This document shows, piece by piece, positions 1 to 64,000 of a DNA stretch of 64,000 nucleotides. The stretch's first letter is position 1. Every line of letters starts with the position of its first letter. A model generated the notes under the pieces. The model was not told where the DNA came from and made no database searches. It saw only the letters and a list, made by a program, of their open reading frames with translations. The translations under genes were made by a program, and so were the position numbers. The DNA is from Nitrospirales bacterium (GTDB lineage: Bacteria > Nitrospirota > Nitrospiria > Nitrospirales > UBA8639). The stretch spans positions 2,240,001 to 2,304,000 of the forward strand of contig OY820905.2 of assembly GCA_963555755.3 (NCBI GenBank), read 5' to 3'.

Positions 1-17
1 TCGTCCTTTCCATACCA

Positions 18-179
18 GGAGCCTGTCCCAGATTAGACGAATCTACTGCGGATGCGCTGGCTTTGGCCAGATCTTCCGATACTTTTCGTTGCATAGTCCA
101 ACTATTCGCCTCAAACGATCGAAACATCTGACTCAAACCAGCACCTCCTCGTGACGATCGCTAATCTCGGACAGGCTCC
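18..179. mobile_element. MITE family D (TIR GGAGCCTGTCC), inserted in a family B element whose parts lie at 1-16 and about 182-259
   Basis: Terminal inverted repeats GGAGCCTGTCC...GGACAGGCTCC; flanks rejoin to the family B sequence seen at 23612-23705. Confidence 0.85.
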
Positions 180-259
180 TAGGAGTATGCGCAGTCCTCG
201 CGCCTTGCCAGACGAGTGTCTCAGCACCCAAACAGGGAAAGTTTTTCTTGCACGAACCC

Positions 260-2899
260 TTACACCACAAAATTGACCAGCTTTTTTTCCACATAAATGA
301 TTTTGCGCGGGGTTGCCCCATTCAGCCACTCGAGTAATTTTCCATCTTGTTGAGCCATGGCAAGAATATCGTCCTTGCTCGAATCGGCAGGAACGACAAT
401 TTTACTCCGCAGCTTCCCGTTCACTTGAAGAGGAATGATCATTTCCTCTTTGACAATTAAGGCCGGATCATACGTCGGCCAGGCCTGCAACGCGATACTC
501 GGCGTATGTCCCATTCGCTCCCACAGTTCTTCGGCGAGATGCGGGGCAAAGGGCTGCAGCAGCAGCAAAAACGCCTCCGCCGAGGTGCGCGGCAACGGAG
601 CATCTTTGCAAATATCTCGCACAAAAACCATCAATTTGGAAATGGCCGTATTGAATCCCATCTCCTCCAAGTCCTGCGTCACACCATGAATAGTTTCAGC
701 AGTGAACCGCGCTTGTCCCGTGGTTCCCGACCCCTCGACCAATGAAATTGACTCACCATCCTCTCCTTCCCTGACAAACAGACGATGCGCCCGTTGCAAA
801 AATCGAGAGACGCCTGGAATCGAATCCGTTGACCACGGCGCGCCTTTATCCAAGGGTCCCATGAACATTTCATACACCCGCAGGGCATCGGTTCCATATT
901 CCGCAATAATGTCATCGGGATTCACGACGTTGCCACGGCTTTTGGACATTTTTTCGGTGACTTCCTCCAGCACCAGGCCTTCGAGAGTAGGATGCAAAGG
1001 CCTATCGTCTTCAGACCACTGCACATCTTTTGAGGCCACCCACCGCGCTTTTAATTCCTCGCCTGTTTTTTTATGCAGCGGGGTTTCATTATCAAATCGC
1101 ACCTCGGATGAGGGATAGGCTTTTGTCTGGAAGTTGGCATCATCAGACAAATTATTATCGAAGTATCGATAGCTGTACCCTAGGATCATTCCCGGATTGA
1201 GTAATTTCTGAAACGGCTCCTTCGTGTGCACGAGCCCAAGGTCAAACAACACCTTGTGCCAGAAGCGGGAATACAGCAGGTGGAGCACGGCATGCTCAGC
1301 ACCACCCACGTAGAGATCAACGGGCATCCAATGTTGCTCAGCCTCTTGGGACCATGGTTCGCTATCATTGGATGGATCGCAGAAACGCAGGTAGTACCAG
1401 CAACTGCCAGCCCATTGCGGCATGGTGTTCGTATCGCGTAAGGCTTTCTGCTTGGACTCCGGGTCTGTGACTTCAACCCAATCGCGCACGCGCGCCAACG
1501 GAGGTTCAAAATCGCCGCTTGGCCGAAAATCTTCCAGGTCCGGCAACAACACGGGCAAGTCGGCTTCCGGCACCACCTTCGTCGTCCCATCTTCAAGGTG
1601 AATGACCGGGAACGGTTCGCCCCAATACCGTTGACGACTGAACAGCCAATCATGCAGTTTGTAATTGACTGTCTTCTCGCCCTTGCCGTGTTCGACCAGC
1701 CATTCATTCATCCGCTGTGTGGCTTGCGAAGTGGCCAGGCCATCTAGAAAGTCTGAATTGACATTCTTCCCCTCACCCGTAAACGCCTCGACAGAAATAT
1801 CTCCTCCGGCAATAACCTCGACAATGGGCAAATCGAATTGCTTCGCAAATACATAATCGCGCGCATCATGCCCAGGGACGGCCATGATCGCTCCGGTTCC
1901 ATACGTCGCCAGGACGTAGTCGGCTATCCAAATCGGCACCTGACCGCCGGTGACGGGATGAATGGCATAAGCCCCGGTGAACACCCCCGTTTTATCTCCC
2001 ACATCCGCCATCCGTGCACGTTCACTCCGGCGTGATACCTCCTCCACATAGGCTTCAACCACTTGCCGATGATCCGCCGTGGTAATCGTTGGCACTGACG
2101 CATGCTCTGGCGCCAAGACCATGTAGGTCGCGCCAAAAAGGGTATCCGGTCGAGTCGTAAACACTTCAAGCGTTTGATCCGAATGGCCAGCCAATTCGAA
2201 GAAAATACGAGCGCCTTCCGACCGGCCCACCCAATCTCGCTGCATGCGTTTGATGGATTCAGGCCAATCAACGGAATCCAGGTCTTCGATCAGCCGATCG
2301 GCATATGCCGTGATGCGGAGCATCCACTGTCGCATCGGCATCCGGACAACAGGATGCCCCCCGCGTTCACTTTTGCCATCGATGACTTCTTCGTTAGCCA
2401 GCACCGTGCCCAACGCCGAGCACCAATTGACCGGCACCTCGGCTAAATACGCCAGCCCTTTCTCATAGAGCCTTCGGAAAATCCATTGGGTCCAGCGGAC
2501 ATACTTCGGATCGGTGGTATCGATCTCGCGCGACCAATCGTAATCCATGCCCAACGCTTGGAACTGGCGCTTAAAATTTTTAATGTTTTTCTTGGTGGTC
2601 TCACGAGGATGGGTCCCTGTTTCGATGGCATATTGTTCAGCCGGCAGGCCAAAGGCATCCCACCCCATGGGATGCAGGACGTTGAACCCACGCATCCGCT
2701 TGTAGCGAGATATGATATCGGTGGCAATGTACCCTTTGGGATGCCCAACATGAAGCCCCGTTCCAGAAGGGTAGGGAAACATATCGAGCACATAGAATTT
2801 GGGCTTGGTGGAATCTATTTGAGAAGAAAAGATGGCATGTTCACGCCAGTAGCGCTGCCATTTCGCCTCAATGGCTTGGTAGTCGTACGTGTTCGCCAT
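260..2899 (-). CDS. leuS: Leucine--tRNA ligase
   Basis: 879 aa; [14 protein letters not shown] (HIGH-like) and KMSKS motifs, editing-domain TTRPDT, C-terminal QVNGKLR. Confidence 0.98.
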
Positions 2900-3000
2900 G
2901 AAATGGAAAGAAGGTGGTTTGTCAGCCTTGGGTCTAAGAGACTATCAACGGAGGGAAAATCTATCACAGACCCGATTGCACGACAAGGCGAACAGAAACA

Positions 3001-3214
3001 GGGAATGTTGAAAAAAGCCGCCAGCGGCGTTCTCGCCCTTTTGTCGTGCTCACGTACTGAGAGTACGCTCCGCGCGTCAAAAGGGCTGCGGCCTTGCTGG
3101 ATAGACCCTTCGGAAAGACTCAGGGCATGCTTTTTTGAACATTCCCTCCCACTGACGCGAGAAGGCTTACCTGGAGCATCTAAGGGTCATGGACCTGAAA
3201 TATTCAACAGACCC
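3001..3214. mobile_element. MITE family C (TIR GGGAATGTTGAAAAA) with 3' extension
   Basis: Core 3001-3146. Related copies at 6122-6254, 13314-13458, 18840-19108 and 39213-39426; variants near 16790-17000, 45988-46105, 46975-47215 and 48318-48505. Confidence 0.85.
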
Positions 3215-3305
3215 AAACAACATGTGCCTTGAGGCATAGATAACCGGATTGTTCTGGAAAGGTTAAGGAAAACAAGGAAGACGATAATCGAAGACCGTGG
3301 GCTTA

Positions 3306-3462
3306 GGGTTCGCGCAAGAATAACTTTCCCTGTTGGGGTGCTGAGACGCCTGTCTGGCAAGGCGCGAGGACTGCGCATACTCCTCGTATGGAAAGGACGA
3401 GCAACGCCGCTAGACGGGATGGATCGACGCCCAAACAGGGGAAGTTATTCTTGCGCGAATCC
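3306..3462. mobile_element. MITE family B (TIR GGGTTCGCGCAAGAATAACTT), 3-bp TWA target duplication
   Basis: About 157 bp, TTA on both flanks; other copies at 23549-23705, 44460-44616, 45361-45516, 46891-47295 and 50745-50901. Confidence 0.9.
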
Positions 3463-3493
3463 TTAAGCTAAACCCACGGGGACATAAGACTGG

Positions 3494-3718
3494 CTAAGGC
3501 TTAGCAGCACCAACCGGAAGTGCTTTTCGTTTTTTGCGAGTGGCGGCTTCAGCGATTTCAGGCGTTTTCTCCTGAATCAGACGATGCTTCATAATCACCG
3601 GGTCAACCACTTCCCCGCAGGCCAAACAGCGCCAGCCTGGCATCCAGAGCTCGCCACTATTTTCCATGTCAATGAAATAGTCGGTCACCATTGTTCCCTG
3701 GCAGCGTACACAATGCAT
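3494..3718 (-). CDS. Small zinc-ribbon protein (CxxC...CxxC)
   Basis: MHCVRCQGTMV...WRCLACGEVVDP; AAGGAGG RBS just upstream of the ATG at 3718. Confidence 0.8.
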   Translation of the reverse strand: MHCVRCQGTMVTDYFIDMENSGELWMPGWRCLACGEVVDPVIMKHRLIQEKTPEIAEAATRKKRKALPVGAAKP

Positions 3719-3866
3719 AACGACCTCCTTGGAAAAAACCCGCTGTCTCTTTTTTCGGTTGGGCAAAGGAGATCTTGAGGAGAAAGGGAGAGGAAAACTC
3801 TACGAACAAGCGCCGAATGAGACGAAGTGTACGCAACGGGGAAGAAGCCGGTTTGATTCGTTTCTA

Positions 3867-4157
3867 GGAACCTGTCCCAGATTAGACGAATCTACTGCGG
3901 ATGTGCTGGGTGTGGCCAGATCTTCCGATCCTTTTCGGGGAAGGTTGAAAAAGACCGCCAGCTGCGTTCTCGGGCTTTTGGCGTGCTCACGTACTGCGTG
4001 TACGCTCCGCGCGCCAAAAGCCCTGCGGCCTTGCTGGACGGCCTTTTTCAACCTTCCCCGTTTTCGTTGAATAGTCCCACTATTCGCCTCAAATGATCGA
4101 AACATCTGACTCAAACCAGCACAGCCTCGTGACGATCGCTAATCTCGGACTGGCTCT
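3867..4157. mobile_element. Composite MITE: family D carrying a family C-like insert (3936-4060)
   Basis: Insert flanked by a TTTT duplication; empty D copies read CTTTTCGTT at this site; near-identical composite at 63387-63677. Confidence 0.85.
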
Positions 4158-4172
4158 TAGGTTCAAGGTTTC

Positions 4173-5690
4173 GTGTGGCTTAAACCCAATCTCTCCCAGG
4201 TTCAGCAGTTCTTTAGTGGAATCATTCGCGACATCTCCCAACGGAAAGATGCGGAAGAAGCCTTACGAGAATCAGAAGAAAAGTATCGATCGATTTTCAA
4301 TCAGGCAGTGGAAGGCATGTACCAAACCCCTCCACAAGGGACCTTTCTCAATGCCAATCCCGCTCTCAGTCAGTTATTGGGATATGACTCGACTCAAGCA
4401 CTCATGGAACAGGTGAACGACATCGGGGGCCAACTCTATGTGGACCCAGACCGACGAAAAGAGTTTTGTCAGCTCGTAGATGTTCAGATGATCATTAACG
4501 ATTTTGAATCGGAAGTGTATCGAAGAGATGGCCGTACCACTTGGATTTCCGAAAATGCTCGAGTGATTCGGAATGAGGAAGGCGCATCACAATGGTATGA
4601 AGGCTTCGTGGTGGATCTCAGCGCACGAAAAGAAGCCGAACAACTTCTGGAAGCCACGAACCGATTGCAGGCGGAAAACATGTTTTTGCAAGAAGAAGTC
4701 ATCGAAGCGCGTGCCTTCGGTGATTTGGTTGGGCAAAGTCCGGCACTCGCCAATGTGATTCGTCAAATCGATCTGGTCGCACCGACCGAAGCGACCGTGT
4801 GAATCCTTGGCGAATCAGGAACCGGAAAAGAACTCGTGGCCCGAGAAATACACAAACGAAGCCAACGAGCGGACAAGCCACTCATTCGAGTCAATTGCGC
4901 CTCGATTCCCAAGGAACTCTACGAGAGTGAATTCTTTGGTCATGTCAAAGGTGCGTTTACCGGAGCTGTCAAAGACAGTGCCGGTCGATTCGAAGCCGCG
5001 GACGGCGGAACATTATTTCTCGATGAAGTCGGAGAAATTTCCTTAGACCTCCAGAGTAAATTCTTGCGGGTATTGCAGGAGCAGCAATACGAACGAGTCG
5101 GAGAGGAACGAACCCGAAAGGTCGATGTACGCATCATTGCCGCGACCAATCGCGACCTAAAAAAAGAAGCGGAAGCGGGCCGTTTTCGGCAAGACCTCTA
5201 TTATCGCCTCAACGTGTTTCCCCTTGAAATTGTTCCACTCCACGAACGAAAAGAAGATATTCCCCTTCTCGCGGAACATCTCCTATCGTTGGCCGCCAAA
5301 AAATTCAACTGCCCCAAACCACGACTCACCAAAGCATTAGTGGCCAAACTCCAACGCTATGATTGGCCGGGAAACATCCGCGAGCTGCAAAACGTGATTG
5401 AGCGCAGCCTTATAGTCTCAGGAGGACAGGAGTTACAGTTTGATATTCCACAGCCAGAGGGAGGGCGATCCATGCCTCACCCAGCATCGGTTTCAAGGCA
5501 AGGTGCGAGCGAAGAAGAAGTCGTCACGGAAGATGAAATGCGCGCACGAGAACGAAACAACACCATTGCAGCCCTCATCAAATCGAATTGGAAAATTTAC
5601 GGATCAGGCGGAGCCGCCGAACTCCTCGGCATGAAGCCAACAACGTTGGTGGCTCGCATCAAAAAAATGGGAATTCAAGGGGTAGGTTAA
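4173..5690 (+). pseudogene. PAS + sigma54-interaction (AAA+) + Fis-HTH enhancer-binding protein, interrupted by an in-frame TGA at 4800-4802 and apparently 5'-truncated
   Basis: Reads ...[18 protein letters not shown]...GAFTGA...LFLDEVGE...WPGNIREL...GAAELLG in one frame; the 5' end abuts a MITE. Confidence 0.85.
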
Positions 5691-6262
5691 CCCTGGAAGA
5701 CTACCGAGATAAAACACACAGTGGTGTGCTCACTTTTCCTCTTGACGTGAAGATTATCGAAGAGTGAACGGAGTAACAGCCTTCAGACTAAACCCTTTCG
5801 TACGGCCTCGAACAATGTATACACGGTTTCCCTCCACCTATGAGAAAAAGGGAGATTCTCTTCCTGGAGAACTCTACTGATAACCTTGTGGCGCCTGCCA
5901 GGAAAGGGGGTCTGGACTAAATGGGTCTGTTGAATCTCGTTATTCCCCGGTGCCTTGCGACGGGGTTACCATTGAGGTTCCCCCTTTGGAAAAGGGGGTT
6001 AGGGGGATTTTCTAATCATGCGGTTTCCTTAAAATACCCCGTTGCTTGCGGCGGGGATCTTTTATTGTTGCAGGTCCATGACCCATAGCTGCTCCAGGTA
6101 AACCTGCTCGCATCAGTGGGAGGGAATGTTCAAAAAAGCATGCCCTGAGTCTTTCCGAAGGGTCTATCCAGCAAGGCCGCAGCCCTTTTGACGCGCGGAG
6201 CGTACACTTTGTACGTGAGCGCGAACGCCGCTGGCGGCTTTTTTCAACATTCCCTTAATATC

Positions 6263-6358
6263 CTAACTTCCTTCTGGGCTGTCCTAGGACGTGGGATCAA
6301 TCGGTGTGGGGGGAAGTTGAGCCAGTCCCAGGAAAGCCAGCCACGGCTGGCTCGAGCG
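6263..6358 (+). repeat. About 95-bp direct repeat, second copy at about 7121-7214
   Basis: TAACTTCCTTCTGGGCT...GCCACGGCTGGCTCGAGC occurs twice, bracketing two small ORFs and a tRNA-like fragment. Confidence 0.85.
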
Positions 6359-6484
6359 AAAAAAGGTATTATGTCAAGACCCGACCCACAACTTTAATCA
6401 GCTGTGACGATGAAGTCCCGATAAGTACTGGATTTTCCGTCATATATAGGAGTAATATAGGTAAAAACATAAGGGGGATTTGTT

Positions 6485-6769
6485 ATGCCGACTCTTGAAA
6501 CAACTTTGATCCATTTAGCACCAGTGCAAAAGAAGAAATTGTTTCAACTTGCCAAACGGCGGCATACCAGTTTGGCGAGTGAGGTGCGCAGCGCGATTGA
6601 ATGTTATTTGGCTATTGGAGCTGAGGGGATCAATCCGGCTGAATTGGCAGATGCTGCCAAAGTGGCTAGGAAGGCGGTAGAGGATATGACGGCTCAAACC
6701 AAGCGGGCGAATCGTCAGTTAGAGTCAGCGTTGCGGGAACTTCGTAAGCCGAAACGGAAAGCTTCATGA
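6485..6769 (+). CDS. Ribbon-helix-helix/CopG-like DNA-binding protein
   Basis: TLIHL...KKKLFQLAKRRHTSLASEVRSAIECYL pattern; GGGGG RBS; 4-nt overlap with the next gene. Confidence 0.65.
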   Translation: MPTLETTLIHLAPVQKKKLFQLAKRRHTSLASEVRSAIECYLAIGAEGINPAELADAAKVARKAVEDMTAQTKRANRQLESALRELRKPKRKAS

Positions 6770-6957
6770 GTGTTGCTGAAGATATTTATAAGACACTCAA
6801 AGGGCTTACGGGTCTACAAGATCAAATGAAACGAATCGAGAAAAACCTTGGTGAGGTCTCGACAGAACTTAAAAACCATCGTGACCGGCTTATCCGACTT
6901 GAGACCAAAATGGAAGTCTATGAAGGGTTGAGCCAACGACGATTCCCGAAGTCTTGA
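6766..6957 (+). CDS. Small coiled-coil hypothetical protein
   Basis: 63 aa with heptad pattern; ATGA overlap with the upstream gene. Confidence 0.6.
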   Translation: MSVAEDIYKTLKGLTGLQDQMKRIEKNLGEVSTELKNHRDRLIRLETKMEVYEGLSQRRFPKS

Positions 6958-6977
6958 GCAGGTCTAACATTAATCTC

Positions 6978-7016
6978 ATCAGCAGGCCACTGGTTCGAGC
7001 CCTGTACGACCCCCCA
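6978..7016 (+). other. Degenerate tRNA 3'-half (att-like remnant)
   Basis: ATCAGCAGGCCACTGGTTCGAGCCCTGTACGACCCCCCA resembles a T-arm plus acceptor strand; no 5' half is present. Confidence 0.5.
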
Positions 7017-7309
7017 CATTGTTGACTGGTACTCTACGCCTGATCCACCCTTAAAAAAGTGTTAAGGAAGGGGGGCGAGCCTTGACTTAAGAAGGGGGGT
7101 CGAGGCTTGACTTAATACCTTAACTTCCTTCTGGGCTATCCTATGACGTGGGATCAATCTGTGTGGGGGAAAGTTGAGCCAGTCCCAGGAAAACCAGCCA
7201 CGGCTGGCTCGAGCCGCTATTTAGTCAACCAAAGATTTGACCCCTATTTGACCCCTATTTATTCTATTTGACCCCTATTCCTAGTCAACCAAAGATTTGA
7301 CCCCTATTC

Positions 7310-8410
7310 AAACCCCGAAATTTCTTTCCCGTCCAAACATACCGATTTCGAGTAAGACCCAACGAGTATCATTACCAGCCAGCTATTCTTATTCTTTCAG
7401 AAGAAACACCTTCCCAAGCTCCTTTAACTTCGGAAGAAATCGATCTCGCAAATCACCTTCGCCACACCATTTGGCCATTAGCCCTTGGGAGTTTGAATGA
7501 CTACAGTAAGGGGTTAAATCAAAAGGGTAGTACCTCCGGGACTTGGTATTCCACTTTCCAACCTGACAAGGTTTTCGGTCGTGCTTTACTATTCCCAAAT
7601 TTACCCCCATTGTATACGGTTCTGCCAGACAATCTCGTTGCGGACCCTACCCCTTATCAAGGAGATGAGCCGTATCGGTTTGATAAAGACCATAATCAAT
7701 GGCAACTACAAGATAGGCTGTTAGCAAACCTTGGTTCGATCTGTCCAAATAATCAAGAATCCCTTTTAGAAATTTCCCGCCTGTTCCTTCTTCACGAACA
7801 CGTACATGATCATCATTGCCTCACTGCTAATACCGCAAGAGAAGTTGGAAAGTTTCAAAATTGCCTTGAGCATTTAGATTATGCTGCGGATACCTATGCT
7901 TTGTTTCACGAGTTCAACTTCGTTCGAAATTTCGACCCAGGAGGTATTGCCGAAGAAAGGGACGATATTCAATCACTAGCTAATTTGATCGAGAATTTGA
8001 TTAAATCTTTTTGGGCATTCGAACGGGAAGGACAAAATAATGATTGGGAAGTTCGTCGGCTGCGGCGCTACTTAAACTGGTACTGGCGTCATATACAAAT
8101 GAAGCGTGCACAAAGTTTAGAGGAAGCCGTTGAAATTATTGCCACCTCCCCCAAAATTGAAATCGCAGGATTAAGACAAAGGTTGAGAGGAAGACGCGTT
8201 GTGATGGTTTTAGACAAACTAGACCCAAATACACAGCTCGAATTAGGGATCGTTTTAAAGGGCGAAAGGTTTTTTAGACTTTCCCAAAGTGCCAATTCTA
8301 ATTTGCAAGGTCTTCTGAATGCTTTTTGCAATAAAGAGCATGATAAAATCTGCGACTTCTTCCGCAGCTTTTACGATTTTGCAAAACAAACTGGAGGGCC
8401 AGAAACTTAA
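7310..8410 (+). pseudogene. 5'-truncated protein: SAVED-like C-terminal segment followed by an HExxH-containing domain
   Basis: Frame is open upstream of the TTG at 7493 (KPRNFFPVQTYRFRVRPNEYHYQPAILIL); LLHEHVH motif; begins at TTGACCCCTATT repeats. Confidence 0.5.
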
Positions 8411-8506
8411 CCCGCATTCACCATTAGACAGGCATGTCAGCCTAGCGCCACTGTTTCCTTGGGAAAACATTTCCTCCCCTTTCGCAACTTCAAAAGATCC
8501 ATCGAC

Positions 8507-9058
8507 CTAAATTAGACTCAGTTGTTGAGCGGCGGGTTCTAACCTTCGTGACAAGTTAATTTTTTTCTCAAACCCGCGCATTAACCCTGGAGGGCATTCC
8601 TTCAACAATGGTTTCAGGTCTTCCAATGACTGAAGGTCGTGGAAGGCTTTCTTAGGCGAGAAATAAACCGCCACTTGCTTTCCTTGTTCCAACAGATTGA
8701 GGATATTGTTCAACGTCCCTTTGCTCTTGCCATCCCATAGCATCAAGCCGGAATCAGCTTCTTCACTCATTACCGTATCTTTCGCGGCATAAAACTGAAA
8801 ATCTTTTTCCGCACGATCGGTGTTAATCTCCCGCGTCTCCCAACTACCAATATTATTCCGGCAATCTTTCCCAGAACAAAAGACCTGCACGTTTCTATAT
8901 TGGCGATCGGCCAAATAGGTTTGCATGGCTTTATCCGCTCCGTTCGCATCCCCCACGAAAACAAACAGTTCGCTACTAATCACATCGTTCAGGCGTTTAC
9001 GGATCACGGCATTCAATGCCCGCACGTGGCGCGAACCGCCTAAAAAAACCTTTTCCAT
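8507..9058 (-). CDS. SLOG-superfamily (DprA/YspA-like Rossmann-fold) protein
   Basis: VFLGGSR...VGDANGAD...KD..M...D.GLMLWDGKSKGT motifs. Confidence 0.75.
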   Translation of the reverse strand: MEKVFLGGSRHVRALNAVIRKRLNDVISSELFVFVGDANGADKAMQTYLADRQYRNVQVFCSGKDCRNNIGSWETREINTDRAEKDFQFYAAKDTVMSEEADSGLMLWDGKSKGTLNNILNLLEQGKQVAVYFSPKKAFHDLQSLEDLKPLLKECPPGLMRGFEKKINLSRRLEPAAQQLSLI

Positions 9059-9669
9059 TATCGGTTTCTCCGTGTTTTCGTCATGGTTAACGCGTAAATG
9101 TTTTCAACCTGGCCACTTTCTGAAAGACAGTCTGCTATCTTGTGCAATGTCGCACCGGATCGATACAGGCCATCAAATAACAAGATAGTTTTACCTTTCA
9201 CCTTTGATTCAAAAACTTCAAAGGCTTCGTCCAGCATAGCCAGCCTTTCGTTGAGATCATGTATATTCTTTAATTCTGGAGTCTCTTTCACCTTCTCGAT
9301 ACAGTCTAAGCATACGTCCACTGTCAACAAATCGCCGAGCTTTTCCGCTAGGAGAATGACCGGCTGATATTTCCTTTGCTTCGAGGGAGGGACAGGCACG
9401 ATAAGGTCAATAACCCAGTCCTTTGAATTAATAAAATCTTGAGCGGTTTCCGCAAGCTCCGATACGACGGATTTATTAGAGCCATACTTTAGCTGGTGAA
9501 GACATTTTCCAACTTGGCTGTAGGTCGTGTCGAATTGCGGGTGTCCAGACGCGCTCTCCCCGATATACACCGCGCTGAGGGTGTGATAGTCCAGGGCAAA
9601 CCCTTCTACCCAATCACCTGGCAATTCCTTAGGGTTAATCTCCAGCATGATGGTCGCAGTGTAGCCCAT
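9058..9669 (-). CDS. ComF-like type I phosphoribosyltransferase
   Basis: LKY, IVPVPPS and ILLFDGLYRSGATL (PRPP loop); 1-nt stop/start overlap with the SLOG gene. Confidence 0.8.
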   Translation of the reverse strand: MGYTATIMLEINPKELPGDWVEGFALDYHTLSAVYIGESASGHPQFDTTYSQVGKCLHQLKYGSNKSVVSELAETAQDFINSKDWVIDLIVPVPPSKQRKYQPVILLAEKLGDLLTVDVCLDCIEKVKETPELKNIHDLNERLAMLDEAFEVFESKVKGKTILLFDGLYRSGATLHKIADCLSESGQVENIYALTMTKTRRNR

Positions 9670-9942
9670 TTTGGGTGATCCAGGGAAATCTTTTTACGAG
9701 GGAGATATAGGATCAGGCATGGGTATTGCCTTATTAAACAAGGATTGCACAAAATTTTATTCTAAACAACGAGGGGGAAGGGGCCACCTCAGTTTGACTC
9801 TTTTTCCCTTCTAAAAATTCAATCAAAACTCATGCCTGCCCCCACTGTTTCATGGATTCATGGAAGTTAAAATAGAATTTCCAATCTTTGCTTAATTCGA
9901 AAGTCATTTACTGCAAAGACTTTTGAGAGTAGAATAATTGTT

Positions 9943-10302
9943 ATGCGATCCTTCCCAAAATTGCTCGCGCTCTTCCTGATTGTTCTCTTCCTCGCGTTTA
10001 GCTTCAATGCCTATGCCTGTCTGGTTCCGATTTATGGCGGCATGAAAGTCAATCAGGGGAGTGATTGCACCATGCCTGGGGAAGAGCCAGCGTCTCAATT
10101 TTGTGATGGATTTAAAACACTCGCCGTCCAATCCGGCCCCGATATTTCGTCTGCAGGACTTTCTCATTTCTCTTTGGGCGGGAACACTCCTTCTTTCTTT
10201 CCCGAACCTGTGACAAGGAGTCACTTTCTCCCCCTCATGTCACGTGTGTTTCTTCCTCCCCCAGTGGATATCCTTGTCCTCATTTCAGTATTTCGAATTT
10301 GA
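9943..10302 (+). CDS. Small Cys-containing exported/membrane protein preceding the metal efflux operon
   Basis: Hydrophobic N-terminus, three Cys, C-terminal LPPPVDILVLISVFRI. Confidence 0.65.
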   Translation: MRSFPKLLALFLIVLFLAFSFNAYACLVPIYGGMKVNQGSDCTMPGEEPASQFCDGFKTLAVQSGPDISSAGLSHFSLGGNTPSFFPEPVTRSHFLPLMSRVFLPPPVDILVLISVFRI

Positions 10303-10457
10303 TACCCTTCCCTTGTTTAATTCTTCCACTTAATTTTCTGATTTAAGAAAACACAAACCCATCTTTCTGTTTTTTCTGGAAAGATGTTCGAGCCTGGATT
10401 TTTCTATCTCCCTATTTTTCAAAAGTGGAGAGGGGCCGGTTTGGATTGGAGATTGAT

Positions 10458-11732
10458 ATGCAACGAGGAAAAAGATTTTGCGGGCAATTACTATTGCTCA
10501 GCACTCTTTTGCTCAACGTGCCCGGTCTCATCTGGGCCGGGGACCCGAGCTTGGGGAAAGAGATCCTTAGCCTTGCTCCACTCATTCAAGAAGCGCTTCA
10601 AAATAATCCGGAATTGGGGGCTGAACAAGCCCGGGTAGAAGGCATGCAGGAGCGAGTTCCCCAACGTAAATCTTTGGATGATCCGGAATTGACCATTCGA
10701 CTGTGGAATACACCAGACTCGTTGAATGTGACGCGCTCGGACCGAGCCATCTTCGGACTCGTCCAACAGTTTCCTTATCCGGGCACCTTATCTCAGCAAG
10801 AACACATTGCTGAGAAAGTGGTGGAACAAGCCACACAACATTTGGCGGGGAAGAAACGTGAAATTATTGCAGCAGTAAAGACAGCGTATTATGAATTGTT
10901 TTATGCCCACCAAGCCCTTGAGATTCATCATGCGGAAGCCAAGCGCCTCAAGCAGTTTTTTAAGGCAGCCACAGCCAAGTTCCGTGTGGGGAAAGGGACC
11001 CAAGTCGATGTGCTGAAGGCACAGGTGGAACAGTCCAAGTGGTTTCAGCATCTCCCCATCCTTGAACAACAACAGGAGACGGCACGGGCTTTCCTCAACA
11101 CGATTTTAAATCGTGAGGTCCACGCTCCGTTGGGTGTTCCTGAAGAACCCCAGAGTAAGCCAAAGGTTCTCTCACTGGTGCATCTCCAAGAACAAGCCCT
11201 TCAGCAACGACCGGAAGTTCGAGAAGCCGCTTTGGCTGTTGAGCAATTTGATTCCACGATCAAGCTGGCCAAGCTCCAAGCGTATCCCCATCTTCGGGTA
11301 GAGGTGCAGCGCTGGCTGAACCGTAATGCGGATGATGGATTCGGGGGCGTGGTGTCCATCAACCTGCCCTTTGCCTTTTGGACGAAACCCAAATATGAGG
11401 CTGGGGTTCGAGAAGCCATGGCGCACCGGAAAGTCGCACAGTTTAAGAAAAGAACCTTGGAAAACCAGACACGCTTCCTGGTTCAAGATCTCGTGGCTCA
11501 ATTTGAGGCGAAGAGAAAAATTCTCGACCTGTATAAGACCACTGTGCTTCCTCAGGCCAAGCTCACCTTGAAGGCGGCCATGGCCGGGTATCGCACCGAT
11601 CGTACCGATTTTTTGGATCTGATTGATGCTGATCGTGCCTTGCTCGCCTATCAGTTGGAATTTGTCCGTACCTTGGTTGATGGGAAGCAGTTGCTGGCCA
11701 AACTGGAACGGGTCGTCGGTACGGAATTGTGA
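10458..11732 (+). CDS. TolC-family outer membrane efflux protein (CusC/CzcC-like)
   Basis: Signal peptide, ALQNNPEL and ALQQRPEV repeats, YRTDRTDFLDLIDA; first gene of the RND trio. Start codon inferred. Confidence 0.9.
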   Translation: MQRGKRFCGQLLLLSTLLLNVPGLIWAGDPSLGKEILSLAPLIQEALQNNPELGAEQARVEGMQERVPQRKSLDDPELTIRLWNTPDSLNVTRSDRAIFGLVQQFPYPGTLSQQEHIAEKVVEQATQHLAGKKREIIAAVKTAYYELFYAHQALEIHHAEAKRLKQFFKAATAKFRVGKGTQVDVLKAQVEQSKWFQHLPILEQQQETARAFLNTILNREVHAPLGVPEEPQSKPKVLSLVHLQEQALQQRPEVREAALAVEQFDSTIKLAKLQAYPHLRVEVQRWLNRNADDGFGGVVSINLPFAFWTKPKYEAGVREAMAHRKVAQFKKRTLENQTRFLVQDLVAQFEAKRKILDLYKTTVLPQAKLTLKAAMAGYRTDRTDFLDLIDADRALLAYQLEFVRTLVDGKQLLAKLERVVGTEL

Positions 11733-11887
11733 AGGGGAATGTTAAAAATGACAGCAAGCTGACGGGGTATGCAGATGGAAAATTATTTGAAAATCCCCCT
11801 AGCCCCCTTTTCCAAAGGGGGAACCTAATTGGTCGCACCGTAACAAGCTACGGGGAATAGTACGTTTAACAGCCTCGATAAGGAGGG

Positions 11888-13204
11888 ATGATGATGAAGA
11901 TACAACAACGCTCTTTGAGTCTAATCCGTTGGATTGGGATAGCCCTTGGGATGATCGTCCTTGTTGGAGGTGGATGGTGGGTGAACGAAAAGCTCGTGAC
12001 TCAACTCGGTTTAGCTGTGGCAGAGGTTTCTGATCCTGACATGCAGGACATGAAGGAGATGGGAGGCATGGACATGAAGTCCATGTCAGGGTCCTCTGAT
12101 ATGGCGCCTTCCCAGGTATCGCTGATGGTGTCACCTCTCAAACAACAGTTGATTGGCGTGCAAACAGCGCTGGTGGAGAAACGTCGCCTTTCAACGAAAG
12201 TTCGAGCAGTTGGGAGGATCACGTATAACGAACGGCGCATTGTCCATGTCAATCTTCGGATTTCAGGTTGGATTGAAGACCTTCTGGTTGATTTCACTGG
12301 GCAACCCGTCCAAAAAGGCCAGCCCCTCTTTACACTGTACAGCCCTGAGTTATTGGCCACTCAAGAGGAATATGTCCTGGCTTTGGAGGCGTTAGACAGC
12401 GTCCAGGAGAGCCCGCTCCCGAATATTCGTCAGGAGAGCCAACGGGTGGTTGATGCAGCACACGATCGACTACATCTCTGGACCTTTACGGAGGAACAAA
12501 TTGATCGATTGACACTCACCCGAACGCCGATGAAAGCCGTGACCATTTTTTCCCCGATAAGTGGGTATGTGATCGACAAAACCGCGTTTCAAGGCATGTT
12601 CGTTCAACCTCAGAACACGATGTACACGATAGCCGATCTTTCAACTATTTGGGTTCAGGCTGATGTCTTTGAATATGAACTTCCCTTTATCCAAAAAGGT
12701 CAGGCAGCGACGCTTACCCTGGAGGCTTTCCCAGGGGAAACATTTTCCGGACGTGTAGCCTATATCTACCCGTATCTCAAGAAAGAGACCCGCACCGTGC
12801 AGGTGCGCCTTGAATTCGCTAATCCTCAAGTGCGGCTGAAACCTGACATGTATGGAACGATCCTCATTCAAGTAGATCGAGGTCCTAGTCTGGCCGTTCC
12901 AGACCAAGCTGTGCTTGATTCCGGACTCCGACAAGTCGTGTTTGTCGCCAAAGAGAAAGGGATGTTTGAACCGAGGGAAATCACGCTCGGGCCAAAGGTC
13001 GGTTCCTTTTTCGAGGTAGTCAAGGGGTTGAAAGAAGGCGAACGCATCGTCACGTCGGGCACCTTTTTATTGGATTCGGAAAGCCGACTCATGGCCACGA
13101 GTAACATGATGGGGGCTTTGGGGATGGGCGGAATCAAAATGGAACAGGCTCAGATGGGCAAGATGGACATGGGAAGTATGGATATGAGTGGGATGAATGA
13201 ATGA
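11888..13204 (+). CDS. cusB: CusB-like RND periplasmic adaptor with Met-rich segments
   Basis: GQPVQKGQPLFTLYSPEL, SPISGYV, LKPDMYG; Met-rich N- and C-terminal segments typical of Cu/Ag systems. Confidence 0.88.
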   Translation: MMMKIQQRSLSLIRWIGIALGMIVLVGGGWWVNEKLVTQLGLAVAEVSDPDMQDMKEMGGMDMKSMSGSSDMAPSQVSLMVSPLKQQLIGVQTALVEKRRLSTKVRAVGRITYNERRIVHVNLRISGWIEDLLVDFTGQPVQKGQPLFTLYSPELLATQEEYVLALEALDSVQESPLPNIRQESQRVVDAAHDRLHLWTFTEEQIDRLTLTRTPMKAVTIFSPISGYVIDKTAFQGMFVQPQNTMYTIADLSTIWVQADVFEYELPFIQKGQAATLTLEAFPGETFSGRVAYIYPYLKKETRTVQVRLEFANPQVRLKPDMYGTILIQVDRGPSLAVPDQAVLDSGLRQVVFVAKEKGMFEPREITLGPKVGSFFEVVKGLKEGERIVTSGTFLLDSESRLMATSNMMGALGMGGIKMEQAQMGKMDMGSMDMSGMNE

Positions 13205-13482
13205 GAGGGTCTCCCGAGTACTCAATGGCTACTACCATTGTGGCTTGTCGACGGTACCAAGACTCTACCTCACCTAACCTCTCCTTACAAAGGAGAGGGA
13301 TCTGAGGCAGGTAGGGAATGTTCAAAAAAGCATGCCCTGAGTCTTTCCGAAGGGTCTATCCAGCAAGGCCGCAGCCCTTTTGACGCGCGGAGCGTACTCT
13401 CGTACGTGAGCACGGCAAAAGGGCGAGAACGCCGCTGGCGGCTTTTTTCAACATTCCCGAATGGAAGAGGATCAAGACTCGA

Positions 13483-16400
13483 ATGATTGAACGAACCATT
13501 GCGTGGAGCGCCCGCAACGGATTTTTGGTGGGGGTGCTGGTTCTCTTTCTCATGGGCTGGGGAATCTGGGTGATTGCTCACACTTCGCTTGATGCGTTGC
13601 CAGATTTGTCGGACGTCCAGGTGATTGTGTTCACGGAATGGCCCGGGCGCAGTCCAGATTTGGTGGAGGATCAAATCACCTATCCCATTGTGACATCCAT
13701 GTTGGGAGCCCCGCGTATCAAGTATGTGCGGGGACAATCTTTCCTCGGCCTCTCCTTTGTCTACATCGTGTTTCAAGATGGGACCGACATGTACTGGGCG
13801 AGAAGCCGTGTTGTTGAGTATATGCAAGGTGTCGCGGACAAACTGCCCGAAGGCGTCTCGCCTACGCTTGGGCCCGATGCCACGGGAGTGGGCTGGGTCT
13901 TTCAGTATGCCTTGGTGAGTGAAAATGGCAAACAGAGTTTAGCTGACCTTCGATCGTTTCAGGATTGGTATCTGCGCTATTGGCTGCAAAGCGTGCCCGG
14001 TGTCTCAGAGGTGGCCTCTATTGGTGGGTTCGTGAAGCAATATCAGGTTCAGGTAGATCCTGTGAAACTGCAAGCGTCCCGTATTGGCCTTTCCGAGGTT
14101 ATCCGAGCGATTCGCCGCAGCAATAATGAAGTGGGTGGACGGGTGATTGAAGCCAGTGAACGGGAATACATGGTACGAGGCCGGGGTTATATCCGTTCCC
14201 TGGATGACCTCCGAAGCATACCAGTAGGAACGGATCAGCATGGGACGCCAATTATCATCCAGGATATTGCCCACGTCACCATCGGTCCGGATATGCGACG
14301 AGGCGTCGCGGAGCTGGATGGCATGGGAGAAGCCGTTGGAGGCATCGTGATTATGCGCTACGGCGAAAATGCCCTTAATGTCATCGATCGGGTGAAAAAG
14401 AAATTAAAAGAAATTGAACCATCTATTCCCGAAGGAATTCGCGTGGTCACCGTATATGATCGGTCTGACCTGATCCTTCGAGCCGTTGCCACATTAAAGG
14501 ACAAACTCATTGAAATCAGTGTGGTCGTCAGCCTTGTCTGTGTGGTCTTTCTCTTTCACATTCGGTCAGCCCTGGTTCCCATTCTTCTGCTACCGGTGGC
14601 CGTGATGCTCTCGTTCATTGCGATGTATTACCTTGGGATCAGTTCGAATGTGATGTCGCTTTCGGGCATCGCGATCGCGATTGGGGCCATGGTCGATGCT
14701 GTCATCGTCATGGTGGAAAATGCTCACCGACGATTAGAAGAGTGGGACCAACAGGGTCGAATAGGGTCCCGAAATGACGTGATTATTCGGGCAGCACAAG
14801 AGGTCGGCAAACCACTCTTTTTTTCCTTGCTGATTATCACGGTGTCTTTTCTACCCATTTTCACTCTGGAAGCGCAGGAAGGGCGGCTGTTTAAGCCACT
14901 CGCCTATACAAAGACGTTTGCCATGTTCTTTGCTGCGCTGGCCTCTATCCTGGTGGCTCCGCTGTTCATGCAGTGGTTCATTCGTGGTCGGATCACACCA
15001 GAAAGCCGAAATCCTTTGAACCGATTTCTTATTTGGATCTATACCCCCCTGTTAAAAATTGCGTTGCGTGTCAGATGGCTTGTGGTGGGATTAGCCATTG
15101 GGGGGATCATCTTGGTGTTGCCCATCTACGAAAAGCTAGGGTCCGAATTCATGCCCCCCTTGAACGAAGGCACGATTTTGTATATGCCCACATCTCTTCC
15201 CGGCCTGTCTGTTCAGAAAGCCAGCTACATTCTCCAGACCCAGGATCGATTGTTAAAGGAGTTTCCCGAGGTGGACCGTGTGTTTGGGAAAATGGGCCGA
15301 GCACGGACAGCCACGGACCCTGCCCCGCTGAACATGGCCGAGACGATTATTACGCTCAAGCCTCAGGAAGCCTGGCGGCCAGGGATGACATGGGACAAGT
15401 TGATTGCCGAAATGGATCAACGGGTCAAAATGCCTGGCATGCCGAACATTTGGTGGATGCCAATTCAAACCAGAACCGAAATGCTCGCCACGGGCATCCG
15501 AAGTAGCCTGGGAATTAAAATCTTAGGGCCTCGTTTAGAGGAATTGGAACGATTGGGTTTGCAAATTGAAGGCCTGCTTCAATCTCTTGAGGGAACACGA
15601 AGTGCGTATGCCGAGCGGGTCACCGGAGGATACTATTTGGACATCGATGTGAATCGCGTGGCCGCAGCCCGATACGGATTGACGGTGGGAGATGTTCAAG
15701 ATGTTATCGAATCCGCCATTGGAGGAAAAAACATTACATGGACTGTGGAAGGCCGTGAACGCTATCCCATAAATGTTCGGTACCCTCGCGAACTACGCCA
15801 GGATGTCGATGCCCTTAAACGCGTCCTTGTGATGACACCACAAGGAGAGCAAATCCCACTCGCACAACTTTCCAGCATCACGAAGACCACCGGTCCCCCA
15901 TCCATTCGAGATGAGAACGGCTCCCTTGCCAGTATTGTGTTTGTTGATGTGGCTGGCCAAGATCTGGGGACCTATGTTCAGAATGCCAAGGCGTTGGTTC
16001 AAGAACATGTGAAGCTCCCACCAGGATATTCGTTACAATGGGCAGGCCAATACGAATATCTTGAACGAGCACAGAAACAACTTCAGATTGTGATTCCCTT
16101 AACGCTCTTTATCATTTTTGTGTTGCTGTACCTTAACTTCCGCTCCGTCCCTCGCTGCCTGCTGGTTCTTCTCTCGGTTCCGTTTTCCTTGGTCGGAGCG
16201 ATTTGGTATCTGAATTTTCTGGGATACCATCTGAGCGTGGCCGTGTGGGTAGGACTTATTGCATTGGCAGGTGTGGCAGCTGAAACCGGAGTCATTATGA
16301 TCATATTCCTGGATGAAGCCTGTGCCAAGCGGCAAAAGGAAAACCGACTTCAGACATTGAGCGATCTTCGTGATGCGGTCGTCGAAGGGGCAGTGCTTCG

Positions 16401-16605
16401 AGTGCGGCCAAAAATTATGACGGCCGCTGCGATTTTCCTTGGATTACTGCCCATCATGTGGAGTCACGGGACTGGGGCAGATGTGATGAAGCGTATTGCT
16501 GCACCAATGATTGGGGGTATGGTTACGGCCGTGGTGCTCACTCTTCTGGTCATCCCGGGACTGTACATCATCTGGCGGCAATGGGATCTCAGGCTGAGAA
16601 AATAG
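13483..16605 (+). CDS. cusA: CusA/SilA family heavy-metal efflux RND permease
   Basis: 1040 aa; LDALPDLSDVQVI, GPDATGVGWV, AIGAMVDA, EFMPPLNEG, MKRIAAPMIGGM. Confidence 0.95.
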   Translation: MIERTIAWSARNGFLVGVLVLFLMGWGIWVIAHTSLDALPDLSDVQVIVFTEWPGRSPDLVEDQITYPIVTSMLGAPRIKYVRGQSFLGLSFVYIVFQDGTDMYWARSRVVEYMQGVADKLPEGVSPTLGPDATGVGWVFQYALVSENGKQSLADLRSFQDWYLRYWLQSVPGVSEVASIGGFVKQYQVQVDPVKLQASRIGLSEVIRAIRRSNNEVGGRVIEASEREYMVRGRGYIRSLDDLRSIPVGTDQHGTPIIIQDIAHVTIGPDMRRGVAELDGMGEAVGGIVIMRYGENALNVIDRVKKKLKEIEPSIPEGIRVVTVYDRSDLILRAVATLKDKLIEISVVVSLVCVVFLFHIRSALVPILLLPVAVMLSFIAMYYLGISSNVMSLSGIAIAIGAMVDAVIVMVENAHRRLEEWDQQGRIGSRNDVIIRAAQEVGKPLFFSLLIITVSFLPIFTLEAQEGRLFKPLAYTKTFAMFFAALASILVAPLFMQWFIRGRITPESRNPLNRFLIWIYTPLLKIALRVRWLVVGLAIGGIILVLPIYEKLGSEFMPPLNEGTILYMPTSLPGLSVQKASYILQTQDRLLKEFPEVDRVFGKMGRARTATDPAPLNMAETIITLKPQEAWRPGMTWDKLIAEMDQRVKMPGMPNIWWMPIQTRTEMLATGIRSSLGIKILGPRLEELERLGLQIEGLLQSLEGTRSAYAERVTGGYYLDIDVNRVAAARYGLTVGDVQDVIESAIGGKNITWTVEGRERYPINVRYPRELRQDVDALKRVLVMTPQGEQIPLAQLSSITKTTGPPSIRDENGSLASIVFVDVAGQDLGTYVQNAKALVQEHVKLPPGYSLQWAGQYEYLERAQKQLQIVIPLTLFIIFVLLYLNFRSVPRCLLVLLSVPFSLVGAIWYLNFLGYHLSVAVWVGLIALAGVAAETGVIMIIFLDEACAKRQKENRLQTLSDLRDAVVEGAVLRVRPKIMTAAAIFLGLLPIMWSHGTGADVMKRIAAPMIGGMVTAVVLTLLVIPGLYIIWRQWDLRLRK

Positions 16606-16630
16606 ACACCGAGCTAAAAGAAACCCTACA

Positions 16631-16770
16631 GGGCACCTCTAAAAACCAGGCATTTTGGTGAGGGCAAGGAAGCCACGCGCGGAAAACCGGAGTGTATGGG
16701 CGAATACATGAGGATTTGAGCACGCGGCTGACGCCGCCATCACGGAAAAGGACGGTTTGTAGAGGTGCCC
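16631..16770. mobile_element. MITE family A (TIR GGGCACCTCTAAAAACC), mostly 4-bp TNNA target duplication
   Basis: About 140 bp with TACA/TACA flanks; copies at 19751-19891 (TTGA), 21469-21609, 23341-23481 and 40691-40831 (TTTA). Confidence 0.9.
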
Positions 16771-17177
16771 TACATGTTTAAATCACGGGCCCGTTGAAAG
16801 AGCATGCCCTGGGTATGGTCGAAAGGTCCGCAGCGGCGTTCTGGACCCATGGTCGTACTCACGTACTCCGAGTACACTCCGCGCGCCAAGCCTACTCCGC
16901 CGAAGTGGCTACGAAGGCCGGGCGGGCCTGCGGCCTTTCCTTCGACCGACTCAGGACAGGACGGACCTCCCGCCTCCGCGAGGGCATGCTTTGTGAACAG
17001 CCCTCAAATGGATGGACATTGGGTGTGCCTTTCATCATTCCTTCTGGCATTCCCGGATCACTTCCCGTTTATAACCTTACGTTTACTTGCGAATCCACTT
17101 TCCACTCTTCTGAAATACCACGCTGGTCCTTCAGGTGGTGCTCTCCAGAAATCCTGTGACTATCTTCAACCATGGTC

Positions 17178-17209
17178 TTGACTCCGTACTATGGTACGGG
17201 GCATATGCT
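17178..17209 (+). promoter_or_regulatory. MerR-type promoter/operator
   Basis: TTGACT-CCGTAC TATG GTACGG-GGCA-TATGCT: -35 box, dyad matching the classic mer operator, elongated (about 20 bp) spacer. Confidence 0.85.
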
Positions 17210-17215
17210 GTCTCC

Positions 17216-17629
17216 ATGAGAATAGGTCAAGTTGCCAAACGTGTGGGAGTTGGTATCGAAACCATTCGCTTTTATGAGCGAAAGGGATTGATCGTTCAAC
17301 CACCCCGGCCCACTGGAAGATACCGGGAGTATCACAAAGAAGCTGTGGCAAGAATTCGTTTCATAAAATGCGCCAAGGAACTGGGGTTCTCATTAACGGA
17401 AATATCAGAATTCCTCTCTTTGCAGGCCAATCCCAGGGCTACGTGTGCGGATGTTAAACAGCGCGCCGAAGCCAAAATTTCGACTATTCAGGAACGAGTC
17501 AAAGGTCTACAGACAATGAAACACGCACTTGGAAAGTTGGTTAAACCCTGTAGCGGACGCGGTCCCCTTACTGATTGTCCCATTATTGATTGCTTTGAAA
17601 CTCAGAAAGAAAAGGAGGAGTCCCTATGA
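17216..17629 (+). CDS. MerR-family heavy-metal-responsive regulator
   Basis: MRIGQVAKRVGVGIETIRFYERKGL HTH; Cys in ATCADV and PCSGRGPLTDCPII. Confidence 0.93.
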   Translation: MRIGQVAKRVGVGIETIRFYERKGLIVQPPRPTGRYREYHKEAVARIRFIKCAKELGFSLTEISEFLSLQANPRATCADVKQRAEAKISTIQERVKGLQTMKHALGKLVKPCSGRGPLTDCPIIDCFETQKEKEESL

Positions 17630-17895
17630 GAACCATACGTCGTATCGAAATTTTCAGTGCTGGGTGTCAGGTCTGTGAAGACACGATCACCCTTGTCAAA
17701 CGCCTTGCGTGCTCCTCATGCGAGGTCATGGTCCTGGACATGAAAGATCAGACAGTATCCACCCGCGCAAGGGAGCTTGGCATTCATACGGTTCCTGCGG
17801 TGGTGATTGACAGTCAATTGGCACTGTGCTGTGTTGGCACTGGTCCCAGTGAGAGCGCCTTAAGGGCCGCCGGTATCGGCACTCCTTTGCCGTAA
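17626..17895 (+). CDS. Small thioredoxin/glutaredoxin-like protein
   Basis: IEIFSAGCQVC...GIHTVPAVVID...CC; overlaps the merR stop codon. Confidence 0.85.
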   Translation: MRTIRRIEIFSAGCQVCEDTITLVKRLACSSCEVMVLDMKDQTVSTRARELGIHTVPAVVIDSQLALCCVGTGPSESALRAAGIGTPLP

Positions 17896-17907
17896 GGGGA
17901 ATGCTTC

Positions 17908-18135
17908 ATGGAGGATAATCTACCCAAAGGAAAGCCACCTAATTTTTGGATCACGACGGGAATTATAGGGGCTCTTGCCTCATCCCTTTGTTGTATCACG
18001 CCCCTGGCCGTCATTTTTCTCGGCGTGGCGGGACTGGGGGCCTGGACAAGAGCGGGCTTAACCCCGTGTTCGTTTTCCCTGAACCACTACACAGTGCAAG
18101 CTTGGTGTGTGAGGGTGAGGGTATGGTTATCGTAA
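17908..18135 (+). pseudogene. MerT/MerF-like metal transporter remnant
   Basis: GIIGALASSLCCITPLAVIFLGVAGLGAW, then similarity is lost. Confidence 0.6.
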
Positions 18136-18388
18136 AATCCCCCCTCCCCCCCTTTTCCAAAGGGGGAGCCTCCCGAGTACCGCTTCCCAAGGGATGTTCT
18201 TCCATCACCTGCAGAGGAGAATCCGGCCAACCGACCGATACGGATTGATGAAGCCCCAGAAAAATCTAGAAACCCGGATGGCTCGCCCATGAGCTCCCTG
18301 GGGGTCTAGTGGCCACAGATGGGTCCTCTATTATTGGCACGGGGTTCCTACAAAATTCATAGAGAACCATAAATTCTGTATGATCCGG

Positions 18389-18820
18389 TTAATGGCGATG
18401 ACCAGAATGACCGTCGGAAGATTCAGGTTCCGTATCCTGTTTAATCGTTCCATAGGTTCTAAAGGGCGGAGCATTTCGAATAATCGAATGTCCAGGTTCT
18501 AATTTCGCAGCCTTCACAAAATGGGACCGTGATTCTGCATAACGGCCTTGTTGATGGAGAGACAGGCCAAGATTGTAGTGAGCCTCGCCTAATGATGATT
18601 GAGCTCGTATGGCTACTTCATATTTCTTAGATGCCTCTGTCCAATCCCGCAGAGCAAACAGGCGGTTTCCTTCTTTAATAGCAGTTGCCGCCACTGGGTC
18701 GGCATACGCAGGAGGAGGAAGAGGGTGATCCTTCTGGTGATGCGGTGGCCCACCACACCCAACCATGAGAACACTCAAAACTCCCATCATAGTAAAATGA
18801 AGAATACTGTGTCTCACCAT
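18389..18820 (-). CDS. TPR-containing lipoprotein with His-rich ends
   Basis: Lipobox LMVGC, EAHYNLGLSL TPR, ends GHSGHRH. Confidence 0.8.
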   Translation of the reverse strand: MVRHSILHFTMMGVLSVLMVGCGGPPHHQKDHPLPPPAYADPVAATAIKEGNRLFALRDWTEASKKYEVAIRAQSSLGEAHYNLGLSLHQQGRYAESRSHFVKAAKLEPGHSIIRNAPPFRTYGTIKQDTEPESSDGHSGHRH

Positions 18821-19175
18821 GCTTCGTATCTCCTTCTATGGGAATGTTGAAAAAAGCCGCCAGCCTTTGCCAAGGGTACGGCAGACAAGCCAGCGGCGTT
18901 CTCGCCATTTTGCCGCGCTCACGTACTATGAGTACGCTCCGCGCGGCAAAATGGCTGCGGCCTTTCCTTCGACTCTGCTCAGGACAGGACTGGATAGACC
19001 CTTCGGAAAGACTCAGGGCATGCTTTTTTGAACATTCCCTCCCGCCCATGATGTCCGTCTCATCTAGGGCATGTATTTGCCATTGGCGTGAAATATTCAA
19101 CAGTCCCCTACATGAAACAACCACGGTCACCTCTATGTGTGTATTGACTTATAAACGTAGGACAGAGATAGGAAT

Positions 19176-19546
19176 TTAATTCCGCAGAGTCGAGAGCAGG
19201 AGAAAAAGAAGCGGAGGGTTTGAGGAAAGGGGACTATCGAGGGAAGCAGGAAGGAACACTGAGGTACCCGAGGACCAACTCGGAACCTTGAGGTCGATCA
19301 TGGCCGGGTTAAAATCCCCGAGTGAGGCCGCAGAGGCTAAGGCGAGGTCCGGGCACCCATGTTGTTTTCCTCCGTGTTTTCGTGTGGTGCCGCCGGGTCT
19401 TCGTGTGATGCCGAATGATGGGAAACCTCTCCACCATAAGAATAGGCCATGGGGCAAAAAAGGTTCCCCCCACTGCACGCCAGAAAGGTGAGAAGAATCA
19501 CGAAGGAAAAAACAACTCGAAACCTGGAAGGGATTGGTGATGTCAT
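19176..19546 (-). pseudogene. Frameshifted small Cys/His-rich exported protein, similar in layout to 9943-10302
   Basis: ORF 19337-19546 (hydrophobic N-terminus, LFCPM, His-rich) continues in another frame as GCPDL...NPPLLFLLLSTLRN. Confidence 0.45.
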
Positions 19547-19983
19547 ATTTTTTATTAAATGTATTCCTTATTTTGTTTTTGTCAACGTCAAAGATACGTG
19601 TACATTTTGGTTTTTTCCCACGCCTCCGTTCAAACTCAAAATACTATTTTCCTGAAGTTGAAAATTAGATATCATTTCTCAATACTTTCTGGCTCTAAAA
19701 GGGAAAGAAAAGATGGCCTGATGGAGCACAAACCCCAGCATCTCCCTTGAGGGCACCTCTAAAAACCGTCCTTTTCCGTGATGGCGGCGTCAGCCGCGTG
19801 CTCAAATCCTCATGTATTCGCCCATACACTCCGGTTTTCCGCGCGCGGCTTCCTTGCCCTCACAAAAAATGCCTGGTTTTTAGAGGTGCCCTTGAATCAA
19901 TTGAGAGGGTAATTCCTCGCAGCTTGCTGCGTACCAATTAGAATCTTTGGAATGGGATACCCCGCAGTTTGCGGCGAGGATCT

Positions 19984-20364
19984 TTATTGAGCAGAAAGAA
20001 ACTTTCCCAAAAATCTTTCTGTGAAAACCCACAAGAACCCGCTACCGGCTACGATCATAAGGCCTAACCAAATCCATCCATTTGCACCAAGGTCTACGAT
20101 GTGGAATCCATGAAGCATTGTCATCAATGCCACCAGGAGGAAATACGGTCCCGTAAAATAACAGTGGGTTCGCCCACACCGAGTTGCATTGGCCAGGCAC
20201 GCGACACCTTTCCACACGAGGGCTCCGGCCCACATGAGGGTTCTGGTGGATGGGTCCAGAAAAATTCCAATAATCAGGATAACGCCCGGTAGCCCCCATG
20301 CGAGGGCATAAGTACGGAAATCACTCACCCAATCTTTTGATTCGCAAATTTCTATCTTTGGCAT
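19984..20364 (-). CDS. Small membrane protein with CLANATRCGRTHC motif (metal-locus associated)
   Basis: Four hydrophobic segments, Cys cluster, MerR-type promoter upstream. Confidence 0.75.
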   Translation of the reverse strand: MPKIEICESKDWVSDFRTYALAWGLPGVILIIGIFLDPSTRTLMWAGALVWKGVACLANATRCGRTHCYFTGPYFLLVALMTMLHGFHIVDLGANGWIWLGLMIVAGSGFLWVFTERFLGKFLSAQ

Positions 20365-20395
20365 TGGCGGTACAGTCTAATCATGTGTCTCACCT

Positions 20396-20426
20396 ATGAT
20401 AAACCCTGGATGGACTACAGATTCAA
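20396..20426 (-). promoter_or_regulatory. MerR-type promoter, 19-bp spacer
   Basis: Minus strand TTGAAT-CTGTAGTCCATCCAGGGTT-TATCAT with an imperfect dyad. Confidence 0.75.
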
Positions 20427-20450
20427 GAAGTTTTTTCGGGGAGGGCCAAA

Positions 20451-20522
20451 TTGGTCACCATAGGGGTATTGTCCAAGCAGACGGGTTGTCACATTGAGAC
20501 GATTCGGTATAACGAGCGGATA
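20451..20522 (+). pseudogene. N-terminal remnant of a second, divergent MerR regulator
   Basis: VTIGVLSKQTGCHIETIRYNERI, then unrelated sequence. Confidence 0.7.
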
Positions 20523-20664
20523 TTTTGCCGTGCAATATTCCCTCCTCCTGAATTGGCACGGCAAAATGAGTCTGAGTTCACTGAAGGAAGGATTCTGCTC
20601 CCTCCTTTGTCCACCCCCTGCGGAGAGAGCTACCTTTCCTGCAGGGGTGGCCTCAACCCAGCCT

Positions 20665-21447
20665 TCACAACGGATGCTGCAGTCGATAGGCATACATCGC
20701 AATACTCGCCGCGACCACAGCATTTAATGAGTGCATACCCTTCATCATAGGAATGGCTGCCTTTTGAGAAAAGCCTTTCCCAGGCAGGCCTTGGCCTTCT
20801 TCCCCAATCAGGATTCGCACGTTCTTAGACCAAGGAAAACCCGACAGGTCATTTCCAGTAACATCCAACGCCACTATGGTGGATGCGAGGTTGTTATGGT
20901 TGAGTTCCTCTATTGAAGGACCGTAGACACAGTCAACATTAAACACCGCGCCGCTGGCCGCGCGAGTCGATTTTGGATGAAAGGGAGAAGCGGCTTCCTT
21001 CAATAAGATCACTTTCTGCACGCCAAACGCTTGGCACGTTCGAAGGAGAGCGCCCACATTACTCGGATCTCCAAGGGGGCATACTAATTCCAGTCCACGC
21101 GGAGCTTCAGTATGATCCCATTGTCGGATTGCGGGGATCTTGCACACTAACAAGGGGGCACCTGTTCCAAAGACATCTAATGTCTTAAAGAGTTGGCCTT
21201 CCAAAACGTAGTGAGAGACCATCGCAGGCGCCTGAAGAAGTTGTGGCCAAGAGGTGGGATAGATGAGTTCTAGGCAATGATCCGGTCGGCTTTGGAGAAT
21301 TTCCCGAACGATCCGTTCCCCAAAGAATAGGCAATGCTGATTCTTTCTTATGCCACGCGAATCTAATAGCTGTTGCCAGTGTTTGAGGCGGGGATTTTCC
21401 CTGCTTGTTATGGGGCGACCCACGACCTTACTCATCTGGTCCTCCAT
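20665..21447 (-). CDS. TrmH/SpoU family RNA methyltransferase
   Basis: ITSRENPRLK, DPSNVGALLRT, IGEEGQGL, IPM...SLNAVVAASI. Confidence 0.92.
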   Translation of the reverse strand: MEDQMSKVVGRPITSRENPRLKHWQQLLDSRGIRKNQHCLFFGERIVREILQSRPDHCLELIYPTSWPQLLQAPAMVSHYVLEGQLFKTLDVFGTGAPLLVCKIPAIRQWDHTEAPRGLELVCPLGDPSNVGALLRTCQAFGVQKVILLKEAASPFHPKSTRAASGAVFNVDCVYGPSIEELNHNNLASTIVALDVTGNDLSGFPWSKNVRILIGEEGQGLPGKGFSQKAAIPMMKGMHSLNAVVAASIAMYAYRLQHPL

Positions 21448-21728
21448 TTCCCATGATCTATTACCTTAGGGCACCTCTAAAAACCGTCCTTTTCCGTGAT
21501 GGCGGCGTCAGCCGCGTGCTCAAATCCTCATGTATTCGCCCATACACTCCGGTTTTCCGCGCGCGGCTTCCTTGCCCTCACAAAAAATGCCGGGTTTTTA
21601 GAGGTGCCCTTATACAACAATATCTCATCGCCACCGCGGCGACCTCGACTTTTTGTATTTCACCATGCACACCAATATCTTGCACGCCTTTTTTTGCGCC
21701 GCACTGCTGTTTCTAGGTTAATGATCAC

Positions 21729-23090
21729 CTATGATGTCGCTTCTTTCGTTTGAGCGCGATGCTCAAGAAAAAGAAACATCGACAATACCACAAACCCGAC
21801 AACGGCTACGTAGAGAAGGACGATCAGAAATTGATGCCAGCCATCCGCCTGGTCGGCAATCCTCCCGCCCATGAAGTCGAATGTCATGGCAGCCAGGTAT
21901 CCCATGGCGTCGATGATACCCACAAGCACACCGCAATGTTTTCCACCAAAATCGATGGAAAAAACGCTCATCGGAATGTAGTAGCACGGTGCGATGGCCA
22001 GGCCAAAAAGCATGATGGATAGCAGGGAGACTATTAGGCCAACATTTCCTGTCAATTCCAGGCTGGGTACGACGAGAAGCATCACGATGCATCCCACGGC
22101 CACCACCATCATGCCGCCCAGAACGAAAATACGCCTCTTCTTGTTCAGCACGTCGAAGACAAACCCTCCGAGCAGTACGGAAATCAAACAACCGATGGGA
22201 AAAGCTGACGATGTCATCACCGCTATCCCTGGCTTCAAACTAAACGTCTCTTTCAAATAGATACCGATGAAACTCTGAAATTCCATCAGGACGGTCAGAC
22301 TCATGATACTCGCGCAGATGAGCCAGACCCGAGGGGTTTTTGCAAAATCCAGAAGCGCTTCGCCCAGTGAGGCATTATCAAGGTGATGAGGTGTTGTCGG
22401 ATTATCACCATCGGAGGAAGGGCGGACCTCCAGACCCACATCGGTGGGAGACTGTTTGAGGATGAGAAACAGAAATATCAAAACAACACCTGCAATCGCG
22501 ACGGCGATGCCAATGACCGATTGCCATGACATCACCAGAAACATACTGCCCAAAACCAGCGTGGAGAACACGGAGCTAAACCTGGAGCTGGAGGAGAGGA
22601 TTCCCCAGATTCGCCCACGCCAGTTGGCCGGGTACCAAACCCCGATGAGGTTGGCCATCGAAGGCCAGCCAGCCGATTTTGCGAACAGCGCGATGAAGTA
22701 GGCTATCGAGAAGAACAACATGCCGGACATGGTGCCGAAGACTCCCGTCGCCAGCATGCAGAGAGCAAGGGACAGCATGAAAATTCGGCGCCCACCAAAT
22801 CTGTCCGCCAATACGCCGTTCGCCAACTTGCCAATCAGCGTACCGGCTGTACCCCAGCCCAGAACCGCTCCCCAGGCGGTTTTGGTGAGCCCAAGAGCCG
22901 GATCGTCAAGCATCGATGGTCCGGCGTTCACCACGGTTGCACGGCACATATACAGCGCGGCGTATCCTAGATACATGCACGCCAGAACCACCATTTCCCA
23001 CTTGAACCGCCGGTCATGGCATAACCGGTTCACCACATCCGAAAGCATAAAGGCCCCCGTAACAGAATTGTGGTTTCTCTCGCTTTCCAA
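21729..23090 (-). CDS. MFS transporter, GlpT/UhpT (organophosphate) type
   Basis: About 12 TM; GYAALYMCR, GKLANGVLADRFGGRR, WYPANWRGRIWG. Confidence 0.85.
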   Translation of the reverse strand: MESERNHNSVTGAFMLSDVVNRLCHDRRFKWEMVVLACMYLGYAALYMCRATVVNAGPSMLDDPALGLTKTAWGAVLGWGTAGTLIGKLANGVLADRFGGRRIFMLSLALCMLATGVFGTMSGMLFFSIAYFIALFAKSAGWPSMANLIGVWYPANWRGRIWGILSSSSRFSSVFSTLVLGSMFLVMSWQSVIGIAVAIAGVVLIFLFLILKQSPTDVGLEVRPSSDGDNPTTPHHLDNASLGEALLDFAKTPRVWLICASIMSLTVLMEFQSFIGIYLKETFSLKPGIAVMTSSAFPIGCLISVLLGGFVFDVLNKKRRIFVLGGMMVVAVGCIVMLLVVPSLELTGNVGLIVSLLSIMLFGLAIAPCYYIPMSVFSIDFGGKHCGVLVGIIDAMGYLAAMTFDFMGGRIADQADGWHQFLIVLLYVAVVGFVVLSMFLFLEHRAQTKEATS

Positions 23091-23172
23091 TGTATCCCAA
23101 AAACAGTATTTCTAAATCAAAATGGGGTCAAACCTAATTTTTTAATGAAATGATGTACTGTATGCGTTCTCC

Positions 23173-23340
23173 CTGCCCAGGCCGACCCGCATTCAATATG
23201 CCCGGGCCGTGTATCATGTTATGAACTGTGGGAGAAGGCGTCAGAGTATCTTTCATGGGGAGGCCTATTATCAGGCCTTTCTGAATACCTTCGAAGAGTC
23301 TCACCTTTGGTTTGATACGGTGATTCATACTAATTGTTTA
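23173..23340 (+). pseudogene. REP-associated tyrosine transposase (RAYT) N-terminal remnant, cut by MITE A
   Basis: Manual translation LPRPTRIQYARAVYHVMNCGRRRQSIFHGEAYYQAFL...IHTNCL; GGGGTCAAAC motif at about 23124. Confidence 0.75.
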
Positions 23341-23797
23341 GGGCACCTCTAAAAACCGTCCTTTTCCGTGATGGCGGCGTCAGCCGCGTGCTTACATCCT
23401 CATGTATTCGCCCATACATTCCGGTTTTCCGCGCGCGGCTTCTTTGCCCTCACATACAATGCCTGGTTTGTAGAGGTACCCTAAAGTAACAATGACAAAA
23501 ACAGAATCACCTAGGAGGTTTCTCGGGCTATTTCTCGAACGGTCTTTAGGGCTCGCGCAAAAATAACTTCCCCTGTTTGGGCGTCGATCCATCCTGTCTG
23601 GCGGCGTTGCTCGTCCTTTCCATACGAGGAGTATGCGCAGTCCTCGCGCCTTGCCAGATAGGCGTCTCAGCACCCAAACTGGGGAAGTTATTCTTGCGCG
23701 AACCCTTAATACAGACACTGTAAACCAGAATACAGACACTGTAAACCAGGTTTACTCTCTTTTACTCGCGAGATACACGCGTTGAAGTTTCTCATCA

Positions 23798-24809
23798 TAT
23801 GCCTTCCCATTTAACTAAGGTTGCTTCAGTTTATTGAATCCCAAGGGTTTTGAGCTGCTGGTCAGGATTTTCAACAAACTCTGGAAGGTACTCATTGGAG
23901 TCTCACGGCGGTTATAGCGAAAGACAAACTCATCAAGATAGTGTTGCAGGTATTTTGAATCCACTCCATGGTGAATCCCGTTCAGCCAGGTCTGCAGATT
24001 GCCGAACGCTCTATGGATGTGTGGAGCGTGCTTCCCAGCACTTGCTGGGTCACCCTGGGTCCGTCTCAGGTGTTCGTATCCTGCCAAGGCTTTTGCCGAG
24101 TATCCCTTCCAACCATCGGACTTGATCTTACTGCCCTCAGCGACATGGCTATTGAGGAATGCTTTGATCTCGTTCTCTCCAGCGTCTTGAAGAATCGCTA
24201 ATCGTAAACGCCCTGCTTTCTCTCGAAAGTGATCCCCTTGTGTGTACGTGACAATTTCTACGGCTCCGGCTATTAACGTCTTGGTTTTCGCTTTCGCGAC
24301 GCCACGGCCCGTTTTGCCTTTTACCGGTCCACCGATATGGGTTTCATCGGCTTCAACTGTTCCTGCGAGCCGTTCACGGTTCTGTCGTACCATTCCTCGT
24401 CGCAATCTGTGGAGCAAATACCAGGCGCTATCCACCTTCTTGATACTGAGTTGACGCTGCAATTGCACAGCACTGATGCCAGGTGTGTGCGTGGAGACGA
24501 AATAGGCAGCCCAAAACCAAAGCCGTAGCGGCAAGTGCGATCTATGCATCACTGTGCCGCTTAGCGGTGATGTCTGTCTATGACACGACGAACACTCAAA
24601 CCGGAAATATTTTTTGAGCCACCAACCACCGCGATGACCGCAAGCTGGACACATAAACCCGTCTGGCCACCGAATCGCCCGCAAGTACTCGAAGCACGCT
24701 TCTTCGGTGTGGAACCTAACAGAAAAATCCAAGATATCAGCAGCATACCCTGTGTCCATAGTCCAGCAGACTAGTCTAGGGACTAACCTTAGTCAAATGG
24801 GAAGGCATA
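23798..24809 (-). mobile_element. IS1595-family insertion sequence
   Basis: About 25-bp IRs TATGCCTTCCCATTT(A/G)ACTAAGGTT; no matching target duplication seen. Confidence 0.9.
23815..24759 (-). CDS. IS1595-family transposase
   Basis: RWPDGFMCPAC zinc ribbon, VEADET, SDGWKGY, YLDEFVFRYNRR. Confidence 0.93.
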   Translation of the reverse strand: MDTGYAADILDFSVRFHTEEACFEYLRAIRWPDGFMCPACGHRGGWWLKKYFRFECSSCHRQTSPLSGTVMHRSHLPLRLWFWAAYFVSTHTPGISAVQLQRQLSIKKVDSAWYLLHRLRRGMVRQNRERLAGTVEADETHIGGPVKGKTGRGVAKAKTKTLIAGAVEIVTYTQGDHFREKAGRLRLAILQDAGENEIKAFLNSHVAEGSKIKSDGWKGYSAKALAGYEHLRRTQGDPASAGKHAPHIHRAFGNLQTWLNGIHHGVDSKYLQHYLDEFVFRYNRRETPMSTFQSLLKILTSSSKPLGFNKLKQP

Positions 24810-24866
24810 TCTTTTCTTTTACAGGTTCTCTGGCTATAAACCGTCGTCACCAGGACATTGGGGTTA

Positions 24867-25904
24867 TTAAGAGGTTCGGTCAATCATGTAATGGAGACTT
24901 TTCTGGATGAAGGCTTTGTCGTCGCTCTCCGGGGCATCTTGATAAGCTTCAACAAAAACTTGTTCGGCTGCATCACGGAGTTCACGCGCACCAGACCGCG
25001 CGTACTCAATGCTTCCATATGTGTTCAGCAACTCCATCACCCTGTCAATGTCCTCAGCATACTTGCCATTGCGCGACTTAGATAGAAAGCCCTTCAGTTT
25101 CTGGGTCTCCTGCGGTGATCCTTTCCCAAACAAGTGGGAAAGCATGAGCGTCCGCTTTCCCTCGTAGAGATCTCCGGCAATTTCTTTACCGTATTTCTGC
25201 CGACTCCCTGTAAGATTCAAAATGTCGTCCTGAATCTGAAATGCTGAGCCAAGGAGATTTCCAAATGAGTTGAATCGGTCAAGGTCGGTGTCTTCAGGAC
25301 GTGCAATGAGTGCACCGACTCGGCAGGGATTGATAAAACTATACCAGGCAGTTTTCTTTAAGGTCATGAGGAGATAGTCCTCATCTGAAATATCGCACCG
25401 ATTGTCCCGGTTCCACCCTAGCTCAATAGCTTGTCCCTCGTGCGTCACCCTGCTCATGGTGTGGAACTCCTCCTCTAATTGACGTACTAGGTTGGGACTC
25501 AGGGTAGAGCCATTCTTTCTAAAGATACTCCAGCCTAACGCTTGCATCGCATCACCGACATTTACAGCGATTGGAATCCCGTATTGGGCATGCATGGTCG
25601 GATGGCCCCGTCGAAACTCACTCCCGTCTTCGATGTCGTCATGAACGAGAAACGCGTTATGGAGCATTTCAATCGCCGCTGCCGAGACAAGGGCATCCTC
25701 GATGCGACCTCCAAAGGCGCCACAAGTGGCCAGACAGAGAGCCGGGCGTAGCCCCTTTCCCGAACGTTCCAGAAACTCTCGTATCGGGGTGTACAAATAA
25801 CGACGCGGCTCTTTGTCGGGGATTGATCTTTGCAAGACGTCCATTATCTGGCGACGATAGTCATTCAACCGTTCAAGGAATGCGTTGTAGTCTTGAGAAT
25901 CCAT
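24867..25904 (-). CDS. Polyprenyl diphosphate synthase (GGPP synthase-like)
   Basis: GKGLRP, LVHDDIEDGSEFRRG (FARM), EGQAIEL, KKT, FQIQDDILN (SARM), DLYEGKRT. Confidence 0.93.
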   Translation of the reverse strand: MDSQDYNAFLERLNDYRRQIMDVLQRSIPDKEPRRYLYTPIREFLERSGKGLRPALCLATCGAFGGRIEDALVSAAAIEMLHNAFLVHDDIEDGSEFRRGHPTMHAQYGIPIAVNVGDAMQALGWSIFRKNGSTLSPNLVRQLEEEFHTMSRVTHEGQAIELGWNRDNRCDISDEDYLLMTLKKTAWYSFINPCRVGALIARPEDTDLDRFNSFGNLLGSAFQIQDDILNLTGSRQKYGKEIAGDLYEGKRTLMLSHLFGKGSPQETQKLKGFLSKSRNGKYAEDIDRVMELLNTYGSIEYARSGARELRDAAEQVFVEAYQDAPESDDKAFIQKSLHYMIDRTS

Positions 25905-25929
25905 GGATCGATAAACCTATTGGGGGTTC

Positions 25930-27999
25930 CTAACGTTGTTGCACAATTCGAAGCCGGGCAGGCTGGCGTGTTTGACCTTTATCCTCCGAACCCTTCATTG
26001 TCTGGGCGAGATCTCCAGGGCTTCCGCCTACCTCTTTTTGACCACCTTCTGGTGGAACGATCTGCCTTACCTCCTCCAACATCGATTGCACGGGTTTTGG
26101 TATGTCCAAGAGGTTTTCCGCCTGTGGTATCGGACTTTCGCTAAACGGCTGGGTGAGGTTGCTCACCGCATCATAAGCCTCTGAAAAACTTTTCAACGAA
26201 CCACCGTCAATGTTGGAGAACTTACTGGCCTTTTGAAACACATCGAGTACCGGTTTCGCGATACTCATCAGGGCTAATGGGTCTTCCCAGGGTAGATGCT
26301 TTTCCCAACGGGCCCGGTCATATTCACGCCACGGTTGCAGAATCTCGGGCTCATGGAGCTCCCACACTCGGCAGGGGGTCGCGTCGGACCCAGACCGGTC
26401 GAGGATCCCATTGACGGCCCTTCGGGCGGCCTCATTCGCCGACTCCATCGTAGCCAGGTCAGTATGGGTTCGGACATAGTCGGAGGCAAGGAACAGGTTC
26501 GGAATGGCGGTGACGGCGTCGGGCCTCAGGCGCCACGCGTCTATCAGATTCACGAGAAGTGGCTCGACGTTCTCGTGTCGCCGCCTTTCTTCGGGATCCC
26601 GACGGATATCCGGATCCAAAAACCAGTAGTCCAAATCCTCATCCCGCAGGACCTCCCTTCCATGCATATCGTTCAAGCTGCGCTTAAGTTGTTCCCAGGT
26701 CTCGTTTGCGATTTCCTCACGGGTGCAGTCGCTGGCCCTTTTACCATAGAGCACCCCCTCGGTTTCCCAGTCGGAGATATCGACAGAGAGAATGTCCCTG
26801 GTATCACCGTCACTGAATTTGGAAAGATCGAAATCGGGCCAGAACTGAGCTTGCGACACTGAAGTGAGAGCCCAAGGGGTGTCGATGAAGATGACGTGGC
26901 CATGAGTAATCGGCACCAGGCGAGTGACGTAAAACATGATGCCGTTCATCCACGCGACGTGTGTCGCTAGTTCCGGCAAGTGGCTCAGCCGTGGATCGGC
27001 TTCGCGAAGGCTCAAGTTGACCAAGGGGGCCATCCGTTCTACGGGGAGGGCAGACACGTAATAATCGCCTTGTACCTCGGTTGTCATACCATCCTTTTCC
27101 ACCGTGACACTTCGCACCTCTCCGCCGGAGCAGTTGAACGACTGTACCACACAATTCATGTGGTATTTCACGCCCCGACTTTCTAAATAGTCCAACCACG
27201 GTCGAATCCAGACAACATTAGTTGGTCCGTTGAGCAAACGGTCGCTCGTCGCGACGGTCGGATCAATAATATCAAACACCAGTTGAAGGAAAATGTTCCC
27301 AATCGTCCGTGTGTTGGCACGCTGAGCCTGGGAGGCGACAAGGGAACGAGTAATTCCATGACCGAAGAATTTTTGATAGTCCTTGGATTGTTTGGCGGCT
27401 TCGATGAATTCCCACCACCCGATTTGTTCATATTCGTCCAGCCGGCGTTCTTGGGAGGAAGTCGCGATCTGCCAGACCCGCGACGCAAAGAGGTGGACCT
27501 CATGAAGGGGCACCCCGATATCCCCGGATAATAGTTTGAAGACCGCATCAAAAACGGATTTGAACCCTTGGGGGGTCCTCGGAAATCGGGCGGGAAGAAC
27601 GATTTCCTTGCCGCCCTCTCTTGCCAACAACATCTGAGTAGTGTTGACCATGTTGTCAGAGACCTTCCCGTTCCCGTATGGGATACGATCCATGGTATCG
27701 ACAACGTGTTTGTAGAAACCGGGAAAGAAGCGAAAGCCGTGCTCCCCCGGTAACCAAGGACGCTTTTCGTGCGGCGCCAACTCATGCCCTTTCATCCGAC
27801 GCCACTTCTCGATGGCTGGACCGTGAATGGCTTGGCTTCCTCGGTCATCCAATGATTCAAAAACGGGAATGCTGCGCGCCTTGCCTCCGGGGATGTATTG
27901 CTTTTCGTAGACTTCGACATCAAATCCACGCTCAGCCAGCTCGTGAGCAGCGCTCATTCCGCCGATACCCCCACCAAGTATAATTACCTTTTTGGGCAT
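25930..27999 (-). CDS. FAD-dependent oxidoreductase, phytoene desaturase/HpnE-like, with long C-terminal extension
   Basis: GGGIGG...EKQYIPGGKARS, EHGFRFFPGFY, NLFLASDYV...ATMESANEAARRAVN. Confidence 0.88.
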   Translation of the reverse strand: MPKKVIILGGGIGGMSAAHELAERGFDVEVYEKQYIPGGKARSIPVFESLDDRGSQAIHGPAIEKWRRMKGHELAPHEKRPWLPGEHGFRFFPGFYKHVVDTMDRIPYGNGKVSDNMVNTTQMLLAREGGKEIVLPARFPRTPQGFKSVFDAVFKLLSGDIGVPLHEVHLFASRVWQIATSSQERRLDEYEQIGWWEFIEAAKQSKDYQKFFGHGITRSLVASQAQRANTRTIGNIFLQLVFDIIDPTVATSDRLLNGPTNVVWIRPWLDYLESRGVKYHMNCVVQSFNCSGGEVRSVTVEKDGMTTEVQGDYYVSALPVERMAPLVNLSLREADPRLSHLPELATHVAWMNGIMFYVTRLVPITHGHVIFIDTPWALTSVSQAQFWPDFDLSKFSDGDTRDILSVDISDWETEGVLYGKRASDCTREEIANETWEQLKRSLNDMHGREVLRDEDLDYWFLDPDIRRDPEERRRHENVEPLLVNLIDAWRLRPDAVTAIPNLFLASDYVRTHTDLATMESANEAARRAVNGILDRSGSDATPCRVWELHEPEILQPWREYDRARWEKHLPWEDPLALMSIAKPVLDVFQKASKFSNIDGGSLKSFSEAYDAVSNLTQPFSESPIPQAENLLDIPKPVQSMLEEVRQIVPPEGGQKEVGGSPGDLAQTMKGSEDKGQTRQPARLRIVQQR

Positions 28000-28571
28000 T
28001 TCTTTGCTCCTTGCTGAGTTTCCGTTGTCTGCTCTTGGCCGAGCCTCCCGGCTTGGTCTCTTCAGGGGTTTAGACTTAAGCCACGGACACTCACTTGATT
28101 TCCTTTCACTAAACTAAGACTTCACCTCCTGCCGGTATTCGCCAATGAAAGTTACCCTCCTTGTCGGATTCCTCTTTCTTGGCAATGCCAAGACTTTAGA
28201 AAAATAAAAATCCGTGTCTTCGCCTTTGTGTGCATTGAAACGGTTTTATCATCAGGCACTCTTCTCTATCGAGAATTACTGATCAGGTCACTAAATTGTT
28301 CGTGTCCACGTGTCAATATAAGAAACTGGCTTCCACGGAACTTCTGATCTTTCCACTTTTTTGCGTCATTCCCGCCTGTCGTAAGCGGGAATCCCTCTTG
28401 TTCCGTCCGGATGGATACCCGCCTCAAACCGCGGGTATGACGGCTAATGCCGGAGTTGGCTTGACCTCGTGCATAACACTATTGCGTGGCCATGCCACCA
28501 CCCGAGAGGCGCAGAAAAAATATGTCGGTCATGCCGCTTGATCGAATCGTACGCACTATTTACCGGTTTCC

Positions 28572-29168
28572 TCAGTAATTCCTTGGATCCTTAAGGTAGA
28601 GTCTTGTACTAGACTGCCATTCTTCCCCCTCATCAATAATGATTTCGATTGGGAATTCCGGATCGAAGGGGTGCTCGCCCTCACTTGGCATGTCAAATTT
28701 TAGCGGGTCTGGGCTTATATCATCATGCCCCAATGCATCTATTTTTTCTTTTTTTTGTGGTTCATCGGTTTTTTTATCGCCCCCAATATCACGGTAAAGG
28801 CCATCCATGAATCTTAGCGTCACCTTTATTTTATTATCCTTATCCATGTCTCCGCCTTCGTTCTTGATTTGTATGTGAATCTGCCACTTAGGTATATCTA
28901 TCCATTTTCCGTTTTCACGCGTTTTGTCCTTTCCAGAAAGGTATCCCCAAGAAGGTATGGGGACCAATTTAGGAGGCTTTGGGGTGGTATCTGAGAAAGC
29001 ATCTTTAAGAGCCTCAACGAGTTTATTTTGGTCTTCGCTCATTTTGCCACTCCTTTTCTTGGTGGTTGTCTTTTTACGAGGTGGTTTCTTTGTGCTGCTT
29101 GTTTTCTTAGTGATTGTCTTTTTACGAGACGATTTCTTTTTGACAGGTTTTTTCTTCATAATCGTCAA
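28572..29168 (-). CDS. Hypothetical protein with very basic Lys-rich N-terminal tail
   Basis: KKKPVKKKSSRKKTITKKTSSTKKPPRKKTTTKKR; starts 24 nt after the encapsulin stop, with a GAGGGGG RBS. Confidence 0.7.
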   Translation of the reverse strand: MTIMKKKPVKKKSSRKKTITKKTSSTKKPPRKKTTTKKRSGKMSEDQNKLVEALKDAFSDTTPKPPKLVPIPSWGYLSGKDKTRENGKWIDIPKWQIHIQIKNEGGDMDKDNKIKVTLRFMDGLYRDIGGDKKTDEPQKKEKIDALGHDDISPDPLKFDMPSEGEHPFDPEFPIEIIIDEGEEWQSSTRLYLKDPRNY

Positions 29169-29192
29169 TACACCCCCCTCTGTTTTCTAGAG

Positions 29193-30095
29193 TTAGGATG
29201 ACATAAGCCAAATAGCTTCCGGTTGCTTGATGCGGAGGGTTAAGCGCTGGGACACGCGGTAGATTTGACGAGTCTCCTCCGTGGCCTGGAGAAACTTAAC
29301 TGAGATATCGTTGGCTAATACAAGGTCAACATTTTCTCCGGCAAGCGATACCAGAACTCCTTCCATATTGGTTAGTGTGCTGGACCTTAGTAGGGGACCA
29401 TTCAATATGGGTTTGATGCGGTCAACAGGCATAACAAGTGAGCTAGTAGGTGTATGAGCCAAATCAAAGAGGTCTGGTCCTAGTACGAGGGCGAATGGAG
29501 ATAAATGCCCTTCTCTTTCGAGGTTTGTGATCATATTCGAGACCCGCCTCACTAACCAGTTTCCGGTGAGCCCAGCCACAGTGCCGGGAATGCTTGTAAA
29601 GTGTCGTGGGGTATTATCTAATCGAGCCGCTTGAGTGAGCCCATTCCATTGTTCTCCGCCCGTAACGTTAAAAACTGGAGGCATCGGAGCAAATGTACGG
29701 GCGCGAATAACGGTTCTCTGCCCTTGAAAAACCAGGTTGTCCTGGATCCGAGCAAGGATCAACGCCGCACGTCGAAACATGTTGAGAGCGCCGGAAAGGT
29801 CTGGATCTTTGGCCTGCGCGGTAGTGAGCGGAACATTCACTGAGACGGTTGTGAGCGCTCGAGTCGTTACGGTGTTAACAGCTAGGCGGCTGGTCGCGAT
29901 ACCAACAGCTCGGGGAAGAGGCTGATTATTAACAAGTCTGTTTATCTGCACTGATTCCGTTTCAGGAGGCAAAGGCCCATGGATTGGCAAAAACGTTGCG
30001 GCGACGCGGACTTTGCGTACTTCATCACGAACTGTCTGCTGCACGAGGTTCCATTGGTCATCCGTCCATTGATTTGGGTAATTTTCCTGTTCCAT
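29193..30095 (-). CDS. Family 1-like (Linocin M18/HK97-fold) encapsulin shell protein
   Basis: 300 aa; WTDDQWNLVQQTVRDEVRKVRVAATFLPIHGPL, RRAALILARIQDNLVFQG, LEREGHLSPFALVLG, VDLVLANDISVKFL...RLTLRIKQPEAI match the recalled family pattern. Confidence 0.8.
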   Translation of the reverse strand: MEQENYPNQWTDDQWNLVQQTVRDEVRKVRVAATFLPIHGPLPPETESVQINRLVNNQPLPRAVGIATSRLAVNTVTTRALTTVSVNVPLTTAQAKDPDLSGALNMFRRAALILARIQDNLVFQGQRTVIRARTFAPMPPVFNVTGGEQWNGLTQAARLDNTPRHFTSIPGTVAGLTGNWLVRRVSNMITNLEREGHLSPFALVLGPDLFDLAHTPTSSLVMPVDRIKPILNGPLLRSSTLTNMEGVLVSLAGENVDLVLANDISVKFLQATEETRQIYRVSQRLTLRIKQPEAIWLMSS

Positions 30096-30223
30096 AGCTT
30101 CTTCCCCTCTCTTTATTGATTCACAACTATAAATAATAAGATGGTTCTGGGTTCCTTATTAAAGGTCTTCAAGATATCTGAACTCGTATCAATCGTTTGG
30201 TATCGACATCTGCCCCTCGAATC

Positions 30224-31099
30224 CTAAAACAATCCATACAGGTCGTATTCATAAACAGGCTCTTTCATCACGACCCGACCGATTCCGATGCATTGTAGTC
30301 GGTTGACCCATAAGTACTTGGGGTGAGCGGTGATCATTCGTGGGGTTGTCCTTGTGGGTGGCGTCGGTGGCCACTTTTTCTTCAGAAAGTTTTCGTATCC
30401 GTTCTCACCCAATTCGAAGTAACCCGGGTAGTGGATAAAGATCATTGCCCCATCTCCGGTCTCCAGGGTGGCACGCACATCCATGAGCCCAACCCCGTCC
30501 CGCCGAATGGTCATCCAGTCACCGCCTTCGTGATTTATCTTTCCATTGAGCTTTGTTCCGGTAACCTCACCACTGCTTATGTACCAATTGACCTTAATGC
30601 CCTCCGGAGTCTCTCCGATGATCTCTGGGTCACCGCCGCCAAGATGAATCGTAAAATGGCAAAGGTATTCGAGGCTGAACGGCAAACGTCCTTCAAGCAG
30701 ATTTGGTTGAGATGCCGCGTCCAGGATAGGGGTAGGCGCGGCGGCCCGTGGGACTTCAAATTGACGGTTCAGACCCGTCACAGCACATGGGTCCGGAACT
30801 CGGCGCCCGCTATTTTCGCCGATGACGGTATACTCGACCTTCGACCCAGGAAGGAGCCTCGGAAAGGATACTTTGAAGTACTGTCGCCCGGCACCCTGTT
30901 CAGTTCGCAACAGGGTTGCGCGGACGGTGCGCTCGAAACCTCCATCGACACGATACAGTACACTTACCGTATTGCTTGGATTCGCAGGAGAGACACCTGC
31001 TATTACACTGAGGTTATCGGCGGAATCCACAACCCCATCGGGCGCGGGGGTGTCCTCTGTGCCATACCATAGTGTGAGCCCCTCGTGGGTGTAACGCAT
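30224..31099 (-). CDS. DUF3237-domain protein with N-terminal Ig/CBM-like domain
   Basis: IGETPEG...GEVTG..LNG...GGDWMTIRRDG..MDVRATLETGDGAMI...RTTPRMITAHPKYLWVN. Confidence 0.8.
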   Translation of the reverse strand: MRYTHEGLTLWYGTEDTPAPDGVVDSADNLSVIAGVSPANPSNTVSVLYRVDGGFERTVRATLLRTEQGAGRQYFKVSFPRLLPGSKVEYTVIGENSGRRVPDPCAVTGLNRQFEVPRAAAPTPILDAASQPNLLEGRLPFSLEYLCHFTIHLGGGDPEIIGETPEGIKVNWYISSGEVTGTKLNGKINHEGGDWMTIRRDGVGLMDVRATLETGDGAMIFIHYPGYFELGENGYENFLKKKWPPTPPTRTTPRMITAHPKYLWVNRLQCIGIGRVVMKEPVYEYDLYGLF

Positions 31100-31188
31100 C
31101 GCCCTTTCCCCTCTCGGCTAAGGTCCGTTGACCCGCAAGACCCGCAGGCCCTCATTGCTTGATCACCCTGCCCTTTGGTTTTTGTGTA

Positions 31189-34100
31189 TCATGGCGATTC
31201 TCTCAACTCCTCGATCAGTGCGAGCGCATCAACAAGGTCAACCATTTTCTTTCCTTTTTCTTCTCTAACTTCTTGTTTAACTTCTTTTTTTAAGGAGTGG
31301 TAAAGCTTCTGAGCTTCTTGTTTAACTTCTTTTTTTAAGGAGTTGTAAAGCTTCTCGAGGATCTGGAGCGCCTCTTGCTGTTTCCTCTGCAGTTTCGACA
31401 GCCGGACTAAACCTACTGCCGCTCGGATCCCCAGCATGAGAGCTTTCTGATTACTTGCGGTTGACAACGCCCTTTTGAAATAGTCTTCGGCTTTGGTAAA
31501 ATCGGGAGCTGCATTCTCTGTTCGAGCCTCAGCTTCGGCACGTTGTTTTAAAATCTCTGCCTTGAGGCGATAGAGCTCAGGTTCCATGAAATGCTCGTTT
31601 CGGTCGGGGTCGGTGGCCTCGCGGATTCCTTCGTCCAGTGCATCGAGTGCGTCTTGGGTTCGACCCGCCATCCACAGAACCTCTCCACGCATTGTCATCA
31701 TGTCAGGCAGGCAAATCTTAGTACCGGTGGGTCGAAACTTTTCAAGCCCCCTTTCGATCTCGTCAATCCCTTCCTCGATTCGGCCCTTCTTGGCTATTGC
31801 CCAACCGTGGTAGATCAGGGCGATCGTATCCCAAAGTTGAAAAACCTCCTTTTCGGCAAGCTCCAGCACTTTGGCTGATGCATTCTCTACCCACTCAAAG
31901 TTACGGGCGGAATGGTAGGCAAAGCAGCCGATACCATATGCGAAGGCAATACTGGGCGGATGTCCGAGCTCTTCAGCGAGGGCTACAGCCTTTTCGATCT
32001 CCGCCAGGCCCGATACCGGCTCGCCCAACATCCACTTGCTGCTGCCGCAGAACTCGTGCAATGCCACCGTAGAAGACAGCTGAAACATTTGGATGATTAT
32101 TCGTTCCTGCTTAAGGTTGAACCGGCTTATGCCCTGCTCCGCATGCTTCTGCGCCTCTGTGAATTGTCCTTGATAGTGGTAAGAGTAGCCGATCGCATGA
32201 TGCGCCCCTACCCACAGGAGGGAGTTATCGGTAGCCTTAGCCATCTGGAGCACCTCTTTCCCCTTTTTCAAGGAGTCGTTCATCTGTCCACGCAAGAAGT
32301 AGTTGAAGCATAAAAACCATGTTGCCGCATATAGACTTTGCCCGTGACTCGTAACGTCTTCTGACTTTTGGGCTCGTACCGCTTGGTCCAGTAACTTTTG
32401 GGCAAGGGGGATGGCGCGTTGGCAGGCTTTTGTTACTTCCTCAGATCCCCATCCTTTAGTGATGCTGTAGGCCTGGCCAAGGCCGAGCTGCATCGCCAAT
32501 TCCATTTTGTCGCGCTCGGGGCTTTCAGGTAGCCCTTCGAGAAGGTCCAGACCCTGGGTCAGGTGGCCAATAGCTTCAGAGTTTGCGGACCGTATCAGCG
32601 CCCGATCACCCGCCTCCTTCCATTTCGGAATAGCCCATTTAGGGAGCCCCGCGTGGGTGTAGTGATATGCTAAGAGCTCCGGTTCGGACTCGGCCGTGGA
32701 TGAAAACTGATCTTTCAGCACCTCGGCGATCTGCTGATGGAACTCGCGCCTCGAGTCTTTTAATAAAGACTCGTACGCTGCCTTCTCGATCAATGCGTGC
32801 TTGAAAATGTACGTCGCCTGAGGTGACAGACCTTGCTTAAACAATAGTCCTGCATCTTCTAGTCGTGTCAGTTCATTCCGCAAAGTCGTCCCCTTGACCG
32901 TAGACACCGCTTCAAGGAGCTCGAAGCTAAACTCTCGGCCCAGTGTCGCTCCCAGCTGGGCTACCTGTTTCGCTGTAGATAGTCTGTCTAAACGGGCCAT
33001 TAATAAGTCTTGAAGTGTGGAAGGAATCTCCTCTGAAAGTGTTCCTGATAGCTCATATCCTTTTTCCAGTGGTTGGAGCACCCCAGATTCCATTAATGAT
33101 TTGGTGAGTTCTTCTACGAACAACGGCACTCCGTCTGTATTATTGATGAGATGTTTATTAACTTCTGTAGGTAACGTTTTGCCTTCTACTACCCCCTGTG
33201 CCATGGCTATCACCTGCTTATTGGTCAGGCCTTGCAGCGGGATGGCATCCAAGTTCGGTCGGGCCTCCCACGGCGGATTAAAGGCGTATTCCTTCCTATT
33301 CCTATCAGGTTCTTTAGTCCGGAATGTGAGTACGACCAGAACTCTTGCCTTTGGGGATTGGTTAACCACCATGGTCAGCCAAGCTAGCGTCGTCGGGTCG
33401 ATCCAGTGCAGGTCTTCGACGATCAGTAGCAAGGGGCGGCTAGGCGATGTCTCCAATAGCAAAGCTACCAGTACTTTGAGCGTCTCCTGCATCTGAGTCT
33501 CGGGAGTAAACTTAAGAGGTGTGTCGATAGGCACCGACAGGAGTTTGGCCAGTAGAGCCACTGCTTCCTCATTGAAACCGTATTTTTTGAGGGCGTCCTT
33601 CAGTCTGCGTAGTTTGGCATCATCGGTATCTTCCTCTCCAAGGTGCAGCTTCTGCTCTAATAGATTGACGATGGGGTAGAGCGCAGTGTTTTGGTAAAAT
33701 GGGGAGCAGCGGTACTCCTGAAGGGAATGTTTTTCGCGTTTGAGCCTTTGTTTCAATTCATCGACCAGACGCGATTTTCCGATTCCGGGGTCTCCACTTA
33801 TCATGACTACTTGGCCCATGCCATCCTTGACTCGCGCCCACCTGTTGAGAAGCAATTCTATCTCGCCGTCCCGGCCCACCAGAGGCGTTAGCCTGCTGCC
33901 TAGGGCTTCTAGACGACTTTTAACCCCACTCTTCCCAATCACGCGTCGGAGATTTATGGACCGGGAAATACCTTTTAGTTCATGTGGCTCTGGTTCTGAG
34001 GTTTCGAAATAGCCATTGACCAAGCTATGCGTCTCTTCGCTAATCACAACGGTATTGGGTTCCGTCCGGTCCTGTATTCGAGCGGCCACGTTTGGGGTTT

Positions 34101-34719
34101 CCCCGATGGCGAGGATTTTTTGGCTATCGCCGGTCCCAACCTTTCCCACAACCACTTTCCCGGTGTCGATCCCAATTCGCAATCTAAGGTCATCAACGCC
34201 AAACTGCTTCAAGGAATTGTTCAAATTCGGCAGCTCTTCCAGTATCTTGAGAGCGGCGTAGACCCCCCTTAAGGCATTGTCCTCGTGAGCTACAGGATGA
34301 CCAAAGTACGCCATTACCCCGTCCCCCAAATTTTGCGCGATCATTCCTCCAAAGCGACTGACAGCTTGGGCACAGTGGTTATGGTATTCATCCACTACTT
34401 TCTTCTGATCTTCAGTATCTAGGGTTTGAGATAGACGAGTGAAATTCACCACATCACAGAACATCACGGTTAGTTGGCGCTTTGAACTCAGTATTTCCCC
34501 ATGCTCTTTGAATAGAACAGGTGTCGTCTCAGAGCTGCCAGTCCAGACCAGCACGCCGCCCTCCTCACGGGCGAAGCGTTGACCTTGGATGATTTCTGTC
34601 TTCAGGTCCTCGAGGTACCCGTCGTCTAGATCGAATTCTCTCTTGAGTGCCCCATACGTTAGTCGCTTTCGGCGCTCAAGCAATTTCTTTGTAGCGTCCA
34701 AAATCTCAATGAAGGTCAT
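31189..34719 (-). CDS. Class III adenylate/guanylate cyclase - AAA ATPase - TPR multidomain protein
   Basis: VMFCDVV, LGDGV and GETPNVAARIQ; Walker A GDPGIGKS; LIVEDLHW; TPR-like C-terminus. Start placed at MTFIEIL. Confidence 0.92.
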   Translation of the reverse strand: MTFIEILDATKKLLERRKRLTYGALKREFDLDDGYLEDLKTEIIQGQRFAREEGGVLVWTGSSETTPVLFKEHGEILSSKRQLTVMFCDVVNFTRLSQTLDTEDQKKVVDEYHNHCAQAVSRFGGMIAQNLGDGVMAYFGHPVAHEDNALRGVYAALKILEELPNLNNSLKQFGVDDLRLRIGIDTGKVVVGKVGTGDSQKILAIGETPNVAARIQDRTEPNTVVISEETHSLVNGYFETSEPEPHELKGISRSINLRRVIGKSGVKSRLEALGSRLTPLVGRDGEIELLLNRWARVKDGMGQVVMISGDPGIGKSRLVDELKQRLKREKHSLQEYRCSPFYQNTALYPIVNLLEQKLHLGEEDTDDAKLRRLKDALKKYGFNEEAVALLAKLLSVPIDTPLKFTPETQMQETLKVLVALLLETSPSRPLLLIVEDLHWIDPTTLAWLTMVVNQSPKARVLVVLTFRTKEPDRNRKEYAFNPPWEARPNLDAIPLQGLTNKQVIAMAQGVVEGKTLPTEVNKHLINNTDGVPLFVEELTKSLMESGVLQPLEKGYELSGTLSEEIPSTLQDLLMARLDRLSTAKQVAQLGATLGREFSFELLEAVSTVKGTTLRNELTRLEDAGLLFKQGLSPQATYIFKHALIEKAAYESLLKDSRREFHQQIAEVLKDQFSSTAESEPELLAYHYTHAGLPKWAIPKWKEAGDRALIRSANSEAIGHLTQGLDLLEGLPESPERDKMELAMQLGLGQAYSITKGWGSEEVTKACQRAIPLAQKLLDQAVRAQKSEDVTSHGQSLYAATWFLCFNYFLRGQMNDSLKKGKEVLQMAKATDNSLLWVGAHHAIGYSYHYQGQFTEAQKHAEQGISRFNLKQERIIIQMFQLSSTVALHEFCGSSKWMLGEPVSGLAEIEKAVALAEELGHPPSIAFAYGIGCFAYHSARNFEWVENASAKVLELAEKEVFQLWDTIALIYHGWAIAKKGRIEEGIDEIERGLEKFRPTGTKICLPDMMTMRGEVLWMAGRTQDALDALDEGIREATDPDRNEHFMEPELYRLKAEILKQRAEAEARTENAAPDFTKAEDYFKRALSTASNQKALMLGIRAAVGLVRLSKLQRKQQEALQILEKLYNSLKKEVKQEAQKLYHSLKKEVKQEVREEKGKKMVDLVDALALIEELRESP
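31270..31356 (-). repeat. 45-bp in-frame tandem duplication in the cyclase C-terminus
   Basis: KLYNSLKKEVKQE / KLYHSLKKEVKQE. Confidence 0.85.
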
Positions 34720-34879
34720 GCCCGCCCCCTCTGAACAGAATGCTAAAAAAGACCGCCAGCTGCGTTCTCGGTCGCTCAGCCTCCGCAGGTCACAATAAAT
34801 ACCCTCCGAGGGCATTGCTTCTTCGCGCCTTGAGGATTTTCAATACCACAGTTTTTACAGTTCAGTTCCATTCTCAGTT

Positions 34880-35137
34880 TTATCTTAGCTTCGAGCTATG
34901 CATCTTTCTTTGCTCATTGAACCGACCAGATGTCGTTTCAGAGCCGCCAGTCCACACCAGCCGTTCACCGCTCTCATCAACGGCGAAGCGTGGATCTTTG
35001 ATGATTTCTGTCTTCAAGTCCTCGAGGTACCCGTCGTCTAGATCGAATTGTCTCTTGAGTGCCCCATACGTTAGTCGCTTTCGGTGCTCAAGCAATTTCT
35101 TTGTAGCATCCAAGATCTCATCGTACGTCATGACCAA
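34880..35137 (-). pseudogene. Duplicated N-terminal fragment of the cyclase gene
   Basis: MTYDEILDATKKLLEHRKRLTYGALKRQFDLDDGYLEDLKTEII is nearly identical to the cyclase N-terminus; upstream DNA is also duplicated (period about 412 bp). Confidence 0.8.
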
Positions 35138-35322
35138 CCCCTCTCATCAGGATGCTGAAAAAGACCATCAGCAGCGTTCTTGGTCGCTCAGCCTCCGCAC
35201 GCACCAACATGTACCCTCCGATGGCTTTGCTTCATCACGCTTTGAGGATTTTCAATACCACGATTTTTACAGTTCAGTTCCATTCTTGTGTTTATCCTAG
35301 CTCTAAGCCCTGTCCCTGTTTA

Positions 35323-36102
35323 TCAGAGTCCTCGTTCATCACAATCCGTTCCAGAGCCCTGGTCCTTCACAGAAAGCTGGACCATCGCTTGTAATTGGTT
35401 AATGTCTTCTGTCTGCAACAAACCGCCATAACTGCCTTGTGGCGTCCCGGTGGGGACTCGAATCTCAATGTACCCGTCTACCTTGTCCCCAGGCTTGATC
35501 ATTCCCGAATTCGGGTGCACCGTTATTTGTGCCTCTGGAATTCTGTGCCCCGACATGCCAACGAGGTCCATGCTATACAGAGTAAAGTCGGCCGTTTCTT
35601 TCGGGTCGTCATTTATTAGAGTGAAGGGAATGCGACCGGTTTTGCCTGGGCTCACCGGGAAAGGAAATTTGAGAGAGGAAAGATTTGGAAAATGTTCATC
35701 TTCTATTGGGAGCTCTTCAATGCTGGCTAATTGGGATGCAATTTGGGCTGGTTGCTCCATCCGATTCTCAAGCGCATCGACCAAGGTAATACCCAATTTG
35801 GTGACCTGTTGGTGGCATTCCTCTATGGTGGTCTCAGGACCAGGCGGTACCCCTTGGAGGGTCTTTCCCATCTCCTCCGCGTTTCGACCTGTTTGGCTAT
35901 TGAGCTCGTCGTTAAGGACGGCGTTGGCTTTCTGAACAATAGATGGTGTGGCTTTCCCGGAATCAAAAGAGGGGCGTTCGGGGATGCTGTTCTGGTTTGT
36001 TTTTGTCCCTGCTCGGGTAATGACATTCTCTAGGGTTGAAGGCTCAGCCCCTAAAGTTAAGACCGGTATGCTCTCTCGGTGTACCATAAAAAAGAACTCC
36101 AA
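35323..36102 (-). CDS. Hypothetical protein with C-terminal Ig-like beta domain
   Basis: PGKTGRIPFTLIND...IEIRVPTGTPQGSYGGLL; lies in the co-oriented cluster; start uncertain. Confidence 0.65.
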   Translation of the reverse strand: MEFFFMVHRESIPVLTLGAEPSTLENVITRAGTKTNQNSIPERPSFDSGKATPSIVQKANAVLNDELNSQTGRNAEEMGKTLQGVPPGPETTIEECHQQVTKLGITLVDALENRMEQPAQIASQLASIEELPIEDEHFPNLSSLKFPFPVSPGKTGRIPFTLINDDPKETADFTLYSMDLVGMSGHRIPEAQITVHPNSGMIKPGDKVDGYIEIRVPTGTPQGSYGGLLQTEDINQLQAMVQLSVKDQGSGTDCDERGL

Positions 36103-36138
36103 ACGGAACTTAGAAAAGTGCGGTTTTAACCATGGAAA

Positions 36139-36756
36139 CTACTCAAGGGAAGGCCCCAGATTTAATGCCGCTGCCCTTTTGTAATTGCTAATGCTAATAG
36201 GATTGCTATCTCTATTCGCTCCCTTTTTACTCGTTTCGGTGCAATCGACAAAACTTTCGAAACATTCTTTGAACCAAGGAGTGTAAATGTGTTCGTTGGC
36301 TTTCATATCATTTAATAATTCGGACAGATCTACGAAAGCTAAATCGGCAACTTCCTTTGGATGAGGATAAACTGAACCGGTGTGGTGACCCAGGAAGACA
36401 TGGTCAATTTCATACTCACCCCATTTTCGAGAATATTGATATGGGGTCGGGTATTTGAATTTAAAGAGGAATTTCACATCACAGGTAAAGCCCAACTCTT
36501 CCTCAAGCCGTCTTTGCGCGGCCAAGGTTATTGGCTCTTCAGGCCTGGGATGCGAGCAGCATGAATTTGACCAGAATCCTGGCCATGTTATCTTCAAATG
36601 ATTCCTCTTCTGTATAAGGAGCTGTCCTTTTTCATTGAGGATGAATATTGAAAATGCTCGATGGAGTTTTCCCGGAAAAATATGCGCGGCATATTTCTCC
36701 TCAACACCGACTTCATTATCATCCTCGTCAACGAGCACTACATATTCTTCTTCCAT
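36139..36756 (-). CDS. idi: Isopentenyl-diphosphate delta-isomerase, type 1
   Basis: LHRAFSIF, WSNSCCSHP, RRLEEELG, EYEIDH, TPWF. Confidence 0.95.
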   Translation of the reverse strand: MEEEYVVLVDEDDNEVGVEEKYAAHIFPGKLHRAFSIFILNEKGQLLIQKRNHLKITWPGFWSNSCCSHPRPEEPITLAAQRRLEEELGFTCDVKFLFKFKYPTPYQYSRKWGEYEIDHVFLGHHTGSVYPHPKEVADLAFVDLSELLNDMKANEHIYTPWFKECFESFVDCTETSKKGANRDSNPISISNYKRAAALNLGPSLE

Positions 36757-36975
36757 TCAGCAATTTCCTTTCGTACATCAAATCAGATATGAGTCATTGT
36801 TATGCCAGTAGGTGCAGGATGTGATCCCTGACATTGAAAGAACCAGCTAAGCCTGATTTCTAACTCAAATCTCTTTGCCCAAGATGTCATGCGGGCAAAT
36901 CTTCTTGCCAAACCCTCCCCGATCCCATGCCCTTGGCTTTGAACATGGTGGAGCTGGAAATTGGTTTTTTCACTA

Positions 36976-37656
36976 TTACAATTTTTTCCATAAGGCTTTT
37001 CTCATGCCCGTTTCGCGTAATCGATAATGACTAAGGTTTCTTATAGGCTTGAAAGTTGAGAATTTATTTCCCTTCCCAAAATGCCTTGCGCGGGAATTTG
37101 GCCTCGAGATTCCTTTGTGATCGCAAAGAGGGCAAGTATGGGAAAGATTTTTGGAGATTAATTGGGTGAAGGCAGGGAACTTCGAAAAGACTCTTGAAAG
37201 GGCAGAGTCAAGAAGGTCCTTGCCTTGATGGGAACGAATATTTAATGGGGAGAGCTTTAATAACTTTTTTGGGGAAGTATGACCCTCAAGACTATATGAT
37301 TCCTTGAAACCTTCCAGATATTGGAGATGAGGAATTTGGCTGTTGCACCGGGTTGCCCAGGTGTGTAACCCAAGGAAATTGGACCAATTAAATTCATAAG
37401 AGCGGAAGTAACCGAGCACCCCGTATTTCCAAACAGGGGAATGATACTCGGAAACATTGTGGGGTACCCAGTGTTCCATAGGTTGTGGCATCCAAATCGT
37501 AACAACACCGACACCACTTCCTGTGGAAGAGACCTTACATCGTGTAATGTCTGGGATCTCAGACCGTTTAAGAATGGAGGTCTTGATGGGAGAAGGAGCT
37601 AGCTTCTCTTCGGTCTTCAATCCCTTTTGAGAAAATTTTTTGGTTACGGGATTCAT
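36976..37656 (-). CDS. Hypothetical protein, first gene after the sigma54 promoter
   Basis: 226 aa ORF with AAAGGAG RBS and -24/-12 promoter 50 nt upstream; no family recognised. Confidence 0.5.
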   Translation of the reverse strand: MNPVTKKFSQKGLKTEEKLAPSPIKTSILKRSEIPDITRCKVSSTGSGVGVVTIWMPQPMEHWVPHNVSEYHSPVWKYGVLGYFRSYEFNWSNFLGLHTWATRCNSQIPHLQYLEGFKESYSLEGHTSPKKLLKLSPLNIRSHQGKDLLDSALSRVFSKFPAFTQLISKNLSHTCPLCDHKGISRPNSRARHFGKGNKFSTFKPIRNLSHYRLRETGMRKALWKKL

Positions 37657-37706
37657 ACTGCTCCTTTTGGATTCTCCATTTCAACTCTTTTTCTATTTTG
37701 TGAATA

Positions 37707-37723
37707 AGCAAAAGGTGTGCCGT
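37707..37723 (-). promoter_or_regulatory. Sigma54 -24/-12 promoter
   Basis: Minus strand ACGGCACACCTTTTGCT (GG-N10-GC). Confidence 0.75.
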
Positions 37724-39424
37724 GATTGAAAATTCTTAAAACAGATAGGTCGTATCACGCACTCATTGCGGTTTTCCACATCGTGGTTCCGCGGAAAAAT
37801 CAGGAAGACTATTCAGAAAAATGGGAAGGAAAAATTGAGGATGGATTACGTTTCTTTAGTCTGGGGTTTTCAAATTAAGGATAGTTGTCCTTAATGAACT
37901 TTAGACTTTTCATTTCAGGCCACTATGGACCTGTAGTATATTTATATCTGTTATAACGTAGACCCCATTTTTCAACATTGTCTGGTGAAGTGTAGGTTCG
38001 GTAGATGTGGTTGTGACCCGTGCCCATCGTCCCGTCGCACGAAAAGCCAGATGGGTTCCCGCTAAAATCTGCAGGAATGATGTTTCTCCACGAGGATAGG
38101 CTAAAAACTACGAGGTAGTTTTTCCATGACAGTGACTGGCTACTTCACATTTCACTCGGCAATGCCTGGAAGATGAAATGCAAGGTTTTACTGTGAGCTT
38201 CACTTCAATAATTTCCTTCATTTGCCTGTCATACATCCATCTGAACTCAAAATTTTCACCAATTATGGATTGTTCTCACTACATCAAATTCTCGAATCAC
38301 CCAGGAAGATTTTGCAATTGGCCTCCGTCAATTCGACTCTACCTTGTGTAGATAAAAATGCCCTTACTCATCATGATGGTCAATTCTTCAGATCGTGTTC
38401 CTTGCATAATTCCTTTATGGGATTTTTTTTGATCACGCGCCAACGTCTGATCGTGTTTTCCTTCAGCATGCTTGGCCAACATTCCAACTATTTCTTTCTT
38501 AATCATTGAAAAAAAGGCGTCGCGCCCCCGACTCCCGTGTGGAACGCCGTGTACTGAAAGTGTGTACGTCGTTGACACTATTTTTCGTGAAAAAGAGCCG
38601 TCGACGCAAAAGGTATCGGAAAATGCCTTATTGGGTTCAATCAAAGATTGGCATAGGAATTGAATTCTCAATGATAAGAATGCGGATGGCCGAAGTTGTT
38701 TCGGCCTCGTGGGTTCAGGTCTCATCCTTCCAGGGAAGGTGCAGCACCCACCTTACTTTGCCGTGCAATTTCTCCTCCTCCTTAAATTGGCATGGCAAAA
38801 GAGGCCTGAGCTCACGGAAGGGGGACGCTGCCTCCTCCTTCACTCCACCCCCTGCAGGAACGCCAATCTCCCCTGCAGGGGATGGACCCAAAAATTTCTC
38901 CATCGACAGGGCGAATGTTATTAAGGAATACATCGGTCAGAACGCGTTGGCATCACCTCAGCCGCCGCCACCCGCAGCCATTCAAAACAAAGAGAAGAAA
39001 AAAGTCCTGGATGCCCGTTAACTCCTGCGGGCATGAAGGATTGGGGTTCGGACAGGCAAAAGGCTCTGGTCCTCTAGGTTTGACTCACCATCGCCCCCTC
39101 TGTCATTCCCGCAGTTGTTAGCGGGAATCTATCTTGCTTTTCCTGCGCTTGCCCTTACGAAAACCTGCCCTCGTGCAGATGGGGGCGAGGACGGGGATCC
39201 AGGGTACGTAATGGGAATGTTGAAAAAAGCCGCCAGCGGCGTTCTCGCCCTTTTGCCGTGCTCACGTACTGAGAGTACGCTCCGCGCGTCAAAAGGGCTG
39301 CGGCCTTGCTGGATAGACCCTTCGGAAAGACTCAGGGCATGCTTTTTTGAACATTCCCTCCCACTGATGCGAGCCGTCTTTCCTGGAGCATCTATGGGTC
39401 ATGGACCTGAAATATTCAACAGGC

Positions 39425-39545
39425 CCGTAATGTCGCCCCACAAATCACGCCAACCTGGCGTTGTCGCGCTCAATGAGAGAAAGTTTCCAGGCACGGTTCC
39501 ATTTCTTGAGCTGCTTTTCCCGAGTAATGGCGTCGGACATGGTGT
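39425..39545 (-). pseudogene. GIY-YIG nuclease C-terminal remnant
   Basis: SDAITREKQLKKWNRAWKLSLIERDN, frameshifting to PGWRDLWGDI. Confidence 0.7.
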
Positions 39546-39973
39546 GATGCAAACCGATGCACTCCTTAGTTTTTTTGTGAACCCAGCGACTAACCCCTTT
39601 TTATGTTGCCAGCGTTTCAATCGGGGATTCCCCCTACCGGGTATTTGTCGCCCCACGACCTTACTCATCTGTTTCTCCGTCTCACAGTATTCCTTCCATT
39701 CTCCGCATACAGCCTTCACCCCTATACCGACTGGAGTAACACCATCCGGGCCAGGAGTGACAGGCGACATTACAAACTTTTTCTCTTTTCCTCTGGATTA
39801 ATTGAGTTGTTAACAATGTAGACAATTAAAATTAATGTGTAAACTATGTCCCAAATATCAGCTTTTCAATCTTTGTTTTCTTCCTCGCGGATATTTAGCC
39901 CCAAACCAAAGATTTCCAACAAAAACAAGGACATGAAATCAATATCATTGGCCTCCATCTTGAGCCACCTTAC

Positions 39974-39990
39974 TTGGCACAATGGTTGCA
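39974..39990 (+). promoter_or_regulatory. Sigma54 -24/-12 promoter
   Basis: TTGGCACAATGGTTGCA, upstream of the response regulator. Confidence 0.8.
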
Positions 39991-40221
39991 ACATTCATGA
40001 ATTAAGGAAGGCGTAGATCCAAACTTTCACGGGGCAAAGGATAATGAATATGTCTTGGGCGATTTTGACAGCGGGAATCATCACAACCCTCTTCGTCCTA
40101 TTCGCTCTCCTGAGGATTTGGTCGGGGAAAGGTTCCAGGAAAAGTACCGGGACATGGTCTTCCGATATCGAACGCTAGTTTTTTCACTTCCCACTTGTTT
40201 GGGAGAAAGGAAGGTGTCGTG

Positions 40222-40653
40222 ATGGGAGAACGTACAGCAGGCATGTTTAGTGGAAAACCGTGTAGTGGACGTGTTCTGATTATGGATGACGAGCCCGATG
40301 TGAGAAAGGTGGTCCGCCTCCATTTGGAGAAAGCCGGCTATGAAGTCATGGAAGCCGAAGATGGGGAAAAAGCCATTAAAGAAATTCAGCGTGGAGAAAA
40401 TCCCATACTCATGGACACGATCATTTGTGACATTCGAATGCCCAAAATTAATGGGGCTGAGGCCATTCAGTATTTCCAAACGCAATATCCAAGGGTCCCT
40501 CTCATCGTGATGACCGGGCATCCTGATGTGCAAATGGCGACGTCGTTCCTTAATGGGGGCGTGGTGGACTATTTAGTGAAACCTGTTGAGTCGGAAAAAT
40601 TATGCGCCACCGTTGCCAAGGCTGTCGATTCGAAGGATAACAGTTTCATGTAG
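40222..40653 (+). CDS. Single-domain response regulator
   Basis: VLIMDDE, ICDIRMPKING, VMTG, YLVKP. Confidence 0.9.
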   Translation: MGERTAGMFSGKPCSGRVLIMDDEPDVRKVVRLHLEKAGYEVMEAEDGEKAIKEIQRGENPILMDTIICDIRMPKINGAEAIQYFQTQYPRVPLIVMTGHPDVQMATSFLNGGVVDYLVKPVESEKLCATVAKAVDSKDNSFM

Positions 40654-40920
40654 GAGGGAAACCTTAACTTTCTCAACACGATTATCTTTAGGGCACCTCT
40701 AAAAACCGTCCTTTTCCGTGATGGCGGCGTCAGCCGCGTGCTCAAATCCTCATGTATTCGCCCATACACTCCGGTTTTCCGCGCGCGGCTTCCTTGCCCT
40801 CACAAAAAATGCCTGGTTTTTAGAGGTGCCCTTTAGTCAGGGTTTCCGGCACTAACTGGTCGGGGAAGGTTCTTTCCAGAAGGGCTTCCCCAGCCTACCT
40901 TATTATCGAATTCAATTGAG

Positions 40921-41976
40921 TTGAGGAAAGGGCTGGATGTGGATACTCAATCTCGTATTCGCGTCATTATTCTTGGCGGAGGAAAAGGCGGGACGGCATT
41001 ATTAGATCTGCTCTTTCACCTTCCTCACATTCATATTGTTGGTATTGCCGATACCAATCCTTTCGCTCCGGGTTTACAAAAAGCGAAACAATTCAGCATC
41101 CCCGTGTCAAACAATTGCGCACGGTTGATTTCCCAAAAGGATATTGATCTTATCATTGACGTCACGGGTCATCCGGAGGTGTCCCAACTTCTTCATCAAC
41201 GACCGAACGCTGGAACGGAAATCCTTGATGGGGCCACGGTGAAACTCCTCTGGGACATCATTGGGCATGAGAAGCAAATGGAGGCAAATTTAATACAATC
41301 GGAAAAGCTGGCCTCCATTGGCACATTCGTGTCCAGCATTACCCATGATGTGAGTAATCCCCTCTATGCGATTTTAGGGTATGCGGAACACCTTGTCGAA
41401 GACTCCGACGACCCATCGACAAAGGAGTTGGCCCAAAGCATTGTGGAGGCGACCAAACGCATTGCAAAAATCTGCCGAGGGTTGACCCTGTATTCCCGTA
41501 AGCCCGATCTCGATACGATTGAAGCGGTCGATGTGAATACACAACTCGATGAGGCATGGAACATTGCGTGCTTCGCGACCCACCATCAGGGGGTGGTGGT
41601 TGAAAAGCGATATGCTAGTCATCCTGTTATTCAGGCCAATCAGGATGAAATTCTTCAAGTCTTGGTGAATGTAGTGATTAACGCTATTCATGCGATGAAA
41701 GAGGGAGGGGACTTGACCTTATGCTCTGAATGCCAAAATGGAACGGTGACGCTTCGAATAATCGATACAGGCTCTGGGATCCCCGTGCATCATTTGGCCA
41801 ATCTGTTCGTCCCGTTTTTCACGACGAAGCCATCGGGTGTGGGGACGGGGTTAGGCCTGTTTTCCGCCAAGTCCATCACGGAAAAGCATGGTGGACAGAT
41901 TTGTGTACAGAGTGAAGTCAACAAGGGGACCACGTTTTCCCTTCATTTCCCGGCATTCCCGCAACCCCTGACATAA
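40921..41976 (+). CDS. Histidine kinase with N-terminal Rossmann-like domain
   Basis: IILGGGKGG N-terminus; ITHDVSNPL H-box; DTGSG, FFTTK, GTGLGL. Confidence 0.9.
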   Translation: MRKGLDVDTQSRIRVIILGGGKGGTALLDLLFHLPHIHIVGIADTNPFAPGLQKAKQFSIPVSNNCARLISQKDIDLIIDVTGHPEVSQLLHQRPNAGTEILDGATVKLLWDIIGHEKQMEANLIQSEKLASIGTFVSSITHDVSNPLYAILGYAEHLVEDSDDPSTKELAQSIVEATKRIAKICRGLTLYSRKPDLDTIEAVDVNTQLDEAWNIACFATHHQGVVVEKRYASHPVIQANQDEILQVLVNVVINAIHAMKEGGDLTLCSECQNGTVTLRIIDTGSGIPVHHLANLFVPFFTTKPSGVGTGLGLFSAKSITEKHGGQICVQSEVNKGTTFSLHFPAFPQPLT

Positions 41977-42015
41977 CAGACGGTCGCATGGTTCCTGATA
42001 GGGAGAGGATGAGAG

Positions 42016-44460
42016 ATGGCAAAGATGTCCAGACGGGGCGGATTCACCAAGAAGTTAATTCTTTCGATGCTCTTGGTGGGTCTTCTGCCGTTAATTATTG
42101 GCCTGGCTTTCGCGTTTTTTATGGGGACGCAAGAAATTCGTGAGGTCAATGGTGTCAATTTTCAGGCTCTTGCGGTTGAGACGGCCAGAAGAGTGGATTT
42201 GGTGTTAGCGGACCAACAATCGAATAATCAAGGAATCGCCAAATTTCCGGAAATTATCCAAGAGCTGGAGAAAATTCGAGATCACATACAGGGTGAAAGC
42301 CCTGCCCGCCTTCACGCCCGTCTTGCGAAAGAAGAAGCGGCCTGGCTAGCCCCAGATTCGGAATTTCCAACCACAATGAGAGAGAACCGGCTCAGCGATA
42401 TTCTGACCCGCAGTGTGCTTGGGGGCCATAGAGGCTTTACCTCAACCACAGCTATGGTGGCACGCTCCGCGACGCGCGCCCTCTTTGTCACGGATGTCCT
42501 TGGTCGTGTCGTCGGGACCACGAATGCCAAGGTCTCCTATCTTCATCAAGAAACAGACTGGTGGAAAGGCGCGTTTCACCAAGGAGTTGGGAAACCCTAT
42601 ATCGGCAATTTAGTGTTTGATGAACGTCTCCAAGCCTACATGTTTTCCATTTCGGTGCCGGTGATGGATAGTCTTCAATACCAAGCCATTGGCGTTTTGC
42701 ATCGCGTCTATGATGCCAAAGAGTTTTTTGCTCCCGCTATCGATCTGATTCACTTTGGGAAAACCGGCCACGTGATGCTGATTGATAGTGAGGGACACGT
42801 AGTGAGCTGTCCGATTTTACCCACGGGCGAACACATAGCGGACCGTCAATTAATCCCCCTAGTCACACCTCTGGAGCCCGGGTGGGTCTTAGGCCCAAGC
42901 GATGGACATGGCGGAACCAGTCACTCGATCATTGGATTTTCAGCCTTGCCCACGATGACTCGAGTCATGATGGACTCCACAAACACGGCGTGGCACCTGT
43001 TTGTCTGGCAGTCTTCAGAGGAATTGTTTGCGCCCGTCTATCACTTACGGAATTGGATCATCACCTTTGGCGCTATTTCCTTCGGGCTGTTACTGATCCT
43101 TGGTATTATTGTTTCAAAACGAGTGGTTCGTCCCCTTCGTCGTTTGCAGGATGCCGCCAAACGTATTGCCAACCGTGAGCTCATGGAACCGATTGTGATT
43201 AAAACGGGGGATGAAATTGAAGATTTGGCCGAAGAACTGAATCAGATGAATGCGCAACTCCAGGCTTCCATTTCCGGATTAGTCACCGAAGTCGAGACGA
43301 AGACCCAGGAAGTCGAATTTCTCCGTGAATCCACGACACAGATTCTCGATGGAATCCCTGATCCGGTTATTATGGTAGATGAGCATCTCGAGGTGCAGTA
43401 TATGAACCTGGCTTTTAAGCATGCGGTTGGTCTGACCAATGACCGAAGTGACACACAAAATTTGGTACAATTGATTTCTCCTAACTCGCAAGAACACCAA
43501 CAGCTCAGCCACCAAGTCCGGAGCTTGCTGGATCATTCGCCCACGGGCATATCAGGAAATGGGGGAGGAGCGTCCATCCCTTCTGGCCAATTGAATGATC
43601 CCCTACTCCAACACGACACGGATTTCCCCTCGGCCAATGACCAACTTCTCACGATCGACAATCGGATTTTCCGCTATAACGGGTTTCCCATCCCCTCTCG
43701 CCCAGGAAAAAACCCAACATGCGGACTCGTGTTACGAGATGCCACCGACGAAAAACGGCTCCAGGACGCACTCATCAATAGTGAGAAGTCGACGAGTTTG
43801 GGAGTCTTGTGTTCAGGTATTGGGCATGAACTCAATAATCCATTGGTCGGCGTCATTGGATTAGCCGAAGCGATTCAAGTGGAAGAAGATGGGAATACGA
43901 CCAAGGATTATGCGAAAGCGATCGTGCAGCAGGGCCAACGCATGGCCCAAGTCATACGAGATCTGACCGGGCAAGTCCGTGGCCAGGCCAAAGCGGCCCC
44001 GATAGCTCTGGATCTGAATGAACAGTTAGATCTGATTGTGGAATATATGCATGTACAAGAGGAGTATCCTCATGTCACCATTCAGAAAGAGTACCACGAC
44101 CTTCCCACGTTTTACGGGCTAGCCGAAGAAGTGCGCCTGGTGTTGTATCATGTGATCAAAAATGCGATTCAGGGGATGCATGAAAAAGGCCGGCTGACCT
44201 TAGGAACCCAGACCATTCATGCCGGGGCTATTGAACTACACATTGACGATACAGGAACAGGGATTCCACCTAATTTTCTGCCCAAAGTATTTGACCCATT
44301 TTTTACCACAAAATCTATGGGAGAGGGCAGTGGGCTGGGGTTAACCATTGTTCAGCGGATTGTCAAAAAATATAGGGGCCGGGTGGAAATTGACAGTCAA
44401 GAAGGGGAAGGTACTCAATGCCGCATCATCTTCCCAAGTAAAGACCTTTCTCATGTTTAG
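42016..44460 (+). CDS. Membrane sensor histidine kinase (Cache-HAMP-PAS-HisKA-HATPase)
   Basis: Two TM segments, RPLRRL...DEIEDLA HAMP, GHELNNPL, GSGLGL. Confidence 0.92.
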   Translation: MAKMSRRGGFTKKLILSMLLVGLLPLIIGLAFAFFMGTQEIREVNGVNFQALAVETARRVDLVLADQQSNNQGIAKFPEIIQELEKIRDHIQGESPARLHARLAKEEAAWLAPDSEFPTTMRENRLSDILTRSVLGGHRGFTSTTAMVARSATRALFVTDVLGRVVGTTNAKVSYLHQETDWWKGAFHQGVGKPYIGNLVFDERLQAYMFSISVPVMDSLQYQAIGVLHRVYDAKEFFAPAIDLIHFGKTGHVMLIDSEGHVVSCPILPTGEHIADRQLIPLVTPLEPGWVLGPSDGHGGTSHSIIGFSALPTMTRVMMDSTNTAWHLFVWQSSEELFAPVYHLRNWIITFGAISFGLLLILGIIVSKRVVRPLRRLQDAAKRIANRELMEPIVIKTGDEIEDLAEELNQMNAQLQASISGLVTEVETKTQEVEFLRESTTQILDGIPDPVIMVDEHLEVQYMNLAFKHAVGLTNDRSDTQNLVQLISPNSQEHQQLSHQVRSLLDHSPTGISGNGGGASIPSGQLNDPLLQHDTDFPSANDQLLTIDNRIFRYNGFPIPSRPGKNPTCGLVLRDATDEKRLQDALINSEKSTSLGVLCSGIGHELNNPLVGVIGLAEAIQVEEDGNTTKDYAKAIVQQGQRMAQVIRDLTGQVRGQAKAAPIALDLNEQLDLIVEYMHVQEEYPHVTIQKEYHDLPTFYGLAEEVRLVLYHVIKNAIQGMHEKGRLTLGTQTIHAGAIELHIDDTGTGIPPNFLPKVFDPFFTTKSMGEGSGLGLTIVQRIVKKYRGRVEIDSQEGEGTQCRIIFPSKDLSHV

Positions 44461-44631
44461 GGCTCGCGCAAGAATACATTCCCATGTTTGGGTGCTGAGA
44501 CGCCTGTCTGGCAAGGCGCGAGGACTGCGCATACTCCTCGTATGGAAAGGACGAGCAACGCCGCCAGACGGGATGGATCGACGCCCAAACATGGGAAGGT
44601 ATTCTTGCGCGAGCCCTTAGGAGGTAGTGAT

Positions 44632-45231
44632 ATGAAATTCCTCATGAAAAATCGATGGCTCAGCCTGTTCGCAGTGATGGTCCTGTTGCCTTGTTGGGTC
44701 AACACCGTCACGGTTGATGCAAACGATCGAAAACACCTTCCCGGTATTCCCCCTGATGTCGTTGCGTCGTACCTTCATTCAATCATCAAAGCCGATCGAA
44801 CGATTTATTCGACCTTTATTGTCAATCGTCTTCATGAAAAAGGAATATTGAGCGCAGACGAGGCGTGGGAACAAAAGAATGCGCTTCCCCTTCCTGCTCA
44901 ATTCCTTCAACAGTCTGGACGGTTAGTGGCCGAAAATGGGACAGGAATTCGGTTCCGGTTAATCAGCTTGTGGCCCATCTATGAACGAAATGGGCCTGTG
45001 ACCGACTTTGAGCGGACAGGATTACAAACCGTGGCCAAACACCCGGATCAACCGTATGAAGGGGTGGTGCAAAGTGGCAAGTTATCCTATTTTCAAGCTA
45101 TTTATGCTGACAAAGCTGTCACGAAGGCCTGCGTCGACTGTCATAATACCCACCCGCTTAGCCCAAAACGAAATTTCAAACTCAACGATGTCATGGGAGC
45201 TATCGTTATTACGATACCCCTAGGCGATTGA
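44632..45231 (+). CDS. DUF3365/Tll0287-like exported c-type heme protein
   Basis: Signal peptide, LPLPAQF, ACVDCHN (CxxCH), FKLNDVMGA; AGGAGG RBS. Confidence 0.85.
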   Translation: MKFLMKNRWLSLFAVMVLLPCWVNTVTVDANDRKHLPGIPPDVVASYLHSIIKADRTIYSTFIVNRLHEKGILSADEAWEQKNALPLPAQFLQQSGRLVAENGTGIRFRLISLWPIYERNGPVTDFERTGLQTVAKHPDQPYEGVVQSGKLSYFQAIYADKAVTKACVDCHNTHPLSPKRNFKLNDVMGAIVITIPLGD

Positions 45232-45515
45232 CACTGGCAGAGAAGTTTTTTGGCTCCATATGTGAGGAAAACCATGATGGGGGGACTACAAAAAGATGCG
45301 GGTGATCCTGACTTACAGTATTAATTCTTGCCTTGGCGTTATGCCAAAGAGATACCTTTAGGGTTCGCGCAAGAATAACTTCCCCAGTTTGGGTGCTGAG
45401 ACACCTGTCTGGCAAGGCGCGAGGACTGCGCATACTCCTGTATGGAAAGGACGATCAACGCCGTCAGACAGGATGGATCGACGCCCAAACTGGGGAAGTT
45501 ATTCTTGCGCGAACC

Positions 45516-45730
45516 CTAAGTATGGGACTTCGCATAGTCAATTACTACCCCAACGGTCTGAATATTTGTCGCGGCATCTTCTTGGATATCCATGTCAAAT
45601 TCTTCTTCCAATACCATCACCAGTTCGACTGTGTCTAACGAATCTGCGCCCAGGTTCTCAACAAATCTGGGACCCTCAGTGAGCTCCTCGACAGAGGTCC
45701 CAACTTGATCAGCGATGATCTTTTTTAGTG
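45516..45730 (-). pseudogene. Acyl carrier protein remnant, no start codon seen
   Basis: Manual translation KKIIADQVGTSVEELTEGPRFVENLGADSLDTVELVMVLEEEFDMDIQEDAATNIQTVGVVIDY. Confidence 0.75.
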
Positions 45731-45754
45731 GATAAAAGGGGAGGAAGTGAACGG

Positions 45755-45828
45755 TGGCTGGGGGACCAGGAATCGAACCTGGGTTCTTAGAACCAAAATC
45801 TAATGTCTTGCCCCTAGACGATCCCCCA
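45755..45828 (-). tRNA. tRNA-Gln (TTG)
   Basis: TGGGGGATCGTCTAGGGGCAAGACATTAGATTTTGGTTCTAAGAACCCAGGTTCGATTCCTGGTCCCCCAGCCA folds as a cloverleaf with encoded CCA. Confidence 0.95.
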
Positions 45829-46108
45829 ACCAGGGCGATACTTTATCGAGCTGTCCCCTATTCAGTCAAGAGTCAGTCTCCAAGAATCGTGATGGGTAAT
45901 GCGTGATGCGTGATGTGTAAAGAGTGAAGAAGTTTTTCCGCGTTCCGCTTCACGCTTCACGCATGACGCGTCACGTCCGAAAGCAAAGGGGGTGTTGAAA
46001 AAGGCCTCCAGCAAGGCGGCAGGACCTTTGGTGCGCGGAGCGTACATGGAGTACGTGAGCACAACAAAGGTCCGAGAACGCCGCTGGTGGACTTTTTCAA
46101 CGCGCGCC

Positions 46109-46768
46109 CTAATAGATGCGTCCGGTCACCACCCAATGCCGATCATCGGGCACATCGATCAGTAACCGGCTGAGATTGAGTTCCGCGAGATGTGACGCCA
46201 CTTCATCTTCGGTAAACGCAGCCAGCAACGAATTGTAAAAATCTCGACGAAGCTGTTCCGGTTCATTTGCCGCGTACTGATCAACTACAGCTTGAGCCTC
46301 ATCAAGAGTCTCCGGTCGCAGTAAATCCATGATCAGAACCGGCGACCCTGGTTTGGCCAATTGCTTCAGGGCATACCAAAACTGTAAGGGGTTAGGCACA
46401 TGATGGACTAAACTATTCGAAATGATGGCATCGGCTGGTTCCTGTAGCTGAACATCCTGAAATCTTTGACAGACGACAGTAACACGATCGCCGACCTTGG
46501 CTTCATCAACGGCGACCTGAGCCAGGTTGATCATCGGGCTGGAGGCATCGACAGCCATGAGGCTGAGTGACGGGCATGCCCGGACTAATCGAATAGGAAT
46601 ATCCGCGGGGCCACAGCCAAGGTCGAGAACCAGCCCCTCCCTGAAATCCGGAAACACTTCTAAAAAATAATCGACGAACCATTGATTTTCTTTTGAAAAA
46701 TCGGCCTGTGCATAGGCTCGGGCTTGCTCTTCCCCATCCATGATTTCTCGCTCTAGCAGTCGTTCCAT
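46109..46768 (-). CDS. Class I SAM-dependent methyltransferase
   Basis: VLDLGCGPAD, AVDAS, ISNSLVHH, DLLRP. Start inferred at MERLLE. Confidence 0.9.
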   Translation of the reverse strand: MERLLEREIMDGEEQARAYAQADFSKENQWFVDYFLEVFPDFREGLVLDLGCGPADIPIRLVRACPSLSLMAVDASSPMINLAQVAVDEAKVGDRVTVVCQRFQDVQLQEPADAIISNSLVHHVPNPLQFWYALKQLAKPGSPVLIMDLLRPETLDEAQAVVDQYAANEPEQLRRDFYNSLLAAFTEDEVASHLAELNLSRLLIDVPDDRHWVVTGRIY

Positions 46769-46890
46769 ATCTTCTGATTCCTCGCTTGTGAAACATTTGC
46801 CAATCACCAATTGAACTATCGATCCTATCTTCCGCCCCAATGCCGGTCAAGAACCACGTATGAAATTCGAAGCCTGTTGTAAGCCAATAA

Positions 46891-47295
46891 GGGTTCGCGC
46901 CAGAATAACTTCCCCTATTTGGGTGCTGAGACACCTGTCTGGCAAGGTCCGAGGACTGCGCATACTCCTCGTATGGGAAGATTGAAAAAGCATGCCCCCC
47001 GCGGAGGCGGGGGGCCGCCAGCGGCGTTCGCGCTCACGTACTCCATGTACGTTCGGCGCGTCAAAATGGCTGCGGCCTTTCCTTCGACTTTGGTCAGGAC
47101 AGGACGGACCCTTCGGAAAGACTCAGGGCATGCTTTTTTGAACATTCCCTCCAGCTAATGATGGCTGTCTCCTCTTGGGCATGTACTGGCCATGGGAGTA
47201 AAATATTCAACCGTCCTCGTATGGAAAGGACGAGCAACGCGGCTAGACGGGATGGATCGACGCCCAAACAGGGGAAGTTATTTTTGCGCAAACCC
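46891..47295. mobile_element. Composite MITE: family B with nested family C and REP units
   Basis: B halves separated by an insert of about 245 bp, with CGTAT repeated at the junctions; TAA/TAA outer flanks. Confidence 0.85.
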
Positions 47296-47320
47296 TAAGG
47301 TTCAGGCTATGGTCAATGTA

Positions 47321-47484
47321 GGAGCCTGTCCAAGATTAGACTATTCTACTGCGGGTGCGTTGGATTTGGCCAGATCTTCCGATCCTTTTCGTTAAATAGT
47401 CCAAACTATTCGCCTCAAACGATCGAAACTTCTGACTCAAACCAGCACCCCCCTCGCGACGATCGCTAATCTCAGACAGGCTCC
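47321..47484. mobile_element. MITE family D (empty copy); another at 62464-62625
   Basis: TIRs GGAGCCTGTC...GACAGGCTCC with TA flanks. Confidence 0.85.
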
Positions 47485-47517
47485 TAGGAATTATTTCCAA
47501 AGGAGACGAATATAGCA

Positions 47518-48327
47518 ATGGCCACTTACGTCATTGGCGATATCCAAGGGTGCCTGACCTCCTTCCAGAAACTTCTGGACCACATTGCATTCAATCCCCA
47601 CGCTGATCGCCTCTGGTTGGTGGGCGATCTGGTGAACCGCGGGCCCGATTCTCTTGGAGTCTTACGGTTCGTGAAAAACTTGGGGCTGTCCTGTGTGACG
47701 GTGCTTGGCAACCACGATCTGCACCTCCTTGCCGTTCACGCTGGCATTGCCCCTCTTCATACCAAAGATACGCTCCAACCGATTCTCGATGCACCCGATT
47801 GCGAAGAACTCATTGGGTGGTTGAGGTACCAACCAATGCTCTTGTGGGAGTCTCCTTTTGTGTTGGTCCACGCAGGTATTTTGCCGAACTGGTCTTTCAA
47901 GAAAGCATTGGAGTTGGCTCATGAAGTAGAATGCGCCCTCCGATCAGATCAATATCAAGATCCTTTAGCGACTCTGTATCAAAGTACGGCATGCGAATGG
48001 AGAGAAGATCTTTCGACCGACGAACGTTTAGGCTTCACCACCAATGTCCTAACCAGGATGCGCGTATGCTCCCACGAAGGACACATCAACTTATCGTTTA
48101 AAGGTCAAACCAAACACACTCCTCCTGGGTATTCACCCTGGTTTCACCTTCCCCCAACGACTCCAGAACCTGACACCATTATCTTTGGACACTGGGCCGC
48201 CCTTGGCCCATTCATCACCGAGAAACACATTGGCATCGATGGTGGTTGTGTTTGGGGACATGAATTGATCGCTTTGTGTCTTGACGACAAAACGGTCCAT
48301 CGGATTTCTTGTACAGAGGGCTGTTGA
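47518..48327 (+). CDS. apaH: Symmetrical bis(5'-nucleosyl)-tetraphosphatase
   Basis: IGDIQGC, GDLVNRGPDSL, LGNHDLHLL, VHAGI, FGHWAAL, DGGCVWG. Confidence 0.95.
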   Translation: MATYVIGDIQGCLTSFQKLLDHIAFNPHADRLWLVGDLVNRGPDSLGVLRFVKNLGLSCVTVLGNHDLHLLAVHAGIAPLHTKDTLQPILDAPDCEELIGWLRYQPMLLWESPFVLVHAGILPNWSFKKALELAHEVECALRSDQYQDPLATLYQSTACEWREDLSTDERLGFTTNVLTRMRVCSHEGHINLSFKGQTKHTPPGYSPWFHLPPTTPEPDTIIFGHWAALGPFITEKHIGIDGGCVWGHELIALCLDDKTVHRISCTEGC

Positions 48328-48761
48328 AAAAGCATGCCCTGAGTCTGGCCGAAGGGGCTGCCAGCGGCGTTCTCGACGCTTTGTCGTGCTCACGTACAAT
48401 GAGTACGCTCCGCGCGCCAAAGCGCCTGCGGCTTTGCCTGTGGAAGGGCGCGTCTTGGCGGGCCTGGGTTGGGCGGGTCAGACAACAGGCCTTTTTGAAC
48501 AGCCCTCTGGCTATTGAGTCGTCATTCAATAAATTAAATTAACCCTATTCCCCGTAGCTTGCTACGGGGTTTCCGAACAAAGGGAAGAGTTTGAGAAACC
48601 GTGGTGTTTCAAAAAGAATAGTACTTCCCCTGAATACCCCGCTGCTTGCGGCGGGGATCTTTTATTCAACAGTCCCGTACATAGATTGATAATGAGGAGT
48701 AACCAGTGAGGGAGTCAGGAGTAAAAAACAAGGAATCCTAATCTTCACTCTTCCCTCCTAC

Positions 48762-48937
48762 TGTATACTGGTGGATACGCCTCTGTATCTAAAAGATACA
48801 GGTCAATGTGTCTTTTTTGGGAGAACCCACATTCTCTCTCTAAATGTCCCACCCTACTCATTTTCGCAACAAAACAACATGTTATGGTGTTTGCGTATTA
48901 ATTTGTTCTCTCATAGGTCATTGGCATGAGCTTTGCT
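48762..48937 (+). promoter_or_regulatory. Sigma54 promoter (48921-48937) with upstream TGTAT-N-GATAC dyads
   Basis: TTGGCATGAGCTTTGCT; TGTATACTGGTGGATACG (48762) and TGTATCTAAAAGATACA (48784). Confidence 0.75.
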
Positions 48938-49105
48938 TCTATAAATTAATAGGGATGACTCAATTTTCTTGGTGGAGAAAATGCCAATGTTCCTGACACG
49001 GAAGCACATGTCCTTACGTCTGAAAAATGTTGTGGTCTACCGAAGACACAAACATTACCGACGTATTACAGGCAAGGAAATTAAAGTCTTGACATTAGTG
49101 TGTAC

Positions 49106-50191
49106 CTTGCTTATCCTGTTTGCACACCAACGTACTACCTATAGTAGATTGGCCGTAGATACATGAGCGCAATGATCCCAATCCCCGTTGTAATGGCCTC
49201 GATACGTGGGGCCGGGCACCTTCAGGCCGATACCCAATAGGGAAGCGAAAGCCGGCATCGGGTAAAAGCGACGGTTGAACCGGAATACGAATTCATTCAG
49301 AGAGGCCGACAGGTGTTGCGTGCTGACGCTATGGTGAGTTTCCATCAGCCCAGTCGTCAGATTCGAGAAGGCGATGTGGATCATAGGGAGGTGGATATCG
49401 GGTTTCTCGCGATCGCCATTGCGCATCATGGGCTCGTGCGCGTACCCCAATTGTGTCAGATTGTCGTAGCCGCCCCATCCGTCGGTGCGCACCCTGGCGC
49501 CCGTGACTACGCTCTCCTGCACGAACCCCGTGAGCGGTTTGGCCCCGCGGTTTGGCACGAGACACAAGCGCAACCTTCCTGCGTAAACGGCTCGGTGGGG
49601 CTGTTTGCCATCAACGCCGAGCGGCCGAGGGCGAACTTCGATGGCACCAGCAACCATCGATTGATGGTGGACGCCACGTCCTTTGCCCTTGGTGCGCCCA
49701 CCCCCCAGCGTTTCAGCCACCTCGACTGGCCAATCTGCGCCAATCCGGTCTCGGTTGGGGCGAACCATGCCAGCGCGGAGCTTGTGGAGCATCTGGAATG
49801 CGGTCTCGTAGCGAGTCAGTCCAAGCTGGCGCTGAAGCTGCACCACAGACACGCCGGGCGTTTGCATCGTCACCAGATACGCGCCCAAAAACCACGCCTG
49901 CAAGGGCGTCCTTGTCGCAGGCATGACGGTGCCAGCGGTCAGCGCCACATCACTGTGGCAATGTCGGCATCGAATCATCCGTGGTCTCGTGACGATGCGC
50001 TGCGCCTTGCTGCTCACGCCGCACGTTGGGCACGCAAATCCGTCCGGCCACCGGATGGCCGCAAGAGAGGCCGCACACGCCATTTCGCTGGGACACATCT
50101 GTTGCAACTCAAGCAACGACTGGGGGTGGCGAATGTCCATGACGATCATACCCTCCCTATAGCGTGAGGGTGTGTCAACCGGATAAGCAAG
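49106..50191 (-). mobile_element. IS1595-family element with degenerate transposase (about 49139-50140)
   Basis: IRs CTTGCTTATCC(T/G)GTT...; 8-bp target duplication GTGTGTAC; RWPDGFACPTC, EFVFRFNRR; first catalytic Asp appears lost (VEVAET). Confidence 0.9.
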
Positions 50192-50369
50192 GTGTGTACT
50201 TCTTAGAATTATACCCCTACGTACATAAACAAATTCATCTTTACTGGTGACACACGTCACAGATTTTTCCGACACGTTGGTAGTAAGTAGACATACATGC
50301 ATCTCATACGGCATGAGGCATTGACCCCAATTCACTCCGCACGCTTTAAGACAAGCAGAAGGAGGTTCC

Positions 50370-50744
50370 ATGAGCGTGAATGCTTCGCTAAGGAAGGCAA
50401 GGCTGGAATCCACACGGTCCGTGAGGAAGACCACTACCCCTCGGATACGCATACGGCCAGTTGTGGCATTAGCCCCTAATGGCTCTGTAGACCATTGCTT
50501 GAAATGTCAAGGCTGGATGATTGTCCAAGAAATCGATTTTTCTAAAAAAATCGAAATGCGTTGCCTGAATTGCGGATGGCAACCTCAGTATGGCGAGCGA
50601 GTGATTCAAGAAACGGAGGAAGCACGCTCGATTAGGAGATTTACCTCGGAGCTATTTGGAGGGGTAGCCGGGGATCTTCCAACTACTCCCCTAGAGGCTT
50701 CGTTTCAACAAATTGATTTTTCGAAACGCGCGAAGCGCCGGTAA
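50370..50744 (+). CDS. Small zinc-ribbon protein
   Basis: HCLKCQGWM...RCLNCG; AAGGAGG RBS. Confidence 0.75.
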   Translation: MSVNASLRKARLESTRSVRKTTTPRIRIRPVVALAPNGSVDHCLKCQGWMIVQEIDFSKKIEMRCLNCGWQPQYGERVIQETEEARSIRRFTSELFGGVAGDLPTTPLEASFQQIDFSKRAKRR

Positions 50745-51208
50745 GGGCTCGCGCAAGAATAACTTCCCTTGTTTGGGTGTTGAGGCACCTGTCTGGCAAG
50801 GCGCGAGGACTGCGCATACTCCTCGTATGGAAAGGACGAGCAACGCCGCCAGACGGGATGGATCGACGCCCAAACATGGGAAGTTATTCTTGCGCGAGCC
50901 CTAAGCACGAGGGAGAACCGTCCGCCTCGTTCTCTTAACGGCACTGGTCTACCCCAGTGGCGTTCTTCTTGTGTCTCAAAATTTTGGGGACAAAGGTCCT
51001 TTCCCATTTTTGTCTCAGGGGCTGGGGACACAACATGCCATCGCGAAGCCGGAGGCATGTTGTGTCCCCAGCCCCTTTCCTCTTGATACTTGAGTGTGTT
51101 GGCTAGTTTTCGCCAATTTGATATTTTTATTCAACAGATCCTTACTGTCATAGCCGATCACGAAGAAGGAATTCGAATTATTTTTACCTCCTTCACTCGG
51201 AGTGACTC

Positions 51209-52177
51209 TTGCTCTATTTTTATCGAATAGGCCTCTCTCCTCCTTCCGCATTCCTTTTCACCCTCAAGCTTGCTGTAATTTTCACACTGACCGCCTATCT
51301 AGGCATGGGCACGCAAGCATCAGCTTGGGGCCAAGACATCGTCATTCTCAAATCCGCCGACGTGGGTCCCTATAACGCGGCGGCTTCCTCCTTCAAAGAG
51401 ACACTCTCTCCCGAGGTCAAGATTTTGGAGTATGACCTCCAGGGAGGCCTTGCCCAAGGACGAAAGCTTGGCCGGAAAATCCGGGCCTCCCCAGCCAAAC
51501 TCGTGGTAGCCATTGGTCTCAAAGCGGCCCTGGCCGCCAAACTGGAAATCCTCGATATCCCCATTATCTCTTGTATGGTGTTGGCTCCTACCAAGTACAA
51601 TCTCACCCGGGACAACATGACAGGCGTCAGCCTTAGAATTCCTATCAAAAACCAGTTTACGTTGCTCCAAAGCCTCGTTCCCGGCTTGAAGCGGATCGGG
51701 GTCCTATTTGATCCCACAAAAACGAAGCACACCGTTCAACAGGCCAAAGCTTTGGCCTCAAAGCAAGGGTTACAGTTGCTTGCCCGGCCCGTGTCCTCTC
51801 CCCAGGATGTTCCAGCCATGTTGCGAGCGCTGCTGCCCAACATTGACGTGTTGTGGCTCATTCCCGACAGCACGGTGCTAACTGAAGATTCTCTGGACTT
51901 TCTGTTGAGTACGACATTAGAAGCACGAATCCCGATATTGGGATTTTCTTCTGGCCTGGTCCGAAGCGGGGTTCTCGCCGGGTTGTATATCAACTATACC
52001 AAGGTTGGTGAGCAGGTCGCTGGACTCGCAGAGAAACTTCTGAAGGGGGAATCTATTCCTCAAGGCACCCTTCTTCCTCCTGAACACGTGAGCTTAGCGA
52101 TTAATCGTCAAATCGCACAGTACTTCGGCATTACCGTTCCCCCACAACTGTTAGCCGATGCTGAAGAGGTGTATTAA
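51209..52177 (+). CDS. ABC-type periplasmic substrate-binding protein acting with a sensor kinase
   Basis: LVVAIG, TGVS, KRIGVLFDP, WLIPDSTV, LAIN motifs; no permease or ATPase adjacent; start uncertain. Confidence 0.85.
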   Translation: MLYFYRIGLSPPSAFLFTLKLAVIFTLTAYLGMGTQASAWGQDIVILKSADVGPYNAAASSFKETLSPEVKILEYDLQGGLAQGRKLGRKIRASPAKLVVAIGLKAALAAKLEILDIPIISCMVLAPTKYNLTRDNMTGVSLRIPIKNQFTLLQSLVPGLKRIGVLFDPTKTKHTVQQAKALASKQGLQLLARPVSSPQDVPAMLRALLPNIDVLWLIPDSTVLTEDSLDFLLSTTLEARIPILGFSSGLVRSGVLAGLYINYTKVGEQVAGLAEKLLKGESIPQGTLLPPEHVSLAINRQIAQYFGITVPPQLLADAEEVY

Positions 52178-54476
52178 CCATGAGACGGTTGCATCAGCCA
52201 TGACGAGTGACACTCAACAACCCGAACCTATTCGAATGGTGAGTTTACGAACCAAGTTTATTGTATTCATTAGTGTCATCATTGTTGCGGTGTGTTCTGG
52301 CCTCAGTTGGTATGTTGTCAATCAGCAATCCCAAATCATGGTCCAAGCCTTAAGGAAAATCGGCCTGGTGATCGTGAAAAATTTGGCCTATAACAGTCGC
52401 TTTCCGCTGATTGCCAAAGACACTATGTCTTTGGAACGGTTATTGGATGGGGCCTTGAAGATCGACGAAGTGGTGTATGTGATCATGACTGACCCCCAAG
52501 GGGTCCCCCTGGTGGCCAAGAGCAAGGGGGCTCTCCGGGCCGGAAGGCGAACACGGATCGCGGAAAGCCCCGTGTATCCGGATAGCCACATCGTTCAATC
52601 ATTGCTGGCCATTTCACACTCCGATCCCGTCATTATTTCGTTCAAAAGCGATACCCAGCCAGGCACAGGTCCTGACACCTCATCTTCACCATGGTGGAAT
52701 CTGCAATTCACCGATCAGACTGAACTGCTGTACGATTTCGCCATCCCTGTACGCCGACGCATATCCTCCGACCCATTATTGGGCCCTCTTGTGTTGGAAC
52801 AACAGGAAAATATTGTGGGATCGGAGTTCTCGGGTCCGCCCGGAAGCCCGATCCATGGAATCGTGCAGGTTGGAATCAGCAACGAAAAAATGATTCAACA
52901 GCTCAACGACCTGGTGCGGAATATTGTCCTCATCACGGTCTTAATTATCATGCTAGGAATTATGGCTACCGCGGTATTAGCCAACCGTATCATCAATCCA
53001 CTCCGGAGTTTAGCTGAGGTTGCCAAAAAGGTCTCAACTGGAGACTTTTCCGTCTCTCTGGAGCCCACCACACAGGATGAGGTGGGTGAATTAACGACCG
53101 TGTTCAACACGATGACACAAGCCATTCGCGATCGGGAGCAGGCGATCTCGGCCCAAGTCGCCACGATCACCAAACATGCAAATAAATTAACCACGCTCAA
53201 CCAAACGGGTTCTGCCATCGCCTCACATTTGGATCTGAACACCCTCCTCAGTACGGTGTTGCACCTCCTCGTTGAAAAAGTCGGGTTTACACACATGTTG
53301 CTCATGCTCTACGACCGTGATCGAGGAATTGCGCATAAAGGACAAACCGCAGGCATTTCAGAAGACCTCGATGCCCATGTTCGGTCCCTCGAAATCTCGA
53401 TTCGCGAGGATGGCACCATTCATGCCGATCTCTTGCTTCACGGAGAGGCCTTTTTCGTTCCGAAGATTGATGTGGTGAGTGCTCGCATGGATCCGAAGAT
53501 TCGCGCGGTTCTTCAGGAACTCGGCACGACATCTTTTGTGTGTGCGCCACTGAATAGCCAGCAACACATCATGGGGTTTATTACCGCAGATAGTACCCCA
53601 CAAACTTGTACGCAGGAAGATCTGGAATTGTTAATTACCATCGCGAACACTGTGGGCGTGGCTATTGATAATGCCCGGGCCTATCAGGAATTGGAACAAT
53701 TAAATATTACGCTGGAACAACGAGTCGAGGAACGCACGCATGAACTCACCGAAGCGAATGTGAAGTTACAGGAGCTGGATCAGCTCAAATCGGTGTTTGT
53801 CACCATCGTCTCCCACGAGCTTCGGACGCCCATGACCTCGGTCAAAGGGCTTGTGGAAAACATGCTTGATGGCTTAACCGGCGAGTTAACCGAGCGGCAA
53901 ACGTTTTATTTAAGTCGAGTCCGAGCCAATGTGGAACGGCTGACTCGAATGATCAACGACCTACTGGATTTATCTCGAATCGAAGCCGGGCGGATGGATC
54001 TCATTCCTGTTACCCTTTCCATGCCCGAATTAATCACCGAGGTTACCGAGAACTTGCAAGATATGGCCACCGAACATGGCCTCACGTTGACGATCGCCCA
54101 AGCTCATGCAATTTCGCCGGTTCGAGGCGACCTGGATAAAATGAGTCAAGTGCTCACGAATTTGGTCCATAACGCCATTAAATTTACTCCCCCCAATGGG
54201 AGCGTCCAAATAAGCGTGGTCAATAAGGACGATCAGTGGGTTCAAGTCTGTGTTGCGGACACGGGATGTGGCATTCCTCAGGAGGAACTGGAAACCATCT
54301 TTGAACGGTTCTATCGCAGTCCATCCAGCCCGCATCAATCCAAGGGTGCCGGCCTGGGCCTGGCCATTACCAAAAGCCTTGTGGAGCTACATGGCGGAAA
54401 GATCTGGGTCGAAAGCATCCAAGGAAAATGGACAAAATTTTTCATTACGGTTCCCGTCCATGGTTCTGCCAAATGA
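52158..54476 (+). CDS. Membrane sensor histidine kinase (HAMP-GAF-HisKA-HATPase)
   Basis: VSHELRTPM, NLVHNAIKFT, DTGCG, GAGLGL. Confidence 0.92.
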   Translation: MLKRCINHETVASAMTSDTQQPEPIRMVSLRTKFIVFISVIIVAVCSGLSWYVVNQQSQIMVQALRKIGLVIVKNLAYNSRFPLIAKDTMSLERLLDGALKIDEVVYVIMTDPQGVPLVAKSKGALRAGRRTRIAESPVYPDSHIVQSLLAISHSDPVIISFKSDTQPGTGPDTSSSPWWNLQFTDQTELLYDFAIPVRRRISSDPLLGPLVLEQQENIVGSEFSGPPGSPIHGIVQVGISNEKMIQQLNDLVRNIVLITVLIIMLGIMATAVLANRIINPLRSLAEVAKKVSTGDFSVSLEPTTQDEVGELTTVFNTMTQAIRDREQAISAQVATITKHANKLTTLNQTGSAIASHLDLNTLLSTVLHLLVEKVGFTHMLLMLYDRDRGIAHKGQTAGISEDLDAHVRSLEISIREDGTIHADLLLHGEAFFVPKIDVVSARMDPKIRAVLQELGTTSFVCAPLNSQQHIMGFITADSTPQTCTQEDLELLITIANTVGVAIDNARAYQELEQLNITLEQRVEERTHELTEANVKLQELDQLKSVFVTIVSHELRTPMTSVKGLVENMLDGLTGELTERQTFYLSRVRANVERLTRMINDLLDLSRIEAGRMDLIPVTLSMPELITEVTENLQDMATEHGLTLTIAQAHAISPVRGDLDKMSQVLTNLVHNAIKFTPPNGSVQISVVNKDDQWVQVCVADTGCGIPQEELETIFERFYRSPSSPHQSKGAGLGLAITKSLVELHGGKIWVESIQGKWTKFFITVPVHGSAK

Positions 54477-54726
54477 AGTACATGGCTCAGGAGAAAACAG
54501 AAACGACCAAAAGCTTCCAATGGGTACCATCAATACCCAATAGACAGAGCCAGATGCCTAGGCATTAGGGCCTATTGAAACTGGTAAAAGTCGCTGGGTA
54601 GAATGGGGGCTCTCGCCGGACCAACCGCTTTTCAGGAACAAGCCCGATGCTGCACCTGCATCTCATGAATGAGACAAGGTGTGATAGGCAAAGGGACAAC
54701 GATGGCGAGATTCTGGAAAACCCCAC

Positions 54727-56925
54727 ATGCAGCATTCCTTCGAACAAAAAAACATCCAGGGATGGAACCTAGAAACAGCAGTTGGATCACAAAAGTCCGC
54801 GCAAGCTCTTGGCCCGCCTGGCAAAATAAAAAAATGCCTCATCACCACCGAGGTGACCACGACTTTTTGTATTTCACCATGCACGCCAATATCTTACACG
54901 TCTGTTTTGCGCCCAACCGCCGTTTCTAGGTTGAAAGCGGTAACTACCGGTTTTCTGAAGTATTTGGGATTGTGGGTGTGGTGTTCAACCCTTTTCCTGC
55001 TCCCACCAGCTGTTGGTGCCAACCCAGCACCCCAAGCTGCCCCCCCTCAAAGCTCCTCAGATCAGGCCTTGGATGATCTACGATTCCTTCAGGAAGAAAC
55101 CGTGAGCATTGCCGTCTTACACGAGCAACCCATCTCTGAAGCACCCTCGAGTGTCTATGTTATTACCGATGAAGACATCCGGCACTCCGGTGCCACAGAC
55201 CTTCCCACGGTTCTTCGTCGGGTACCCGGCATGGAAGTCATTCAAATGACCAGCGCAGACTTTAATGTCAGTGTTCGTGGGGACAATCAACTGCGAGCCA
55301 ATAAGCTGCTCGTGTTAATCGACGGACGTTCCATCTACGAAGATATTCAGGGCGAGGTCTTCTGGAAAATGATTCCCGTGACATTACCTGAAATTAAAAA
55401 GATTGAAATACTCAAGGGTCCCGCATCTGCCGTGTATGGGTTTAATGCTTTCGACGGTGTGATCAACATCATCACCAAGTCTCCGGAGGAAATGAAAGGG
55501 GTGCACGTGCAATTTGGTGGAGGGGAATTGGGCACCATTTCCAGTGCCGCGATCTATGCCGGAAAATACGATAAGCTGGGATACCGCATTTCAATCGGGC
55601 GAAATCAAACCAATCAATGGGAATCCAGAAGTAGCTTAGGGTTCCGAGTGCACAAGTTTAATGTGCAAACTGAGTACGACCTTTCCAATTTTGCCAACTT
55701 ATCAGTCTCTGGTGGGCTTGCGGATGCGAATCGGTACGATGGTCCGGTAACATCTTTGCTGACAATCCAAGGAGAACCGTCACAAGCCTATACGAAGGTC
55801 GAATATAAGCGACCGAACCTTTTTCTGAGAGCCTATTGGAACCGATCCAGCGTCCCCAATATGCTTCAAACCAATCCCCTCCTTCCAAGTTTTTTTACTA
55901 TCACCGACACAAACGGCAGCTCTATGCAATCTCGGAAATGGAATAGTTACAATTTTTCTGGACAGCATGCCCTGGAATTTGGATCCACCAACCGGCTGAC
56001 CTATGGCATGGACTATCGCCATAATTCAGTCTCAAGCAATTTCCTTGATGGATTCAGCCGCGAAAATCGATTCGGCGTCTATATACAGGATGAGTGGAAG
56101 ACCACTGAAAGTCTGACTGCAACTGGAGGCATTCGCGTAGATCTCCACACTGAAATCAATCCCACCTACAGCCCACGTTTCGCCCTAATTTACAGATTGC
56201 TCCCAAATCACACACTCCGAGGAACGATTGCCTTAGCATTTCGTCCGCCAACGATTTTCGAAACCCACACTGACACAAGAGCCGCGGCTTTCGGATTTGT
56301 TACTGGAACTCTTTCCGGGTCAAAACTCTTAAAGCCAGAAAAAATGATTTCTTACGAAATCGGCTATCAGGGTTGGTTTTTCAGGCACCGTTTGCGAGCC
56401 AGGATAGATCTCTTTTTCAACCATATATCAGACTTGATCAATTCGACGGGTGGTACGGGTGGTGCGGCTCTTGTATTCACCAATGCTGGGGAAGCAGATA
56501 TCTATGGCGGTGAAGCCGGGATTGAATTTTGGCCTCTCCCTTGGCTAAGCGGTTTTGCCAACTATTCGTTTCAAAACATTGACCAGACCTTCTCTGGAAC
56601 TTCCCGGCGCGCTGGGCCAGACTTTAAGGTCAATGCTGGACTCCGAGGAGAATGGGAAAATGGTTTCACTACAGAAGTTGTTCTTCATCACGTGGCTGGA
56701 GCCACATATCCCATCAGTAGTACTTTTGGTGTATTTGGAGCGACCCTCAACCCCAGAGTTGATAGTTATACCTTAATCAACTTTCGTGGAGGATATCGAT
56801 TTTGGAAGGACCAACTCGAACTGGCGATTTCAATTTTTAACGCATTGAATGATAAACACCAAGAGCATCCACTTGGAGAAATTATTGACTCGCGCGTAAT
56901 GGGTTGGATAACCCTTAGGTATTAA
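54727..56925 (+). CDS. TonB-dependent outer membrane receptor (true start possibly TTG at 54931)
   Basis: Plug motifs EAPSSVYVITDEDI, LRRVPG, LVLIDGRS, IEILKGPASAVYG; beta-barrel; C-terminal aromatic residue. Confidence 0.92.
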   Translation: MQHSFEQKNIQGWNLETAVGSQKSAQALGPPGKIKKCLITTEVTTTFCISPCTPISYTSVLRPTAVSRLKAVTTGFLKYLGLWVWCSTLFLLPPAVGANPAPQAAPPQSSSDQALDDLRFLQEETVSIAVLHEQPISEAPSSVYVITDEDIRHSGATDLPTVLRRVPGMEVIQMTSADFNVSVRGDNQLRANKLLVLIDGRSIYEDIQGEVFWKMIPVTLPEIKKIEILKGPASAVYGFNAFDGVINIITKSPEEMKGVHVQFGGGELGTISSAAIYAGKYDKLGYRISIGRNQTNQWESRSSLGFRVHKFNVQTEYDLSNFANLSVSGGLADANRYDGPVTSLLTIQGEPSQAYTKVEYKRPNLFLRAYWNRSSVPNMLQTNPLLPSFFTITDTNGSSMQSRKWNSYNFSGQHALEFGSTNRLTYGMDYRHNSVSSNFLDGFSRENRFGVYIQDEWKTTESLTATGGIRVDLHTEINPTYSPRFALIYRLLPNHTLRGTIALAFRPPTIFETHTDTRAAAFGFVTGTLSGSKLLKPEKMISYEIGYQGWFFRHRLRARIDLFFNHISDLINSTGGTGGAALVFTNAGEADIYGGEAGIEFWPLPWLSGFANYSFQNIDQTFSGTSRRAGPDFKVNAGLRGEWENGFTTEVVLHHVAGATYPISSTFGVFGATLNPRVDSYTLINFRGGYRFWKDQLELAISIFNALNDKHQEHPLGEIIDSRVMGWITLRY
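54766..54932. mobile_element. MITE family E (TIR AACCTAGAAAC); copies at 62124-62290 and partial 21620-21719
   Basis: 167 bp, inverted ends, multi-copy. Confidence 0.85.
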
Positions 56926-56978
56926 CCGTGCTTTTAACCGTTTTCCGTTCTCCCCTTTCTTATTTCACAACACAATTG

Positions 56979-57152
56979 TGTATCTAAAAAGATAAACTCT
57001 GTATCTAATTGGATACAAATTCTCCTCATAATTTTAACATATGATTTTGTAGTACAAAAATACCTATTCTCCCTCTAACTGTTTAAAACTTCAAAGAAAT
57101 TTTTCGTCTCACGCCTATGAATGGGATAAAAAAACTCGGCACGAATTTTGCG
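56979..57152 (+). promoter_or_regulatory. Sigma54 promoter (57136-57152) with tandem TGTATC-N6-GATACA enhancer-like dyads
   Basis: TCGGCACGAATTTTGCG; TGTATCTAAAAAGATAAA (56979) and TGTATCTAATTGGATACA (57000). Confidence 0.75.
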
Positions 57153-57317
57153 TATGCGTAATAAGAATATTGAAAGGTCTCTCATTCCCAATAGAATTTA
57201 AAGGGTGAAAATCCATCCCCATTTCGAGAAACTCGATTGAGAGTACGAACGAGAAGACCTGGAAAGTAGGCTGGTGTTTCATTTATTATTCACTTTTTCA
57301 TTTTTGGGAGGTTCATC

Positions 57318-57512
57318 ATGCAAACCGTATCATCTCCTCAGCTCTCTATCGAGCTTGAAGATATAAATTCGGTGGAGACGGCTTTTCAGCCAGCACTGAA
57401 TGACTTAGGACTGCGCAACTGGAAAACGGGTCATGGGTTACCTGCAATGTGTACCTGCCAGTGTTGTTGCTCGTGTTGTGCGGCATCAGGTGAAGAACTC
57501 CTTTCAGAGTAG
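57318..57512 (+). CDS. RiPP precursor peptide with Cys-rich core CTCQCCCSCC
   Basis: 64 aa, GGGAGG RBS, acidic leader ending GHGLPAM, 7 Cys in 10 residues, directly upstream of the YcaO machinery. Confidence 0.88.
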   Translation: MQTVSSPQLSIELEDINSVETAFQPALNDLGLRNWKTGHGLPAMCTCQCCCSCCAASGEELLSE

Positions 57513-57640
57513 TGGGGCTCACCGTTTCCAACTGGCCTTGTTTCTGCTTTGTACAAACTTTACGGTTCACGGTGCACCAGTAAAGATCGTGTTAAAGCCA
57601 AAAGCAGGGTAGGTTTTTTTAGGAATTTTTGGATCTTGGT

Positions 57641-57668
57641 GAGAAGTGGAAGATACTCCCCACTTCTC
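57641..57668 (+). other. Stem-loop between precursor and modifying genes
   Basis: GAGAAGTGG-N10-CCACTTCTC. Confidence 0.55.
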
Positions 57669-57778
57669 CGGGTCCTGACACAAAGGGCTCCAATGATACC
57701 TTTTTTTTTATTTCATAAAAATTAGGTTTTCACACACGAGGCTGTGGCTATTCAGTTTAAAGAAATAGGACTCAAACC

Positions 57779-58873
57779 ATGACACCTGTCAATAGTGATC
57801 AAACGCTTTCCTCGTTGCCCGTTAAAATAATCCCCACCAAAAAAGGTGTCATCCTCAAGCGCGGATGCACCGAAGTACAAATTCGAGGGGAAAACATCGG
57901 TGCAATTATTGAGCAGATTTTCTCGATTTCAACAAAAAATAGGGTGACCAAAGACTTACTAGTAGAATACTTTTCCCCAGAAGTTCAGCCCGCTGTTGCC
58001 AAATTGGTCGATCAGTTCATTGAGCGCCGGTTTTTGGTTCCACATGCTTTTGACGATTCTCAAATGGAGTCTCATGAAGACAACACGGACATTTTTTATT
58101 GGCACTTCGATCAAACGAAAGCGGAAATCAGCCAACGATTGGATGCTCAGAAAATCACGATAGTTGGGGTCAATTACATTTCACGGCAACTTGCCATTTC
58201 CCTTAGTGAATCTGGGTTTACTCAGGTTGAAGTGGTCGACGAGCCTGGGTTACGAAATCTTCGGTTTTTCGACCCTCCCAGAGAATTACAGCTGCACCAT
58301 TGGCCGACTCCTTTGCGAACACCCGTAGCAATGAAACAGTGGGAAGCCGAGGCAGATCTCAACTCATTGGATTGCATTATTGCCACTTCAGATTTTGGTT
58401 CAGCTCCTATCCTGCGTGAATGGAACACGTATTGCATTCACCATAATCTTCGATTCTTTCCCATTGTATTGTCCAATATGATTGGCTACATCGGGCCACT
58501 CGTGATTCCACAAGAAACGGCCTGTTTCGAATGCCTCTTGGCTCGACAGAATTCGCATCTCAGTGACCCCAGCAGGAAACAGACAGTGGATCAGGTCGCC
58601 TTTGATAGCCAGAACATTGTAGGGTTCCATCCATCCATGGCGTCCATCTTAGGAGACATTGCTGCCATGGAGATGACCAAGTTCTATAGTCAATCCATGC
58701 CGTTGTGGAATGTGGGAAAACTCATCGAAGTGAACCTTTTGTCCTCTCGGATGACTCCCAGGAAAGTCCTGAAAATTCCTCGTTGTCCGGTTTGTAGTCC
58801 CTTACGCACACGTTCCGCTGTCACCCCTGACAAACCCTATTCACATTTTAGTTTTTCCCAGGCGCAATCATGA
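57779..58873 (+). CDS. TOMM leader-binding/cyclodehydratase partner (RRE + ThiF/E1-like)
   Basis: IGPLVIPQETACFECL and KVLKIPRCPVC zinc motifs; overlaps the YcaO start. Confidence 0.9.
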   Translation: MTPVNSDQTLSSLPVKIIPTKKGVILKRGCTEVQIRGENIGAIIEQIFSISTKNRVTKDLLVEYFSPEVQPAVAKLVDQFIERRFLVPHAFDDSQMESHEDNTDIFYWHFDQTKAEISQRLDAQKITIVGVNYISRQLAISLSESGFTQVEVVDEPGLRNLRFFDPPRELQLHHWPTPLRTPVAMKQWEAEADLNSLDCIIATSDFGSAPILREWNTYCIHHNLRFFPIVLSNMIGYIGPLVIPQETACFECLLARQNSHLSDPSRKQTVDQVAFDSQNIVGFHPSMASILGDIAAMEMTKFYSQSMPLWNVGKLIEVNLLSSRMTPRKVLKIPRCPVCSPLRTRSAVTPDKPYSHFSFSQAQS

Positions 58874-60204
58874 TGATCACCCGGAACTCTTCATTTCACC
58901 GTCTTGCCAACATCGTGGATGACCTAGTCGATGAACACGTTGGCATAGTGAAATACGTCAAAGAATTCCGTCGGGAATCCGGAATGCCCGACTTCTTCTG
59001 CTATTACGCCAAGGCCTGTAACACCCTGGCCTTTGGCCCATTCAAAAATTTTTCGAATACCGGGGGGGCTTCTGCCTTTAGAGAACTTGCGATGGCCAAA
59101 GCCATTGGAGAGGCAGTGGAGCGTTATTGCTCTGCTATTTATGATAAAGAATCCTTGCCCTTGATTTCATTTCGTGATGCGTCATTCCCCTGCATCGTTC
59201 CAGAAGAATTTGCGTTGTATGACGATGAACAATATTGTCAACCGGATTTCCCGTATATTCCGTTTACCCACGCTACTCCTGCCCGATGGACCCCAACTAT
59301 TGATCTCACAACGGATGAGACCTGGTATGTGCCGGCGGCAACGGTGTTTATGCCCTTTTGGTATGACGAAAAAAATGGAGAGCCCCCCATTGTCCAACCG
59401 ATTTCTACAGGTTTGGCCTGCCACTGTAGTTATGAAGAAGCCGCAATTTCCGCGATTTGTGAGGTCATTGAACGGGATGCCTTCATGATGACTTGGCAAG
59501 CGTGTCTTTCCAGGCCTCAAATTCTTATCGATTCCTTGAGTCTCAACAACCAAGACCTGGTTTCTCGATTCGAGCGAACGGGAAATTCAATTTTTCTCTT
59601 CCATTTGGCTATGGATCATGATGTTCCCATAGTGTTGGCTGTAGCTCGGTGCTCTGCAGAAGACGGGCCTGCCTTGTGTTTCGCGGCTTCAGCAGATTTA
59701 GATCCGGAAGATGCCGTTCGAAAAAGTCTCGAAGAATTGGCTCATACCCGTCGGTTGGCCCAAGGATTAAAATCAAATTTGCCCAGTATTGTGGCCGAGG
59801 CCGATTTTGAGGCCGTCAGTCATCAGGATGCACACCTACGATTTTACGGGGACCATGTGAACAGTCACTTCGCCGACTTTCTTTTTTCCTCGGAGGACCG
59901 AGTGGCTTTTCAAGAAATCAAACGTCCATTTGAAGGTGACACTCAAAATAATCTCCGAGACCTGATTGACCAGGTTCGCTCTGTGAACCATCGAGTTCTG
60001 CTGGCTGATCTTACAACCTCCGACGTCGGTGATCTGGGGCTTTCGGTGGTTCGGGCGGTGATTCCGGGATTCCATCCGTTGTTTATGGGACATGCGATCC
60101 GCTCACTTGGTGGAACCCGATTATGGGAGGTTCCCCAACGCATAGGACACCCTGGTGTGACTCGGGAAGGAGGAGACAACCCGGCTCCTCACCCTTATCC
60201 GTAA
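58870..60204 (+). CDS. YcaO cyclodehydratase (azoline-forming type)
   Basis: AIGEAVERY, STGLAC, EVIERDA, C-terminal PAPHPYP (PxPxP). Confidence 0.95.
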   Translation: MMITRNSSFHRLANIVDDLVDEHVGIVKYVKEFRRESGMPDFFCYYAKACNTLAFGPFKNFSNTGGASAFRELAMAKAIGEAVERYCSAIYDKESLPLISFRDASFPCIVPEEFALYDDEQYCQPDFPYIPFTHATPARWTPTIDLTTDETWYVPAATVFMPFWYDEKNGEPPIVQPISTGLACHCSYEEAAISAICEVIERDAFMMTWQACLSRPQILIDSLSLNNQDLVSRFERTGNSIFLFHLAMDHDVPIVLAVARCSAEDGPALCFAASADLDPEDAVRKSLEELAHTRRLAQGLKSNLPSIVAEADFEAVSHQDAHLRFYGDHVNSHFADFLFSSEDRVAFQEIKRPFEGDTQNNLRDLIDQVRSVNHRVLLADLTTSDVGDLGLSVVRAVIPGFHPLFMGHAIRSLGGTRLWEVPQRIGHPGVTREGGDNPAPHPYP

Positions 60205-60272
60205 ACCGTATCTCGTATTTCGTTCTTTCACGAGATGAGGACGACGTTTTTCTTAAAAAATGAGGTGATTTT

Positions 60273-61091
60273 ATGAATATGGATATATGGAATGAGTTGG
60301 TGCTCCCTTCCGCTACAGAGGACGTAGCTTGGGAGTTGTTTCACGAAAATTCAAAGCTTGGTCGGTATTTCGCAGCCTTGTCAGAAGAACAGGTGGTGCA
60401 AAAAACCAAAGAACTCCACGAGTCATTGCCCTATGAAGGGTATCCTAAGGTGGAATTACCAGCACTACTGGCAACTCCAACATCTTCGCTATACGAGGCA
60501 ATTCTGAATAGAATGTCTGTCAGAAATTTTGCTCCTCGCTCATTTTCATTAGAAGAAATTGCGACCTTGTTGCACTATGCCTATGGCACGACCCGGGATA
60601 ATGAGGGCACTAACCTTCCCAGGCCATTTCGAGCAGTTCCCTCTGGAGGAGCGCTCTACCCCTTGGAAATTTATTTTCATTGCGTGGACGTCAAAGGACT
60701 TGTCCCGGGGCTGTATCACTACAATGCGGCTGGTCATCATATTCGCTGCCTTAGCGAAGGCGACCAGCGAAAAACTATTGCCGAGTCCATCATTCAACCG
60801 GATGTGGCCTTGGAAAGTTCACTCATGATCTTTATTACCGCCATGTTTGAACGGACGGTTTTTAAATATGGAGACCGGGGGTACCGATTCACATTCCTGG
60901 AAGCGGGTCATGTGGCCCAAAATATGAATTTGATGGCCACGGCGCTCGAACTCGGATGCGTCAATATCGGAGGATTCTATGACCGGGATGTGGATGCGTA
61001 TTTGGGACTGGACGGCATCATGCATTCTACGATTTACCTCATGGCAATCGGAGAACCAACCTGTTCTGAGTCTATCGATGAAAAGACCTAA
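60273..61091 (+). CDS. SagB/ThcOx-type FMN dehydrogenase
   Basis: FHENSK, RMSVRNF, RAVPSGGALYPLE, GLYHY, KYGDRGYRF..LEAGH.AQN. Confidence 0.93.
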   Translation: MNMDIWNELVLPSATEDVAWELFHENSKLGRYFAALSEEQVVQKTKELHESLPYEGYPKVELPALLATPTSSLYEAILNRMSVRNFAPRSFSLEEIATLLHYAYGTTRDNEGTNLPRPFRAVPSGGALYPLEIYFHCVDVKGLVPGLYHYNAAGHHIRCLSEGDQRKTIAESIIQPDVALESSLMIFITAMFERTVFKYGDRGYRFTFLEAGHVAQNMNLMATALELGCVNIGGFYDRDVDAYLGLDGIMHSTIYLMAIGEPTCSESIDEKT

Positions 61092-61319
61092 TTCGTAATG
61101 GGTGACGCGTAATCCTTGATGCGTAAGGAGGACGAAGGTAAAAGTCAAAACGACTCTTCCGCTTCACGAACCACGCTTCACGTCCCTCATAGAACGCAAA
61201 GGGCAGCTTTTTTGGGACCAGTTGCAATTTTGGTGGAATTGGGACCTATTCCATGGCCCGCCGCAGGTCATGGGGACCGTGTTGAGGGGTGAACAGCCTG
61301 CTCAGGCGTGGCAGGAATG

Positions 61320-61500
61320 GCGAGATTTCTCCCAAGGGTCGAAATGACAAGAGGCGGAAGTGGTAAGGAGCAAGTCTGGTTGGATGAACAACGAGAAGGC
61401 TTCTTTCTGTCATTTCGAGTGCAAGGAGAAATCGCTTGGCCCGAAAGAACGTGACCCGGGCGGGAATGGGGGAGAGTTCTCCCAAGGGTCGAAATGACAA
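61320..61500. repeat. Cluster of REP-like palindromes (GTCATTTCGA.../...TCGAAATGAC)
   Basis: Three related units; other REP types at about 28366-28443, 39102-39130, 62995-63022, 6032, 19957 and 48633. Confidence 0.75.
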
Positions 61501-61654
61501 TGGACGAGGGGTGATACGGGCGGAGTGTCATAGGGTTTCGCCTTACTCCACCAAAATTGGGATTGATCCCTTTTTTGACAGGGATTGAGGTGTGGAGCAG
61601 CACGGTAACCGTAAACCAATACCCAACTTATTATGAGATAGCGCTGAGGTTACC

Positions 61655-62077
61655 ATGACATTTTCCGTGAGCATCCCAATCCATCCCAAAATTCTCACTG
61701 TTGATGACGACCCGGATATCGGGATTGCCCTGACGGATTTTTTGAAGCAAGAAGGGTATGCGGTCACTATGGTTGAGACTGGCCACGCCGCTATCGAAGT
61801 CTGTGAACACCATCAATTTCAGGCGGTGATTTTAGATTTAGGTCTTCCAGATTGTGACGGGTTGGAGGTGTTAACCCATATGCTGAACCGTGACCCTGGG
61901 CTTCCGGTCATTATCCTGACCGCCTATTCATCTCTCGAGCGATACACCCCTAAAGCAGAGCAGACCCGGGCATTTGCTTATTTGTTGAAACCATTCAATC
62001 GCAAGGAACTCAAAAAAACCATTCGTCGAGCCATTCAAACTCGCCCTCTGCCACACACGGATACGAAGCCTGCTTAA
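61655..62077 (+). CDS. Single-domain response regulator
   Basis: ILTVDDD, ILDLGLPDCDG, ILTA, YLLKPF. Confidence 0.9.
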   Translation: MTFSVSIPIHPKILTVDDDPDIGIALTDFLKQEGYAVTMVETGHAAIEVCEHHQFQAVILDLGLPDCDGLEVLTHMLNRDPGLPVIILTAYSSLERYTPKAEQTRAFAYLLKPFNRKELKKTIRRAIQTRPLPHTDTKPA

Positions 62078-62895
62078 CATGGGCCATCCATCTTGAATCC
62101 GATTTCGCTGGTGGTTTCACTTAAACCTAAAAACAGCAGTTGGATCACAAAAGTCCGCGCAAGCTCTTGGCGCACCTCGCAAAAGAGAAAAATGTCTCAT
62201 CACCACAAAGGTGACCACGACTTTTTCTCTTTCACGATGCACAGCAATATCTTACACGTCTTTTTTGCGCCCAACTGCTGTTTCTAGGTTAAACACGGCA
62301 GTTGAAAATCCCTTTTCCTTTCGATTGCCACCGTTCCCACGGCGCTCAGGGGAACGGACCTTCAAACAATGGGTGACGGTCACGCCACTCCGTTCGTGCC
62401 GAGTCCTGAGTTTGTCGAAGGGTCGAAGCATGAACCTGATTGCAAATCTTGGACAGGCTTCTAGGAGGCTGTCCGACATTAGGGATCATCGCGAGATTGC
62501 GCTGGTTTGAGGCAGCTTTTTCGATCGTTTGAGGCGAATAGTGGTGACTATTTAACGAAAACGATCGGAAAAGCTGGCCAAATTCAGCGCAATCGCAGTA
62601 GATCCGCTAATCTTGGACAGGCTTCTAGGTTCGAGGTATGGAAGGTGCCACTTCAATAGGAAAAGGCACTGCACAAAACTACGCAATCGTTTTTCGGCAG
62701 GATTTGCTACCAAGTTCTATTACTGACCCTCATTCAATCCCCGGGGTCTTCTAGCGTCGTGCAGTGAGGGCAATTCCGGAAGCATCGGCAATGCTGTTAC
62801 TCGGCACCAGCCTCGCAGAGATGGTGGTCTGGCGAAGGAAGCAAGAGGCGTAGTCGGAATCGCTTTTCAATACATCTTCCAGTGTAGTGATATCC

Positions 62896-62932
62896 GAGCC
62901 CTACACCATTGGGTGCTGGGCTTATTTTTTTT
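62896..62932 (+). terminator. Putative intrinsic terminator
   Basis: GAGCCC-TA-CACC...GGTG-CT-GGGCTT followed by a T-run. Confidence 0.55.
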
Positions 62933-63386
62933 GAAAGATCCATCGATTGCCCATGTTGTGCGCGGCAAACCACTTGGCCCTTGAGAAAAAACTGTCATTC
63001 CCAACATCAGTTATCGGGAATCTAGGATGTGATTTTCATTTGGTTTGAAGTATTTTCCCTGCCCCCTCTCCAAAAAAAAATCAACGACTGGGGTCCTGCT
63101 TATAACCGCGGGTATACGTTGATGCATCCAAAAGGGAGTGTATTTCTAGCGGTTGAAAGATGAAAGACTCGCATCGTCTGTTGCATTGAGCGCGGTGGAA
63201 GGAATTTCGTTGCGCAGGGGCGAACCCCCGAATAAAACTTTTCTGCTACCGAGGAGCCGCTACTACCTAAAAGAGAGAAAATCTTTCTTCAGTTCCCTCT
63301 CTGCCAGACATCCTTGATTACAGGCCTGTCTGTACAGTAACGTGATCGTTCTTCGTAAGAAAAGCGAGTCACGAAACCTTGTTTTA

Positions 63387-63677
63387 GGAGCCTGTCCCAG
63401 ATTAGACAGATCTACTGCGGATGTGTTGGGTGTGGCCAGATCTTCCGATCCTTTTCGGGAAATGTTGAAAAAGGCCGCCAGCTGCGTTCTCGGGCTTTTG
63501 GCGTGCTCACGTACTCCGTGTACGCTCCGCGCGCCAAAAGCCCTGCGGCCTTGCTGGATGGCATTTTTGAACATTCCCCGTTTTCGTTGAATAGTCCCAC
63601 TATTCGCCTTAAACGATCGAAATATCTGACTCAAACCAACACATCCTCGTGACGATCGCTCATCTCGGACAGGCTCC
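63387..63677. mobile_element. Composite MITE D + C-like insert (63456-63580)
   Basis: Same structure and insertion point as 3867-4157. Confidence 0.85.
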
Positions 63678-63708
63678 GAGACCAATATTTGAAAAGGAGC
63701 ACAGCGGA

Positions 63709-64000
63709 ATGAGTAGTTTTCCCATTACGTACGCCGAACGTATTAAAACCTTACCTCCATATTTGTTTGCGGCCATTGATGAAATGAAACAGCAAGCGGT
63801 GGCTCGTGGTGTGGACATCATTAATTTAGGAATCGGGGATCCTGATCTTCCCACGCCGGATCCGATTATTAAGAGGATGCAAGAGGCCGTGACGAATCCC
63901 CAGCATCATCAATACCCTTCTTCTAGCGGGATGTTGTCGTTTCGCACCGCAGTCGCCGACTGGTACACACGACGATTTAAGGTGACCGCCAACCCCAAAT
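63709..64000 (+). CDS. dapL: LL-diaminopimelate aminotransferase-like protein (partial, runs off the window)
   Basis: Manual translation MSSFPITYAERIKTLPPYLFAAIDEMK...DIINLGIGDPDLPTP...HHQYPSSSG..FRTAVADWY; AAGGAG RBS. Confidence 0.8.
   Translation, partial: MSSFPITYAERIKTLPPYLFAAIDEMKQQAVARGVDIINLGIGDPDLPTPDPIIKRMQEAVTNPQHHQYPSSSGMLSFRTAVADWYTRRFKVTANPK

Follow-up and report, generated by a model that had tools for sequence, protein, structure and literature searches.

The stretch of DNA analysed here (the window, 64,000 nucleotides) carries a single encapsulin gene, placed in a cassette of prenyl-metabolism genes. Our main reading, to which we give a probability of about 0.5, is that this Family 1 encapsulin of the 'New' clade belongs to a conserved five-gene cassette and probably forms a shell of about 35 nm that would package a prenyl-modifying pathway by means of non-canonical tags. 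The reading is built on the fold of the shell, on the co-occurrence of the cassette genes, on a co-transfer signal and on the specificity of two short motifs.

Identification of the shell protein

29193..30095, minus strand: Family 1 encapsulin shell, 'New'/'Minor' clade, 300 aa (PF04454, 73.9 bits)

The preliminary description of this DNA had proposed a Family 1-like shell, and both profile and structure bear this out. The PF04454 (Linocin_M18) score lies above the gathering score of 24.3. The AF2 model reached a pLDDT of 92.6, and the top Foldseek matches listed were all encapsulins, the best being M. xanthus EncA with an E-value of 3.8e-21 and TM-scores of 0.74/0.81. The product is a Family 1 encapsulin with the HK97 fold. 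It scores 90.8 with the NCBIfam equivalog model NF041155, below the cutoff of 100; despite this shortfall, its Ruegeria homologue carries a Family 1 shell annotation. PF04454 is the only domain over the 300 residues, and the domain profile search found no cNMP-binding domain. Residues G40-P41 are conserved and followed by L-P instead of x-G-x-G, so that the GPxGxG T3 motif is absent. We rejected the reading as a prophage capsid: no relative was found in viral contigs, phage records or PHROGs, and the neighbouring genes are metabolic.

The genome contains this one encapsulin gene only. The DyP N-terminal domain is absent from the whole genome, extending the earlier remark that no DyP gene is nearby. 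Neither the genes of the window nor the core genes across 160 loci gave a terminal match to a canonical GSL-type targeting peptide. By analogy with its relatives, the shell likely forms a compartment of about 35 nm. Shell assembly, on which the preliminary description had made its reading depend, is described in a preprint (bioRxiv 085266) for the A. marina homologue and two other members.

Organisation of the locus

The following features surround the shell gene:

23798..24809, minus strand: IS1595-family element, bounding the cassette and outside it (38 hits of at least 900 bp on the chromosome)
24867..25904, minus strand: polyprenyl diphosphate synthase (PF00348, E 1e-63; both aspartate-rich motifs intact and conserved)
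25930..27999, minus strand: FAD oxidoreductase of phytoene-desaturase fold, core cassette gene (PF01593; best fold match rice PDS 5MOG)
28572..29168, minus strand: Lys-rich protein, possible outer decoration (weak homologue of small CARDB-like proteins)
30224..31099, minus strand: DUF3237 barrel (residues 142-288) with an N-terminal domain of about 120 aa (PF11578; UPF0311 structures)
31189..34815, minus strand: class III nucleotidyl cyclase - STAND-type ATPase - TPR protein, likely start 34719 (PF00211, PF13191 (AAA_16), TPRs)
34911..35302, minus strand: tandem partial duplicate of the cyclase 5' end (85.5% to 34502-34890)
35323..36102, minus strand: helix + Ig-like adaptor protein, start probably 36087 (no Pfam hit)
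36139..36756, minus strand: type 1 IPP isomerase (idi), lineage-specific accessory gene (NCBIfam PRK03759)
36976..37656, minus strand: doubtful ORF outside the conserved cassette (GC1/2/3 = 0.43/0.43/0.44)
37706..37723, minus strand: sigma-54-like site, compatible with chance

The nine open reading frames of the preliminary description are all present on the minus strand and in the order it gave, but the sigma-54 promoter said to precede them is not borne out. The site, GGCAC-N5-TTGC at 37708-37721, begins with C instead of T, and the chromosome holds 39 matches to the relaxed motif, about 37 being expected. Scans for sigma-70 promoters and terminators gave no signal above the shuffle level. 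The first gene of the run, 36976-37656, is itself doubtful, because codon periodicity and frame preference are absent and no homologue exists among the examined loci. Nor is a single transcript borne out: the FAD gene is preceded by a gap of 572 bp. Coverage by the RNA contigs X1 and X10 is shallow and confined to small patches, too sparse to inform on operon structure or expression. Two features had been missed: the 5' end of the cyclase gene is duplicated in tandem (394 bp), the duplicate holding an 85-aa fragment (34880-35137), and an IS1595 copy lies directly after the synthase gene.

The identity of idi is upheld by its profile score (167.5 bits, above 127), but its place as a cassette gene is not: it is a local addition, found among the loci in L121 and L165 only and in none of the 54 well-flanked loci defined below. 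As previously noted, no squalene/phytoene synthase or terpene cyclase occurs among the cassette genes of the window or its recurring neighbours; the genome has two SQS/PSY genes, both away from the cassette. The Lys-rich protein is 26% identical to a protein of locus L001 (pairwise E 2e-9). The nearest relatives encode small CARDB-like proteins just 3' of the shell gene (a CARDB in L002), and a TIG domain is fused to the shell C-terminus in P0085; from such sequence relationships, the protein could possibly be an outer decoration of the shell.

Conservation and co-transfer of the cassette

Gene content was counted over 54 related loci with flanks of 8 kb or more on each side. Both the FAD enzyme and the polyprenyl synthase were found in 54/54, the cyclase-STAND-TPR protein in 53/54 and DUF3237 in 50/54. 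Both enzymes were also present in all 85 loci having at least 5 kb downstream, and 80 GTDB loci displayed eight gene orders in nine named phyla. The preliminary description would have been undermined by homologous shells that do not co-occur with prenyl genes; shell, synthase and FAD enzyme are instead tightly linked across phyla. In the phylum of this genome, the FAD gene and the shell gene occur in 2 of 401 genomes each, and these are the same two.

When loci were chosen by FAD similarity alone (n = 28), the shell was found in 1, and the other 27 lacked the shell, DUF3237 and the C-terminal tail described below. No synthase lies nearby in 26 of these 27 control loci. The remaining one, L200, was discarded as a case of cassette-like pairing, its synthase being a housekeeping gene of a menaquinone region.

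Trees were built with FastTree from 81 FAD rows and 69 shell rows; partial genes and the fused metagenome loci were excluded. Against 11 controls, the cassette FAD enzymes group as a single clade (100*), and the tree distances of shell and FAD enzyme are correlated (Spearman 0.72 on 68 loci). The two genes thus carry a co-transfer signal.

Candidate loading and docking peptides

25933..25962, minus strand: C-terminal tail motif of the FAD enzyme, consensus RLRIVQ, residues 680-689, candidate loading/docking peptide (FAD homologue patterns)
35905..35946, minus strand: portable amphipathic helix motif of the Ig-like protein, residues 53-66, candidate loading/docking peptide (profile trained on Ig proteins)

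The FAD enzyme consists of a core (residues 1 to about 575) and a low-pLDDT linker (584-679) at whose end the tail is located; the end of a low-confidence linker is described in the literature as the usual site of Family 1 targeting peptides. Among the nearest 120 FAD homologues, 89 match a strict pattern of the tail and 105 a looser one. It matched none of 2396 ORFs in shell-less control loci, including the FAD enzymes of the 27 controls, and in its own chromosome the FAD-enzyme tail was the best of 7445 frames. Of 17 plasmid FAD matches, only 2, from Ruegeria, align through the tail and have this shell. Throughout the controls examined, the tail was never seen without a shell.

The tail is borne by unfused FAD enzymes. 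In 76 of 160 loci the FAD enzyme and the synthase are fused, and the fused proteins, the commoner form, lack it, so the tail cannot be the sole loading route. Six loci scored as separate without tail were set aside, five being frameshift-broken fusions by eye and L036 being fragmented.

The helix profile, trained on Ig proteins only and applied at 15 bits or more, detected the motif in 50 of the 82 other shell loci, compared with 1 of the 27 controls; some of the 32 shell loci in which it was not found are truncated by contig ends. The helix is present in 115/127 Ig homologues against 2.7% of shuffled sequences. Its carriers are the Ig-like protein, tiny ORFs and ADC-like enzymes. The domain of the Ig-like protein is related to NEW3/Ig repeats of giant surface proteins, and an atlas search with the protein returned unnamed clusters only.

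Both motifs, new here, are specific to the cassette, and judging from their sequence distribution they are likely loading or docking peptides; the FAD enzyme would then likely be cargo of the shell.

The same motifs could build an enzyme complex without being cargo tags, the tail binding the Ig domain and the helix the synthase or DUF3237, with the enzymes outside or on a shell that would only store or present a hydrophobic product. We hold this somewhat unlikely, though the best of the alternatives. It accounts for the Ig-like gene occurring in 18 of the 22 unfused loci but in none of the 76 fused ones, and for the natural fusions of the Ig-like domain to DUF3237 or ADC-like enzymes in relatives; the tail also resembles a beta-strand able to extend a sandwich. 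The tail and the Ig gene disappear together on a single branch, which counts as one change in the FAD tree and two in the shell tree, and this single independent event fits binding of the tail to Ig as well as to the shell. Against a mere complex, the helix remains as a stand-alone tiny ORF in fused FAD-synthase loci, and in the controls examined the shell is always present alongside the tail. Moreover, the tail is absent from Streptomyces shell-less loci with FAD, synthase and DUF2236 genes, so it is not needed for enzyme pairing as such.

The cyclase-STAND-TPR protein

The metal-binding Asp, Walker A/B and N-x-A-x-R motifs of this protein are conserved. With TOMM_kin_cyc (TIGR03903), a model including a kinase domain, it scores 542.6, below 705.75, the match beginning at model position 278. 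PADLOC returned PycC matches at the generic cyclase-domain level only and no effector, which does not make a Pycsar system. Cyclic-nucleotide control, as suggested in the preliminary description, is weakly favoured by cNMP-binding genes in 15/64 shell loci against 1/22 controls, but none lies near this cassette. These counts were redone separately since the 'CRP' neighbour cluster (24 loci) mixes kinases with cNMP proteins.

The cassette might instead be a signalling or conflict module in which the STAND-TPR cyclase responds to a trigger (a capsid-like surface is one possibility, that of its own shell included) while a lipid signal or effector is produced by the prenyl enzymes. The gene is as constant as the enzymes, the distribution in its own phylum is patchy, and 7 of the 27 shell-less FAD loci have distant STAND-type genes in their flanks; the cNMP-binding genes also point this way. 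We consider it unlikely, given the generic PycC matches, the lack of a cNMP receptor near this cassette, and a cyclase gene that moves, inverts and varies its N-terminal domain among loci like a loosely coupled regulator.

Enzymes of the cassette

The best fold match of the FAD enzyme is rice PDS 5MOG (Z 31.6, rmsd 2.8, 445 aligned residues), 4 Z units above the next fold; a sequence search of the PDB gave Rossmann-motif matches only. With the HpnE model (TIGR03467) it scores 83.8, below the cutoff of 283, and it has no HpnC/D neighbours, the SQS/PSY genes lying elsewhere. The nearest solved structure to the synthase is the GGPP synthase 1WMW (E 1e-52), and from its sequence it is likely of GGPP type. 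The DUF3237 family includes PhnH and PhcF/G/PinX, and by analogy the cassette member is likely a cofactor-free tailoring enzyme. As a separate lead, its N-terminal domain may be a beta-sandwich; the atlas search returned unnamed clusters only.

As oleate hydratases and amine oxidases form the second clear fold family behind PDS, the prenyl substrate of the flavoenzyme is deduced from its neighbours. It is conceivable, if improbable, that the enzyme acts on a non-isoprenoid lipid or an aromatic in hydratase- or oxidase-like fashion, the synthase supplying only a prenyl donor or a quinone-like acceptor: the shell-less homologues of the 27 control loci stand without a synthase save the housekeeping one, and characterised DUF3237 enzymes act on phenolic substrates. 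The lead of PDS in the fold search, the direct synthase fusion in 76 loci and the recruitment of idi or ispH beside the cassette in several lineages speak for a prenyl substrate.

Finally, that the shell is a passenger beside unrelated genes, its true redox cargo being encoded elsewhere, is very improbable and largely refuted by the co-occurrence counts, for although the cassette lacks a canonical peptide and secondary cargo outside operons has been reported, the linkage holds across phyla and gene orders and the genome is devoid of DyP.

Proposed mechanism

In the packaging reading, IDI and the GGPP-synthase-like enzyme would provide a C15-C25 prenyl diphosphate. Desaturation, isomerisation or hydration of its chain would fall to the flavoenzyme of phytoene-desaturase fold. 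The DUF3237 barrel may then perform an acid/base step that needs no cofactor, a cyclisation or a decarboxylation like those of PhnH and PhcF/G. Capture of the unfused flavoenzyme would go through its RLRIVQ tail, either directly in a groove of the shell or through the helix + Ig adaptor, the portable helix being a putative docking tag common to the whole cassette. A single flavoenzyme-synthase fusion would render the tail and the Ig domain dispensable while the helix is retained. The predicted role of the cyclase-STAND-TPR protein is that of a sensor on the outside, gating the system.

More tentatively, a Family 1 shell might package a multi-enzyme isoprenoid pathway with the help of an Ig-type adaptor and two novel address tags, which would be the first adaptor-mediated encapsulin loading; the pathway would be switched by an NLR-like cyclase sensor, and its product would be an undescribed terpenoid made without squalene/phytoene synthase or classical terpene cyclase and cyclised by DUF3237.

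Shells of the 'New' class have been known since 2016, and the literature found names neither cargo nor function for them. Two peptides and an adaptor, the tail and the helix being found almost only in cassette gene sets, make the cargo question testable by reporter loading, and cultured hosts exist in Acaryochloris, Ruegeria, Bradyrhizobium, Variovorax and Roseiarcus. If the reading is true, Family 1 shells would extend from redox and iron cargo to biosynthesis, and the cassette would offer an orthogonal loading tag for a cage of about 35 nm and a pointer to an unknown terpenoid.

Comparison with known systems

The novelty implied in the preliminary description was overstated, since the accessible part of the Giessen & Silver preprint (bioRxiv 10.1101/085266) described the class in 2016 with isoprenoid/lipid genes and a P-loop NTPase in its neighbourhood. 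According to that text, the 'New' shells measure 35-37 nm in three members including A. marina and lack the GPxGxG motif; the same portion mentions neither a cargo nor a targeting peptide, and neither DUF3237, an FAD-synthase fusion nor an Ig/helix adaptor. A. marina MBIC11017 is locus L048 in our set, with the same cassette and a 38% identical shell (E 1e-53). The present member shares the isoprenoid genes, the P-loop NTPase and the missing motif with the cluster as there described, and adds idi and the Lys-rich gene.

In the available sections of Andreas & Giessen 2021 (PMC8346489), the relatives of this shell are among the 'Minor' Family 1 rows (B. jicamae, Roseiarcus, Ruegeria, A. marina, a Nitrospiraceae bacterium), with one Acaryochloris Family 1 row in the table; the legend gives no defined cargo or targeting peptides for 'Minor' operons, which are not handled there as one class. 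The Family 2B polyprenyl-transferase and terpene-cyclase (PT/TC) encapsulins covered in those sections are alike in placing a shell gene beside terpenoid enzymes, with a proposed cyclic-nucleotide link. They belong to another shell family; here the shell has no cNMP domain, and the synthase scores 189.2 with the Family 2 PT model NF041169, below the cutoff of 450, and has no disordered extension of the kind found on Family 2B cargo. Our literature search found no report linking encapsulins with DUF3237, or Family 1 encapsulins with adenylate cyclase and terpenoids.

The nearest solved shells by sequence and fold are the T=3/T=4 Family 1 shells of M. xanthus EncA and Q. thermotolerans IMEF, but identity is about 22%, and their iron cargo has a GSL-type peptide that is absent here. 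Lastly, Streptomyces plasmid loci combine a FAD oxidoreductase of the same flavoenzyme family with a polyprenyl synthetase and DUF2236/MpaB; they differ from the cassette in that the genes are convergent, the tail is missing and no shell, DUF3237 or cyclase gene is annotated nearby.

Genes of the window

All nine open reading frames of the preliminary description are present at their positions on the minus strand. Among them, profile searches confirmed idi, a class III cyclase-AAA_16-TPR protein, DUF3237, Linocin_M18, an amine-oxidase-type flavoenzyme and a polyprenyl synthase. The main features are:

24867..25904, minus strand, polyprenyl synthase
25930..27999, minus strand, FAD enzyme (flavoenzyme)
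28572..29168, minus strand, Lys-rich ORF
29193..30095, minus strand, shell protein
34502-34890 and 34911-35302, tandemly repeated 5' end of the cyclase gene, with an 85-aa copy of the protein's N-terminal domain
35323..36102, minus strand, Ig-like protein
36139..36756, minus strand, idi
36976..37656, minus strand, first ORF

The first ORF, initially called hypothetical, shows no codon periodicity and has no homologue among the related loci. The proposed sigma-54 promoter was not retained, its site fitting a relaxed pattern only (39 chromosome matches versus about 37 expected), and a single transcript for the whole run is uncertain: a 572-bp gap precedes the FAD gene, and the RNA contigs are too sparse to bear on the matter. 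Two features had been overlooked: the cyclase gene has its 5' end duplicated in tandem (394 bp, 85.5%), and an IS1595 copy lies close by on the downstream side of the cassette. The IS1595 element (23798-24809) has at least 26 identical protein copies, which suggest a recent burst, and 38 chromosome matches of at least 900 bp. Two short repeat families, at 23320-23710 and 39208-39430, are MITE- or REP-like and give 327 and 305 BLAST hits on the chromosome, respectively; the former has a high depth in RNA contigs.

The shell protein

Consistent with the Family 1 assignment first proposed, the shell protein scored 73.9 bits on PF04454 (cutoff 24.3); its score on the NCBIfam Family 1 model was 90.8, under the cutoff of 100. 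Structure prediction with AlphaFold2 (58 sequences, pLDDT 92.6) yielded the anticipated encapsulin fold. The best structural match of the model was M. xanthus EncA (E 3.8e-21, TM 0.74/0.81), and the matches listed were encapsulins throughout. We found no cNMP domain in the shell, no phage relatives of it and no second encapsulin gene in the 99%-complete genome. The reported lack of a DyP gene extends to this whole genome. A word-indexed search recovered 237 shell homologues, the nearest named ones being from Nitrospirales.

The Lys-rich ORF lies in the same frame as the shell gene, with two stops between them. In a related record (P0085), a TIG domain is fused onto the shell C-terminus; the shells of loci L040, L054 and L055 carry similar extensions, and small TIG- or CARDB-like genes come after the shell gene in other loci. 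These extensions and small genes could possibly be an outer decoration of the shell.

Conservation of the cassette

Related loci were fetched from GTDB (the 80 best of 108) and from metagenomes (the 80 best of at least 231). Of the 80 GTDB loci, 77 contain the FAD gene, 74 the synthase, 72 the cyclase and 70 DUF3237. The idi gene, rightly placed in the cluster as far as the window is concerned, was found in 0 of these 80. Restricting the count to loci flanked by at least 8 kb on either side (54 of 160) gave 54, 54, 53 and 50, respectively; on the neighbourhood check first proposed, the shell, prenyl synthase and FAD gene co-occur in 54/54 well-flanked loci. Both enzymes were also present in 85/85 loci having at least 5 kb downstream. 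Cassette loci display eight gene orders and span nine named phyla, the sole Bacteroidota bin being near-identical to cyanobacterial loci and perhaps mis-binned. Within the window's own phylum, the FAD gene was detected in 2 of 401 genomes, and the shell in the same 2. The system is conserved and horizontally spread.

The FAD enzyme and the synthase form a single ORF in 76 of 160 loci, a fusion corresponding to one change on the FAD tree and two on the shell tree. A FastTree phylogeny built on the core of the FAD enzyme places a 100* branch between the cassette enzymes and 11 controls. Over 68 loci, the tree distances of shell and FAD enzyme correlate at 0.72, a value that is descriptive because pairs on a tree are non-independent. 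A FadL/TodX outer-membrane transporter gene adjoins the synthase in the close relatives L082, L084 and L121.

Comparison with loci lacking a shell

In size, the flavoenzyme family greatly exceeds the clade of the shell (7769 of 8000 candidates scored). As controls, 28 loci were taken by FAD similarity alone from 1054 genomes of four other phyla. Only one, the closest, contains a shell; the other 27 lack a shell, DUF3237 and a cassette-type synthase alike. Among 17 FAD matches on plasmids, two align as far as the C-terminus, both in Ruegeria with the whole cassette present. Streptomyces plasmids pair a FAD enzyme devoid of the C-terminal tail with a synthase and DUF2236, with no shell, so the link between FAD enzyme and prenyl synthase exists also without a shell. 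Distant STAND-type ATPase genes adjoin shell-less FAD homologues in 7 of the 27 controls (L179, L187, L189, L190, L192, L194, L195), which hints that FAD and STAND genes may be linked irrespective of the shell.

Candidate tags

Beyond the anatomy of the cassette, the analysis provides two testable candidate tags, a C-terminal tail and an amphipathic helix. The RLRIVQ-like tail ends unfused FAD enzymes after a variable low-confidence linker and is absent from fused FAD-synthase proteins. In the 120 nearest FAD homologues it was recognised in 89 by a strict pattern and in 105 by a looser one. Using a profile trained on FAD tails, 19 of 9222 ORFs of shell loci scored at least 11 (17 FAD enzymes, one DUF3237 paralogue and one 72-aa ORF) and 0 of 2396 control ORFs did; the FAD matches being circular, the controls carry the weight for tail specificity. 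The window FAD gene ranks first among 7445 chromosome frames by this profile. No canonical GSL targeting peptide was found.

The helix (consensus roughly D/S-L/I-V-x-x-A-x-x-I-L-x-E-E) lies N-terminal to the Ig domain in 115 of 127 homologues, versus 2.7% of shuffles. With a profile trained on Ig proteins only, a threshold of at least 15 bits and loci of at least 9 kb, it was detected in 50 of 82 other shell loci versus 1 of 27 controls. In 63 of 67 loci it is encoded on the same strand as the shell; its carriers include tiny ORFs and ADC-like enzymes, the latter at their N-terminus. The Ig gene is present in 18 of 22 unfused loci (the remaining four are cut contigs) and in 0 of 76 fused ones, a contrast that amounts to one evolutionary event. 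Some records show the Ig domain in natural fusions with DUF3237 or ADC-like domains. In the related genome G359 (L165:11404-12729), a helix and Ig protein stands in place of the DUF3237 N-terminal domain, and the cyclase gene is apart.

Predicted chemistry and cyclic nucleotides

Both aspartate-rich motifs are kept in the synthase, whose nearest solved structure is a GGPP synthase. The closest structural match of the flavoenzyme is rice phytoene desaturase (Z 31.6, rmsd 2.8 over 445 residues, 17% identity), followed by amine oxidases and oleate hydratases, and the flavoenzyme scores under the HpnE and carotene desaturase cutoffs. In some lineages the cassette is joined by ispH or idi. As in the window, SQS/PSY and terpene cyclase are absent from the recurring neighbours of related loci. 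The DUF3237 member PhnH adds a hydroxyl across an alkene, and PhcF/G and PinX are decarboxylases (PMC11969235, PMC9942872, PMC12607616). Beside the Bradyrhizobium cassette (L038:5068-8286), an extra fusion joins an ADC-like region to DUF3237 and to a P450-like domain that has a heme-cysteine motif; similar ORFs of 1072-1073 aa occur in L046 and L131.

Metal-binding motifs and the Walker motifs are retained in the cyclase. At the presumed position of the adenylyl cyclase Lys, Gln is common. The suggested cyclic-nucleotide control is favoured by cNMP-binding genes being commoner at shell loci (15/64) than at controls (1/22), but the genome's own two cNMP-binding matches lie more than 0.8 Mb from the cassette; such control can therefore be inferred only weakly.

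Relation to known encapsulin systems

The members of the 'New' encapsulin cluster defined by Giessen & Silver (bioRxiv 10.1101/085266) all share a similar gene neighbourhood, in which lipid/isoprenoid genes and a P-loop NTPase are frequent; shells of 35, 36 and 37 nm were shown for A. marina, M. acidiphila and a Geodermatophilaceae strain, respectively. The A. marina member, with its observed shell, is our related locus L048. Relatives are filed as 'Minor', with no defined cargo or peptide, in Andreas & Giessen 2021 (PMC8346489). A literature search covering few subscription journals found no follow-up on the 'New' class; supplementary figures of the two papers may name more of the cassette. 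The system in the window is real and belongs to a described but uncharacterised class. The prenyl compartment of the preliminary description is plausible, its novelty being reduced since it was partly anticipated in print; we give loading of the prenyl pathway into the shell about an even chance. Among known systems, compartmentalisation of terpenoids has been reported for the 2-MIB and geosmin shells, and PMC8346489 assigns terpene-cyclase and polyprenyl-transferase cargo to Family 2. The system described here probably operates in the manner of Family 2B terpenoid compartments, yet it lies outside Family 2B.

Follow-up and report, generated by a model that had tools for sequence, protein, structure and literature searches.

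Four genes on the forward strand of the 64,000-nucleotide stretch of Nitrospirales DNA analyzed here (the window) are predicted to encode a linear azol(in)e pathway, an assignment supported by the intact catalytic motifs of the enzymes. The explanation that we prefer, with confidence somewhat short of even, is that the cluster yields a linear poly-thiazole peptide that would be released, re-imported by a TonB-dependent transporter encoded directly upstream, and used most likely as a cell-to-cell signal. Our literature searches support the view that, as far as they reach, the product is undescribed: no YcaO peptide from Nitrospirales was described in the literature searched, where an earlier reading made without database searches (the sequence-only reading) had also known of no characterized poly-thiazole peptide from Nitrospirota. 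PMC4603692 mentions neither Nitrospira nor TonB in its main text, and two of its supplements do not mention Nitrospira.

The precursor gene (57318..57512, +), which was recognized from the open reading frame list, homologues, and a scan for Cys density, encodes 64 amino acids behind a GGAGG ribosome site. Residues 1–44 form the leader, 45–54 (57450–57479) the core CTCQCCCSCC (seven Cys, one Thr, one Ser, and one Gln), and 55–64 the acidic follower AASGEELLSE. When all stop-to-stop frames of at least 30 amino acids in the genome were scanned (93,880 frames), at least six Cys per 10 residues occurred in three frames, and seven in the precursor frame alone. The residues that precede the Cys run are Ala-Met in this precursor and Ala or His in its close relatives. 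Homology searching recovered close homologues that keep both the leader and the Cys run and matched no described precursor family: NCBIfam and Pfam gave no family match to the window precursor, neither 10 further full-length precursors nor 42 trimmed ones matched an NCBIfam precursor family, and an Atlas search with the precursor reached 0.81 at best (FibroRumin), below the lead level. The leader carries a helix motif (IELEDINSV; 57348..57374, +) with the consensus hydrophobic-x-x-x-D/E-hydrophobic-x-x-hydrophobic, which lies at −24 to −40 from the core in 40 of 44 distinct family precursors (mean of 0.8 and maximum of 5 in shuffled sequences, for a pattern composed after the sequences had been viewed). 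It is likely to be the docking site of the RRE described below.

Three enzyme genes follow. The first (57779..58873, +) encodes a discrete E1-like (C, ThiF-like) partner of 364 amino acids that matches PF00899 and TIGR03882 above cut-off. Its structural model (pLDDT 88.8) has an N-terminal RRE-type domain of three strands and three helices, with best fold matches to LynD, TruD, and MccB (E 1e-16 to 1e-14), and two CxxC motifs lie at residues 249 and 336. The second (58870..60204, +), the only YcaO gene in this genome, encodes a cyclodehydratase of 444 amino acids with a C-terminal PAPHPYP, above cut-off for PF02624 and for TIGR03604 (289.9 bits against 219). Its EAVERY, STGLA, EVIERDA, and PAPHPYP, which we take to be the catalytic and ATP-site motifs, line up with TruD. 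The third (60273..61091, +) encodes a SagB-type FMN dehydrogenase of 272 amino acids, above cut-off for PF00881 and for TIGR03605 (156 bits against 78), with PDB matches to CyaGox and McbC and a Lys-Tyr pair (FKYG) that is presumably catalytic. The gene-encoded features of the linear azol(in)e class are seen: a precursor with a leader and a Cys/Ser/Thr-rich core, an E1-like partner with a predicted leader-binding RRE (from domain matches and the model fold), a YcaO with an azoline-type PxP end and ATP site, and a SagB/McbC-type dehydrogenase. The sequence-only reading had placed the four frames, the core, and the follower at these positions on this strand, had named the ThiF-like partner, the PxP-ending YcaO, and the SagB dehydrogenase, and had concluded that such a trio makes linear azol(in)e peptides; each of these statements stood. 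So did its remark that the adjacent genes include none for a dehydratase, a pyridine synthase, a protease, or an exporter, which the open reading frame list and the Pfam/NCBIfam domain scans bear out. On established chemistry, we think it very probable that the partner binds the leader motif, that YcaO with ATP cyclizes Cys (and perhaps Thr or Ser) to thiazolines, and that SagB converts these to thiazoles (−20 Da each). The calculated monoisotopic mass of the precursor is 6831.05 when unmodified, 6704.98 with seven thiazolines, and 6690.87 with seven thiazoles.

Known linear azol(in)e systems (microcin B17, streptolysin S and other cytolysins, hakacin, gallolytisin) likewise combine a precursor with an E1-like C, a YcaO D, and a SagB-type B protein, and there, as in this cluster, a dehydratase is absent. 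Microcin B17 has no linked protease and uses the host TldD/E (in the part of PMC10885120 on this system), and gallolytisin cores follow Cys4-X-Cys4 (in a section of PMC4603692). By comparison, neither an ABC exporter nor a CaaX protease is linked to this cluster, which has a leader motif of its own, and its family has a fixed TonB-dependent transporter, sigma-54 boxes, and no NCBIfam precursor model. Cytolysins of the streptolysin S type, as section 8 of PMC4603692 presents them, have linked ABC transporters together with a protease that is CaaX-like, which are lacking here; they also have Gly followed by at least 10 cyclizable residues, whereas here Met precedes a 10-residue run with nine. 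Sponge srp proteusins (LCCCW core, YcaO, and brominase, bioRxiv 2023.06.09.544420) share a short terminal Cys run, which in our family sometimes ends in Trp (L003-L005, L031), and their leader LTEEQL/ITEEQL resembles our leader motif (same source). However, srp leaders are nitrile-hydratase-like and no such model matched the family precursors, the LCCCW core of the srp/NHLP group is not seen here, and there is no halogenase among the conserved neighbors.

The ring of a thiopeptide is built from two Ser-derived dehydroalanines, one of them at the start of the core. GE2270 and thiomuracin share with the window's clade a GHG[LM]P that precedes a core rich in Cys, together with the azole-forming trio, and the sequence-only reading had compared the leader end GHGLPAM to thiazolylpeptide leaders. 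The likeness holds (AGHGMP in PbtA, the GE2270A precursor; GHGLP in the window leader), but it is not diagnostic because, of 44 distinct precursors in the family, only four have GHG, all of them closely related to that of the window, and no thiopeptide-precursor model matches. A remnant of a thiopeptide pathway, whose dehydratase and pyridine synthase would have been lost or supplied in trans, could also draw on the CCSC shared with the PbtA core and on an Atlas thiazolylpeptide precursor cluster (0.77, below the lead level). We consider it very improbable. The core has no initial Ser, the partner is not an F protein (TIGR03693 at 21.7 against a cut-off of 562), and searches of the genome, which is 99.4% complete, did not find PF04738, PF14028, or TIGR03891, nor did PF04738 exceed its cut-off in any of 401 genomes (0/401); no control genome rang in these searches, so the genome-wide absence is less firm than the local one. 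The [4+2] pyridine synthase, ubiquitous in thiopeptide clusters according to section 12 of PMC4603692, is found neither in the cluster nor among its conserved neighbors. Thiopeptide identity was accordingly rejected, on the lack of a dehydratase or pyridine synthase and on the GHG count.

The lineage is a probable nitrifier, as had been proposed: the genome encodes a 1145-aa NxrA (1546 bits to PDB 7B04), and the nearest homologues and loci are from Nitrospirales, Nitrospira, and Ca. Nitronereus (a 91%-identical locus, L002, is titled Nitrospinota). Calling the cluster unusual was too narrow, in that it is one member of a family found in 28 of 401 Nitrospiria genomes across three families (f1, f2, f3). 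The family's precursors combine the common leader motif with hypervariable cores of one to eight Cys, accompanied by differing tailoring genes; eight of 44 cores have only one or two Cys, and those of the window's clade have six or seven. The set was drawn without 14 weak YcaO matches (29% identity or less; the one inspected, L046, lacks the other cluster genes), five loci identical to loci in the set, and L001 and L023. Four relatives from outside Nitrospirota carry a B12 radical-SAM gene and gave no match to the transporter discussed next. The sequence-only reading did not include that transporter, the sigma-54 promoter and its enhancer boxes, or TldD/E, which the genome encodes elsewhere.

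The TonB-dependent outer-membrane transporter (54727..56925, +; PF07715 plug, PF00593 barrel, TonB-box-like ETVSI) is the only copy of its family in this genome, and NF053590, its best NCBIfam model, scores below cut-off. Its true start is probably near 54931, behind a multicopy repeat. A same-strand transporter lies upstream in all 28 genomes with a strong YcaO orthologue (24 directly, four with one intervening enzyme gene), and the order transporter-precursor-enzymes is fixed in 28/28. In a tree, a single branch (SH-aLRT 99) separates the 29 cluster-linked transporters from 58 other copies, and 62 of 64 later-added copies fall outside the smallest clade containing the linked ones, a monophyly that is unstable (three changes in a 151-row tree, with nine other copies inside; two changes in a 60-row tree and four on plug columns alone). 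Copies with fewer than about 500 aligned residues were dropped (the partial L002, L014, L015, L017, and L043), as were the split L037 and L066, which has a stop. Barrel identity is 0.49 within the linked group and 0.48 between groups. Tree distances across 28 loci correlate between YcaO and the transporter (r 0.61) and between YcaO and the ThiF-like partner (0.69). Because the transporter precedes the cluster in every genome of the set and evolves along with it, the product likely leaves and re-enters the cell; that the transporter is specific for the cluster product is, in our judgment, rather more probable than its opposite.

It should be noted that one shared ancestral insertion would also yield the synteny and the correlated distances. 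The peptide could then be an ordinary competition or surface molecule controlled by a general switch, with the transporter a neighbor by descent or an exit channel, a reading that we hold to be somewhat unlikely. It would account for the lack of a linked exporter and for the other cargo behind other transporter copies, such as an oxidoreductase pair in L053 and secreted proteins in L032, L034, L120, and L124; in family f1, the slot behind the transporter is empty unless it is occupied by the cluster (L067-L069, L087). A further point against our preferred reading is that 166 of 401 genomes encode the transporter family and the majority of these lack the cluster, so that the module there would sense something else. 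Against the cargo reading, in the 10 loci with sensor genes, YcaO distances follow those of the transporter (0.67) rather than those of the binding protein (0.15) or the kinase (0.19), and the transporter tracks its own sensor genes less closely (0.31 and 0.40). In addition, linked copies group across f1, f2, and f3 and do not join the other copies of their own genomes, and an immunity gene is not apparent.

The same synteny and co-divergence would suit a metallophore, that is, an exported thiazol(in)e array that would capture Cu, Fe, or Zn and return through the linked transporter in the manner of methanobactin and MbnT. Thiazol(in)es chelate metals, nitrite oxidizers have a high iron demand, and the six to seven Cys of the window's clade fit such a use. 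Methanobactin operons (MbnA/B/C with MbnT; PMC3621798) also place a heterocycle-bearing, Cys-derived ribosomal peptide beside a TonB-dependent transporter, the plug of which changes along with the product, and a peroxidase gene is common to many of those loci, as it is here. The linked transporter, present in 28/28 of our genomes, is nevertheless of a different family, and the cluster has YcaO, ThiF-like, and SagB proteins rather than MbnB/MbnC, a DyP-type rather than a di-heme peroxidase, and a two-component sigma-54 module that apparently controls it. Among the conserved or scanned neighbors there is neither a MATE exporter nor a FecIR pair nor a gene for metal handling, the cores with only one or two Cys count against this reading, and His, Met, and Cys counts are alike in linked and other transporters. 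We regard the metallophore as unlikely.

Cell-to-cell signaling, the reading we prefer, finds a possible circuit in the surrounding genes. Tandem palindromic boxes (TGTATC-N6-GATACA; 56979-56996 and 57000-57017, +), located by motif count and promoter alignment, are likely enhancer sites of a sigma-54 activator: the window holds two matches against 0.04 expected, and 1.30 Mb of module loci hold 74 against one to three in five shuffles. About 120 bases after the second box lies the sigma-54 type −24/−12 promoter of the precursor (57137..57152, +), which has one mismatch (at that stringency the window has six matches, where 2.0 are expected). The boxes are kept, and the GG and GC of the promoter invariant, in all seven aligned promoters. 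Boxes precede binding-protein, regulator, transporter, and precursor genes, many of them 100–200 bases before a sigma-54 site, and are directly upstream of the precursor in only nine of 44 loci. Genome-wide, 18 boxes at no more than one mismatch show no clear regulon, and two alone pair with a sigma-54 motif. A scan of promoters and terminators gave nine sigma-70 promoter-like sites against 5.9 expected and six terminators against 5.5.

The module comprises a single-copy periplasmic binding protein (51209..52177, +; PF04392), a HAMP-GAF sensor histidine kinase (52158..54476, +; from Pfam/NCBIfam), and a stand-alone receiver-domain protein (61655..62077, +; PF00072) that sits at the same place in L002, L014, L017, and L024. 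A second, degenerate box pair (48762, 48784) with a sigma-54 site (48922-48937) aligns with the same elements in L024, and this stretch (48762..48937, +) is likely the promoter of the binding protein-kinase-transporter operon. RpoN and TonB are encoded in the genome, as is, at C1:3321385-3322830, an 83% identical orthologue of the activator that flanks the cluster in L024, a locus of the same genus. Tentatively, and at less than even confidence, the binding protein and kinase may activate the sigma-54 regulator, which would act through the boxes to give more precursor in a feedback loop. That these two proteins do not track YcaO argues against their recognizing each peptide variant.

Maturation and exit would rely on unlinked genes. 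A genome search for a protease and exporter was half successful: TldD/E, encoded elsewhere in the genome, is a candidate leader protease and may trim the leader here, and no C39 peptidase transporter was found in the genome (seven controls rang). No exporter lies near any cluster among the conserved and scanned neighbors (52 of 58 listed unassigned neighbors plus one activator), and export might use an unlinked pump. Candidate tailoring enzymes of the family are a DyP-type peroxidase, present in many loci and co-occurring with a precursor Tyr (covariation not significant; one independent pair on starred branches, five on all), and a 488-aa zinc-peptidase-like protein of no Pfam family (no Foldseek match at E 0.001, and only middling zinc-peptidase matches from VIA). 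Neither has a homologue in this genome.

The cluster might instead be silent or decaying in this strain. An IS1595-family element (49104..50193, −; NF033547, 25-nt inverted ends), present in three genome copies and absent from L024, sits between the likely module promoter and its operon, a position that also counts against our preferred reading; the transporter gene has the repeat in its 5′ end, and the gene for the activator has moved about 1 Mb away. Against this, the four genes are whole with intact motifs, their own promoter is conserved, and assembled reads (run X11) confirm the sequence, so that decay seems highly unlikely. Two RNA runs from one study gave exact contigs over the precursor (X1: 57217-57573) and pieces of the enzymes, as patchy as over a control stretch and compatible with an origin from DNA; the transporter had none, an absence that carries no weight.

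Linear azole peptides are mostly known as toxins or antibiotics, and Nitrospirales account for much of the nitrite oxidation that takes place in soils, in the sea, and in treatment plants. Variation of the core in Cys number and tailoring genes is what would be expected of identity signals. In its fullest form, which we also consider somewhat unlikely, our reading is of quorum sensing or kin recognition among Nitrospirales: each lineage would make a thiazole peptide of its own (a plain poly-thiazole here; in relatives, one that is methylated, thioamidated, or modified by the peroxidase at the conserved Tyr), a co-evolved transporter would import it, the binding protein-kinase-sigma-54 circuit would read it and drive the precursor's own promoter, and the many relatives with the receptor and no cluster would eavesdrop. 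In this family, nature supplies about 44 sets of substrate, enzymes, and transporter, along with a minimal member of four genes. If true, Nitrospirales would be using a modified peptide, served by an outer-membrane transporter of its own, as a signal or metal carrier; this would be new biology for the group and would put linear azole peptides in an uncommon role, and it would provide the first candidate ligand for the transporter-sensor module.

The Nitrospirales linear azole peptide clusters form a family that is inherited together with an outer-membrane transporter of its own and sits within a sigma-54 sensing module. In the window, the four genes first described from sequence are all present (57318-61091, forward strand), encoding a 64-aa precursor (57318-57512; core CTCQCCCSCC), a ThiF-like partner (57779-58873), a YcaO protein (58870-60204), and a SagB dehydrogenase (60273-61091). 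The enzymes exceed curated cut-offs (PF00899/TIGR03882 for the partner, PF02624/TIGR03604 for YcaO, PF00881/TIGR03605 for SagB), and the SagC model TIGR03603 scores 103.7 on the cluster, below its cut-off of 188. The YcaO, the only one in this 4.62-Mb, 99.4% complete genome, has motifs that align with TruD and a C-terminal PAPHPYP. The partner model (pLDDT 88.8) comprises an N-terminal three-strand, three-helix domain followed by an E1-like domain; LynD, TruD, and MccB are its best structural matches. The precursor Cys run is the densest in the genome (93,880 frames compared), and a homology search of the protein collection with the precursor found two homologs, one of which bears the name Ca. 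Nitronereus thalassa. The genome encodes NxrA, in line with the probable nitrifier lineage suggested earlier. Trios of ThiF-like, YcaO, and SagB enzymes convert Cys to thiazoles, which is established chemistry. It is very probable that the window cluster forms azoles, as predicted; this conversion has been described for a similar cluster (PMC7298704). The cluster is real and its chemistry ordinary; the context is new.

Across the class, YcaO matches occur in 42 of 401 Nitrospiria genomes at E 1e-10 and, at E < 1e-100, in 28 genomes from three families, which are the only ones counted here as cluster-positive. With loci from two further searches added, 46 candidate precursors were picked in 44 loci for their position, a ribosome site, and terminal Cys. 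They are 42 to 170 aa long, and their cores hold 1-8 Cys. In 40 of 44 distinct precursors, a helix motif, drafted post hoc, lies 24-40 residues ahead of the core (shuffled mean 0.8), and no NCBIfam precursor family matched any of 42 trimmed members. Tandem precursor gene pairs with similar Y-F-CC-[ST]-C ends occur at two loci (L026:9079-9828 and two ORFs of L032).

The sequence-only reading had likened the leader to those of thiazolylpeptides. The likeness is genuine for PbtA, whose leader shares GHG with the window precursor (PMC12309360), but GHG occurs in only four of 44 distinct family precursors. Thiopeptide clusters ubiquitously encode the ring-forming enzyme (PMC4603692), and the local absence of a dehydratase or pyridine synthase was seen directly. 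In searches run without a positive control, PF04738, PF14028, and TIGR03891 had no match in the window genome, and PF04738 exceeded its cut-off in none of the 401 genomes. Given these missing models and the rarity of GHG, we reject thiopeptide identity.

The 44 loci differ in their tailoring genes. In 18 of them, SagB is followed by a DyP-type peroxidase gene (e.g., L003:16037-17464; also L004, L025, L033, L039), and methyltransferase genes occur in 11. Precursors carry Gly-x-x-Tyr, a motif defined post hoc, ahead of the Cys run in 18/18 DyP loci versus 0/17 without DyP, with just one starred independent pair; a peroxidase-made Tyr cross-link is possible. In nine DyP-less loci, SagB is followed by a 488-aa protein (e.g., L012:12143-13609, L011:12119-13585) that belongs to no Pfam or NCBIfam family. 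It has an invariant HExxGH plus a downstream Glu, and in structure it most resembles neprilysin-type zinc peptidases (middling Z of 6.6); it is a candidate leader peptidase. TfuA plus a second YcaO of the thioamidation type lie 3' of the cluster in four loci (L003, L006, L012, L044). Another four (L008, L009, L010, L013) carry a B12 radical-SAM gene, three of them with Rieske oxygenase and alpha/beta hydrolase genes. Their titles include Acidobacteriota, Acetobacteraceae, and Vulcanimicrobiota; they share the leader motif, have SCCCC-x-PCCC-AAA-type cores, and show no match to the linked TonB-dependent transporter. The window's clade lacks DyP, methyltransferase, 488-aa protein, TfuA/second YcaO, and B12 radical-SAM genes.

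As noted from sequence, no protease or exporter gene is linked to the window cluster. TldD/E, which trims microcin B17 and klebsazolicin leaders from outside those clusters (PMC10885120), is encoded elsewhere in the genome. We found no C39 transporter in the window genome, and no exporter among conserved or scanned unassigned neighbors of the family clusters.

A TonB-dependent transporter gene (54727-56925 in the window, forward strand) lies just 5' of the cluster on the same strand in 28 of 28 genomes, adjoining in 24 and separated by one enzyme gene in four (among these copies, one is truncated at a contig end and another is split). The transporter family occurs in 166 of 401 genomes (at most three candidates scored per genome). 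Copies without the cluster mostly adjoin genes for a binding protein, a kinase, and a regulator (40 loci, among the matches listed); these module genes also flank 48 of 60 further copies, none with a ThiF, YcaO, or SagB match. All 100 loci were hand-picked from the best-scoring matches listed. Because the family is widespread, mostly without the cluster, a simple reading of the linkage is weakened. That the cluster is co-regulated cargo, or the transporter an export channel, seems rather unlikely to us.

In an 87-copy tree, a single branch (SH-aLRT 99; one change versus a shuffled mean of 24) separates the 29 cluster-linked transporters from the rest, with families f1, f2, and f3 of cluster-carrying Nitrospiria intermixed among the linked copies. 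With 64 copies added (FastTree), the smallest clade containing all 29 has 38 rows (three changes versus 27 shuffled), the intruders being two added and seven earlier copies. A 60-row mixture tree gives two changes and no starred conflict, and plug columns alone give four; barrel identity is almost as high between groups as within them. The linked copies thus group strongly, though perhaps not as a strictly monophyletic set. Distances on the trees correlate for YcaO and transporter (r 0.61, 28 loci) and for YcaO and ThiF (0.69). At 10 loci with sensor genes, YcaO tracks the transporter (0.67) versus 0.15 for the binding protein and 0.19 for the kinase, which track one another at 0.96; in some, the sensor genes sit downstream beside a different transporter copy. 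As kin are not independent, these correlations show that the transporter is inherited along with the enzymes and do not speak for binding. On balance, the transporter would probably be the cognate importer of the product. In its logic, the system comes closest to methanobactin with MbnT (PMC3621798); in its chemistry, to the discrete linear azole peptides. A metallophore function is rather unlikely; a literature search on metallophores found no such case.

Other features of these regions deserve mention. At L037 (7064-12330), frames are broken in the transporter, ThiF-like, and YcaO genes alike, with the binding protein and kinase whole, reflecting either joint decay or assembly error. Short multicopy repeats occur in the window at about 54760-54935, 61230-61530, and 62100-62290; the one within the transporter gene 5' end has 271 BLAST matches in the genome. 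Labeled by eye, polyprenyl synthase-like, flavin oxidase-like, encapsulin-like (300 aa), and DUF3237-like ORFs stand in a row at 24867-31099 (reverse strand), and CusCBA-like heavy-metal efflux genes precede a MerR-like regulator gene at 10425-16605 (forward strand), 40 kb from the cluster.

Two TGTATC-N6-GATACA palindromes lie 5' of the precursor (56979-57017; 0.04 expected in the window), about 120 bases before a sigma-54 -24/-12 site (57137-57152), and boxes and site are retained in 7/7 aligned promoters of close kin. Over 84 module loci (1.30 Mb) there are 74 boxes versus 1-3 in five shuffles. Of these, 59 are followed within 1.3 kb by a match to a binding protein, kinase, regulator, transporter, or ThiF, and many have a sigma-54 site 100-200 bases further on. 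The box is immediately 5' of the precursor in nine of 44 loci and elsewhere ahead of the regulator or transporter; several of the 44 yielded none. The genome encodes RpoN and TonB, and an 83% identical ortholog, ∼1 Mb from the window cluster, of the sigma-54 activator found 3' of the cluster in same-genus L024; we infer that this type of activator binds the box. A second, degenerate box pair and sigma-54 site (48922) precede the sensor-transporter operon. An IS1595 element (49104-50193) now separates this likely promoter from the operon, whose expression in this strain it could silence. Further perfect boxes occur in the genome (G000 C1:308744, 308775, 1680514, 524858, 4214646), including, by eye, a tandem pair ahead of a sugar-type ABC operon and one box ahead of two sigma-54 sites and of a gene for a small secreted protein. 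In family f1, a conserved gene whose product has Csm6-like HEPN and 6H domains lies near the activator (L024:17170-18429; G000 C1:3324288-3325568).

We propose, tentatively, that the product is a signal within the module's own circuit, given the hypervariability of cores and tailoring, the shared promoter boxes, and the lack of nearby metal-uptake genes; counting against this, sensor genes do not track the peptide, and the cluster is missing from most owners of the module. We found no description of this YcaO family in the open-access literature covered, although a genome-mining mention may exist; titles found for YcaO with TonB-dependent transporters, DyP RiPPs, and Nitrospira RiPP receptors concerned other subjects. 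The novelty is the context: a linear azole peptide family with its own transporter in a Nitrospirales sigma-54 module.
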